A DNA stretch of 62,293 nt, the filler included, from Nemertoderma westbladi (lineage: Eukaryota; Animalia; Xenacoelomorpha): NCBI GenBank assembly GCA_032718475.1. It is 3 parts of 3 records of this genome, joined end to end, with 100 filler letters (N's around TTAATTAATTAA, not from the genome) between each part and the next. Parts side by side here need not be neighbours in the genome. Positions count along the whole stretch, not along the records: positions 20,646 to 50,412 come from JAUCBJ010002091.1; 2 more parts are not named here. One strand, 5' to 3'. This document shows, piece by piece, positions 1 to 62,293 of this stretch. The position numbers and the translations under genes are program-made. The notes beneath the pieces are model-generated. The model was not told the origin of the DNA. It did no database searches and was given only the letters and a program-made list of their open reading frames with translations. Positions within the stretch are counted from its first letter, which is position 1. The number at the start of each line of letters is the position of its first letter.

Positions 1-1083
1 AATCCGTGTTTTACACTCCATTCCGGATCCAACAAAACTTGGTAATTAACGAAAATCCGTGATTTACACTCCATTCCGGATCCAACAAAACTTGGTAATT
101 AACGAAATCCGTGTTTTACACTCCATTCCGGATCCAACAAAACTTGGTAATTAACGAAAATCCGTGTTTTACACTCCATTCCGGATCCAACAAAACTTGG
201 TAATTAACGAAAATCCGTGTTTTACACTCCATTCCGGATCCAACAAAACTTGGTAATTAACGAAAATCCATGTTTTACACTCCATTCCGGATCCAATAAT
301 ACTTGGTAATTAACGAAAATCCGTGATTTACACTCCATTCCGGATCCAATAAAACTTGGTAATTAACGAAATCCGTGTTTTACACTCCATTCCGGATCCA
401 ACAAAACTTGGTAATTAACGAAAATCCGTGTTTTACACTCCATTCCGGATCCAACAAAACTTGGTAATTAACGAAAATCCGTGTTTTACACTCCATTCCG
501 GATCCAACAAAACTTGGTAATTAACGAAAATCCGTGTTTTACACTCCATTCCGGATCCAACAAAACTTGGTAATTAACGAAAATCCGTGTTTTACACTCC
601 ATTCCGGATCCAACAAAACTTGGTAATTAACGAAAATCCGTGTTTTACACTCCATTCCGGATCCAACAAAACTTGGTAATTAACGAAATCCGTGTTTTAC
701 ACTCCATTCCGGATCCAACAAAACTTGGTAATTAACGAAAATCCGTGTTTTACACTCCATTCCGGATCCAACAAAACTTGGTAATTAACGAAAATCCGTG
801 TTTTACACTCCATTCCGGATCCAACAAAACTTGGTAATTAACGAAAATCCGTGTTTTACACTCCATTCCGGATCCAACAAAACTTGGTAATTAACGAAAA
901 TCCGTGTTTTACACTCCATTCCGGATCCAACAAAACTTGGTAATTAACGAAAATCCGTGTTTTACACTCCATTCCGGATCCAACAAAACTTGGTAATTAA
1001 CGAAAATCCGTGTTTTACACTCCATTCCGGATCCAACAAAACTTGGTAATTAACGAAAATCCGTGTTTTACACTCCATTCCGG
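1..1083. repeat. 53-bp tandem satellite (AAAATCCGTGTTTTACACTCCATTCCGGATCCAACAAAACTTGGTAATTAACG), ~20 units, degenerate units continue to ~1245
   Basis: Unit recurs at 53-nt spacing (e.g. 421 and 474) with near identity and no unique spacers; lies downstream of PA2G4 exon 2, presumably intronic. Confidence 0.95.
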
Positions 1084-1553
1084 ATTCACAAAATATATGA
1101 ATCCGCGTTTTACACTGCAATACGGATTGCGTATTTCAGAATCCGCATATTACACTCAGTTACGGATTGTATGTAAATCCGGATCCGCCTTTTACACTCG
1201 CAAATCCGGGTCCTGATCCGTATCCGGGATCCGCGTTTTACACCTACCCCATGGAAACCAGAAATCAATTTTATCAAAATCCGCACTACAGGAAAACAGT
1301 ACATTTTACCTTCCACATTTCAGATCTGCACAAGGAATGCGCACCGGTGCTGAAACCGCATTATCTATCCGATTGGCTGTTTATCGGTACGCATTAACGG
1401 GAATGTTTGAAATGAACACTGGTACTCATTTACACGAAGGTACTCATTTAGCGCTAAACCAAACGTGCTAATAATCCAAAATACTCTAACCAGGGAGCTA
1501 ACAACAGTATAAATAAACAAACATACCCTAGATTACACAGTCAGACAGTTTAC

Positions 1554-1676
1554 CTTTCTTTGTGATTTTCTTATGTATTTTATTAACCGCTTCTGTTATT
1601 TTCTTATCGCCGTATTCGCATAACTCTGTAACAGAAGCGCCTGGTTCACATTTCTGTATCAATTCTTTCAGCACAT
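1554..1676 (-). CDS. PA2G4: PA2G4 homolog, exon 2
   Basis: TTTGCAG acceptor; (N)VLKELIQKCEPGASVTELCEYGDKKITEAVNKIHKKITKKG resembles PA2G4 'VL..L......SV..LCE.GD..I......I.KK...KKG'; GTAAAC donor; phase fits exon 1. Confidence 0.8.
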
Positions 1677-2005
1677 CTGCAAACGTAGATACATATATAG
1701 CATACCAACGGTAAACAATAATATACAATTTAAGATATAGTCAGTAGGCTACCAAGCCGCTACTGGCAGACTGGAACAGGAATGGATACTGGTCAGCTGG
1801 TCGCGTGGTCGGTCAGCGTTATGTTGTTCAGTTGTTAGGCATTTAGATTTAACGACACCGCTGATAAATTTATTTATTTTAGAGAAACAAAATAATTATT
1901 TCCCGCAGCCTACTGCTGATGCTGTAGCTGTAATGTTGCTGTCAGACTTCTAGTGCAGTAGTGATAGTGAGGAGGTGAAATAAAATGATAAAACTGGGAA
2001 CTCAC

Positions 2006-2123
2006 TGCTAGTGATTCGTCCGGCCTCTTTATAACGCGCGATTACATCCGGATTACGAATAGTTTGTTCTAACTCCTCTTGCTCTTCACTGTCGTAACTA
2101 TCACTCCCGCTGTTAGACGACAT
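2006..2123 (-). CDS. PA2G4: Proliferation-associated protein 2G4 (Ebp1) homolog, exon 1
   Basis: MSSNSGSDSYDSEEQEELEQTIRNPDVIARYKEAGRITS resembles the PA2G4 N-terminus (EQTI..D.V..KYK.GG.IAN); GTGAGT donor at 2005, phase 1. Confidence 0.8.
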
Positions 2124-4313
2124 TGCGAGAATGGGGTTCAAGGAATATCCCACGACAATTACTGAATTACAAAAATTACAGAATTAGTCTGTCAGTACGG
2201 TACTTCTGTACTTATCACTCATGTCAGTCAAACGATCAAACCTGCTAGAGCTGAAGCATGAAGTGTAAGACAGTAAGAGCACTCACACTCACCAACCACT
2301 CAGCCAACACTGTCTCTGTCTCGTCTGTAGGCCTAATTAATAACATAAGATTAGATATTGAGGTAAATCAGAAAGCGATTTTAGCTTATTTGCTTCACCT
2401 CAATAAATTATCTTGGATTCTTGCACTACCTCAATTTCTTGGAATTGGAATTTTTTATTTGACGTTAAATCAGATAGAACAAGCACTAAAGGTAAAGATA
2501 GCATTAAAATATAACATATAAAGTGAAAGAAAAAGGTAAAGGCAACAAACAAATGTACAGTACATGGCTGCATGGTGTTCGTCATGTCCTAGAAAATGTG
2601 TTTTATCGGAAAACAGTACAAAACAAACATAGATAAATAAAATGACCTTCAATAGATTGCTGGATTGGCAACATTATTAACAACATAATTATGGTAAAAT
2701 TTAGTACAAACAAACGTAGTGGATACGAATTGAAAGGTGTAAATGCAACAACCACAAAATTATTGTAATTTTACTAAAATTATTGTAATTATGATATAAG
2801 ACATTTAGGACAAACGAAAACAGTGGATAAGATATGTAAGGTACAAATAAAAGCAACAACAACACAATAATTATAAAAACGTTCGACATCAATTTAATAT
2901 ATCTATTACCTGATTACCGGTAGTAACCAAAAGGTTTAGGTTTTCTTTTGTAATACATTTTTATGAACTGTATTTATTTGCTGTATATTGTCTAACTTTA
3001 TTTTGTCTTACTTGTCTATCAGACTAAATTATTGATGTAATACAGTAATAAACGTAATATAATAAACGTTATGTCTGTCTGTCTGTCTGCATCTGCCTAT
3101 ATCTGAGTAGGCCTATGCACTTTCCACTTTCGAATTGGACAATGTTATGATTATGAATCGTGTTAGTCAGTTCTCAGTTAGTCGTGTTACCTTACCAAAG
3201 TAACTGGTTGTTATGACAGTATGATGGGTGACATCGTAAGAAGAATGCACCGACCCGCACTATCGACAGGTTTCCTGGGTACGGTAAGTAATAAATTAAT
3301 TTTCATTGTTTAATTAAGCTACCGGTACCGGGTACTTACAGACTTAATTATTAAATCCAAAATTGTAATTTTTTATACAGTTATAAATTTTAAAACTATG
3401 CGTGCGCCAACTGTGCTTCTACTACTGCACGTACTACATACGCGCTACTCAGCTGCTCAGATAATATACTGACTGACTGATACTGACAGACTGATACGTA
3501 TATTCAATTCATATGAACTGAACTACAGAACTACGGGCAGATTAGAATTACCACTTGAACACTCATCCTTCAACTTGACCGATTATGCAACAAGCCAACA
3601 AAACTTCAGTATTCTTTTGCACTTCTCCTTGAGGTGAAGCAAAATAAGCTAAAATCGCATTCTGGCAGTCTGGTCTCGGGTCTACCTCACTACTACAGTA
3701 CTAATCTTTTGTTAATTAATAAGGTAACTGTCTGACCAGCTGACTGTAACTGAATCACTGCAGACCTGTCAGCCTGTAAGCCTAACGTAAAAATGATGTA
3801 GGCCTACAGAAGTAGGCACGTAGGCCTACCGATGGGCTTTCGAAACCTTGCACTCCTCTCCTACAGTCCTACACCGACTACCGGTACTGTCAGACTGTTC
3901 TACCTCTACGTACAGACGTACTAGCACATACATCTGTCAGTCTGTACATAGCACTAACTGCTAACTGCACTAGACAGCTAGACTTCTAGGTGCAAGGCTA
4001 GGACAGTAGGAGTAGGACAGTAGGAGTGCAAGGAAAAGCCTACCGGCTGACCGGTACGGTACCGTCTTACATTTTACCCCTACTACTGCAGTACTGTACT
4101 ACAATACTGCCAGACTGCTGTACTATAGGCCTACTACCTCTGTGGCTCAGCCTGTACAGTGCACACGCTCAGCGGCTTAGGCTACTGCCTGACCGACAGA
4201 CTGATGTACTGCATACAAGGCAGCAAGGCGTACTATATACAAGGCCATGCCATCGGGTTAACTGGGGGCAAGATTTTTTTTACAACAATTTGATATTTTG
4301 ATATGGGGAGAAT

Positions 4314-4986
4314 TCTATAAATTTTCATTTGCTGCAATTTGATCAATGGACCTACTTGAAGCCTCCTCGTTAAGTAAGATACAACATTTTATGGTAGCTT
4401 GTGTTTTAGGTTGGTTTAGCTAGTAATTTCGACACTGTAGTAGCTAGTTCTTATTACTAATTGTATAGAAAATGTTCCAGAAGATGTTAGCTATTCATTT
4501 TTTAAAAAAATTATGTTCTAGAACAAATCTGGATTATATTTAAAACGCATGGAATCGTTCTAAAACGTGTTTAAAATCAATAAAAAAATTGTGAAAAAAA
4601 TAATATTGTGAAAAATTTTTTTTGAAAATAAAAATATTGAAAATTTTGTTATTGATTTTAAACACGTTTTAGAACGATTCCATGCGTTTTAAATATAATC
4701 CAGATTTTTTTCTAAAAAATGTTCTAGAACAAAAAATATTTGTTCTAGAACATAATTTTTTTTAAAAATGAATAGCTAACATCTTCTGGAACATTTTCTA
4801 TACAAATAGTAACAAGAACTAGCTACTACAAAATATTTATAGAGGGAAGTAGGATGTCGGAACCAGTGTCGAAATTACTAGCTAAACCTACCTAAAACAC
4901 TAGCTACCATAAAATTTTGTATCTTACTTAACGAGGAGACTTCAATTTCGACCGTTGACCAAATTGCACCAAATGAGAATTTATAA
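4314..4986. mobile_element. Foldback/MITE-like long inverted repeat
   Basis: 4314-4590 is the reverse complement of 4640-4986 (e.g. GCTAGTAATTTCGACACTG / CAGTGTCGAAATTACTAGC; AAAACGCATGGAATCGTTCTAAAACGTGTT / AACACGTTTTAGAACGATTCCATGCGTTTT), with two insertions in the right arm. Confidence 0.75.
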
Positions 4987-7608
4987 TATTCCTAATAATA
5001 TTCCTTATTACTCTTTTTGCCTAGTTTTTTAAAGTAACATTTTTAATTGCTTTTTTTGCCTCTTTAATTACTTTTTTACCTCTATAATTGCTTTTCTTGC
5101 CTCTTTAATTGCTTTCCTTACCTCTTTAATTGGGAGTTCATTGGGACTGCTAGAAAAACTGATCACAATCACGTATCAATTATATTTATTATCACAAATT
5201 ACAGTAGAAACATAAGTAAAACTGATCACAATCACGTATCAATTCTACAGTAATATTATCACAAATTAGAAACATAAGTAAAATACCGGTACTAATAAAA
5301 TACTAATATAATTTTTTTGGGTGTAGGCCTAATTACTTTGGGGACCGTTATATGAAACATTTTTACATAGGCCCTACCGCTCATTTTATGAAACATTTTT
5401 TTAAAAAATTTTCACAAATAAGTACTACACGTCATAAACCAATTGAGGGAAATGAGCAGGTTACAGAGACGGGCTTTTCTAACCAAAACAATAAACGATC
5501 ACTTTAACAATTGAGGGAAACCATATGGTGGTCAGACAGTCACTCTCTATACAAAAACCAACAATATGAGGCAGTCAAGCAATAGGTACCGGTACGCAGC
5601 GGAATGCAGGAATGTGGTCTGGTAAAAAAAGAGGCATAAAAATTATATGTGAATATGAAAGTACCATCTTTTCAATGTTCGCTGTCAAAAATTTCAGCCA
5701 ATTGCATGTTAGTATATTCATGTAGTGATACGGTAGTTTAAAGTTATGAAGTCGGGGTGTGTCGCTTATTGCTTTGCCCCCCCCCCCCCCCCCCCTGAAA
5801 TGCCACTTAAATGTCAATAAAATATTCCAATATTACATTTACATGTAAGTCTTATATTTGGTCTTTTTGAAAAGGAAATTTCGCGGGCCTTTCAACTTGC
5901 CCAAAAATTATAAAATATGTACAGTTAGAAGTTTATTGAAATAAGAGAAAAATGGCAAGCAGGAAATTGTCCCCCTGTAATGCCCCCCCCCCCCCCCCCC
6001 CCCCCCTGTATTGCTATATTCTATTACTATACGAAAATGGCATTAGAGGGGGGACTTACGTAAAACCCAAATTTAATTAGAGAAGTAAATTTTAATAGTT
6101 GACCACCACCGTGCTCATCGAATTCTCCTTAAAAATAGCTTTCGAATGATATATGTTTACAGGTTCTGAAAGAAAAAAATTTTTTGACGAAAATCCCATT
6201 TTAAGTTTGGCCACTTTTAGCGATTTTGACCCTATACAATGTCTGTCAATACAATGTCTGTCCTACAGTATACAATGTAATGTCTGTCAATATAATATAT
6301 CTAGCAACACGAAAGCACAAAACCATGCTAAGATTTTAGCTCTATGGGTTTTCCTGATCGCTGATTTCATTTCTCAGGTCAGTTTTCACTTTTAAAATTA
6401 AATCTAGTTAGTCTGTTTGTCTGTCTGTCTTTCTGACTATCGGACAATCTGTCGGTCAAATATAAGGAAGGGCATATCTTCTAGCTAAAGGTTTAGCTCT
6501 AGGGGGTTTCAGGGTCGCAGAATCCATTACAAGTGACAGTTTTAATATTGATGACTTCCAAATTGTCTGTTTGGCTCTCAGTTATATTTTGACGGAGAGA
6601 CTGACAGGCTTACAGACAGGAACGACGAAGCCAAATTTGAATACTGATATCAGGAATGAAGTGACGTACCAAGAAAACTCATATTGGGAATTTTTTAGAC
6701 AGATAGTATGAATTCGATTATTATGGATACATACTGACGGACAGACAGCCATATCACCAGAAGTAAGACAGATCTTGCTAAACGGTTTTCATATTTGGAA
6801 TCTTGATTAAATTCTGCTCTTGATGAAATTAAAAAAAAATTTAAACAGGGTGGGGGGGGGGGGGGGGGGGGGAGTATCTTACATGTGTGGGGTACTTAAT
6901 TTGCCCAAACTCATTCATATCCGATACAATGCCAGTGAGTAATTTTGCATCGCGTCAAAAAATCTGAAAATAGACTTATGCAGGCTGTAGCCCAGGAGAA
7001 ACATCAAACTAGCCCTGCCGTTGGTGTGGGCTACTCTGTTAGCCTCTGATAGAACTGTATTTATCTTAAATTATTAATTTATTTTTTATGTAGGCCTAAT
7101 GCTTTTTATTAATTAATATTATTATTATATATTTTTATTACCTGCATCGGGGCCCCAATCCAATTTTGCTTTTTACCCTACCTTACTCTAACCGGTTTCT
7201 GATCCAATTTTGTTTTTTACCCTACCTTACTCTAACCGGTTTCTGATTTACCCTAGTTCTGTGCAGTATCGGTTTTTATGGGCTGCTACTTTAGAGCCTG
7301 GATTAAATAAATAAATAAATAACAGCATTTACTTTAATACCCCGTGAATCGTACAAACACAACGTTGATCTCGCTTAGTACATAAATACACTCACGAATA
7401 TTAATTCGCGTGGAATTTGCCCAGACCCCCCCCCCCCCCCCCCCGTCTCAAAGTGGAGATAATTTTGAACAAATTCATATAATCATTCAGTAGCATATTT
7501 TAACATTTTCATGTGTGCATTGAAAGATTTTGCCTATTGAAGAAATGACATTATACACCAATAATAAATAATTAATTAATATTATATAGATATATACTGT
7601 AGGTATTA

Positions 7609-10461
7609 TTACGTAGGTAACTTAAGACATTGTATATTGAAACCATCACCCTTCACAGTGGCTACGGATTCCAAAACAACCCGTTTCTTTGCCAAACTTC
7701 GCGAACTTTCGAGTTCATATAAAGTACACAGATTAAACAACACCCCCTCCTGTAGGTTGCAGCACTCAGTATCCATAGCAACAAGAGATTCTAGAACAGC
7801 CAATGCCTCTTTCATGCGACCCATGTAGAGGAGACAGACCGCTGAGTTGTTAGTGGCGACACTATGTCCTGGAGTGCGTTTGAGTACGTTCTGGAACTCG
7901 GTGTTGGCGTCACTGTACTGCGAGTTCGCCATAAGTAGGAAACCTTTGTTGAGGATCGTCTGTATCTCAACTTCCCGGTTGTCCTGCTGCCTACAGGCAA
8001 TCTCTTCCGCGTTGAGGAACATCTGTTGCGCGGAGCTGGTGTCACCGAGCTGCAAGTGAACCCGGCCAACTCCGCTGTACAAGGCGACCCGATGGCTGGA
8101 GTCCTTAGCGATCAGCTCGTCGTAGAGTCGGAACGCCTCCCGGACGTCCTTGAGTTGGATGAGACAGTCGGCGGTGGCGAGGAGTACCTGGTTGAGACGA
8201 GACCGCCACAGATCCACCGAGGCCGAGCGGTTGTCCACGGACAGTTCAATGCAACTGCCGTCTTCTGCGCGCCCCGCCTCCAGGTTGGTCAGTATCTTGG
8301 CGACGGTGGCGCGTATCCCTAGCAACCGGGCGAGCGACTCGCTCGGACGACCGAGGTGGCGAGGGGTCGCGGCCCAGATGAGGCGGAGCGGGAAGGGAAC
8401 GAGAGAGCCGCGTCGGCCCGGGTAGATATGGGGGTAGTACTCGTAGTAAAGGTCAGTCTGGTCCAGGTCTCCGAAGGCCTCCAGCTCCGTCTCCAGTAGA
8501 GACCACTCGGAGAGACGGAAAAGCGTAGCGAACCTGGCCAGCCACAGCTGCAACGAGTAGGTTGTGTGTCGCGTCAGCGCCCCGCACTGGCCGTGGCCCT
8601 GCCCTACCCCAGTGAGCAACCGACCACTCAGATCCACAGCAGAGCGCAGACACCCACGACGCAGCAGTGTCTGCAGACCCTCCACATCCTGGGTCACTGA
8701 GTCCGCAGTCAGGGTCACCTTGCGACGCAGCTGGCAGCCCCGTTCGTCCGAGTGACGAGTTACAAGCTCCCCCAACGGGTCTCCCAGACTCATCGCGTAC
8801 TGCAACCCTGGCATTGTGAGTTGTTCCGGATTCAAATAGAAACTCCCTTGGCTGCTGGTCAGCGCGCGAACTAGGTTGTGTATGGTGGTCTCCTTGGCTA
8901 CCCACGCGTCATGACGTCGGTCGCATTCAGACAGCGCCAGAGAGTTGCTCAGCGACTGAGAGTCTACCAGTTCGCCAACCAACGAGTTCCCAGTTCGTCG
9001 AGGGTTCGCTGGGGGTGTGAGAGATCGTGGCGTTTTCTGTAACGAGTGGCGCGGCGAAGTGGCGGCTGAGTGGGTTGTCAGGGGCTCAGTTTGCTGGGGT
9101 GTAGGCGACTCTACGTTTATCGGGGGTTCTTTAGGGGTCGAGGTAGTTATGTGGGAAGTTTCCTTAGGTTCTATTGGTGATAATGTTCCAAGGTTATCAA
9201 AGAATGCAGTTGATGAATGCATTGAGGTAGAACTCCCTGGTTGGCCAAAAAATTGACTGAGCTGAGGCGTGTTGGACTGGTTGCTGTTGGGTTTATTTTT
9301 ATTATCAGGGTAAATTTCTTTCTGTTGAATTTTGCGGTTGGTGAAGAAACCAGGGACAGGTTCGTATTGGATTGAATTACCACTCAGTGCTGTTGGGGGT
9401 TGTGTCTTTGTGAACGAGTCACTGAAAATTGTTGCTGATTGAGACCGATCTAAGGGATGACTGAATGTAGCTGCAGGGTGGGTCTGGGTGAGGGGGTCAC
9501 TGATTATTGCTTCGGGTTGGGTCTGGTTGAGGGGGTCACTGATTATTGCTTCGGGTTGGGTCTGGGTGAGGGGGTCACTGATTATTGCTTCGGGTTGGGT
9601 CTGGTTGAGGGGGTCACTGATTATTGCTCCGGGTTGGGTCTGGTTGAGGGGGTCACTGATTATTGCTTCGGGTTGGGTCTGGTTGAGGGACTCACTGAAT
9701 ATTCCTTTGGGTTGGGCCTGGGTGAGGGGGTCACTGAAAATTGCTGCGGAGTTTGTCTGAGACTGAGTAAGGGGGTCACTGAATATTACTTTGGGTTGGG
9801 TCTGGGTGAGGAGGTCACTGAAAATTGCTGCGGAGTTTGTCTGAGACTGAGTAAGGGGGTCACTGAAAATTTCAGCGGATTGGGTCTGAGACTGATAAAG
9901 GGGGTCCTTGAAAATTGCAGCAGATTGGATCTGAGACTGAGAAAAGGGGTCACTGAAAATTGCTGCAGATTGAAACTGAGGTAAGGGGCCACTGAATTCT
10001 GCTGCAGGTTGGGTTTGTGTGAGGGGGTCACCGATTACCGGTATTGGTGTAAGTTGGGCCTGAGACTGAGATACACCCAGGGGTAGAGGGTTGCCGAACA
10101 TTGCTGCAGACTGAGCTAGGGGGTCACTGAATATTTCAGGAGGGTTGCTTTGGTTTAAGGTGTCACTCAAAGGGTCATCAGTTTGTCCTGAGAAAGGCGT
10201 TTGAATTCCATATTGTACTCGGGTTGGTGGTAGTGATACCGGTACGCCTTCACCGTCAAATGTATTAGTATCCGTATTCAAGGTTTGAGTTACTCCATAA
10301 TCAGATGGCTGACCAAACGTTGATTGGCTTATAGGAGCATAATTATCTTCGGTTTGTAGGGAATCTAATTGTCGCAAATATTCATTAATTGAAACATTTT
10401 GAATTCCCAGTTCATCGATCTCCAGTGGAATCTCTGTTTCTAAACCAGTTCCTTTGTCCAT
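7609..10461 (-). CDS. TRAPPC12: Trafficking protein particle complex subunit 12 (TTC15) homolog, intronless, with repetitive N-terminus and C-terminal TPRs
   Basis: Motifs ELEAFGDLDQTDLYYEYYPHIYPGRRGSLVPFPLR, NNSAVCLLYMGR and VLFNLCTLYELESSRS...GDGFNIQCLKL are characteristic of TRAPPC12; first ATG at 10461. Confidence 0.92.
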   Translation of the reverse strand: MDKGTGLETEIPLEIDELGIQNVSINEYLRQLDSLQTEDNYAPISQSTFGQPSDYGVTQTLNTDTNTFDGEGVPVSLPPTRVQYGIQTPFSGQTDDPLSDTLNQSNPPEIFSDPLAQSAAMFGNPLPLGVSQSQAQLTPIPVIGDPLTQTQPAAEFSGPLPQFQSAAIFSDPFSQSQIQSAAIFKDPLYQSQTQSAEIFSDPLTQSQTNSAAIFSDLLTQTQPKVIFSDPLTQSQTNSAAIFSDPLTQAQPKGIFSESLNQTQPEAIISDPLNQTQPGAIISDPLNQTQPEAIISDPLTQTQPEAIISDPLNQTQPEAIISDPLTQTHPAATFSHPLDRSQSATIFSDSFTKTQPPTALSGNSIQYEPVPGFFTNRKIQQKEIYPDNKNKPNSNQSNTPQLSQFFGQPGSSTSMHSSTAFFDNLGTLSPIEPKETSHITTSTPKEPPINVESPTPQQTEPLTTHSAATSPRHSLQKTPRSLTPPANPRRTGNSLVGELVDSQSLSNSLALSECDRRHDAWVAKETTIHNLVRALTSSQGSFYLNPEQLTMPGLQYAMSLGDPLGELVTRHSDERGCQLRRKVTLTADSVTQDVEGLQTLLRRGCLRSAVDLSGRLLTGVGQGHGQCGALTRHTTYSLQLWLARFATLFRLSEWSLLETELEAFGDLDQTDLYYEYYPHIYPGRRGSLVPFPLRLIWAATPRHLGRPSESLARLLGIRATVAKILTNLEAGRAEDGSCIELSVDNRSASVDLWRSRLNQVLLATADCLIQLKDVREAFRLYDELIAKDSSHRVALYSGVGRVHLQLGDTSSAQQMFLNAEEIACRQQDNREVEIQTILNKGFLLMANSQYSDANTEFQNVLKRTPGHSVATNNSAVCLLYMGRMKEALAVLESLVAMDTECCNLQEGVLFNLCTLYELESSRSLAKKRVVLESVATVKGDGFNIQCLKLPT
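9470..9975 (-). repeat. Coding 39/45-bp minisatellite encoding (I/F)SDPL-N/T-QTQPEA-type repeats in TRAPPC12
   Basis: Tandem GGGGGTCACTGATTATTGCTTCGGGTTGGGTCTGGTTGA units in frame with the ORF; duplicated at ~14038-14543. Confidence 0.9.
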
Positions 10462-10595
10462 AATCAATCAAAGGTGGAGCAAACGTACTGCTAGGAACTA
10501 CAACCAGTACACCACTTAGGCTAATGGACGACTACCGCACTACCGGTACTACTAACAGACTAACTACTGAACTAGGCCTACTACTGTTGCCAGGT

Positions 10596-11020
10596 TGCGG
10601 GAGTACCTACTGGCAGACTAGAGTATAGAGATTATAGGAAAAGTCAAAGGAATTAGAGTGGTGTTTTGCCAGAATGCTCTGGAAATGTTGCGGGAGTAGG
10701 CCTATTGCAGTAGGTCTATTGAGATTATTGGGAAAGTATAGGCCTAAAGGAATTAGAGTGGTATTTTGCCAGAATGCAGAATGCTCTGGAAATGTTGAGG
10801 GAGTAGGCCTATTGAGATTATTGGGAAAGTCAAAGGAATTCAGGAATTAGAGTGGTATTTTGCCAGAATAAGAGAATGCTCTGGAAATGTTGCGGGAGTA
10901 GGCCTATTGCTGTATTGAGATTATTGGGAAAGTCAAAGGAATTAGAGTGGTACTTTCCAGAGCATTCCACATTCTGGAAAAATACCACTATAATTCTTGA
11001 ATTCTTTTGACTTTCCAAAG
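10596..11020. repeat. Degenerate ~85-100 bp tandem repeat upstream of TRAPPC12 (duplicated at ~16097-16521)
   Basis: GGGAAAGTCAAAGGAATTAGAGTGGTATTTTGCCAGAATGCTCTGGAAATGTTGCGGGAGTAGGCCTATTG recurs ~4 times. Confidence 0.8.
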
Positions 11021-11026
11021 GTAAAA

Positions 11027-11745
11027 CGAACTTAGATCATGGAACACTGGAAGGCCTGACTTTGATGAACTTAGATCTTTTCGATAACTTAGGTCCTATC
11101 CTATCTGGGTGAACTTAGATCCTAACTAGGCCTACACTGAACTAGGTGAACTTAGATCCTAACTAGGTGAACTTCAGAACTTAGATCCCAATTTATGCTA
11201 TAAAAAGCCTTGGTAATCTGTAGGCCTAATCATTATGCTTGTCGCGAAGCGAACTTAGAGCCCACGTTGAAAGCAAAGCGAACTTAGATCTTAGGTCAGT
11301 CAGTAGGTGGACTTCCCAATCCAATCATCACAATTCCTTAGCACACGCTAGAGGATAAGATAGTTCTATATCGTTCTATCGATATTATAGTGTATATTGT
11401 ACTGTGTTTCATTACTGCATTATAAGCATATAAAACTACTTATAATGATCTAATGCAAACAAGTCATTCTGTCATACACTCAAAGTAGTTGCGATCAGTG
11501 ACTCATCAACAAACTATAATTGGCCAATTAATAGCTAATTCATTGCAATATTAGTGGTAGCGGTAGGATCTAAGTTCGCTTCCCTTCAAGCGTGATACTG
11601 TGATAATATTTCAGTATTTACAGAAAGGTCTGCTAGTCTGCTGCCCTATGTGATGGGAATGACATGACATTTCACACATTAACACAGCTACGCGCTAGGG
11701 CTGTCGGGTACAGCAATATATGCAAGGTGGGATCTAAGTTCGTAT
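11027..11745. repeat. Region of GAACTTAGATC subterminal-type repeats, direct on the left and inverted (GATCTAAGTTCG) on the right; probable non-autonomous DNA element hit by a BEL insertion
   Basis: Motif repeated many times 11027-11290 and inverted at ~11567 and ~11731. Confidence 0.5.
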
Positions 11746-11747
11746 GT

Positions 11748-12978
11748 TGTACGCGCTTTTGAAGACCTTTAGCAGTTTAACCTGCCAAAATTTATATGTC
11801 TTTTGGTTTATAAATAGACTTTAGAAATTGACAAATATTTAATACCAATAAACACAACATTAGCAGAAGCCAGCCTAGTGCGCGTCCATTCACCCGCTGG
11901 ATATACCCGGGAGACTGGATTCTGAGGGCTTAGATTATTATTGCAGTGTAAGCTTACTGTATTATTCGATTGATCGTTAATAAATAATTTCTGACTAATA
12001 TTATTCACTTTCGGGAAATATTAACAGTTCCTTTAGGACGTGGCGCTCTATCTAGGTAAACAGAGATATGACTTGTACTAAACACAACGGTAAGTCGGTA
12101 AGGCTTATGATTCACGTATGAGGCGCATTCTTTAGGAAATGCTTAGTTATCAGTCACAATCATGCACACTACCGGTAACACACAATACTGCTCACTAATT
12201 TGCCGACCGTCAATGAATTTTATCATGTATAAAGAGAACAGCAACTGACTCATGTAGTGCTTATCAAATAGCATTAAATTCACTACAAACCACAATAATA
12301 TAAGTCGCAATCGCTATATGTAACCTGTCTCTCTAACCTGTAGTGTTTCAAGAAAATTGGGAAATTTGGGTTCTTTATAAATGTTCTCCAAATAATATTC
12401 AACCAACTGATACAAAATATGACAACAGTAAAAAGCATTAAGACGGTAGGTTAAGATATGATATGACAATCCGATTGATATGTTATGTGAGTTGTGTTAT
12501 GTTATGATAACAGTTATACGCTCTATAATCTTAAGCCTACTAATGTTTCTTCTAAAGTCTGAAACGAATTGACTCTAGAGCCGGTGTTCCTGGCCTAGAT
12601 AGAAACAACACAACAGTATCAAGAAAAACAGTAAGACTGAACACTCCTAGCATGATCTGCCAAATATCTCCACATCGACAGAAAAAATCGCTCTGATTGG
12701 CTGTTAAGCTAAACAAAGAACCATGTGTCCAATGGCCGTTTCCATGTCAGCAACCAGCTGTTAGATGTCGTAATCTGAATCATCAAGGCTAAGCTGTGCC
12801 AGGGTAATACGATTTTTACGATTTTACGATTTTCGTTGATTTTACGCATTGCGGGTTTTTTGCCTTACCATGTCCACCAAAGCACACATATCGAAGAATG
12901 ACTTTTATGTCCGTTAAAACACCTATAACGGTACCTTGCGGGCGAGGGGGACTGAGTATATCCGCAAAAGCTTTTACA
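11748..12978 (-). mobile_element. BEL/Pao 3' LTR (copy created by the tandem duplication)
   Basis: Minus strand begins TGTAAAAGCTTTTG after the polypurine-like GGGAGCGG and ends ...AAAAGCGCGTACA; near identical to 17249-18446. Confidence 0.85.
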
Positions 12979-13301
12979 CCGCTCCCAGAAAATGGGATTC
13001 AAGTTTATAAATATACAAAAATCACAGTTTCTAATATATGTAAATACTCTAAACAGTTAGTCTTTCTTGCGCGGACGGCGTTTACGCAGTTTTTTAAAGC
13101 TAGCCAGAGTCTTTTTCTCTTTGGGGCGAGCCACTTTACAAGGAGGGCTATAACTCCTGGGTGAAGGGTGCAATATGATTGCATCAGAGGGTGTAGGATT
13201 ATGGTCGGTGTATCCGCCAGTCGAAGTACCGGGTTGATTGACATCAACGTCGGGGGAGAGGGGTCTAACGGCTTTGAGAGCTCGTTTTAAGACAGCCGCT
13301 C

Positions 13302-15029
13302 TTACAGCCGTTCGTCCGAGTGACGAGTTACAAGCTCCCCCAACGGGTCTCCCAGACTCATCGCGTACTGCAACCCTGGCATTGTGAGTTGTTCCGGATT
13401 CAAATAGAAACTCCCTTGGCTGCTGGTCAGCGCGCGAACTAGGTTGTGTATGGTGGTCTCCTTGGCTACCCACGCGTCATGACGTCGGTCGCATTCAGAC
13501 AGCGCCAGAGAGTTGCTCAGCGACTGAGAGTCTACCAGTTCGCCAACCAACGAGTTCCCAGTTCGTCGAGGGTTCGCTGGGGGTGTGAGAGATCGTGGCG
13601 TTTTCTGTAACGAGTGGCGCGGCGAAGTGGCGGCTGAGTGGGTTGTCAGGGGCTCAGTTTGCTGGGGTGTAGGCGACTCTACGTTTATCGGGGGTTCTTT
13701 AGGGGTCGAGGTAGTTATGTGGGAAGTTTCCTTAGGTTCTATTGGTGATAATGTTCCAAGGTTATCAAAGAATGCAGTTGATGAATGCATTGAGGTAGAA
13801 CTCCCTGGTTGGCCAAAAAATTGACTGAGCTGAGGCGTGTTGGACTGGTTGCTGTTGGGTTTATTTTTATTATCAGGGTAAATTTCTTTCTGTTGAATTT
13901 TGCGGTTGGTGAAGAAACCAGGGACAGGTTCGTATTGGATTGAATTACCACTCAGTGCTGTTGGGGGTTGTGTCTTTGTGAACGAGTCACTGAAAATTGT
14001 TGCTGATTGAGACCGATCTAAGGGATGACTGAATGTAGCTGCAGGGTGGGTCTGGGTGAGGGGGTCACTGATTATTGCTTCGGGTTGGGTCTGGTTGAGG
14101 GGGTCACTGATTATTGCTTCGGGTTGGGTCTGGGTGAGGGGGTCACTGATTATTGCTTCGGGTTGGGTCTGGTTGAGGGGGTCACTGATTATTGCTCCGG
14201 GTTGGGTCTGGTTGAGGGGGTCACTGATTATTGCTTCGGGTTGGGTCTGGTTGAGGGACTCACTGAATATTCCTTTGGGTTGGGCCTGGGTGAGGGGGTC
14301 ACTGAAAATTGCTGCGGAGTTTGTCTGAGACTGAGTAAGGGGGTCACTGAATATTACTTTGGGTTGGGTCTGGGTGAGGAGGTCACTGAAAATTGCTGCG
14401 GAGTTTGTCTGAGACTGAGTAAGGGGGTCACTGAAAATTTCAGCGGATTGGGTCTGAGACTGATAAAGGGGGTCCTTGAAAATTGCAGCAGATTGGATCT
14501 GAGACTGAGAAAAGGGGTCACTGAAAATTGCTGCAGATTGAAACTGAGGTAAGGGGCCACTGAATTCTGCTGCAGGTTGGGTTTGTGTGAGGGGGTCACC
14601 GATTACCGGTATTGGTGTAAGTTGGGCCTGAGACTGAGATACACCCAGGGGTAGAGGGTTGCCGAACATTGCTGCAGACTGAGCTAGGGGGTCACTGAAT
14701 ATTTCAGGAGGGTTGCTTTGGTTTAAGGTGTCACTCAAAGGGTCATCAGTTTGTCCTGAGAAAGGCGTTTGAATTCCATATTGTACTCGGGTTGGTGGTA
14801 GTGATACCGGTACGCCTTCACCGTCAAATGTATTAGTATCCGTATTCAAGGTTTGAGTTACTCCATAATCAGATGGCTGACCAAACGTTGATTGGCTTAT
14901 AGGAGCATAATTATCTTCGGTTTGTAGGGAATCTAATTGTCGCAAATATTCATTAATTGAAACATTTTGAATTCCCAGTTCATCGATCTCCAGTGGAATC
15001 TCTGTTTCTAAACCAGTTCCTTTGTCCAT
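13302..15029 (-). pseudogene. TRAPPC12: Truncated duplicate of TRAPPC12 (N-terminal ~575 aa, no TPR region)
   Basis: Identical to 7609-10461 up to TRHSDER, then stops at the duplication junction. Confidence 0.85.
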
Positions 15030-15114
15030 AATCAATCAAAGGTGGAGCAAACGTACTGCTAGGAACTACAACCAGTACACCACTTAGGCTAATGGACGAC
15101 TACCGCACTACCGG

Positions 15115-16043
15115 TGTAACAGGAAAATATGCCCCCCCGGGAAATGTGCCCGGGGGGGCATATTTTCCTAGGAAAAAATGCCCCCCCGGGCAAATTTCCC
15201 TAGGAAAAAATGCCCCCCCTTAGGAAATTATGCCCCCCCCCCCTGAATTATACAATAAACAAAACTTATTAGTACTAAAACTTACAAAAATTATACAAAA
15301 CAATAAACAGTCATTTTACCAAATGAAGGAAAGGAGCAGGTTACAGAGGCAGGCCTTTCTAACCAAAACAATAAACGATCATTTAACTAATTGAGGGAAA
15401 GGAGCAGGTTACTGGTTACAGAGGCGGGATTTTCTAACCAAAACAATAAACAGTCACTTTAGCAAATCAGGGAAAGGAGCAGGTTACAGAGACGGGATTT
15501 TCTAACCAAAACAATAAACGATAACATTACCAATTGAGAGAAAGGAGCAGGTTACAGAGGCGGGATTTTCTAACCAAAACAATAAACAATCACTTTACCA
15601 AATCAGGGAAAGGAGCAGGTTACAGACTTAAAAAAGCTTGGCTGCTTGGAGCTGCTCGGCGCCCACACAACACCACACACTCGCACTGCTGTTATACCAG
15701 TACTTACTACAGTAGCCTACTGACTTAGATACTTCAGTATGCTGTTCTACATCCCTTACTGCCTTACCTGCTTACCTACCGGCAGACCGGTACCGTACTA
15801 TTCTTCCAACTATTACAAGTTCTGCAGTTGGTAGATTAAAAGTGGCTACCAGCAGACCGGTATCGTACCAGTTTTCAGACTTTTGAGGGGGGCTAATTTT
15901 CCTGAGGGGAGGCATTATTTCCTAAGGAGAAAATGCCCCCCCCGGGCTAAATTTCCTAGGAAAAATTGCCCAGGGGGACATAATATCCTAGGAAATAATG
16001 CCCCGGGGGGCATATTATAGGGGGGGCTGATTTCCTTGTGACA
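15115..16043. mobile_element. Non-autonomous DNA transposon, Ginger1-like
   Basis: TGT...ACA termini with imperfect TIRs (TGTAACAGGAAAAT / ATTTCCTTGTGACA), CCGG 4-bp TSD (15111-15114, 16044-16047), empty site CACTACCGGTACT in the paralogous copy at ~10538; CCTAGGAAA..TGCCCCCC subterminal repeats and ~60-bp internal repeats. Confidence 0.8.
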
Positions 16044-17248
16044 CCGGTACTACTAACAGACTAACTACTGAACTAGGCCTACTACTGTTGCCAGGTTGCG
16101 GGAGTACCTACTGGCAGACTAGAGTATAGAGATTATAGGAAAAGTCAAAGGAATTAGAGTGGTATTTTGCCAGAATGCTCTGGAAATGTTGCGGGAGTAG
16201 GCCTATTGCAGTAGGTCTATTGAGATTATTGGGAAAGTATAGGCCTAAAGGAATTAGAGTGGTATTTTGCCAGAATGCAGAATGCTCTGGAAATGTTGAG
16301 GGAGTAGGCCTATTGAGATTATTGGGAAAGTCAAAGGAATTCAGGAATTAGAGTGGTATTTTGCCAGAATAAGAGAATGCTCTGGAAATGTTGCGGGAGT
16401 AGGCCTATTGCTGTATTGAGATTATTGGGAAAGTCAAAGGAATTAGAGTGGTACTTTCCAGAGCATTCCACATTCTGGAAAAATACCACTATAATTCTTG
16501 AATTCTTTTGACTTTCCAAAGGTAAAACGAACTTAGATCATGGAACACTGGAAGGCCTGACTTTGATGAACTTAGATCTTTTCGATAACTTAGGTCCTAT
16601 CCTATCTGGGTGAACTTAGATCCTAACTAGGCCTACACTGAACTAGGTGAACTTAGATCCTAACTAGGTGAACTTCAGAACTTAGATCCCAATTTATGCT
16701 ATAAAAAGCCTTGGTAATCTGTAGGCCTAATCATTATGCTTGTCGCGAAGCGAACTTAGATCCCACGTTGAAAGCAAAGCGAACTTAGATCTTAGGTCAG
16801 TCAGTAGGTGGACTTCCCAATCCAATCATCACAATTCCTTAGCACACGCTAGAGGATAAGATAGTTCTATATCGTTCTATCGATATTATAGTGTATATTG
16901 TACTGTGTTTCATTACTGCATTATAAGCATATAAAACTACTTATAATGATCTAATGCAAACAAGTCATTCTGTCATACACTCAAAGTAGTTGCGATCAGT
17001 GACTCATCAACAAACTATAATTGGCCAATTAATAGCTAATTCATTGCAATATTAGTGGTAGCGGTAGGATCTAAGTTCGCTTCCCTTCAAGCGTGATACT
17101 GTGATAATATTTCAGTATTTACAGAAAGGTCTGCTAGTCTGCTGCCCTATGTGATGGGAATGACATGACATTTCACACATTAACACAGCTACGCGCTAGG
17201 GCTGTCGGGTACAGCAATATATGCAAGGTGGGATCTAAGTTCGTATGT

Positions 17249-20200
17249 TGTACGTGCTTTTGAAGACCTTTAGCAGTTTAACCTGCCAAAATTTACATGT
17301 CTTTTGGTTTATAAATAGACTTTAGAAATTGACAAATATTTAATACCAATAAACACAACATTAGCAGAAGCCAGCCTAGTGCGCGTCCATTCACCCGCTG
17401 GATATACCCGGGAGACTGGATTCTGAGGGCTTAGATTATTATTGCAGTGTAAGCTTACTGTATTATTCGATTGATCGTTAATAAATAATTTCTGACTAAT
17501 ATTATTCACTTTCGGGAAATATTAACAGTTCCTTTAGGACGTGGCGCTCTATCTAGGTAAACAGAGATATGACTTGTACTAAACACAACGGTAAGTCGGT
17601 AAGGCTTATGATTCACGTATGAGGCGCATTCTTTAGGAAATGCTTAGTTATCAGTCACAATCATGCACACTACCGGTAACACACAATACTGCTCACTAAT
17701 TTGCCGACCGTCAATGAATTTTATCATGTATAAAGAGAACAGCAACTGACTCATGTAGTGCTTATCAAATAGCATTAAATTCACTACAAACCACAATAAT
17801 ATAAGTCGCAATCGCTATATGTAACCTGTCTCTCTAACCTGTAGTGTATCAAGAAAATTGGGAAATTTGGGTTCTTTATAAATGTTCTCCAAATAATATT
17901 CAACCAACTGATACAAAATATGACAACAGTAAAAAGCATTAAGACGGTAGGTTAAGATATGATATGACAAGCCGATTGATATGTTATGTGAGTTGTGTTA
18001 TGTTATGATAACAGTTATACGCTCTATAATCTTAAGCCTACTAATGTTTCTTCTAAAGTCTGAAACGAATTGACTCTAGAGCCGGTGTTCCTGGCCTAGA
18101 TAGAAACAACACAACAGTATCAAGAAAAACAGTAAGACTGAACACTCCTAGCATGATCTGCCAAATATCTCCACATCGACAGAAAAAATCGCTCTGATTG
18201 GCTGTTAAGCTAAACAAAGAACCATGTGTCCAATGGCCGTTTCCATGTCAGCAACCAGCTGTTAGATGTCGTAATCTGAATCATCAAGGCTAAGCTGTGC
18301 CAGGGTATTTTACGCATTGCGGGTTTTTTGCCTTACCATGTCCACCAAAGCACACATATCGAAGAATGACTTTTATGTCCGTTAAAACACCTATAACGGT
18401 ACCTTGCGGGCGAGGGGGACTGAGTATATCCGCAAAAGCTTTTACACCGCTCCCAGAAAATGGGATTCAAGTTTATAAATATACAAAAATCACAGTTTCT
18501 AATATATGTAAATACTCTAAACAGTTAGTCTTTCTTGCGCGGACGGCGTTTACGCAGTTTTTTAAAGCTAGCCAGAGTCTTTTTCTCTTTGGGGCGAGCC
18601 ACTTTACAAGGAGGGCTATAACTCCTGGGTGAAGGGTGCAATATGATTGCATCAGAGGGTGTAGGATTATGGTCGGTGTATCCGCCAGTCGAAGTACCGG
18701 GTTGATTGACATCAACGTCGGGGGAGAGGGGTCTAACGGCTTTGAGAGCTCGTTTTAAGACAGCCGCTCTTACGGGTCCTTTACGAGTGGTCTGAACGAG
18801 AGCCGTGGGTGGACCATAGGCAGTTAGAAACCTCCGGGGTTTAATGGTTCTTTCCAACTCGCGTTCGCGGGCTCGGTATTCGTAAGGCCGTCGATATACT
18901 TCCTGTAACTCGGGGTGTGAGTTAACAAATAAGTCTCCATAGTCCGGATCCTGACGGATATAATTGATTAAGTTATAGGAATGAAGGTCGCTAGGATTAA
19001 CACTCCTGAGAAATTTGCGTACGAATTTGGTTGAAATACATTCTCCGACGCGCTTCAGTAGCTCGTAACTCGATATGCGTGATTTCTGTTCGACCGAAGC
19101 GAATAGATAAGGATGGAACGCATAAACTCCTTCGTAAGCGCGTCCGGGATAATAGCGATGGCGCGAATCACAATGTAAATCAGCGTTCGCTTCCCAAGCT
19201 CTGATGTAACGTAGTGTGATCATTTCATCTACGCTTTCCAAATCGCGATTAAAAGGGCAATCGAAACTGGCGTGTCCCTTTAGTTGACAATGGTGACATT
19301 GAGTCATAAATTGAGGGCAAACCGCAAAAATGTGCAAGTTATTGAGTCTGCAATATGCGCAATAAATTTCCATAGTCGGTTGTTCTTGGAAATAGGAACA
19401 GCGGACGTTTGTGTCCATGGGCGTATCATGGTCTCTCGATGCGCATAACCGACAACGTTGCCGAGAAACATAGTTGGCATGGCGATAATCGTACGCAGTG
19501 AGACACTGTGGACCTTGATACCATTCTAGGATGTAATCGTTGTCGCTGTTCCGGGCGCGATAGGCTGAATCTCCTCAGATTCTAGGCATATTGGTTCGTC
19601 TTCCCAGTCTGTTACGAATAGAATTTTCGTGATCTATTCTCGGTTTATCGTTACGACTCCGCTGGGTATGATATTTAAATAGAACCATTTCCCTTTCGGT
19701 GTCTACATCGTCCGTATCATGTAAATCGATAGGATGGCCGGTAGTTAGGAAGTCCATATACGTACCATTACGATGCGTATAGCGAGCGGTGAATTTTCGA
19801 TAGTCCAATTCACGCGTAAGTTGCTCTTGGGACATCGGCGGTTCGATATAACGACCATCGTCCTCCGTAATGGTTGGATCGGCTTCACCGCGTATCAAGC
19901 TATCCACAAATGCTTGTAAAGGTAGAGTATATCGCTCCCTGATACCAAGATCATCTTCTATCAACTCCGTCATATCTGCTATCTGAGTTTATTAATATTG
20001 TAATGAGTTTATGTTTAGGCGAGCGGACGTCGCTGCCTACCTCTCTTTGCCCCCGGACAGTGGGATTCTCAGCGCCGATGTACCGTCGTCGCGGTGTTTA
20101 CGCCAACATGTAGCAACAGCACGACAACGATAACCGGCACAAGTCACTCCACTGTCCGTCCCAAAGGCTTGAATCCACTTTAGGTTCTTTCTATAGGAGA

Positions 20201-20545
20201 GTTGGGCTACTTTCACAATTGCGACTAGCTACTGTAAACATACTTTAGCAGTAACATTCACCTATAAACGCACAAATTCCACACAACTGTCACCAATTGT
20301 ACACATACAGGCCATTTGTCCGTTAGTCAGTGCCTTCCAGAATGTCACGTTATTACTGTGTATCTTTGGATACTAACAGTGTGCTATGTATTCTCTATGC
20401 TATGCAATGTGACAAGCTTTCTATTGTTCTTTTAACTTGCTTCTAATTCTAGCGTGGGTGTTGCTATGGTGACATTATGGAAAGCTAGCGGTAGAATTAG
20501 GGTAATTCTCATGCATACAGATCTGGAATGCTATTTAATAGTAAT
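17249..20545 (-). mobile_element. BEL/Pao LTR retrotransposon 3' portion (accessory region plus 3' LTR 17249-18446), cut by the contig end
   Basis: Reverse-complement homologous to 30085-33327 of the plus-strand BEL element. Confidence 0.88.
18525..19973 (-). CDS. Retrotransposon accessory ORF (~482 codons) with zinc knuckles and basic C-terminus, interrupted by one in-frame TGA at 19575-19577
   Basis: The 132-aa and 297-aa ORFs are in the same frame (1449 nt) and the interval is open (GDSAYRARNSDNDYILEWYQGPQCLTAYDYRHANYVSRQRCRLCASRDHDTP); CAYC-x5-H-x4-C and CHHC-x4-H-x4-C motifs; ends FKKLRKRRPRKKD. Confidence 0.7.
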
Positions 20546-20645
20546 NNNNNNNNNNNNNNNNNNNNNNNNNNNNNNNNNNNNNNNNNNNNTTAATTAATTA
20601 ANNNNNNNNNNNNNNNNNNNNNNNNNNNNNNNNNNNNNNNNNNNN
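20546..20645. other. Artificial contig linker (N44-TTAATTAATTAA-N44)
   Basis: 100-bp spacer with six-frame stop sequence, identical to the one at 50413-50512. Confidence 0.95.
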
Positions 20646-20895
20646 GTATTCCCTATAGGCCTATTATATATTTATATATATTTGTGCTAAAATTATACCG
20701 GTATTCTGCGATAAACCTAGTCTGTAATAATACTTATATATAATATAAGCATACCGGTATTCTAATATATTATATATATTAAGCTACACTGAGTAGTAGT
20801 ATCGGTAATTAATTACTAGGCTAGCAGTTAATACTGAATTACTAGACTTGTTCAGACTGTAATATAGCAGTGGGCATTCAACTGTACACACAAAT

Positions 20896-22920
20896 ATGTC
20901 TGATACTAAGCAGAACCTGTCAGACAGTTTATTAGACGTAACGATTTGCGACTCAGATAGGGATGTGGAACCGTCTGGTCGTAAGTCCAGTTCACCTCCC
21001 ACTGTGAGGAAGGTCATCCCTCCAGTAATAATAAAAGAACCTAGGCTAGTCCAACATCGTAGGTCTATCATAGGCACTCGAGCTCAGGTCAAGCGGGACC
21101 AGGAAGCAGCGCAACGGCAACAACCCGCGAGTCAAGAACTTATTACTCAGCGGCCCAGCAGCTCCAGTAGTGAGGATACTGTAGAGCTGACACCCGAGCG
21201 CGGAGCAGAGATGACGGATGCGGTTTATAAGGATCCCCTTCTCATCCTTCCTGCAGCAGTGCTCACTAGGTTATTAATCGCGGTGGAAGAACACCAGATC
21301 GATTGGGCGAGAAGTCAACGATCAACTAGAGATAGTTATGCGGGATACACGAGGGAAGAACTGAAGTCTATTGTCGAGTCGCAATGGAACTTCCCCGGAC
21401 CCGGACTCCCGTTTGATTTATCAGAGGCAGCCTGGGAAGACATACACCAGATGGGAGTAGCCAAGGAGACCATAGATCCAGCTGTGTGGAAGAGGTCTGC
21501 AGCCGGATACGTACAGGGATTCTTCAGCTCTATGGAGCGAATAGAAAAACAACTGTTACAACAACCTCAAGGACCTCAAGAGCAGGGACAACTACTTTAT
21601 CAAGTTAGAGAAAGAGTTCTACGTATTAGGCTAATCTTATCAGCCTTTGAGGAGGCTTCTAAACGAAGACAAGACACGTCGTTGCAGGTTGCCGTGAAGA
21701 CTTGGTTTCAGCGGGTGAGTCGCCAGGTTCAAGGAGCAGCTCAGTGGAAAGCTCAGCTGGAAGAGCGCTCAACCCATGGAGAATCAACAGACGCTACTTT
21801 TTCCCAAGTGGAAAGTGAAGCGACAGCAGAGAAACCGCATAAGAGGGATGCCATTGACATCTATCTGTCAGACTATCAGCGTTTTGTGGGAGATGAAGAG
21901 TTGAGGAGAAGGCTAAATGGCCTTAGCCCTAATAGTGAAGGAGCCCAGCGTGTGTTGGATGCAATTGATGTGGATAGGTTAGCGGCGAACCAAGCTAAAT
22001 TCGATGAACAACTGCGCATCGCTAGAGAAAAGGAGGAACAAGTAAGGAAAAAACGTATAGAAGACAGAAAGATAGCAGCCGTGGCAGAGGCAGAAAGAAA
22101 AGCGGCCTTGGCAGAAGCAGTGGCAGAGGCAAAAGCGGCAGCAGCAGAAGCCAAGGCAAAGGCAAAGGCGGCAGCGGCAGAGGCAGCGGCAGAGGCAAAA
22201 GCGGCAGCGGCAGAGGCAAAAGCGGCAGCGCTGGCGGAGGCAGAACGGAGAGCGGCTGAGGAGATCAACCAATTAGAATTGGAGAGCATTCAGGAGAATC
22301 AAGACTGCATAAATAAACAGTTAACAGCTAGTAATATGCAGATGATGAATCGATCTACTCCCAAAAGACAGGGATATACATCATCTGAGGAAGGCGATAC
22401 CACCGATACTGAAGGCAAGGGAAATAGATCTCGTCTAAGTAGACGTAAAAGAACATTCCACCGTCAAAAATTGCCTGATTTGCCTCCAGCTGTTAGAAGG
22501 CAACTAAGTAATAACAACTTAGGTAGTACAGAGCCCACAGACCAAATAATTAAAATAGAAAGACTCCCTACTATAGTAGATGAGCCTGAAATAATTAGGC
22601 CTGTTCTTGAAATCACCCCTTCGGTGATAAACACACCTGTGCTCCCTGAAACTACCTCTAAGTTCCCCCTGCATAGCACTAAGCTATCTATGCCTATTAA
22701 AACAGCCCATGAGACAGTTCATGCTCTGGACCCCGAGCGAAATATTTCTAGTTTATCGCCCGTTGTCCCTCGTCCGCCCGCTACAACGTTGGCGAATCCC
22801 GTTTCGGCGGTTGATTGGGTGGACGAGAGACGGCGGGGGATGGACATTCTCCTCGGAAAGATGGAGGAGAATCAGATTCGCTCCTCCCGACAGGTCCGAG
22901 AGTTAGAAGGGACTAAGTAA
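20896..22920 (+). CDS. BEL/Pao gag N-terminal region (674 aa, Ala/Glu/Lys coiled-coil), cut from the downstream ORF by a TAAG duplication
   Basis: Homologous to 50524-51465; removing one TAAG of TAAGTAAG (22914-22921) fuses it in frame to 22925. Confidence 0.8.
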   Translation: MSDTKQNLSDSLLDVTICDSDRDVEPSGRKSSSPPTVRKVIPPVIIKEPRLVQHRRSIIGTRAQVKRDQEAAQRQQPASQELITQRPSSSSSEDTVELTPERGAEMTDAVYKDPLLILPAAVLTRLLIAVEEHQIDWARSQRSTRDSYAGYTREELKSIVESQWNFPGPGLPFDLSEAAWEDIHQMGVAKETIDPAVWKRSAAGYVQGFFSSMERIEKQLLQQPQGPQEQGQLLYQVRERVLRIRLILSAFEEASKRRQDTSLQVAVKTWFQRVSRQVQGAAQWKAQLEERSTHGESTDATFSQVESEATAEKPHKRDAIDIYLSDYQRFVGDEELRRRLNGLSPNSEGAQRVLDAIDVDRLAANQAKFDEQLRIAREKEEQVRKKRIEDRKIAAVAEAERKAALAEAVAEAKAAAAEAKAKAKAAAAEAAAEAKAAAAEAKAAALAEAERRAAEEINQLELESIQENQDCINKQLTASNMQMMNRSTPKRQGYTSSEEGDTTDTEGKGNRSRLSRRKRTFHRQKLPDLPPAVRRQLSNNNLGSTEPTDQIIKIERLPTIVDEPEIIRPVLEITPSVINTPVLPETTSKFPLHSTKLSMPIKTAHETVHALDPERNISSLSPVVPRPPATTLANPVSAVDWVDERRRGMDILLGKMEENQIRSSRQVRELEGTK

Positions 22921-22924
22921 GGCT

Positions 22925-25900
22925 ATGGAGTTGCAAGAAGTGCAGCAAAGTATCGCGCTAGAACGCGATAAATTAACAAATTTACAAAAGGGTATACCAC
23001 CACCCTCTGTAACAATGTGTCAACCCATTAGGTCTGAAGTATCTCATGCGCAAGGTGTGGAGCCTACACGCATCTATACTGCTAGCGAAGTAGAAACTCC
23101 TATAGTGAACCCTATTAAGGGTAGTTATAGACCTGTTGATAATGATATTCCATATAGAACAGATCATAATCCGAGAAATTTATATACCGATAACTCGATA
23201 TTCAATAATACGATGGCCCAAGAAAGTTTTACGCGTCAAATGGCTAGAACCGAAGCCCGGCAAGCGGTGAAGGTGGGAGAGATCGTCAAGTTCAATGGAG
23301 ATGAGATGAAATGGTTACCTTTTAATGAATATTACAAAGATAACATACAGAACTCTGTACTATCTAATGGAGAGAAACTTAGATTCCTCATCGAGTGCTT
23401 GGAAGGATCTCCCAAGTTAATGGCGTTAAAATTTATTGGACATCCGGATGGATTAAGACAAGTTTGGGATACACTAAACATCAGGTATGGTGATAGGAAT
23501 AACATAGCTGGGTATTTGTATGCAAAGCTGGTAGCGCCCCGAAAGCACGTTCTTAGCAGCGGAATTATCGAGTTTTCCGATGAAATTCAGGAGATCTGCA
23601 GACAATTAGATTGGCTAGGTAAGTCTCATGAGTATCAGAACACTATGGTTATTAGAGCAGTGGCTTCTACTTTACCAAAGGGTGGAGTAGGTACACGCTG
23701 GGATAAGAAAGTGTTATATATGAGGGAACAACAACGACAAGACCCTACCATGGCTGATCTCATGTCATTCCTGGATGGAGAGGTGAAATTGCAACTCCTC
23801 AAGCAATCCAGAGAGAAGACACCGGAAAACAAGGTAAGTGAAAAACCCGTCTCCAGAAGAAAGGTGACACCAGTGTGTTATACCGACGACGGCGAAAGCC
23901 AAGCTTCCCAAGGGGAGGATAGCGGGAAAGACACTGAAAGATCTTATTATGTCAATAAAATACCTAAAGATCAGGTAAGTAAACTTAGGTCTCGAACAAA
24001 TGACAGGAGAGAACAGGTAAGAAAAACTCCTCCTACGTCTCCCAAGAGAATTCCGGTGAGAAAGCCCGAAGAAAGGGCAAGTGTACACAATGTGACTCAA
24101 GGGAAAGTGAGTAACATCAAACTGAAATGTGCGCTATGCGACGGGACCCACCGTTTGAATATGTGTGATGACTTCCTGAAGAAATCGTTGGCGGAGAGAC
24201 GAGAAGTCATGTGGGATAAGCGGTTATGTTATAATTGCCTCAGACAAGGACACCAACGGCGTACCTGTTTCTCTGACATAAAGTGTGCAAAATGTGGTGC
24301 GAAACATCATACCTTGTTGCACTCTGAATTCGAGCGAAATAGTCCGAATCAGGTAAGTGATTCCGAGCTACATGTCCAATTCAGTGATGTGAACGACACT
24401 GATCAGTCTGAAATGGAAGGATTCTACACAGATGAGTTCTCCGACGAAAACGAATCCTGTTACATGATAAATACCGCAGTGTATCGAGCACTCACATACG
24501 AAAAAGATACAGACAGCGACCTCACTCTATCTACTTCTAATCAACAACCTTCTTGGAAGGAGACAACTTCCAATATAGGAATCCGAGAATTTCCTGTAGT
24601 CCAGTTGCGAGTCCATGGACCTAAGCGGAGTTATGTAGTGAACGCCCTCTTAGACTCCGGCAGCACAGGAACGTTCATTGATAGAGAACTAGCCGAAGAT
24701 ATATTCGATGGACAACCCAAGTTCCGAACTAAACTAAACATGTCAGGAATCATGCAAGTTTGGAAATCTACAATAACAGCTGATTATTATGTAGGAGCGT
24801 TGTCTACACCCCAGGACGAGCTAGGAAAACATAGCATCAGGTCAGTGAAAATGGTGGCTATAAAGAACTTCGCTACTACTCAAGCAGACCTTTATAATTG
24901 GGACGAAGATGAGAGTATACAACATCTTAACATACCTCGATTCCCTACAGATTATCCTGGAGTGCAGATACTCATCGGCCAAAACGCGCATGAGGCGCTG
25001 GAGACATTAGAGAAACGGCCTGCTCAACCGCAGCCATTACAGACCTATGCGGTAAGAACTAGAGTAGGTTGGTACTTTACTGGACCTTCCCGTAGAACAC
25101 TTAGAGAAAGACTACCGTCAGAGAACTTCTGCCAGGTAAGTGAATGGGAAGATGATACTAGTGAAGGAGACAATTTAACTGAGGGAACTCCATACTCCTC
25201 AGACAACGACGATATTCACCAGCTTTTCGATGAGGAGAATACCATCGATCTCCTTAAGGAAAACGAGACTTGGCAAAACCAAGTGAACTTATGTCAACTT
25301 CTCTATCCATCTGAACGAGAAGCGTATAACGACGAATTGAATGACGCCATTGAGCGCTGCAATGCCAAGACTCGAGACGAACATGCCGTAAGATTCTTTA
25401 CGCAGGAAGCAGTAGAGCCCAATTCCTACGATAAAGCTTTATCAGTGGAAGAGGAAAGGGCCAAGCAGATCCAAGAGACAACTACACGTTTCCTAAAAGA
25501 TCAAGGTCGGTATGAAGTCGGTCTACCCTTCCGTAAGAGAGAACCGAAGTTCATCAATAACAGACCTTTGGCGGAAAAAAGAATCGTGCAACTCCATCGA
25601 CGCCTTACGGCTAATTCTTCAGCTAAAGCGATGTATCAAACCCAGCTGGAGAAATTTATTCATAAGGGATACGCGGAGAGAGTACCGGAAGAAACACCTG
25701 TTACAGAAAGAACGTATTACTTAACTCACCATTACGTTCCTAAACCCGGTAAACCAAACGAAGTAAGAGTAGTGTTTGATGGCTCCGCTCTTTACATGGG
25801 ACAATCCCTTAACTCTGAATTGTTACCCGGACCCAACTTACTTCAATCCTTGTTGGGAATTCTTCTACGATTGAGACAATATTCGATTGCTTTCGCCTCC

Positions 25901-28900
25901 GATATAGAAGGCATGTTCTTGCAAGTTAAAGTGTTGGAGAAGGATCGAGATAGCCTACGATTTCTGTGGTGGCCCGAAGGAGATCTCAACCAAAAACCGG
26001 TGGAGTATTGGATGACCATCCAGGCCTTTGGGATAATCTCAAGCCCTTCCAACGCCTGTTCTGTAGTGCGTACCACTGCAGAAGACAATCGAGATGCCTT
26101 CTCGAAGGAAGTGATCGACAACATCAAGAGGGATATCTACATGGACGACAATTTGAAGTCCCTTCCATCAGTTGAGGAAGCCATTGAAGTTGCTAAGGGT
26201 ACGGTAGAGTGCTTAAAAAGAGGTGGGTTTAGATTAACGAAATTCACCAGCAACTCCCGTGAGTTTCTGGAGTCAATCCCTGCGGAAGAGCGAGGAGCGA
26301 AAGATCTCGATTTGATCAAAGATGATCTGCCAGAAACCAAGACACTCGGCTTGAAATGGGACACAGAGAGGGATATCCTGTTTTTTCAGCTAAAACAACG
26401 AGATAATCCAGTTCGAACCAAGCGGATTTGTTTAAGTATACTGAGCACTTATTTCGACCCATTGGGATTTATTAGCCCAGTTATATTGATTGCTCGTAGT
26501 TTGGTACAACAAATGTGGCTTGAAAACCACTCATGGGACGATCCACTTAAGGGAGAATTATTGAAGAAGTGGATGAAATGGGAAGATTCTCTGCCATCTA
26601 TCGAGGATTTTATAATTTCCCGTTCATATTTTGGACACGTTCTCCCTACGTATTCCTATCAACTCCATGTGTTTGGAGACGCCAGCGATATGGGAATAGG
26701 TATAGTAGCCTACCTAAGAGTGGAAACTCCAGATGGAATCAAGGTAGCCTTGGTTACTTCTAAGGCCTTAATCAACAACAAGTTGAAAGTTCCTCGAGCG
26801 GAGTTAAAGGCGGCTCTATACGCTACAGCCATCGGCCGGAATGTAACAGAACAGATTGACTATCCATTAGAGAAAACTGTCTATTGGACCGACGCTTTGC
26901 TCGTGTTAGAGTATATAACCAATGAAGTCTGTCAGTTCAGCGTCTTCGTTACCAACAGAGTAGCCATCATACTTAGTCGCACGACGATGGACCAATGGAG
27001 ACATTGTCCCGGAACGCTTAATCCGGCAGACATCGCTTCCAGGGGAGCGACTCCAAGGGAACTAGTAAATACTCCCGAATGGTTAGGAGGACCTGACTTT
27101 CTCTACCGAGAAGAAGAAGAATGGCCACCCCATCTCACAACAGCAGAGATCAGACAGGCCAAGGGAGCGGAGAAGGTTAAACCCAAAACTCGAGCGAGTA
27201 AATCGAAGTTGTTTAAACCTGCGGTTGATCTATCTGTATTATTTACTTCCGGAGAAGATGCCTTGGATCAGAAATCCACAGCCACAGATAAAGAAGTCTT
27301 GGAAATCCGTGATAAGGATTGGAAATCTGGAATACCAGATACCTCACAGGGACTCTCACCTCTCTTGCAGAGAGCGATACGTCACTACAGTTCCTGGAAT
27401 CGGCTTTGTAAAGCTGTCACCTATTTGAAACGATGTTTTCATCATCGTTACTCCGGAACAAAGACCGATGGTGATGATATTCCACCAACATCTGCAAGAG
27501 TCCATGTTGTTAAAGATCTCCCCAAGTACAAGATATCCGACAGGTTTCTAAAGGAGAAGATCAGCTACAAGGAGCATGATGAAACCAACAAACAGATGCT
27601 AAGGCTTCTACAATGCTATGAGGATTCCGATAAGTATTTCCTGTTGTTAAGAAATCCGCAGATGCGCTTAAAGGATCGCTTCTCTAGCACCATGATAGAT
27701 GGGTTGATACGTGTTGGAGGTAGGCTCACTAACGCCCCATTATCCTTTGACACTAAGTTTCCCATACTTATTAGAAATCTTGATATACAAATCAAGATGA
27801 TTGTAGATGTTCATAGCAGACTGTACCATGCGGGTAGAGAACGAGTTCTGAGCGAAATTCGAACTCGCTACTATTTTTATAAACCCCGTAGAGCTCTGAA
27901 CCAAGTTCTTAGGAACTGCATACCCTGTAGGAAAGCATTCAGTAGGCCTTTAACACAGCGAGAGGCAGAATTACCTAGGGAACGAGTAAGCTTTTATGAA
28001 CCACCCTTTACTAATACTGGTGTGGATTTATTTGGCCCTATTGAAGTATATCGTGCTAGGACTATAGTCAAGAGATGGTGCGTCATCTTCGTGTGCATGA
28101 CTTGTCGAGCCATCCATCTTGATATGGTGAACGATCTATCCACTAACAGCTTCGTCTTAAGTTTACGACGACAGATCGCTCGCTTCGGAACTAGTAATAC
28201 CATGCGATCGGACAAGGGAACGAACTTCATTGGCGCCAATAACGAAATCCAGGCTTACGTGAAGGACTGGAACCAAAGACAGGTGGACGATCAGCTAAGA
28301 ATAACCGCGTCTAGCTGGACCTTCAACGCCGCCGACGCCCCTTGGTGGGGAGGAAGTTGGGAGAGATTGATTCGGAGTGTTAAGACAGCATTTCACTTTA
28401 TAGTGCCGTGCCGTGCGTATCTCACCGACGAACTTTTGCGGACGTTAATGGAGGAAATCGCTGCCTATCTCAACGAGAGACCGCTTATGCCCGTCTCATC
28501 GAGTCCCGATTCCCTGGAAGCGCTAACACCCGCGCACTTCTTACTTAAGAAACCTGTAGCCATGCTTCCCCAATCAGAGATTGTCGACGGAGATGAATAT
28601 TGCCGCCGAACTTGGCAACTTATGCAATTGCTATCTCGTCGTTTCGCTGATCACTTTGAAAAGCATTATCTGCCCACACTACAACTTCGAACTAAGTGGT
28701 TTGCGCAGCAAGAAAATGTCAGCGCCGGAGATATGGTGCTTATTGTGGATCCCGACCTCCCACGTAAGCGGTGGCAGACAGGACGCATCATAGAGACTCA
28801 CATTTCAAGTGACGGTTTAGTACGATCAGTAGAACTCGTAGTTATGCGGCGCAACTTCAAAAAACCGGGAATAATATTTGAGACGCAACAACTCAATCGC

Positions 28901-29044
28901 CCAGTTGGTCGTTTATGTTTATTAGAAAGAGACAGAGAACTTTCCGGAAACTATGGAAGGCAAGACACTCTTCCCACGACCACCTCCCTAATTCCTCAAA
29001 CATCTAGGGACTCCCACCTTAATGCGTCTGGAGTGGGCGTATGA
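22925..29044 (+). CDS. BEL/Pao Gag-Pol polyprotein (capsid-like region, 3 zinc knuckles, aspartic protease, RT, RNase H, integrase)
   Basis: KFNGDEMKW; CALCDGTH, CYNCLRQGH and CAKCGAKHH knuckles; LLDSGS; RVVFDGS, DIEGMFLQV, YMDD; LHVFGDAS, PRAEL, NPADIASRG; HSRLYHAG..CIPC, GVDLFGP, SDKGTNF, GGSWERLIRSVK. Confidence 0.96.
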   Translation: MELQEVQQSIALERDKLTNLQKGIPPPSVTMCQPIRSEVSHAQGVEPTRIYTASEVETPIVNPIKGSYRPVDNDIPYRTDHNPRNLYTDNSIFNNTMAQESFTRQMARTEARQAVKVGEIVKFNGDEMKWLPFNEYYKDNIQNSVLSNGEKLRFLIECLEGSPKLMALKFIGHPDGLRQVWDTLNIRYGDRNNIAGYLYAKLVAPRKHVLSSGIIEFSDEIQEICRQLDWLGKSHEYQNTMVIRAVASTLPKGGVGTRWDKKVLYMREQQRQDPTMADLMSFLDGEVKLQLLKQSREKTPENKVSEKPVSRRKVTPVCYTDDGESQASQGEDSGKDTERSYYVNKIPKDQVSKLRSRTNDRREQVRKTPPTSPKRIPVRKPEERASVHNVTQGKVSNIKLKCALCDGTHRLNMCDDFLKKSLAERREVMWDKRLCYNCLRQGHQRRTCFSDIKCAKCGAKHHTLLHSEFERNSPNQVSDSELHVQFSDVNDTDQSEMEGFYTDEFSDENESCYMINTAVYRALTYEKDTDSDLTLSTSNQQPSWKETTSNIGIREFPVVQLRVHGPKRSYVVNALLDSGSTGTFIDRELAEDIFDGQPKFRTKLNMSGIMQVWKSTITADYYVGALSTPQDELGKHSIRSVKMVAIKNFATTQADLYNWDEDESIQHLNIPRFPTDYPGVQILIGQNAHEALETLEKRPAQPQPLQTYAVRTRVGWYFTGPSRRTLRERLPSENFCQVSEWEDDTSEGDNLTEGTPYSSDNDDIHQLFDEENTIDLLKENETWQNQVNLCQLLYPSEREAYNDELNDAIERCNAKTRDEHAVRFFTQEAVEPNSYDKALSVEEERAKQIQETTTRFLKDQGRYEVGLPFRKREPKFINNRPLAEKRIVQLHRRLTANSSAKAMYQTQLEKFIHKGYAERVPEETPVTERTYYLTHHYVPKPGKPNEVRVVFDGSALYMGQSLNSELLPGPNLLQSLLGILLRLRQYSIAFASDIEGMFLQVKVLEKDRDSLRFLWWPEGDLNQKPVEYWMTIQAFGIISSPSNACSVVRTTAEDNRDAFSKEVIDNIKRDIYMDDNLKSLPSVEEAIEVAKGTVECLKRGGFRLTKFTSNSREFLESIPAEERGAKDLDLIKDDLPETKTLGLKWDTERDILFFQLKQRDNPVRTKRICLSILSTYFDPLGFISPVILIARSLVQQMWLENHSWDDPLKGELLKKWMKWEDSLPSIEDFIISRSYFGHVLPTYSYQLHVFGDASDMGIGIVAYLRVETPDGIKVALVTSKALINNKLKVPRAELKAALYATAIGRNVTEQIDYPLEKTVYWTDALLVLEYITNEVCQFSVFVTNRVAIILSRTTMDQWRHCPGTLNPADIASRGATPRELVNTPEWLGGPDFLYREEEEWPPHLTTAEIRQAKGAEKVKPKTRASKSKLFKPAVDLSVLFTSGEDALDQKSTATDKEVLEIRDKDWKSGIPDTSQGLSPLLQRAIRHYSSWNRLCKAVTYLKRCFHHRYSGTKTDGDDIPPTSARVHVVKDLPKYKISDRFLKEKISYKEHDETNKQMLRLLQCYEDSDKYFLLLRNPQMRLKDRFSSTMIDGLIRVGGRLTNAPLSFDTKFPILIRNLDIQIKMIVDVHSRLYHAGRERVLSEIRTRYYFYKPRRALNQVLRNCIPCRKAFSRPLTQREAELPRERVSFYEPPFTNTGVDLFGPIEVYRARTIVKRWCVIFVCMTCRAIHLDMVNDLSTNSFVLSLRRQIARFGTSNTMRSDKGTNFIGANNEIQAYVKDWNQRQVDDQLRITASSWTFNAADAPWWGGSWERLIRSVKTAFHFIVPCRAYLTDELLRTLMEEIAAYLNERPLMPVSSSPDSLEALTPAHFLLKKPVAMLPQSEIVDGDEYCRRTWQLMQLLSRRFADHFEKHYLPTLQLRTKWFAQQENVSAGDMVLIVDPDLPRKRWQTGRIIETHISSDGLVRSVELVVMRRNFKKPGIIFETQQLNRPVGRLCLLERDRELSGNYGRQDTLPTTTSLIPQTSRDSHLNASGVGV

Positions 29045-30657
29045 CTATAATATTTTCTCTGTTTTATTTATTTTACATATAAATATTATTATTTACTTTA
29101 TTATAATCGTTTTTATTTAATTTTAGTTAAGTAGAGTGTTATTTTGGATTATTTAGTAGACTAGTGCAATATATTAGTGTTTATTACGTAATTACCTAAT
29201 ATACTTAGTGCGACGGCGAGAAACAATTATTTTCTCTTTCCTTACTGTCCGTATTATATTATAAATGCGAGACTATAGTAAGATGATATGTCCGTACTTA
29301 TTAAAGTACAATAAAGCCACTACTATATTAAAGTATTATTGGTAGGCAGAGTATTAGGAATGCAAAGTTCAGATCCTCGTGTCTCGGCTAAACCAAGCTC
29401 TGGGTAGACCTTGGAAACGACTTGCCTCTTCACACTGACATTGCCTCGTGCGATATTGCTCTTCTACCGTATATTAAATAATACAATATAGTAGCGTGTT
29501 GTCCCTTTAACAGTGGCGTATAACGCAAAATAAATCTGTTAAACCCTTTGACCATCTGTAATTCTAGTCTATTAAGATATCGCGGCACCCACCGATATAC
29601 TTGAAAGACAAATTATAGAATCAGTGGTTAACGTCCCCAGACAAGTTCTGGAATAAATCGGTGCCCATCTCAAATATTAATTATTTAATATTTGCAAATC
29701 AAATAAGTCAAAATCTGTAAAACTCAGATCCTTCAATAATTCTAGTCATTTAAGATATCGTAGCATTTACCGGTATTCTTAAAAGGACAAATTTTACAGA
29801 ATTAAGGATCTTGTGTCCCTAGACATGTTCTAGAATCAAAATATGTCCATTTAATTATCAAATAATAAAATTTCAGGGAATAAATTTAAATTCATGCCTT
29901 TAATGAATTTAATAAATTGCCTTTTTACGCAATTTATAACATTCCCAAAATTCCATTAATTAATAGATCAAGGGAGCGGAGATTATATTATTATTCGTAT
30001 GAGTGTGCGAAAATCTCCCAAACATAGTCAATAGCCGATAAAATTCATAAAGTCATGTATGGAAGGAACATTGACTATTAAAGAATTACTATTAAATAAC
30101 ATCCCAGATCTGTATGCATTGGAATTACTCTAATTCTACCGCTAGCTTTGCATAATGTCACCATAGCAACAACCACGCTAGAATTGGAATTGAGTTAAAA
30201 GAACAATCGAAAGCTTGTCCCATTGAATAGCATAGAGAATAAACAGTGCACTGCTAGTATCCCAGGATACATGATAATAACGTGACATTCTGGAAGGCAC
30301 TGACTAACGGACAAGTGAATCGAGTGTGTGTAAGTTGTGACAAGTTGTGTGTGGTATTTATGAGTTTATAGGCGAATGTTACTACTAAGGTGTGTTTACA
30401 GTAGCTAGTCGCAATCGTGAAAGTAACCTAACTCTCCAAGGAAAACCTGAAGTATATCTAAGCTTTTGGGGACGGACAGTGGAGTGACTTGTGCCGGTTA
30501 TCGTTGCCGTGCTGTTGCCACAACGTTGGCGTAAACACGCGACAACGGTGCATCGGTGCTGAGGATCCCACTGTCCGGGGGCAGAGAGGGGTAGGCAGCG
30601 ACGCCCGCTCGCCTAAAGCCAAAATCCTTCTAATATTGATAAACTCATATAACAGAT

Positions 30658-31989
30658 ATGACGGAGTTGATAGAAGATGATCTTGGTATTAGAGAGGGAT
30701 ATACTTTACCTTTACAAGCAGTTGTGGATATCTTGATACGCGGTGAAGCCGATCCAACCATTACGGAGGACGATGGTCGTTATATCAAACCGCCGATGTC
30801 CCAAGAGCAACATACGCGTGAATTGGACTATCGAAAATTCACCGCTCGCTATACGAATCGTAATGGTACGTATATGGACTTCCTAACTACCGGCCATCCT
30901 ATCGATTTACACAATACGGACTGTGTCGACTATATATCCTGCCCAGCGGAGTCGGAACCATAAACTGAAATTCGAATGCGAAAATTCTATTCGAAATCGA
31001 CTCGAAAGAAAAGGCACTAAAGAAACAAATGGACGCGGTAACTCCAACGTATATTTGGAATTCTTTATAGAAGCATTGTAACAACAAATAAATATCATCC
31101 GCGTTTACCCTACCCGACGTGCGTCTTTGGTATTACTGTGACGAATGCCCTAGACCTAACCAGCAAATCGAAAGATATAAACATCCACGGAAACGTTGTG
31201 TTAAACACAGTTGTGCTCGTTATACTTATGGGAGTTTCGAACGAAACCCTTTCGACGTATCACCTACGGTCGCGCGTCTTAAGCGATCATTAAATAAACC
31301 CATGATCAGAGTTCCGGAATACTCGGTCAGACCTCCTCATTCCCAAGTAATACCTCAAACTCTCGATCCTAATAGTATTACGGATCCTCGCGGATTGTAT
31401 TCACTGCTCAAAGATCTAGTGCTGCCCTAACAATTAATCGATAACACTCCGACAGTGATTTCTGGCTAGTCGCCCATCTTACCTAGCCGGATTGTGACGC
31501 GGACACCTAATATCACTATCCAACCGTATGGTCGTCCCCGTTTAACGCGACACAACCCTTCATCAAGGTGAAGGAGAGCGTTGTACGAAACGAGTTAAAC
31601 GCTATTCTATAAAGATCAAAAAGGAAACCTGCGTTTGTTCAGATACACGTAAGATATAACAGTAAGTCCAATCGATAAACGAATTGGTCTTATCTCAGTT
31701 CGATTGGGAAATCTCGAATCTCTAAGAAGATATCGAGCTTAGAAAACCCTATTCTCTGCGAGAGTTTCGGACGAACGTATCCCATGATAAGCAGAGGAAA
31801 ATCAGATCGAGGAGAAGCATATCGAAATGGACGAGACACCGACCGTAAACCCAAACCTTCTAATGCAATTGTATTGCACCCTTCAACCGGAGTTATAGCA
31901 CTCCTCGTAAAGTGGCTCGCCCCAAAGAGAAAAGGACTCTGGCTAACCTTAAAAAACTGCGTAAACGCCGTCCGCGCAAGAAAAGCTAA
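30658..31989 (+). pseudogene. Degraded accessory ORF of the plus-strand BEL element
   Basis: N-terminal ~88 codons (MTELIEDDLG...GHPIDLH) and C-terminal ~45 codons (PSNAIVLHPS...KKLRKRRPRKKS*) match 18525-19973; the middle has stops and frameshifts. Confidence 0.75.
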
Positions 31990-32067
31990 CTGTTTAGAGT
32001 ATCTTTATATTTTAGAAACTGTGATTTGTTATATTTTATAGACTTAAATCCCATTTTCTGGGAGCGG

Positions 32068-33327
32068 TGTAAAAGCTTTTGCGTCATTAACCGGTTATTT
32101 TCCCTTAAAGTACTCTGTAGTTGGTTTGCCAGGCATAAAAGGGCCGTGTCCTTGCTGTACTGGTGTTTTAGAGGACATAAAAGTCATTTCTTATGTATTT
32201 GAACTGTATTTGTACTTTAGAGGACATAATCTGCAATATCATGACGTCAAAATCTAGATACTCTGGAGAACAGTGTCGCTACCATGACGACGGCTAGCTG
32301 CTGATATTGCCACGTTGCAACTTTATGTATCGGCCAATAGAATTGGATAAAATTTGGGTGTGTGTGGATTTCGACCAATCACACGCTGCTGAACTGAAAA
32401 ACCCTATCTTTATGCTCATTCTTTTGGTTGAACGGGTTTCTTTGTGAAATAGGTATAACTGTTGTTTCTGGGATCATTATGCAATCACGTATTTTCTTTT
32501 CGGTCCTAAAACCAGGAAAGAACGGCCTTATAGTGTTTTGTGCATTTTTCTGTTTTTAGCAGTACACTAGTAGGCTTAATTATAAGGGCATATATCCTTT
32601 AACGGACCCGGACTCGGATCACCAATTCAATGCAATTTGACTCGTACCCGTGTTATTTTATACTGCTATTTACTGTCAGTTCTTCATAATATTGCTGATG
32701 AATTATTATATTGGAATAACGAGAAACAACCCCGAAACCCAATATTCTTGATATACCGAAGGTAAGAGAGAAAGGTTACATATAAGCGATTGTGACTTAT
32801 GTTAAAGTGGTTTGAAGTGAATCTAATGTTATTTGGTAGACCCTACCTGAGTCAGTCTGTGTTCCTTTTATATGTAACTAAAATCAGTAAAGATCGGCAG
32901 ATTAGTGTGCAGTATTGTGCAGCATTGCGTATGAGTGAGTCTGTTAAAGAAGCATTTCCTAAAGAATGCGCCATATATGTGAATTATAATTGAGCCATAT
33001 CGTTGTGAGTAGTTTAAGTCATAGCTCTGTTTATATAGATAGAGCGCCACGTCCTAAAGGAACTGTTAATATTCCCCGAAGGTGAATAATATTGTCAGAG
33101 ATTATATAATACTGTCAGTCGAATAATACATTAGGCTTACATAGCAATAAGATTAAGCCGTCGAATCCAATCTCCCGGGTATAACCATCGGGTGAATGAT
33201 CGCGCACGGATTGGTTTCGACTAGTGTACTAAATCAAATAATTGTCATACGGCTAAAAGGTGATTTAATATCTGGAAGACATTATAAATTGGCAGGTTAA
33301 ACTGTCAAAGGTCTAAAAGCGCGAACA
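32068..33327 (+). mobile_element. 3' LTR (1260 bp) with TATA-like TTTATATA at ~33030
   Basis: Starts TGTAAAAGCTTTTG and ends AAAAGCGCGAACA, the same termini as the other LTRs; followed by flank CATTG. Confidence 0.88.
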
Positions 33328-33568
33328 CATTGCACTGATGGTGTCTGAAAGTCTCTCAAAAATCTCAACTTTTGCTCATATTGATACCTACAAATTTTCA
33401 ACTTGGCAGCTTTAAATCCGACAAAGTTATTAGCATGTCAAAATCGTAACGACGACGACGACAACGACGACGACAACGACGACGACGACAACTATTTGCA
33501 TAAATTGACCCACCCCCTAACAGTGTCAATTCGCTAAGGCTCCGCCAACTTCGTGGCTCGCCCCACAA
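33328..33568 (-). mobile_element. Half of a MITE with an (ACG)n tract, interrupted by the BEL insertion
   Basis: Reverse complement of 48446-48701. Confidence 0.8.
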
Positions 33569-33802
33569 CATTGATAGGAACACTTAGAATTATGACCATA
33601 TCGAAGTCGACATTTGATAGTAATTGAGACACATTACACCGACATAGAACGTGTGGGACCAAATGGAAGATGCGGATTACTTTAAATTTATGGATAATAT
33701 GGGTAAATGGGACTGGTTCAAACTTTACTGCCAGGTGGGAGTAAGTTTGTTATTTATCAGTTTCTAAACGAAAATTATATAAAATATTACAACCAAAAAT
33801 AG

Positions 33803-34051
33803 TTACCGTCGGAGATTTATCAGATACGGTTCCGGTTGAACGTCGTGGCAGCTGTAACTGTTGACTTCTATTCGAGGAACCCAGGGTTGCTCCCAAACTT
33901 TAGCCTCGCATTCCATTACTTTACCGTCAGTAACTAGGTTACATTTATCCACACTGACCCCGTAACCGTCATTCACACAATCGGTAACTCCTACAGAGAA
34001 TCTAATCCTGTAGAAAATACCAGCGACAACCTGAGACTGAACGTCGTGGAT
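33803..34051 (-). CDS. Type-2 cystatin, terminal exon (not in the ORF track)
   Basis: TTTAG acceptor, then IHDVQSQVVAGIFYRIRFSVGVTDCVNDGYGVSVDKCNLVTDGKVMECEAKVWEQPWVPRIEVNSYSCHDVQPEPYLINLRR*: QxVxG and PW motifs and four Cys. Confidence 0.9.
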   Translation of the reverse strand: MHDVQSQVVAGIFYRIRFSVGVTDCVNDGYGVSVDKCNLVTDGKVMECEAKVWEQPWVPRIEVNSYSCHDVQPEPYLINLRR

Positions 34052-37000
34052 CTAAAGGTATGGAGGAAATATTGTGGAAATAAATAATAGTAAAGTAATA
34101 ATAATAATAGAGTAAAGTAAAGTAAAGTTAACCAAACACCGGCGCCTCTCTCCTGTAAGGCAGGGTAAGCGCCGCCACTTTAACCCTCACGGTTGGCCAT
34201 TCTTCATAACTATCTTCTTTACTCCCCCCAATAAATAATCCTCAATTTTTTTTATACATTTTTATATTTAAGGAATAATTATCTTCTGTATCATAATATT
34301 AAGAATTATTAACTGATAGCTCATCCAGGGTCACATTGTCGACATGTCTCACATTGGTTCAGTGACAGTTGGGTTCCCTCTAGTCCAATATACTAACCTC
34401 AAAGAATTTGTTTCTGTAGATCTATCCAGTCCAATATACTAACCTCAATGAGTTTGTTTCTGTAGATCGATCCAGTCCAATATACTAACCTCAATGAGTT
34501 TGTTTCTGTAGATCGATCCAGTCCAATATACTAACCTCAATGAGTTTGTTTCTGTAGATCGATCCAGTCCAATATACTAACCTCTAATGAGTTTGTTTCT
34601 GTATATCGATCTAGTCCAATATACTAACCTCAATGAGTTTGTTTCTGTATATCGATCCAGTCCAATATACTAACCTCAATGAGTTTGTTTCTGTAGATCG
34701 ATCCAGTCCAATATACTAACCTCAATGAGTTTGTTTCTGTAGATCGATCCAGTCCAATATACTAACCTCAATGAGTTTGTTTCTGTATATCGATCCAGTC
34801 CAATATACTAACCTCAATGAGTTTGTTTCTGTAGATCTATCCAGTCCAATATACTAACCTCAATGAGTTTGTTTCTGTATATCGATCCAGTCCAATATAC
34901 TAACCTCAATGAGTTTGTTTCTGTAGATCTATCCAGTCCAATATACTAACCTCAATGAGTTTGTTTCTGTATATCGATCCAGTCCAATATACTAACCTCA
35001 ATGAGTTTGTTTCTGTATATCGATCCAGTCCAATATACTAACCTCAATGAGTTTGTTTCTGTAGATCGATCCAGTCCAATATACTAACCTCAATGAGTTT
35101 GTTTCTGTATATCGATCCAGTCCAATATACTAACCTCAATGAGTTTGTTTCTGTAGATCGATCCAGTCCAATATACTAACCTCAATGAGTTTGTTTCTGT
35201 AGATCGATCCAGTCCAATATACTAACCTCAATGAGTTTGTTTCTGTATATCGATCCAGTCCAATATACTAACCTCAATGAGTTTGTTTCTGTAGATCGAT
35301 CCAGTCCAATATACTAACCTCAATGAGTTTGTTTCTGTAGATCGATCCAGTCCAATATACTAACCTCAATGAGTTTGTTTCTGTAGATCTATCCAGTCCA
35401 ATATACTAACCTCAATGAGTTTGTTTCTGTAGATCTATCCAGTCCAATATACTAACCTCAATGAGTTTGTTTCTGTATATCGATCCAGTCCAATATACTA
35501 ACCTCAATGAGTTTGTTTCTGTAGATCTATCCAGTCCAATATACTAACCTCAATGAGTTTGTTTCTGTAGATCGATCCAGTCCAATATACTAACCTCAAT
35601 GAGTTTGTTTCTGTAGATCTATCCAGTCCAATATACTAACCTCAATGAGTTTGTTTCTGTAGATCGATCCAGTCCAATATACTAACCTCAATGAGTTTGT
35701 TTCTGTATATCGATCCAGTCCAATATACTAACCTCAATGAGTTTGTTTCTGTATATCGATCCAGTCCAATATACTAACCTCAATGAGTTTGTTTCTGTAG
35801 ATCTATCCAGTCCAATATACTAACCTCAATGAGTTTGTTTCTGTAGATCGATCCAGTCCAATATACTAACCTCAATGAGTTTGTTTCTGTATATCGATCC
35901 AGTCCAATATACTAACCTCAATGAGTTTGTTTCTGTAGATCTATCCAGTCCAATATACTAACCTCAATGAGTTTGTTTCTGTATATCGATCCAGTCCAAT
36001 ATACTAACCTCAATGAGTTTGTTTCTGTAGATCTATCCAGTCCAATATACTAACCTCAATGAGTTTGTTTCTGTATATCGATCCAGTCCAATATACTAAC
36101 CTCAATGAGTTTGTTTCTGTAGATCTATCCATTCCAATATACTAACCTCAATGAGTTTGTTTCTGTAGATCGATCCAGTCCAATATACTAACCTCAATGA
36201 GTTTGTTTCTGTATATCGATCTAGTCCAATATACTAACCTCAATGAGTTTGTTTCTGTAGATCTATCCAGTCCAATATACTAACCTCAATGAGTTTGTTT
36301 CTGTAGATCGATCCAGTCCAATATACTAACCTCAATGAGTTTGTTTCTGTATATCGATCCAGTCCAATATACTAACCTCAATGAGTTTGTTTCTGTATAT
36401 CGATCCAGTCCAATATACTAACCTCAATGAGTTTGTTTCTGTATATCGATCCAGTCCAATATACTAACCTCAATGAGTTTGTTTCTGTAGATCTATCCAG
36501 TCCAATATACTAACCTCAATGAGTTTGTTTCTGTATATCGATCCAGTCCAATATACTAACCTCAATGAGTTTGTTTCTGTATATCGATCCAGTCCAATAT
36601 ACTAACCTCAATGAGTTTGTTTCTGTATATCGATCCAGTCCAATATACTAACCTCAATGAGTTTGTTTCTGTAGATCTATCCAGTCCAATATACTAACCT
36701 CAATGAGTTTGTTTCTGTAGATCGATCCAGTCCAATATACTAACCTCAATGAGTTTGTTTCTGTATATCGATCCAGTCCAATATACTAACCTCAATGAGT
36801 TTGTTTCTGTAGATCGATCCAGTCCAATATACTAACCTCAATGAGTTTGTTTCTGTAGATCTATCCAGTCCAATATACTAACCTCAATGAGTTTGTTTCT
36901 GTATATCGATCCAGTCCAATATACTAACCTCAATGAGTTTGTTTCTGTATATCGATCCAGTCCAATATACTAACCTCAATGAGTTTGTTTCTGTATATCG

Positions 37001-39292
37001 ATCCAGTCCAATATACTAACCTCAATGAGTTTGTTTCTGTAGATCGATCCAGTCCAATATACTAACCTCAATGAGTTTGTTTCTGTAGATCTATCCAGTC
37101 CAATATACTAACCTCAATGAGTTTGTTTCTGTATATCGATCCAGTCCAATATACTAACCTCAATGAGTTTGTTTCTGTAGATCTATCCAGTCCAATATAC
37201 TAACCTCAATGAGTTTGTTTCTGTATATCGATCCAGTCCAATATACTAACCTCAATGAGTTTGTTTCTGTAGATCTATCCAGTCCAATATACTAACCTCA
37301 ATGAGTTTGTTTCTGTAGATCTATCCAGTCCAATATACTAACCTCAATGAGTTTGTTTCTGTAGATCTATCCAGTCCAATATACTAACCTCAATGAGTTT
37401 GTTTCTGTAGATCGATCCAGTCCAATATACTAACCTCAATGAGTTTGTTTCTGTAGATCTATCCAGTCCAATATACTAACCTCAATGAGTTTGTTTCTGT
37501 AGATCGATCCAGTCCAATATACTAACCTCAATGAGTTTGTTTCTGTATATCGATCTAGTCCAATATACTAACCTCAATGAGTTTGTTTCTGTAGATCTAT
37601 CCAGTCCAATATACTAACCTCAATGAGTTTGTTTCTGTAGATCGATCCAGTCCAATATACTAACCTCAATGAGTTTGTTTCTGTAGATCTATCCAGTCCA
37701 ATATACTAACCTCAATGAGTTTGTTTCTGTATATCGATCCAGTCCAATATACTAACCTCAATGAGTTTGTTTCTGTATATCGATCCAGTCCAATATACTA
37801 ACCTCAATGAGTTTGTTTCTGTATATCGATCCAGTCCAATATACTAACCTCAATGAGTTTGTTTCTGTATATCGATCCAGTCCAATATACTAACCTCAAT
37901 GAGTTTGTTTCTGTAGATCTATCCAGTCCAATATACTAACCTCAATGAGTTTGTTTCTGTATATCGATCCAGTCCAATATACTAACCTCAATGAGTTTGT
38001 TTCTGTAGATCTATCCAGTCCAATATACTAACCTCAATGAGTTTGTTTCTGTATATCGATCCAGTCCAATATACTAACCTCAATGAGTTTGTTTCTGTAG
38101 ATCGATCCAGTCCAATATACTAACCTTAATGAGTTTGTTTCTGTAGATCTATCCAGTCCAATATACTAACCTCAATGAGTTTGTTTCTGTAGATCGATCC
38201 AGTCCAATATACTGACCTCAATGAGTTTGTTTCTGTAGATCGATCCAGTCCAATATACTAACCTCAATGAGTTTGTTTCTGTAGATCGATCCAGTCCAAT
38301 ATACTAACCTCAATGAGTTTGTTTCTGTATATCGATCCAGTCCAATATACTAACCTCAATGAGTTTGTTTCTGTATATCGATCCAGTCCAATATACTAAC
38401 CTCAATGAGTTTGTTTCTGTATATCGATCCAGTCCAATATACTAACCTCAATGAGTTTGTTTCTGTAGATCGATCCAGTCCAATATACTAACCTCAATGA
38501 GTTTGTTTCTGTAGATCTATCCAGTCCAATATACTAACCTCAATGAGTTTGTTTCTGTAGATCGATCCAGTCCAATATACTAACCTCAATGAGTTTGTTT
38601 CTGTAGATCTATCCAGTCCAATATACTAACCTCAATGAGTTTGTTTCTGTAGATCGATCCAGTCCAATATACTAACCTCAATGAGTTTGTTTCTGTAGAT
38701 TGATCCAGTCCAATATACTAACCTCAATGAGTTTGTTTCTGTAGATCTATCCAGTCCAATATACTAACCTCAATGAGTTTGTTTCTGTATATCGATCCAG
38801 TCCAATATACTAACCTCAATGAGTTTGTTTCTGTAGATCGATCCAGTCCAATATACTAACCTCAATGAGTTTGTTTCTGTAGATCTATCCAGTCCAATAT
38901 ACTAACCTCAATGAGTTTGTTTCTGTAGATCGATCCAGTCCAATATACTAACCTCAATGAGTTTGTTTCTGTAGATTGATCCAGTCCAATATACTAACCT
39001 CAATGAGTTTGTTTCTGTAGATCTATCCAGTCCAATATACTAACCTCAATGAGTTTGTTTCTGTATATCGATCCAGTCCAATATACTAACCTCAAAGAGT
39101 TTGTTTCTGTAGATCGATCCAGTCCAATATACTAACCTCAATGAGTTTGTTTCTGTAGATCTATCCAGTCCAATATACTAACCTCAATGAGTTTGTTTCT
39201 GTAGATCTATCCAGTCCAATATACTAACCTCAATGAGTTTGTTTCTGTAGATCGATCCAGTCCAATATACTAACCTCAATGAGTTTGTTTCT

Positions 39293-40767
39293 ATCCCATC
39301 ATAGTAGACATGTACCGTACAACAAGAGTCCCACAAGAAATGAAAACAAATAAGTTGGTGCCAGTTCCCAAGAAGGGCAACCTAACACTCTATGGTTCTT
39401 TTCGGGGAATCTCATTGATCTCGATTGCTGCAAAGCTATACAATAGGATTCTATTAAATCGCATCAGGGATCCCATTGAGAGACTGCTCCGTGGAAATCA
39501 GAATGGGTTCCGTAAAGGTCGTGGGACCATGGAGCCCATTTTGGCACTTAGAAGGATAATTGAAGAATTATCAAAAAAGAAAGACAGGCATCTGGCTGTT
39601 ATCTTTGTTGACTTCTTCAAGGCCTTTGATTCAGTCTCTCGCTCACGTATGTTCAGCATACTTTCATTATATGGGATTCCTGATGAAATTATTGCAGCAA
39701 TCAGATCAGTATACGATGGTTCGACAACATTTGTGTCTACTGTTGACGGTGACACAGAACCATTTGAAGTGTTATGGGGCGTCCTCCAAGGAGACACACT
39801 TGCACCATTCTTGTTCATTATTGTGGTTGACTATGTTCTACGCATGTCCTTAGATCATCATGATGATGATGGGGTGATGATAACTCCACCTACTGGCTCC
39901 AGAAGTCGAGGAAATCCTGCCAAGTACCTAACTGATCTAGACTTTGCTGATGACTTAGGAGTACTCTCAGAATCATTAGAGGGAGCCCAACGGCTCCTCA
40001 GCTCATTAGAACATGCTGCTTCTAGTGTTGGTCTTTTTATTAACTCCAGAAAGACCAAAATTCTGACAGTTAACTTTGAAAGTCCTCAGCAAGTCTCTGA
40101 TCGGATGAGCATAAGCTCAAAGGATGGTATGCTTGAGCATGTGGACGACTTCTGTTACCTGGGATCATGGATCCGGAAGTCAGGTGAGGACCTTCGAATA
40201 CGTAAGGGAAAGGCATGGGCAGCCTTGAATAGGCTTTCCAGGATTTGGAAGTCACCGAGAATTAATCGGAAACTTAAGGTCCGATTATTTAGAGCAGCAG
40301 TAGTTCCAGTACTCCTCTACGGGAGTCCATGCTGGGCTCTAACTGCTGAGGACACCAAATCTCTGGATGGCACATTCACAAGAATGCTACGCCGGGTTCA
40401 TTGTGTCAAGTACAATGCACACATCTCCAACCAGACACTATATAACATTGGAGGTGTCTCATTGGTTCCCCCAAGCTTGACACTAGAACAAAATCGCCTC
40501 CGCTTTGCAGGACATTGCTTTCGCCGTGAGGACCAGCCAGTGCATAATCTTGTACTTTGGCAGCCTCATGGAGTGAATAAGCATGGTGGACAGCCCATGA
40601 CTTTCTTGAGACGCATCTTAAAGGACACTGGCCTTAAAGATGCGGATGATCTAGCAAATGTCATGGGTGATAGGGAGTTGTGGCGGTGCAATTTTGTTGA
40701 CAAGCCGGCACAGCATTCTTAAAAATGCAGCTGCAATGCAGCATGCCGATCCTAGTAGTAGTAGTAG
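39293..40767 (+). mobile_element. 5'-truncated non-LTR retrotransposon, RTE-like, RT ORF 39310-40722, (TAG)5 tail
   Basis: PKKGNL..FRGISL, QNGFR.GR, FVDFFKAFDSV, GVLQGDTLAPFLF, DFADD, YLGS, LLYG, RLRFAGH; no endonuclease domain; short 3' UTR. Confidence 0.9.
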
Positions 40768-41591
40768 ATCTATCCAGTCCAATATACTAACCTCAATGAG
40801 TTTGTTTCTGTATATCGATCCAGTCCAATATACTAACCTCAAAGAGTTTGTTTCTGTAGATCGATCCAGTCCAATATACTAACCTCAATGAGTTTGTTTC
40901 TGTAGATCTATCCAGTCCAATATACTAACCTCAATGAGTTTGTTTCTGTATATCGATCCAGTCCAATATACTAACCTCAATGAGTTTGTTTCTGTATATC
41001 GATCCAGTCCAATATACTAACCTCAAAGAGTTTGTTTCTGTAGATCGATCCAGTCCAATATACTAACCTCAATGAGTTTGTTTCTGTAGATCTATCCAGT
41101 CCAATATACTAACCTTAAAGAGTTTGTTTCTGTAGATCTATCCAGTCCAATATACTAACCTCAATGAGTTTGTTTCTGTAGATCTATCCAGTCCAATATA
41201 CTAACCTCAATGAGTTTGTTTCTGTAGATCGATCCAGTCCAATATACTAACCTCAATGAGTTTGTTTCTGTAGATCGATCCAGTCCAATATACTAACCTC
41301 AATGAGTTTGTTTCTGTAGATCTATCCAGTCCAATATACTAACCTCAATGAGTTTGTTTCTGTATATCGATCCAGTCCAATATACTAACCTCAAAGAGTT
41401 TGTTTCTGTAGATCGATCCAGTCCAATATACTAACCTCAATGAGTTTGTTTCTGTAGATCTATCCAGTCCAATATACTAACCTCAATGAGTTTGTTTCTG
41501 TAGATCTATCCAGTCCAATATACTAACCTCAATGAGTTTGTTTCTGTAGATCGATCCAGTCCAATATACTAACCTCAATGAGTTTGTTTCT

Positions 41592-43066
41592 ATCCCATCA
41601 TAGTAGACATGTACCGTACAACAAGAGTCCCACAAGAAATGAAAACAAATAAGTTGGTGCCAGTTCCCAAGAAGGGCAACCTAACACTCTATGGTTCTTT
41701 TCGGGGAATCTAATTGATCTCGATTGCTGCAAAGCTATACAATAGGATTCTATTAAATCGCATCAGGGATCCCATTGAGAGACTGCTCCGTGGAAATCAG
41801 AATGGGTTCCGTAAAGGTCGTGGGACCATGGAGCCCATTTTGGCACTTAGAAGGATAATTGAAGAATTATCAAAAAAGAAAGACAGGCATCTGGCTGTTA
41901 TCTTTGTTGACTTCTTCAAGGCCTTTGATTCAGTCTCTCGCTCACGTATGTTCAGCATACTTTCATTATATGGGATTCCTGATGAAATTATTGCAGCAAT
42001 CAGATCAGTATACGATGGTTCGACAACAATTGTGTCTACTGTTGACGGTGACACAGAACCATTTGAAGTGTTATGGGGCGTCCTCCAAGGAGACACACTT
42101 GCACCATTCTTGTTCATTATTGTGGTTGACTATGTTCTACGCATGTCCTTAGATCATCATGATGATGATGGGGTGATGATAACTCCACCTACTGGCTCCA
42201 GAAGTCGAGGAAATCCTGCCAAGTACCTAACTGATCTAGACTTTGCTGATGACTTAGGAGTACTCTCAGAATCATTAGAGGGAGCCCAACGGCTCCTCAG
42301 CTCATTAGAACATGCTGCTTCTAGTGTTGGTCTTTTTATTAACTCCAGAAAGACCAAAATTCTGACAGTTAACTTTGAAAGTCCTCAGCAAGTCTCTGAT
42401 CGGATGAGCATAAGCTCAAAGGATGGTATGCTTGAGCATGTGGACGACTTCTGTTACCTGGGATCATGGATCCGGAAGTCAGGTGAGGACCGTCGAATAC
42501 GTAAGGGAAAGGCATGGGCAGCCTTGAATAGGCTTTCCAGGATTTGGAAGTCACCGAGAATTAATCGGAAACTTAAGGTCCGATTATTTAGAGCAGCAGT
42601 AGTTCCAGTACTCCTCTACGGGAGTCCATGCTGGGCTCTAACTGCTGAGGACACCAAATCTCTGGATGGCACATTCACAAGAATGCTACGCCGGGTTCAT
42701 TGTGTCAAGTACAATGCACACATCTCCAACCAGACACTATATAACATTGGAGGTGTCTCATTGGTTCCCCCAAGCTTGACACTAGAACAAAATCGCCTCC
42801 GCTTTGCAGGACATTGCTTTCGCCGTGAGGACCAGCCAGTGCATAATCTTGTACTTTGGCAGCCTCATGGAGTGAATAAGCATGGTGGACAGCCCATGAC
42901 TTTCTTGAGACGCATCTTAAAGGAGACTGGCCTTAAAGATGCGGATGATCTAGCAAATGTCATGGGTGATAGGGAGTTGTGGCGGTGCAATTTTGTTGAC
43001 AAGCCGGCACAGCATTCTTAAAAATGCAGCTGCAATGCAGCATGCCGATCCTAGTAGTAGTAGTAG
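41592..43066 (+). mobile_element. Second copy of the same RTE-like insertion, with a premature TAA at 41711
   Basis: Same ends as copy 1, offset 2299 bp; four substitutions noticed (S>stop, F>I, L>R, D>E). Confidence 0.9.
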
Positions 43067-46000
43067 ATCTATCCAGTCCAATATACTAACCTCAATGAGT
43101 TTGTTTCTGTATATCGATCCAGTCCAATATACTAACCTCAAAGAGTTTGTTTCTGTAGATCGATCCAGTCCAATATACTAACCTCAATGAGTTTGTTTCT
43201 GTAGATCTATCCAGTCCAATATACTAACCTCAATGAGTTTGTTTCTGTAGATCTATCCAGTCCAATATACTAACCTCAAAGAGTTTGTTTCTGTAGATCG
43301 ATCCAGTCCAATATACTAACCTCAATGAGTTTGTTTCTGTAGATCGATCCAGTCCAATATACTAACCTCAATGAGTTTGTTTCTGTAGATCGATCCAGTC
43401 CAATATACTAACCTCAATGAGTTTGTTTCTGTAGATCGATCCAGTCCAATATACTAACCTCAATGAGTTTGTTTCTGTATATCGATCCAGTCCAATATAC
43501 TAACCTCAAAGAGTTTGTTTCTGTAGATCGATCCAGTCCAATATACTAACCTCAATGAGTTTGTTTCTGTAGATCTATCCAGTCCAATATACTAACCTCA
43601 ATGAGTTTGTTTCTGTATATCGATCCAGTCCAATATACTAACCTCAATGAGTTTGTTTCTGTATATCGATCCAGTCCAATATACTAACCTCAATGAGTTT
43701 GTTTCTGTATATCGATCCAGTCCAATATACTAACCTCAATGAGTTTGTTTCTGTATATCGATCCAGTCCAATATACTAACCTCAATGAGTTTGTTTCTGT
43801 ATATCGATCCAGTCCAATATACTAACCTCAATGAGTTTGTTTCTGTATATCGATCCAGTCCAATATACTAACCTCAATGAGTTTGTTTCTGTATATCGAT
43901 CCAGTCCAATATACTAACCTCAATGAGTTTGTTTCTGTATATCGATCCAGTCCAATATACTAACCTCAATGAGTTTGTTTCTGTAGATCGATCCAGTCCA
44001 ATATACTAACCTCAATGAGTTTGTTTCTGTAGATCGATCCAGTCCAATATACTAACCTCAATGAGTTTGTTTCTGTAGATCTATCCAGTCCAATATACTA
44101 ACCTCAATGAGTTTGTTTCTGTATATCGATCCAGTCCAATATACTAACCTCAATGAGTTTGTTTCTGTATATCGATCCAGTCCAATATACTAACCTCAAT
44201 GAGTTTGTTTCTGTATATCGATCCAGTCCAATATACTAACCTCAATGAGTTTGTTTCTGTATATCGATCCAGTCCAATATACTAACCTCAATGAGTTTGT
44301 TTCTGTATATCGATCCAGTCCAATATACTAACCTCAATGAGTTTGTTTCTGTATATCGATCTAGTCCAATATACTAACCTCAATGAGTTTGTTTCTGTAT
44401 ATCGATCCAGTCCAATATACTAACCTCAATGAGTTTGTTTCTGTAGATCGATCCAGTCCAATATACTAACCTCAATGAGTTTGTTTCTGTATATCGATCT
44501 AGTCCAATATACTAACCTCAATGAGTTTGTTTCTGTATATCGATCCAGTCCAATATACTAACCTCAATGAGTTTGTTTCTGTAGATCGATCCAGTCCAAT
44601 ATACTAACCTCAATGAGTTTGTTTCTGTATATCGATCCAGTCCAATATACTAACCTCAATGAGTTTGTTTCTGTATATCGATCCAGTCCAATATACTAAC
44701 CTCAATGAGTTTGTTTCTGTAGATCGATCCAGTCCAATATACTAACCTCAATGAGTTTGTTTCTGTATATCGATCCAGTCCAATATACTAACCTCAATGA
44801 GTTTGTTTCTGTATATCGATCCAGTCCAATATACTAACCTCAATGAGTTTGTTTCTGTAGATCGATCCAGTCCAATATACTAACCTCAATGAGTTTGTTT
44901 CTGTAGATCTATCCAGTCCAATATACTAACCTCAATGAGTTTGTTTCTGTATATCGATCCAGTCCAATATACTAACCTCAATGAGTTTGTTTCTGTATAT
45001 CGATCCAGTCCAATATACTAACCTCAATGAGTTTGTTTCTGTAGATCGATCCAGTCCAATATACTAACCTCAATGAGTTTGTTTCTGTAGATCGATCCAG
45101 TCCAATATACTAACCTCAATGAGTTTGTTTCTGTATATCGATCCAGTCCAATATACTAACCTCAATGAGTTTGTTTCTGTATATCGATCCAGTCCAATAT
45201 ACTAACCTCAATGAGTTTGTTTCTGTATATCGATCCAGTCCAATATACTAACCTCAATGAGTTTGTTTCTGTATATCGATCCAGTCCAATATACTAACCT
45301 CAATGAGTTTGTTTCTGTATATCGATCCAGTCCAATATACTAACCTCAATGAGTTTGTTTCTGTAGATCGATCCAGTCCAATATACTAACCTCAATGAGT
45401 TTGTTTCTGTATATCGATCCAGTCCAATATACTAACCTCAATGAGTTTGTTTCTGTATATCGATCCAGTCCAATATACTAACCTCAATGAGTTTGTTTCT
45501 GTAGATCGATCCAGTCCAATATACTAACCTCAATGAGTTTGTTTCTGTATATCGATCCAGTCCAATATACTAACCTCAATGAGTTTGTTTCTGTATATCG
45601 ATCCAGTCCAATATACTAACCTCAATGAGTTTGTTTCTGTAGATCGATCCAGTCCAATATACTAACCTCAATGAGTTTGTTTCTGTATATCGATCCAGTC
45701 CAATATACTAACCTCAATGAGTTTGTTTCTGTATATCGATCCAGTCCAATATACTAACCTCAATGAGTTTGTTTCTGTAGATCGATCCAGTCCAATATAC
45801 TAACCTCAATGAGTTTGTTTCTGTAGATCGATCCAGTCCAATATACTAACCTCAATGAGTTTGTTTCTGTATATCGATCCAGTCCAATATACTAACCTCA
45901 ATGAGTTTGTTTCTGTATATCGATCCAGTCCAATATACTAACCTCAATGAGTTTGTTTCTGTAGATCGATCCAGTCCAATATACTAACCTCAATGAGTTT

Positions 46001-48293
46001 GTTTCTGTAGATCGATCCAGTCCAATATACTAACCTCAATGAGTTTGTTTCTGTATATCGATCCAGTCCAATATACTAACCTCAATGAGTTTGTTTCTGT
46101 ATATCGATCCAGTCCAATATACTAACCTCAATGAGTTTGTTTCTGTATATCGATCCAGTCCAATATACTAACCTCAATGAGTTTGTTTCTGTAGATCGAT
46201 CCAGTCCAATATACTAACCTCAATGAGTTTGTTTCTGTAGATCGATCCAGTCCAATATACTAACCTCAATGAGTTTGTTTCTGTATATCGATCCAGTCCA
46301 ATATACTAACCTCAATGAGTTTGTTTCTGTAGATCGATCCAGTCCAATATACTAACCTCAATGAGTTTGTTTCTGTAGATCGATCCAGTCCAATATACTA
46401 ACCTCAATGAGTTTGTTTCTGTAGATCGATCCAGTCCAATATACTAACCTCAATGAGTTTGTTTCTGTATATCGATCCAGTCCAATATACTAACCTCAAT
46501 GAGTTTGTTTCTGTAGATCGATCCAGTCCAATATACTAACCTCAATGAGTTTGTTTCTGTATATCGATCCAGTCCAATATACTAACCTCAATGAGTTTGT
46601 TTCTGTAGATCGATCCAGTCCAATATACTAACCTCAATGAGTTTGTTTCTGTAGATCGATCCAGTCCAATATACTAACCTCAATGAGTTTGTTTCTGTAG
46701 ATCGATCCAGTCCAATATACTAACCTCAATGAGTTTGTTTCTGTATATCGATCCAGTCCAATATACTAACCTCAATGAGTTTGTTTCTGTAGATCGATCC
46801 AGTCCAATATACTAACCTCAATGAGTTTGTTTCTGTATATCGATCCAGTCCAATATACTAACCTCAATGAGTTTGTTTCTGTATATCGATCCAGTCCAAT
46901 ATACTAACCTCAATGAGTTTGTTTCTGTATATCGATCCAGTCCAATATACTAACCTCAATGAGTTTGTTTCTGTAGATCGATCCAGTCCAATATACTAAC
47001 CTCAATGAGTTTGTTTCTGTAGATCGATCCAGTCCAATATACTAACCTCAATGAGTTTGTTTCTGTAGATCGATCCAGTCCAATATACTAACCTCAATGA
47101 GTTTGTTTCTGTATATCGATCCAGTCCAATATACTAACCTCAATGAGTTTGTTTCTGTAGATCGATCCAGTCCAATATACTAACCTCAATGAGTTTGTTT
47201 CTGTATATCGATCCAGTCCAATATACTAACCTCAATGAGTTTGTTTCTGTATATCGATCCAGTCCAATATACTAACCTCAATGAGTTTGTTTCTGTATAT
47301 CGATCCAGTCCAATATACTAACCTCAATGAGTTTGTTTCTGTATATCGATCCAGTCCAATATACTAACCTCAATGAGTTTGTTTCTGTATATCGATCCAG
47401 TCCAATATACTAACCTCAATGAGTTTGTTTCTGTAGATCGATCCAGTCCAATATACTAACCTCAATGAGTTTGTTTCTGTATATCGATCCAGTCCAATAT
47501 ACTAACCTCAATGAGTTTGTTTCTGTATATCGATCCAGTCCAATATACTAACCTCAATGAGTTTGTTTCTGTAGATCGATCCAGTCCAATATACTAACCT
47601 CAATGAGTTTGTTTCTGTATATCGATCCAGTCCAATATACTAACCTCAATGAGTTTGTTTCTGTATATCGATCCAGTCCAATATACTAACCTCAATGAGT
47701 TTGTTTCTGTAGATCGATCCAGTCCAATATACTAACCTCAATGAGTTTGTTTCTGTATATCGATCCAGTCCAATATACTAACCTCAATGAGTTTGTTTCT
47801 GTATATCGATCCAGTCCAATATACTAACCTCAATGAGTTTGTTTCTGTAGATCGATCCAGTCCAATATACTAACCTCAATGAGTTTGTTTCTGTAGATCT
47901 ATCCAGTCCAATATACTAACCTCAATGAGTTTGTTTCTGTATATCGATCCAGTCCAATATACTAACCTCAATGAGTTTGTTTCTGTATATCGATCCAGTC
48001 CAATATACTAACCTCAAAGAGTTTGTTTCTGTAGATCGATCCAGTCCAATATACTAACCTCAATGAGTTTGTTTCTGTAGATCGATCCAGTCCAATATAC
48101 TAACCTCAATGAGTTTGTTTCTGTATATCGATCTAGTCCAATATACTAACCTCAATGAGTTTGTTTCTGTATATCGATCCAGTCCAATATACTAACCTCA
48201 ATTAGTTTGTTTCTGTAGATCGATCCAGTCCAATATACTAACCTCAATGAGTTTTTTTCTGTATATCGATCCAGTCCAATATACTATACTAAC

Positions 48294-48417
48294 CTCAATG
48301 AGTTTGTTTCTGTATTTGTATCCCTCACTCTTATCAACATGTTCGACTGTAAACTTGGCAACATTGATAACTTCTTCAGTGACATCACTATCTTTTATAC
48401 CACCCGGCATGGTTTTC
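48294..48417 (-). CDS. Type-2 cystatin, upstream exon
   Basis: KTMPGGIKDSDVTEEVINVAKFTVEHVDKSEGYKYRNKLIE has the cystatin N-terminal PGG and helix; phase-0 GAG|GTTAGT donor joins the 33803-34051 exon; candidate TTGGCAG acceptor at 48418, or start at ATG 48410. Confidence 0.85.
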
Positions 48418-48445
48418 CTGCCAATAATAGGTTTTTATTCCAAAA

Positions 48446-48950
48446 TTGTGGGGCGAGCCACGAAGTTGGCGGAGCCTTAGCGAATTGACACTGTTAGGGG
48501 GTGGGTCAATTTATGCAAATAGTTGTCGTCGTCGTCGTCGTTGTCGTCGTCGTCGTTGTCGTCGTCGTTGTCGTCGTCGTTACGATTTTGACATGCTAAT
48601 AACTTTGTCGGATTTAAAGCTGCCAAGTTGAAAATTTGTAGGTATCAATATGAGCAAAAGTTGAGATTTTTGAGAGACTTTCAGACACCATCAGTGCAAT
48701 GGTCTCCCGCTAGAGGGCCACATGTCTAAACATTAAATGCCCTCCCATTTCTTTGCTTTTAATCCGTTTAAGCTGAAACTTGGCAGACATGTATTAGACC
48801 ATTAGTTGTGACTTTCAAAGGAGGCAAATCCATCTGCAAATCCATCTGCCGCTAGAGGGCCAACGTGACTATTTGCATAAATTGACCTACCCCCTAACAG
48901 TGTCAATTCGCTAAGGCTCTGCCAACTTCGTGCTGCGCGAAGTCCCACTT
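48446..48950. mobile_element. MITE with ~75-bp terminal inverted repeats and an internal (GTC)n tract
   Basis: CACGAAGTTGGCGGAGCCTTAGCGAATTGACACTGTTAGGGGGT..GGTCAATTTATGCAAATAG at the left end is inverted at ~48869-48933. Confidence 0.75.
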
Positions 48951-49339
48951 CGTGTAACATTATACTCAACGCCGTTAGTATTGACAGTGAGTTGTTATTA
49001 AGCACTTTACAACCTCTTAGAGGACATTACAGCATTGTATTGGCCTGTACATTTAGTATTGTATTGGGTGTTGTAATTTCCCTTGTTTATGTGGTAACCA
49101 GTGACGGCGAGCTGTAAAGTTACGGCGTCATTGGTTACCATGTAAACAATAGGTGGCATTTATAATTAATTGCCTGATAGCCAGATAGGCCTACTGCTAG
49201 GGTGTTCTAAAAAAACACCTTTTCCTCAGAATTCAGGTGCACTCTATTTAGCGTGTGTGATTTGGTGCTCAATCATCATTTTTCAAGTAAAAAGCCGATT
49301 ACTCAAAATTTAGACCCCCCGCAGCCCAAAAAATCTCGC

Positions 49340-49816
49340 GACAAGGTGGATCAGGGTTGTGGCGGTGGACTGCCGTCTAACGCGTATAAAGAGATAATCC
49401 GTATGGGAGGTCTGGAATCCGAGTCGGATTACCCTTACAAAGGGGCGGGAGGGAAGTGCGAATTCGATAAGAGCAAAGTGGTCGTCGTAATTAACGGATC
49501 GATTGCGTTACCAAAGGACGAAAAACTACTGGCTTCCTGGCTCTACACTAACGGACCAATCAGTATCGGGATTAACGCATTCGCGATGCAGTTCTATTTC
49601 GGGGGAATTAGTCATCCTTGGAAGATCTTCTGTAACCCTGCCGATCTGGACCACGGCGTGCTATTGGTTGGATTTGGCGTGGAAAATGGGACGCCTTTCT
49701 GGATCGTCAAGAATTCCTGGGGACCTACTTGGGGCGAAAAGGGTTACTATAGAGTCTATAGAGGAGATGGTACCTGTGGACTAAACACCATGGCAACGAG
49801 TGCAACAGTAAACTGA
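49340..49816 (+). pseudogene. CTSF: Cathepsin F-like papain-family protease, C-terminal portion only
   Basis: [75 protein letters not shown]; catalytic Cys segment absent and no clear acceptor upstream. Confidence 0.75.
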
Positions 49817-50412
49817 TAACGAACTGTCTCGACGTTCTATAATACTGTATCGCATATAGTTATTTATTATTAGAGATAATAGAAACTTTAGAATCAACTG
49901 GTATAGATTCATTACCAGATACTAATAATTACTCTATCTATATTATGTACGTACATCTTCAAACTAAGTAACCTATATGATTCAAAGTACCGTGATTTAA
50001 TGTAGGCCTAATTGTTGAAATATATGAACCTAATAAACAAATTCATTTAAATATTGAGTCTCCAAATTTGCAAGAAATCACATTAACAATTCATATTACG
50101 CTACAAGCGTAGCATATACTGCTAACAAAATTGGAACTAAGATTTTAACAATAAGTCATTTAAAATTCAGGATAAAGAATATTAGGAAATAAAGTAGATG
50201 TGATGACGTAACGAGATTTCATAATTTTTTCATACACAATTCAACGTTGATAATCTTTATACTTAGCAATAGGGTTGGTGCACGAAAAAATTGTTGGGCG
50301 AGAAACAATCGAATAAGGGCAACAAGGTGCCCTGAATCGAGTGGCGGGGTGTGTTTTTTGTAAAAACACGTGTACCGGTATACCGGTACCGTATACCGTA
50401 TACTGTATACCG

Positions 50413-50512
50413 NNNNNNNNNNNNNNNNNNNNNNNNNNNNNNNNNNNNNNNNNNNNTTAATTAATTAANNNNNNNNNNNNNNNNNNNNNNNNNNNNNNNN
50501 NNNNNNNNNNNN
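50413..50512. other. Artificial contig linker (N44-TTAATTAATTAA-N44)
   Basis: Same as 20546-20645. Confidence 0.95.
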
Positions 50513-53500
50513 GCGTCTCTAGTTCACGGTTTCTCGGCGGCCTCTTCGCTTTCCGCTTGAGAAAGGGTGACATCAGTTGGTTCTTCATAGGTTGATCTCT
50601 CAGCCAGCTGGGATTTCCACTGGGCCGTTTCCTGTACTTTGAGATCTACCCGATGTAGCCAAGTTTTGACAGCAACCTGCAGCGACGTGTCCTGTCTTCT
50701 TTTGGAAGTTTCCTCAAAGGCTGAGAGGATTAGTCGTATGCGTAGGGTTCTTTCGCGTATTTGATATAGCAGCTCTTCCTGCTCTTGAGGTCCGTGAGGT
50801 TGTCGAAACAGTTGTTCTTCCAATCGATCCAAGGATCCGAAGAATCCCTGCACATATCCTGCTGCCGACCTCTTCCAAACAGCTGGATCCATTGTATCTT
50901 TAGCCACTCCCATCCTGTGTATATCTTCCCAAGTAGCCTCGGACAGATCCAACGGAAGTCCGAGTCCGGGAAAGTTCCATTGTGATTCAACAATAGATAT
51001 AAATTCTTCCCTGGCGTATCCCGCGTAATTATCTTGGGTCGCTCGCTTATTCTTCGCCCAGTCGGCTTGATGTTCCTCCACCGCAATGAATATAGTAGTT
51101 AGCACTGCAGCAGGAAGAGTAAGAAGGGGGTCCGAGTAGACTGTATCAGCCATCTGCACTCCATGTTCGGGAGTCAGCTCTACAGTATCCGAACTGCTGG
51201 AGCTATCGGGTCGCTGGGAAGTAGGTTCTTGACCAAGATGTTGCTGCGATAGGACAACTGCCTCTTGGTCCCGTTTTACCTGTGCCCGAGTGCCTATGAT
51301 GGACCTATGGTGGACTAGCCTAGGGTCTGATACTACTGGAGGGATGACCTTTTTTACAGTAGGAGGTGAGCCGAACTCCTTTCTTATTCGCTCCACACTC
51401 CTATCTGAATCACAGATAGTTGTATCGATCAGACTGTCTGACAGGTTTTGCTGAGTGTCAGACATGTTTAGCTATACAGTTGAAGGCTTACTGCTATAGT
51501 TACAGTTAAAGCAAGTCTAGTAATTTAGTATGACCACTGGCCTAGTACCGGTAATTTATTGCAGTATATTAGAATATCGGTATGCGCTTATAATATATAT
51601 AAGTATTGTAAACTAGGTTTGTCACAGAGTACCGGTATATAAATTTAACACAGATATATATAAATATATAATAGGCCTATCTTGAATACCGGTATACAGC
51701 TTACACTTATAATATATATAAGTATAATTATGAACTAGAATTAATTACAGAGTACCGGTATGATTTCAGCTCAAATTTATAAAAATAAATATAATAAGCC
51801 TATGGTAAGTACCGGTATGTCAATTATTTTTAGAATAATTGAATTCCTGAATATTTTAGGGTTACTTAGTTACTTTAACTTACTTTATTACCGTTATTTA
51901 AGCAGTAGTCCAACTGATAGTGAGACCTAGTTGTTGTATGGCAGGCCTACTATTTATAAATCGTTTGATTTGATTTATAATATTTATATACCCGTTTAAA
52001 TGGGTTTTTGTCAATATTTGAAATAAATGTTATTATTTCTGGGGGAGTCACTACACAGAAGCTGTGCGCTCTCAGTGAAGTGCTATTTATTTGACACTAA
52101 AACTGATAATTCTAATTTACCTAAGTTACTTAATACTACAAATTACTTACTATACTGGTGAGATTAATTCTCTAATTAAACACAACAAAATATTACGTAC
52201 GAAATTTTTAGGGTAATTTTACAGGAAGTCTACAAACCAGCCTAACAAAGGGTTAGAATTCTGGTTATTACAACGGACAGGGTACTACGGTATTTGAAAT
52301 AATAAGTAGTAGTAAATATATTGTACTGTCCAGATAGGAAAATACCACCGCCTGATGACCTATAACCGTATCGCTATAGGTACTACGTTATGTATCACGG
52401 ATTGTTCCTACCCAGAAGCTAATAGAGCTAACGAATGTGCCTATCAACCACTTTACAACACAAATATACTGCCTACACTAATTACTTCGGAAAGCACTGT
52501 ACACTAAACCCTAAATTAGGTACAAGTACCGGTATAACAAATAATCAGTAGTTAAATATACTTGAACAGTTAAAAGAACCACGGCATCTGCTGGAGTGAC
52601 CGAAGCACAAAATCTCCAGTCTTTACCTACGCCGAGCAGCCCTGATGTAGTACCGGGGTTAGTTTAACTATAACGGTATGTATAACAAGCACAATTACTG
52701 TAGGAATAAACTTGGGGACATGAATGTTGCGAATAATCGCATAGACTCTGAATAATAAATATTACGCTACCCGTACAGAATACTCAAACAAAATACAAAC
52801 TAAACGCTGGCAGACTACTATCAAGCCTAAACAAACTACAGTATGTGCAGATTCTGAAACTGTTAGTTAGTATGCGTTCTAGCACGGTAGTACGACTTAT
52901 TCTTTAAGAGGGGATTGACCTTACCGCATATGGCTGCCCCAACTTACTAACGGCACTTGATCAGACAAACTCTACACACGCAGCAATCCCTTCAGGCCTA
53001 AGAATAGCTAGACAACAATCCAGCCTACAAAATATTTGAGTAATAACTATTATGGTACCTGAACAGACCACACAAACAAACACAGGCTAAAACACTGGCA
53101 GACTACAATCAAGCCTAAATAAACTACAGTATATGCAGATTCTGAAACTGTTAGTTAGTATGCGTTCTAACACGGTAGTACGACTTATTCTTTAAGAGGG
53201 GATTGACCTTACCGCATATGGCTGCCCCAACTTACTAACGGCACTTGATCAGACAAACTCTACACACGCCGTAATCTCTCCAAACTCAACACAGTCAGAC
53301 AGCAGTTCAGCCTACAATTATTTGAACAATCTGAGCAGACTTACACGTCTTCAGCTCAATATTAACTTACTAGGAAATAAAACCGACAGAAATAAGTAAG
53401 CTCCAAAAGAAACAAGGGGTGTACAGTCCCTAATCTCTTAAACAGCCTACCGGTATACAATAATCAAAATCGAATAATACTACATGTACTTGTACAGCAG

Positions 53501-54820
53501 TACCGGTACCGGTGATGACAGTTAGGCCTACTGACCTACAGAAGTACCGGTTCAGTTTTACCAGTCACTACGGTATTTTGCAACCTTATTGCCTACTGCA
53601 ATAAGATTAATAAACTGTTACTGTTCGCGCTTTTGAAGACCTTTAGCAGTTTAACCTGCCAAAATTTATATGTCTTTTAGTTAATTAAAACAACTTTAGC
53701 ATACGACAATAATTTATGCTAATAAACAAAACATTAACCGAAGCCAGCCCATGCGCGATCATTCACCCGATGGATCTACACCCGGGAGGCTGAATTCGGC
53801 TGCTTAAATTTTATTATTGCAGTGTAAGGTTGCAGTGTAAACTTACTGTATTATTCGATAGATCGTTAATAATTAATCTCTGACAGATATTATTGGCTTT
53901 CGGGAAATATTAACAGTTCCTTTAGGACGTGGCGCTCTATCTATTTAAACAGAACTAGGACTTATACTAAACGCAACGATACTGCTTATGATTAAAGTAT
54001 AAAGCGCATTCTTTAGGAAATGCTTTGTTACCAATCACAATCATACACACTATTCTGCCGACCGTCAGTAAATTTGATCACACTTAAAGAGAGCAGCAAT
54101 TGACTCATGTAGTGTCTGTTAAATAACATTAGATTCAATACACACCACATTGATATAAATCGCAATTGTTATGTACAGCCGGTCTCTCTAACCTGTAGTG
54201 TATCAAGAAAATTGGGAAATTTGGGTGATTTATCCGTATTATCCAAAGAGCAATATTTCCATCAACAAATAGGTACAATTAATAACTGACGGTAAATAAC
54301 AGTACAAACAATATGATTAATAGTGAGTTAAGATTGATTAGTTAAGTTAAGATTCGTGAGTTAGGTAACAGTTTATACTTTCGATAATTTAAGCAGTTTT
54401 ACTAGAGTTCTTCCCAAAAAGCCGGTGTTATGGCGAAAAATGGGAACACAACAACAGAATCATATAAAATCATATGACTACTACCACTATACGAGTATAC
54501 CAATTACCCTTATTCCACGAAGCCCCGTTCAACACAGAGGATGAGCATAGAGATAGGAAATTCAGTTCAGTAGCGCTGGGATAGGTCGAAATCAACGCCT
54601 ACGCAAATTCTATTGGCCGACACGGACAGCAAGGCTTAGGCAACCTCCCTACACTGGTTGGCCGATTAAACTGAGCCCAGATATCTCCACACAGCACATC
54701 AGCCAATAAGCTGGTAGCTTGCACTATTTTAGTTATAAATCCCTTTGAGAGTATTCTAGCGACCGGGGGGAACTGGCCAGCAAAGGCATACGTATCAGTT
54801 ATCCCACAAAAGCTTTTACA
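50513..54820 (-). mobile_element. BEL/Pao element 5' portion: 5' LTR 53622-54820, ~2.15-kb leader, gag start
   Basis: LTR termini TGTAAAAGCTTTTG...AAAAGCGCGAACA; gag ORF homologous to 20896. Confidence 0.9.
50524..51465 (-). pseudogene. BEL/Pao gag N-terminal fragment with premature TGA
   Basis: MSDTQQNLSDSL... aligns to the 674-aa ORF; homology continues past the stop to the gap. Confidence 0.8.
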
Positions 54821-56720
54821 ACCATACCATCTCCCACAACAATGGAATACTCGGTTGCATCTCTATAGTTCCCAATGTTTATTTAAAGGGGGGGGGGGGG
54901 GGGGGGATTTCATATTTTTTGCATTTACAGCCGAATTTAATGGGGATTGCAGACATGAAAACCGCTTAGAGAGACCTCTTTTAGTTCTTGAGTTATCGTG
55001 AAATATCTGTCTGTCAAAATGTAAGGCAGAGAACAGGAGAACCGATCAACGGGCAGACTAGATTCCACCAAATATTAAAACTGACATCTGAAATTTAAAG
55101 CAGCGACCCCGAAAACCCCCGTAAATATCATTTTAGCTCGGCAGCTCGGTGGACGTGGCACGTGGTATGTCTCCTTCCAACTATCCCATCCCTTTTTAAT
55201 TTTTCACACGAAAATACTACCGTTATTTGTAATTTTATATTTATATGATATATATATATTATATATAAAGATAATTTCATAAACTTAAATTAATTTCGGC
55301 CAGTTTTCTTGATTACATAATATTTCCCCTTTTTTTCCAATGAAAAGTTAGAAGAAAACATGGGTATTTTAATTTTTTATTTTATTTTTAATTTTTTTTT
55401 ACAAAATCCCCCCCCCCCCCCCCCCCCTAAGTAGGGCCTACTACATTCAGACATTGCTCACCCTCACAGGCTAAACTGTAGTCGGTAAACTAACTATCCA
55501 TCCAATCCATTATTTTTAGCACAACAGTGACAAATATATTTTTTGTCATTTTTTTTAATTGTTTTAGTTTTTCGTCTCGTTTTTCTTTTTATAAGTCTCA
55601 ATTTTAATAGAAATTTAAAATATTATAGCAATTTGTAAAGTGTACTGTATGTGCATTACAGTATATTTTATATTCACTTTATAGTACCCAAACTCCCGTA
55701 AGTGCCTTGAGCCTGGGCAGTTTCCCTTCCTCGACCTTTTGTGTATTCTTTGTTCTGTATGTAGGCCTACTGGCCTATGTTTCTATGTTATGTGTATTTC
55801 ACATATTTTAATATCGAGTTTTTAAATACATAAATAAATAATAAATAAATAAATAAAATAAACTACAGCCTTCTAACCAAAAAGCTAAACAACTGTTTAT
55901 AAGTACCGTGGTGTTATCTACCATTGAATAGGCCCATTGTATATTGCAGGGCAGATTATACAGTGGATATCACTGCATAACCAAGGCAACTGCTGAAATA
56001 CACAAATATGTAGTCCATATTATATTCTCTAGGTGAGCCTTGAAATTTCTAAGTATTGCTTTGAGCAGTTGAGTTACCGGCTTGACTAAAACTCAAGAAA
56101 ATCTTAGTCAAGGTAAAATTTGAGTTTCAAGGTGACCTTAAAAGGGTTTTCAAGGTAAATCTCAATATTTTTTGAGTTAATCGGCCCTGGGCCGAGTATG
56201 AGCAGATGAGTACCGGTAACTCAAAAAAACTTGAGGTTGGGATTGAGATTGACCTTGAAATTAACATCAAACATTGAATCTATTTTACTACTGGCAGACT
56301 GGTAGTAAGTAGGCTATTCCTATCTGAAATATTTCAAGGTCAACCTTAAGGCAGTACCCTACCCAGTACAGCAGTAAGGTCTGAAGGTTGAAGGTATACT
56401 TCTGTACTTGAGAATTTCCTTAAGTAAAACTTCAGTTTCAAGGTGACCTTGCATCTTGCTGCCTTGAAGTGGATTTCAAGGTCAATCTGTCAATCTCAAG
56501 ATTTTTTGAGTTACTCGGCCCTCAGCTAAGGGTTCCTCTGATCCTCTGTCTGTCTGTCTGTACCTGTCTGCCTGTCAGCCTGTAATGCCTACCGGTACCT
56601 CCAGTACCTAGCTACTGAGCTATAACTGTATAATCTGATAATTATAGAAACCAAATATAATACTGTACAGTTGTATGCTGTAATGAGGTAATCAATATCA
56701 ACAACAATCGTCTGATCGAA

Positions 56721-57307
56721 ATGTCCAGAAAGCGATTGCGAAGACAAACTGAAGTTCCATTGCATCCGAGTAACCGGTGGCTGAAAATGAATTATTTTAT
56801 TATTTTCTACGCCTCTGTGGTTCGATCCAAGAGCACCAACTTTTTAACGATCGCGACAATAGTTAGCTTTCTTTTATCAACGATATTTTTACTGCGAGGC
56901 CCGAACACTTCAGAATTCACTCAAATGAATCACACATTCCCGGACAGGGATCGTAATTGGCCGCTCGCCGAACTCCATACCGCTCTCCAGTTGCGACTGA
57001 CGACGCCGGTTGCGTCTGACCACGCGGCCCGGATAACAGACGCTACAATGTCAGCTCGTCTCGCTCGCGATATGCAGTTGGCAGGCAAGCTGGACAAAGC
57101 ATCACGACTTTTCCAGCACGCGTTGTCACTTGACCCCCGACGCCCTGACATTCTCAACGAATACGGTCAGTTCTTAGAGAAATCCAATGACGTCGTCACC
57201 GCTGAACACATGTACTGTCGTGCGCTCGCGATTCAACCGGATCATAAACTCGCAGCGACAAACCGGGAACGAACGCTACCACTGGTCGAGGAGATCGATT
57301 CCGCTAG
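56721..57307 (+). CDS. FICD: FIC domain protein adenylyltransferase (HYPE), exon 1: hydrophobic anchor and TPRs
   Basis: GKLDKASRLFQHALSLDP..PDILNEYGQFLE...AEHMYCRALAIQP.H..A..NRERTLPLVEEID matches the FICD TPR region; AG|GTAAAT donor; exact start codon uncertain. Confidence 0.88.
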
Positions 57308-58506
57308 GTAAATCGGTTGCAACTTATTTATATCGATCCGAAAAAAGTTGTTTTTCATAAAAAAAAATGTGTATGCTATTAATTGGCTCTATTAATATAG
57401 AAATACTGCCTTTTATATTAACATAAAATAATACAAATCGAAAATGAAAAGTTTTATAAGCTGTTTTTCTTTAGAAGTCGCGCAAAGTTGGGCCAAATGT
57501 TATGCCTATAAAATCTAATCGGCATCGGGTACCGGTACCTAGCGCGAATGTACTTCAGGAATTTCAATTAAATAGTGGTGCGATTTATTCTAGACGGGTT
57601 GCTCCCTGAACAAAGTTGATCCAATACCCCAACCCAGACCACCAATTTAATATTGTGGTTCATACGAGGCTGTAGATGAAGTGCAAAAATCGCAACGCGT
57701 TGTGCGCGTATTTGAAATAGAGCGCGGTAAAAGCGCGCGGAATTGATTTAAAAGTGCGCGAAATTATGTGAAAGACAACAAAAGTGCGCAGTAATCTGTG
57801 CATAATATCAAAAGTCATAAACAGATAAAGTGCGTGGACAGGCGGATGAGATGTAAAAACGTTTACATGCATGCAAAGTGAGAAATATAATTTGCCACAA
57901 AAAAATTTGCTCGCTTCGCTCGCTTCGTTTGCGCGTTTCTTTCCATTTTGCATTGTCAGATTGCTCAAATGTCTAAATTTCGCTCACTTTGAGTTTTGCT
58001 CGCGTTTCTTTTTCATTTTGCATTGTTAATGAGAAAAATTTTGCTCGCTTTGCAAGCGTATGTTTTTCGTTTTTTTTTTGTTAAAATGAAGTGTGCGTGT
58101 TTTTTTCGGTGTATGCACGGTATATATTGTCCAATATTGCGCGGCTGAAAAATTGTGCGCAGGCGTTGCGCGCGGTTCAGTGGTGGTTTGCAGCCTGGGG
58201 TTCATATAGCCATACCTTCCTTCCACCTCTTCGTAATATAACGATGCGGTTTATTGTTTTGGGTAGAAAAGGCCGTTTCTTTACTATCTAGTTTAGGGTT
58301 GGATTTGGGTTCCATAGGGGGGTTGTTGTGGTGGGATAGTGATGATTTCAGGAATGAGCCAAAGTATCAGTACCCTAACCCGGGTTAGTGTTCCGGTACC
58401 GGTACGGTAAGCCGTAGGTTACCGCAACACTAACCGTACCGGTACCGTATCGGTACCTAAACGAGGGTTAGTCTTCCCCGTAAATTCGTTATTATTTGAT
58501 TATTAG

Positions 58507-58740
58507 ATTTCAACGAATCGACATTAAACGCGACCGACTCATGGGAATCCCGGAGAGTAATTCGGCATTGCGGCGGGCCAAGAAGGAGAGCTACTACCTC
58601 CACATCTACCACACCAACGCAATCGAGGGTAACTCTATGGACGTGATGCAGACCAGAGCGATCATCGATAGCGGGGTAGCTGTCCCGGGGAAGTCTATAC
58701 TTGAACACAACGAGGTCCTGGGATTGGATTCCGCACTCAG
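58507..58740 (+). CDS. FICD: FICD exon 2, including the autoinhibitory helix
   Basis: TTAG acceptor, phase 2; SALRRAKKESYYLHIYHTNAIEGN...AVPGKSILEHNEVLG has the (S/T)xxxE(G/N) motif; AG|GTTAGT donor. Confidence 0.9.
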
Positions 58741-58946
58741 GTTAGTTTTACCTAGTATTTTTTTAATGTTTGTATGTTCTAAAGACAATCAAGAAAAGAC
58801 AGTTAATTTTAATACAAAAGAGTATTAAATATATGGGTAATGTTTAGTGGAATCTTCAGGCGTAAAATTGGTAAAGAGATCTAATAAGGTAAATGCATAA
58901 TAATTCCAAATAAAATGGGACCAGAAGGGACACCTTGTGTCTTATG

Positions 58947-59936
58947 CATGGTTGGCATAAATCCCGAAAAAAAAGTTTTGTCGGGATTTCCCGGGAAATC
59001 CCGAAAAAGTGGGCAAATCCCCGGATATTCAAAATGTAAATGTAGTACAGAAACAATTGTACAGGAAAATAACCCTAGGTTATTAATCAGTGGTTTAAGG
59101 GGACAATTTGATGATTGATGAAGGACTTGAAGGGATTGAAGGAGAGATGGCTTCTGATGTTTAATGAAACTAGATGGAACTCAAAAGAAACATTATCAAG
59201 TTTAATAGACTGCATTAAAGGACTGGTGGATGGTAATGAAGTTGTTGATAATGAACAACCTGACTATGGAATTAGTGATTCCACAATACGGTTGCTAGGT
59301 GAATCATTGTTTGTGTCATCAGTTCATGAGATGTCAAAACATCTTAAACCCTACAAAATTTTTCCAGACAAATTTCAAGGAGATGATGTGTACCTGTCTA
59401 ATGTTGTTCATCAGTATATCTTGCTACTAGATTATGTGCGTGAATCTGGTTATAGAGATGATGAACATGGGATCATGTAACGAATAAATATGGGGATGAT
59501 ACAGGTTGAACACATCATGGCATACATACTCGATCAACGCTATACTAAAACTACCAACGAATTGAAGTATGTTAAAAGCCCATCAACAGGATATGTTCCA
59601 GAACATTTAGTAGAAAATGCCATTGACGCTCTAGAGGATGTTGATGAGCCAGCTTATAGCGACTTTATTATAGGGCGAAAGAATTCCCCAACAGACCCTC
59701 GTAAGCGTTGGCAATATATGTTGACAAAAAAGTCAACAAAACTTGGTCTATTTGCACTCAAAATATTCTCAATCGTCCCAAACAATTGTTCTGTTGAAAG
59801 AAATTTTCACGACTGCCGCAACTATATGCCATATCTCCGAAAAGGTGATCTTCGTCCTTCAAAAGTGTTGAAAATGGTGAAGTGCTTGAAGGTTTTAAAA
59901 GTAAAAGCTACTGATGATGATGATATTGATGATTGT
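58947..59936 (+). mobile_element. Degraded hAT DNA transposon in FICD intron 2
   Basis: ORFs 59115-59480 and 59490-59960 share a frame across one stop; LDQRY and W....KLGLFALKIFSIVPNNCSVERNF resemble the hAT C-terminal dimerisation domain; CATGGTTGGCA end with ATCCCG subterminal repeats. Confidence 0.7.
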
Positions 59937-59942
59937 CAATTT

Positions 59943-62293
59943 TCCGGCCGATGGCTGTAGCGTATAGAGCCGCTTTTAACTCCGCTCGAGGAACTTTTCA
60001 ACTTGTTGTTTATTAATGCCTTAGAGGTAACCAAGGCGACTTTAATTCCGTCCGGAGTTTCCACCCTTAGGTAGGCTACTATACCGATTCCCATATCGCT
60101 GGCGTCTCCAAACACATGGAGTTGATATGAATATGTAGGGAGAACATGACCAAAATATGAACGGGAAATTATGAAGTTTTCGATGGCTGGTAGAGAATCT
60201 TCCCATTTCATCCACTTCTTTAATAATTCTCCCTTAAGTGGATCGTCCCATGAGTGGTTTTCAAGCCACATTTGTTGTACTAAACTCCGAGCAATCAATA
60301 TAACTGGGCTAATAAATCCCAATGGATCGAAATAAGTGCTCAGGATACTTAAACAAATCCGTTTAGTCCGAACTGGATTATCTCGCTGTTTTAGTTGGAA
60401 AAACAGGATATCTCTTTCTGTGTCCCATTTCAAACCAAGGGTCTTAGTTTCTGGGAGATCATCCTTTATTAGATCTAGGTCTTTTGCTCCTCGATCTTCT
60501 ACCGGGATCGACTCCAGAAACTCACGGGAGTTGCTGGTGAATTTAGTTAATCGAAATCCACCTTTCTTTAAGCATTCCACCGTTCCTTTAGCGACCTCAA
60601 TGGCTTCTTCGACTGATGGAAGGGACTTCAGATTATCATCCATGTAGATGTATCGTTTGATATTGTCGATCACTTCTTTAGAGAAGGCGTCTCGGTTGTC
60701 ATCCGCAGTGGTGCGCACCACGGAACAGGCGTTTGAAGGGCTCGAGATTATCCCAAAAGCTTGGATGGTCATCCAGTATTCCACTGGTTTCTTATTGAGG
60801 TCTCCTTCGGGCCACCACAAAAATCGTAGACTATCTCGATCCCTATCCAGCGCTTTGACTTGTAAGAACATGCCTTCTATATCTGAGGCGAAAGCAATGG
60901 AATATTGTCTTAATCTTAAAAGTATTCCCAACAAGGATTGAAGTAAGTTGGGTCCGGGTAACAATTCAGAATTAAGAGATTGGCCCATATAAAGGGCGGA
61001 ACCGTCAAACACCACTCGCACTTCATGGGGTTTACCGGGTTTGGTAACGTAATGGTGAGTTAAGTAATACGTTCTCTCAGTTATAGGGGTTTCTTCCGGT
61101 ACTAGCTCCGCATATCCCTTGCTAATAAACTTCTTCAACTGTGTTTTATACATTTCTTTAGCTGAAAAATTTGCTGTAAGGCGTCGATGTAGTTGAGCAA
61201 TTCTTTTCTCCGCCAAAGGTCTGTTGTTGATAAACTTTGGTTCTCGCTTTCGGAAAGGAAGTCCGATCTCATACCTACCTTGATCTTTAAGAAAACGAGT
61301 AGTTGTCGCTTGGATCTGCTTGGCTCTTTCTTCCTCCACCGATAGGGCCTTATCGTAGGAGTTGGGCTCTACGACCTCTTGAGTAAAGAATCTCATGGCG
61401 TGTTCATCCCGAGTCTTGGCATTATAACGTTCAATGACGTCATTAAGCTCGTCGTTATAGTCGTCTCGCTCGGATGGGAGAAGGAGTTGACATAAGTTCA
61501 CTTGATTTTGCCAAGTCTCGCTTTCCTTAAGGAGATCGATGGCATTCTCCTCATCAAAGAGTTGATGTATATCGTCGTTGTCTGAGGAGTATGGAGTTCC
61601 CTCAGTTGGATCGTCGAACTCACTGTTCTCAACTTCCCATTCTCGCGCTTGATATACCTGATCTTTAGGTAATCTTTCCATTAGAGTTCTACGGGAAGGG
61701 CCAGTAAAGTACCAACCTACTCTAGTTCTTCCCGCATAAACTTGTAGAGGTTGCGGTTGAGCAGGTCGTTTCTCTAATGTCTCGAGCGCTTCATGCGCAT
61801 TTTGACCGATGAGTATTTGCACTCCAGGATAATCTGTCTGGAATCGAGGTATCTTAAGATGTTGGATGCTCTCATCCTCGTCCCAATTATAAAGGTCTGC
61901 TTGAGTAGTAGCGAAGTTCTTTATAGCCACCATTTTCACTGACCTTATGCTATGTTCTCCTAGTTCGTCCTGGGGGGTGGACAACGCACCTACATAATAA
62001 TCCGCGGTTACTGTGGATTTCCAAACTTGCATAATTCCTGACATGTTTAGCTTAGTTTGGAACTTGGGTTGTCCAGCGAATATGTCTTCGGCTAGCTCTT
62101 TGTCGATGAATGTTCCTGTACTACCGGAGTCAAGGAGGGCGTTCACTACATAACTCCTTTTTGGTCCGTGGACCCTTACCTGTACCACAGGAAATTCTCT
62201 AATCCCTACATTGGAAGTTGGCGCTTTCAAAGATGGTTGTCGATCCGAAGTAGTTAGAGCGAGGTCAATGTCTGTATCTTTTTCATAAATGAG
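59943..62293 (-). mobile_element. BEL/Pao pol fragment (protease-RT-RNase H), 3'-truncated and frameshifted
   Basis: Closely similar to the 2039-aa ORF; extra A at ~59996 (LKSS vs LKVP); homology ends abruptly against the hAT remnant. Confidence 0.92.

What the first reader, a model, noticed from the sequence alone, without database searches (positions are those of the whole stretch)
30920..31850. Accessory gene has constant ends and a swapped or hypervariable ~1-kb middle
Seen: the two copies are closely similar for the upstream region and first ~88 codons (to ...GHPIDLH.TD) and for the last ~45 codons plus PPT. The ~0.9-kb middle here does not align by eye with the ~1.0-kb middle at ~18680-19700 and has different Cys motifs (CDEC...CVKHSC). 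Inference: a modular cassette exchanged between subfamilies by RT template switching, as expected of a host-conflict effector.
Basis: partly seen in the sequence, partly recalled or inferred. Interest (0 to 1): 0.72.

Follow-up and report, generated by a model that had tools for sequence, protein, structure and literature searches.

The report
Retrotransposon gene with two interchangeable middles
A jumping-gene family in an animal genome carries an extra gene with no known relatives, whose two versions have nearly identical ends around unrelated middles; both middles occur in many copies and were likely shuffled onto the shared ends by recombination, but nothing yet shows that the gene fights the host.

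Summary
Observation confirmed, breakpoints corrected. Two Bel/Pao-type copies (A 30658-31989 +, B 19973-18525 -) share a third ORF between pol and the 3' LTR. They are 96% identical over 88 codons, about 78% for 80 more bases, unalignable over 31011-31820 (810 nt) versus 19597-18695 (903 nt) at DNA, protein and frameshift-aware level, then 89% to the PPT. Both middles occur as many diverged contigs in 4 of 4 runs laid, so neither is a one-off insertion or an assembly chimera. Silent sites in the ends are about tenfold closer (dS 0.04-0.09) than pol or gag between other subfamilies (0.69, 0.97), which favours recent recombination over protein constraint; B's own pol is lost in a gap. Listed variants are mostly synonymous, so the middle looks dimorphic, not hypervariable. 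B is nearly open and has CCHC knuckles, a basic tail, no membrane segment and no homolog. A is heavily broken beside an intact gag-pol, so the gene looks dispensable in cis. Host conflict is unsupported. A 9-nt repeat around A's middle keeps an old-insertion rival alive.

The parts
20863..22920 (+). Element A ORF1 (gag N-terminal part), open; the 5' LTR is lost in the N gap 20546-20645
   Evidence: 75% nt match to a second gag at 51689-50527
22907..29044 (+). Element A gag-pol, 2045 codons, fully open: DUF1759, three Cys/His fingers, protease, RT (YMDD), Peptidase_A17, integrase H2C2, DUF5641
30085..30657 (+). Upstream region shared by A and B (81-93% per 100 nt), no codon-position bias in six frames; a CAG lies 2 nt before the ATG in both copies (possible splice acceptor, untested)
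30658..30921 (+). Constant 5' part of the accessory ORF, 88 codons, 95.8% to B, dS 0.07, dN 0.035
30931..31010 (+). Transition zone, about 78% to B, after a 23-nt gap in A that shifts the frame
31011..31820 (+). A-type middle, 810 nt, no similarity to the B middle; broken in this copy; open 110-codon stretch 31098-31427 with CDEC...CVKHSC
   Evidence: covered by diverged contigs in 4 of 4 runs
31027..31035 (+). 9-nt direct repeat, first copy (second at 31825-31833); possible old target-site duplication or microhomology
   Evidence: P about 0.008 for two 50-nt windows; found after looking
31821..32068 (+). Constant 3' part: last ~52 codons with basic tail KKLRKRRPRKK, stop at 31987-31989, and polypurine tract ~32060-32067; 88.7% to B
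32068..33327 (+). 3' LTR of A (TG...CA, ~1.26 kb); 5' half unalignable to the LTRs of B and C, 3' half 71-73%
18525..19973 (-). Accessory ORF of copy B, 482 codons with one in-frame stop at codon 133; acidic N-terminus, basic C-terminus, no hydrophobic segment
18695..19597 (-). B-type middle, 903 nt, with three Cys/His clusters (codons 174, 205, 226; the last is a canonical CX2CX4HX4C knuckle)
   Evidence: zf-CCHC_3 E 0.002, below the curated cut-off; gap-free contigs 15-18% diverged
17246..18446 (-). 3' LTR of B

Best explanation
This is a third, non-envelope gene of an animal Bel/Pao-type retrotransposon family that exists in two forms with unrelated middles, which were likely put on shared ends by recombination between subfamilies. 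Shown: the layout pol - 1.6-kb spacer - ORF - PPT - LTR in copy A; unalignable middles; both middles multicopy; ends alike even at silent sites. Inferred: the two middles are old alternative domains, each kept under purifying selection in its own subfamily. When RNAs of two subfamilies are packaged together, reverse transcriptase would switch template in the homologous flanks, moving a middle onto new ends and making the ends nearly identical; ectopic gene conversion would leave the same trace. Inferred function: the B form is likely an intracellular, nucleic-acid-binding helper (zinc knuckles, basic nuclear-localisation-like tail, no signal or membrane segment) that acts in trans and is not needed by every copy, since A keeps an intact gag-pol beside a broken gene.
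For: Middles at chance by four tests. A-B ends: 4 synonymous differences in 58 sites (5') and 3 in 36 (3') against 235 in 520 for pol A-D (Fisher p 1.5e-9 and 5.5e-6) and 118 in 217 for gag A-C. LTR 3' halves of A, B and C are about equidistant (0.73, 0.71, 0.74), so A and B should be about as far apart as A and C. The 5' end is not frozen: other contigs match it at only 82-84% (records 6 and 14; record 7), the 4 listed variants there on the B lay are synonymous, and no stable RNA fold was found in either constant end (z between -0.9 and +1.1). Both middles are covered in 4 of 4 runs from 4 studies and 2 organism labels; listed contigs bridge both A junctions (records 22, 32, 23); B-middle contigs differ by 14-18% with no gaps (records 12, 20, 26, 28, 29). 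Of the 40 variant rows shown for B (of 545), 12 lie in the ORF and 10 are synonymous (p 0.0007). Template switching between co-packaged RNAs is established for LTR retrotransposons (PMC6894440, passages) and replaces the env receptor-binding region in MuLV (PMC10536682, passages).
Against: Only two full copies could be compared; no segment trees and no third middle type. B's pol is missing, so A-B background divergence is inferred from LTRs and from other copies. The left border is graded (96%, 78%, none), not sharp. The A-B pattern needs several switches (upstream 86%, 5' end 96%, middle none, 3' end 89%, U3 none, R/U5 73%). Variant rows are a best-supported subset (40 of 545 and 40 of 799). 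Coding evidence for the A middle is weak (6 of 9 synonymous, p about 0.05; stop count only 38 vs 46 expected, 64 of 1000 shuffles as low). The 9-nt repeat around the A middle fits an insertion. No listed contig bridges B's junctions by a clear 31 letters. Function rests on motifs only: the knuckle hit is below Pfam's cut-off and both folds failed (pLDDT 33 and 35).
Confidence: 0.52

Rival explanations
1. No exchange. A and B descend from one ancestral gene; the middle diverged beyond recognition, while the ends are held at the nucleotide level by RNA or DNA signals (splicing, packaging, PPT context).
For: Graded left border. Sequence next to the PPT and the upstream non-coding region are also conserved. 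Faint co-linear resemblances (W-Y-x4-C...R-x-R-C near the start; a score-38 stretch near the end). U3 is also unalignable among all three LTRs, so fast turnover exists in this family.
Against: The resemblances are not significant (143 of 500, 94 of 500, 347 of 500 shuffles). Within each type variation is mostly synonymous and gap-free, which is hard to square with loss of all protein similarity while pol is 91% identical at protein level between subfamilies. Other contigs differ by 16-18% in the 5' end, and no folded structure was found there.
Confidence: 0.24
2. The A middle is an old captured or nested insert, with a 9-nt target duplication or microhomology, that entered a copy which had lost its original middle and was then amplified as a passenger. 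Only B represents the real gene.
For: 9-nt direct repeat at 31027 and 31825, the only two occurrences in the window, P about 0.008. The A middle needs at least 7 breaks, like random DNA, while 8.2 kb of gag-pol is open. Internally deleted derivatives exist in the runs (table 5).
Against: No terminal inverted repeat. It needs a deletion and an insertion at the same place, of similar length (810 vs 903 nt). The first repeat lies 16 nt inside the unalignable part, and the repeat was found after looking. Composition of the two middles is alike (CpG o/e 1.49 and 1.40 vs 0.90 in pol). Codon-usage score is positive on the sense strand (20.6, like 20.3 for B's coding frame), and 6 of 9 listed variants are synonymous in the open frame.
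Confidence: 0.17
3. One reading: the middle is a host-conflict effector domain diversified by an arms race and swapped to escape host defence.
For: Modular layout; two dissimilar Cys-rich middles; position where accessory genes are captured; no homolog anywhere.
Against: No sign of positive selection: listed variants are synonymous-biased. Only two types seen. One lineage tolerates loss of the gene: a contig 97.5% identical to A shares the 23-nt gap (record 22). No interaction, expression or structure evidence.
Confidence: 0.15
4. Assembly artefact: one copy is a chimera of two repeats joined by the assembler.
For: The scaffold has N gaps and the family is very high-copy.
Against: Independent contigs bridge both A junctions (records 22, 32, 23). 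B reads as one frame across both of its junctions, with a single stop.
Confidence: 0.02

Closest known systems
Belpaoviridae (Bel/Pao LTR retrotransposons) with a third gene (ICTV profile PMC8742986, whole text; PMC3118150, passages)
   Same: Domain set and order of gag-pol, PPT, LTR; a third gene between pol and the 3' LTR in sense orientation.
   Different: The described third gene is env-like. This one has no hydrophobic segment and has zinc knuckles. The element exceeds the stated 4.2-10 kb (over 12.4 kb without its 5' LTR), and its LTR is about 1.26 kb.
Shared ORF3 pool of bdelloid rotifer retroelements (PMC5408684; part 1 of 5 and passages)
   Same: Non-env ORF3 types exchanged between lineages, with RT template switching proposed.
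   Different: There whole ORFs with enzyme homologs (DEDDy exonuclease, GDSL esterase) move between clades. Here only the middle of one ORF differs, inside shared coding ends, and it has no homolog.
Polytropic MuLV / FeLV env recombinants and recKoRV (PMC10536682, passages)
   Same: An internal segment is replaced between shared flanks by copy choice; in recKoRV an unrelated segment replaces coding sequence and the recombinant spreads.
   Different: Those are envelope genes with homologous receptor-binding regions, or a degrading insert, in vertebrate retroviruses. Here the gene is not env and the middles are not detectably homologous.
[quoted passage not shown]
   Same: Long pol-to-LTR region with ORFs of unknown origin, no homologs outside the elements, and a proposed nucleic-acid-binding regulatory role.
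   Different: Plant Ty3/gypsy, often antisense; the parts read describe no constant ends with alternative middles.

Membership tests
Belpaoviridae (Bel/Pao) | Gag-Pol with Pao-type domains in the order gag, protease, RT, RNase H, integrase | tested here: met
   DUF1759, Asp_protease_2 (weak), Peptidase_A17 E 8e-36, Integrase_H2C2, DUF5641 E 1e-19. RT seen as a YMDD motif; Pfam RVT_1 did not hit this ORF.
Belpaoviridae (Bel/Pao) | Three Cys/His fingers in Gag (feature recalled, not from a call) | tested here: met
   Three motifs at residues 408, 441, 460 of the long ORF
Belpaoviridae (Bel/Pao) | Polypurine tract of about 10 nt before the 3' LTR | tested here: met
   Purine run before TGTAAAAG in A and B
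Belpaoviridae (Bel/Pao) | Two LTRs and a tRNA-Arg/Gly primer-binding site | tested here: inconclusive
   The 5' ends of A and B fall in an N gap; the LTR upstream of gag C shows no obvious PBS by eye
Belpaoviridae (Bel/Pao) | Copy B itself has gag-pol | not testable with these tools
   B is cut at 20545; membership is inferred from the shared upstream region, PPT and LTR 3' half
env-like third ORF | Signal peptide and transmembrane anchor | tested here: not met
   Maximum 19-residue hydropathy 0.83 in the B protein
env-like third ORF | Homology to a viral fusogen | tested here: not met
   No hit in Pfam, PHROGs, PDB sequences or 1.84 billion representatives; the folds were unusable, so a structural test is lacking
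CCHC zinc-knuckle nucleic-acid-binding proteins | CX2CX4HX4C motif scoring above the family cut-off | tested here: inconclusive
   Canonical spacing at codon 226 and two variants; zf-CCHC_3 18.3 bits vs cut-off 27; similarity to the element's own Gag fingers is weak (E 0.06; 29 of 2000 shuffles)
Recombinant cassette (copy-choice mosaic) | Non-homologous or far more distant core between closely similar flanks | tested here: met
Recombinant cassette (copy-choice mosaic) | Conflicting trees between segments across many copies | not testable with these tools
   No genome held; no related loci in any collection; contig sequences are not returned by the read tool
Host-conflict effector | Positive selection or many alternative alleles in the variable part | tested here: inconclusive
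   Listed variants are synonymous-biased, but they are a small subset; two types seen
Host-conflict effector | Action on a host defence pathway | not testable with these tools
   Needs an experiment
Nested DNA transposon (for the A middle) | Terminal inverted repeats | tested here: not met
   Best score 11
Nested DNA transposon (for the A middle) | Target-site duplication | tested here: inconclusive
   9-nt direct repeat near both borders, P about 0.008, found after looking

The most novel reading that the evidence does not exclude
An animal retrotransposon family runs a chassis-and-payload accessory gene: a fixed 88-residue N-terminal module and a fixed basic tail serve both as recombination arms and as protein scaffold, and a pool of unrelated payload domains is swapped between them to counter host silencing, much like polymorphic effector cassettes in bacteria.
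Probability: 0.15. Interest if true: 0.78.

Novelty: new variant of a known kind. Interest (0 to 1): 0.42.

Why it matters
Third genes of Bel/Pao elements are described as env-like and rare. A non-env, homolog-free, zinc-knuckle gene that exists in two internally swapped forms would add a new kind of accessory gene to this group and give a clean, testable case of domain exchange inside one reading frame. If many payloads exist and act on silencing, it would be an animal counterpart of transposon-encoded counter-defence. On present evidence it is an interesting mosaic of unknown effect in an under-studied animal.

Tried and rejected
No genome held. Related-locus scans found nothing: accessory 5' end in metagenome, viral and genome contigs; pol in viral and metagenome contigs. 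Protein searches found nothing: B C-terminal 349 aa, lengths 191-611 only; whole B read with X at the stop against 1.84 billion representatives; A middle part, lengths 80-256 only; PDB sequences (one E 0.14 chance hit); PHROGs. Longer or shorter forms were not searched, and the second half of the A middle was scanned only against Pfam. The Atlas gave no result. Two single-sequence folds failed (pLDDT 33, 35), so no fold search was run. Rfam on 17000-34000 gave one weak hit elsewhere. No RNA holder listed; nothing is claimed on expression. Summed contig depth was not used to rank parts or count copies. Rejected: a W-Y-x4-C...R-x-R-C register match between the middles (not significant); an upstream ORF in 30085-30657 (no codon-position bias); origin of either middle elsewhere in the window; a loose end at 30921 as evidence of switching, since any copy without A's 23-nt gap would give it. 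Nine paper searches listed no report of a Bel/Pao third gene with constant ends and alternative middles; the library lacks most subscription journals, I saw most hits only as listings, and no supplements were read (Repbase/GyDB-type entries could hold such elements). PMC13524379 was seen as passages only. Earlier scan notes: none by sequence or words; 8 same-genome notes on other features.

Full report
Setting. The window is a repeat-rich animal scaffold: a host TRAPPC12-like gene is about equally far (46-52%) from fish, echinoderm and mollusc proteins. Element A runs on the plus strand: ORF1 20863-22920 and a 2045-codon ORF 22907-29044 with DUF1759, Peptidase_A17, Integrase_H2C2 and DUF5641, which mark Bel/Pao elements. 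After 1.6 kb comes the accessory region 30658-31989, a polypurine tract and a 1.26-kb LTR ending at 33327. Copy B lies on the minus strand, 19973-18525, with its own PPT and LTR; an N gap at 20546-20645 removes everything upstream of it and the 5' LTR of A. Two more fragments, C (LTR and gag start) and D (pol, 59942-62293), give divergence yardsticks.

Observation. blastn finds 30085-31009 (85.7%) and 31833-32083 (89.3%) and nothing between. In 30-nt windows identity is 25-30 of 30 up to 30927, then 24, 23, 20 on a diagonal shifted by 23 nt, then 11, 7, 7 from 31020; on the right it jumps from 3-6 of 20 to 15-16 of 20 at 31830. The true unalignable parts are 31011-31820 and 19597-18695. They score at chance by local protein alignment in three frames (143 of 500 shuffles), DNA alignment (201 of 300) and a frameshift-aware global alignment (32-44 of 60 in six settings; control 994 vs -53).

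Are the middles one-off? No. Contigs of 4 of the 8 listed runs were laid (4 studies, 2 organism labels). All 30 bins of A have depth in all four runs, and 29-30 of 30 bins of B. Listed pieces bridge A's left border (30895-31135, 6 differences, no gap; 30726-31097, 53 differences, 22 gap letters) and right border (31149-31884, 87 differences, 4 gap letters). B-middle pieces of 350-535 nt differ by 14-18% without gaps. One of these runs may be the source of the window; depth was not used as copy number. The first piece shares A's 23-nt gap, so a frameshifted form is itself multicopy; the second appears to lack it.

Is it a gene? B is one frame of 482 codons with a single in-frame stop at codon 133; its middle has 26 sense-strand stops over three frames against 43.6 expected (0 of 1000 shuffles as low) and a codon-usage score of 20.3 in frame. 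Of 40 variant rows shown (of 545), 12 are in the ORF and 10 are synonymous, including 4 of 4 in the middle. A is broken: at least 7 breaks in the middle, as in random DNA, yet the sense strand scores as coding (20.6) and 6 of 9 listed variants in the open stretch 31098-31427 are synonymous (p about 0.05; 18 of the 40 shown rows, of 799, lie in the accessory region). All 8 listed pol variants are synonymous. With 8.2 kb of gag-pol fully open, the decay of A's accessory gene most likely happened while the lineage was still copying itself (inference), so the gene is dispensable in cis.

What the protein looks like. B has an acidic N-terminus (net -12 over 91 residues), three Cys/His clusters of which the last is a canonical CX2CX4HX4C knuckle, and a basic tail (net +11 over 55) ending KKLRKRRPRKKD; maximum hydropathy is 0.83, so it is not env-like. 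Pfam gives only zf-CCHC_3 below cut-off. No homolog was found among 1.84 billion representatives, in length-limited word searches, PDB or PHROGs. Folds failed. That zinc knuckles bind single-stranded nucleic acid and that such a tail can act as a nuclear signal is recalled knowledge; the function is therefore inferred from motifs only.

Why are the ends constant? Not because of protein constraint alone. Silent sites are as conserved as replacement sites: dS 0.07, dN 0.035 at the 5' end; dS 0.04-0.09, dN 0.13-0.14 at the 3' end; against dS 0.69 for pol A-D and 0.97 for gag A-C (Fisher p 1.5e-9 and 5.5e-6). The LTR 3' halves of A, B and C are about equidistant, which suggests A and B are as old a split as A and C; this is an inference, since B's pol is missing. 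Either the ends were exchanged recently or they are held by nucleotide-level signals. Against the second: other contigs match the 5' end at only 82-84%, family variants there are synonymous, and no stable fold was found in the ends. For the second: the left border is graded, and conservation beside a PPT is unsurprising. Copy-choice recombination between co-packaged RNAs is documented for Ty1 and ONSEN, though rare between distant elements (PMC6894440, passages), and replaces an internal env region in MuLV (PMC10536682, passages). I put exchange at about 0.5 and cis constraint at about 0.25. Template switching and ectopic conversion cannot be told apart here.

A complication. A 9-nt direct repeat lies at 31027 and 31825, near both borders of A's middle, and nowhere else in the window (P about 0.008, found after looking). 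There is no terminal inverted repeat. It may mark an old capture or insertion into a deleted copy that was then amplified (about 0.17). B's best repeat is 6 nt, which is chance (P 0.36).

Host conflict. Nothing tested supports it. The variation seen is purifying within each type, only two types are visible, and one lineage carries the gene broken. The reading is not excluded (about 0.15), because the variant rows are a small subset and a genome-wide count of middle types could not be made. The confidences of this reading and of the best explanation overlap, since both involve exchange.

Comparison. ICTV describes one to three genes, the third env-like, and 4.2-10 kb genomes (PMC8742986, whole text); few Bel/Pao elements have env (PMC3118150, passages). 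Non-env third ORFs shared between lineages are known from bdelloid rotifers (PMC5408684), and homolog-free ORFs between pol and LTR from plants (PMC7264820; PMC11963269). Nine searches listed no Bel/Pao case of constant ends with alternative middles, within the limits of that library and without supplements. Earlier notes of this scan do not cover the feature.

Verdict. Real feature; a new variant of a known kind (captured third ORF, shuffled by recombination). Interest 0.42; 0.78 if a larger payload pool with a counter-defence role is shown.

Noticed in passing
window 33328-48701: A 15-kb unit bounded by 256-nt inverted repeats (94%) starts exactly at the end of A's 3' LTR. It holds a 46-nt satellite (34382-48314, about 300 units) interrupted by two near-identical RT ORFs (39283-40722, 41714-43021; RVT_1).
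   Followed up: partly
window 8740-13305 and 13308-18773: Tandem duplication (100% and 98.6%) that copies the 5' part of an intronless TRAPPC12-like ORF together with B's LTR and the last ~80 codons of B's accessory gene, creating a 577-codon truncated host ORF joined to the element.
   Followed up: partly
window 7609-10467 (-): Intronless TRAPPC12-like ORF of 952 codons with an internal 13-residue repeat; its C-terminal part is 46-52% identical to fish, echinoderm and mollusc proteins alike (120 of 649 hits listed), so the host is an animal without close relatives in the collection.
   Followed up: partly
window 32068-32700, 18446-17850, 54820-54220: The 5' halves of three LTRs of this family are mutually near chance identity (0.47-0.54 vs 0.48 shuffled) while the 3' halves are 71-74%: a second variable module.
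   Followed up: partly
window 20863-29044: Gag is split into a 685-codon ORF and an overlapping 2045-codon ORF that carries the capsid-like and finger parts; the 14-nt overlap at 22907-22920 may be a frameshift site. ORF1 had no Pfam hit.
   Followed up: no
window 30685-30895: A 209-nt internal deletion in the constant 5' part occurs in contigs of 3 of 4 runs, so deleted derivatives are propagated.
   Followed up: no
window 30658-31989 and 19973-18525: The accessory ORFs are CpG-rich (o/e 1.3-1.56 in most parts) compared with gag (0.75) and pol (0.90); unexplained.
   Followed up: no
window 49211-49816, 56661-57311, 59481-59960: Cathepsin-F-like, FIC-domain-like and hAT-like fragments (labels recalled from the translations, not from a scan). 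The ORF listing printed them as minus strand, but they translate from the plus strand.
   Followed up: no
window 20590-20601 and 50457-50468: Both assembly gaps consist of 44 N, 12 letters and 44 N, a scaffolding spacer; sequences on either side need not be adjacent.
   Followed up: no
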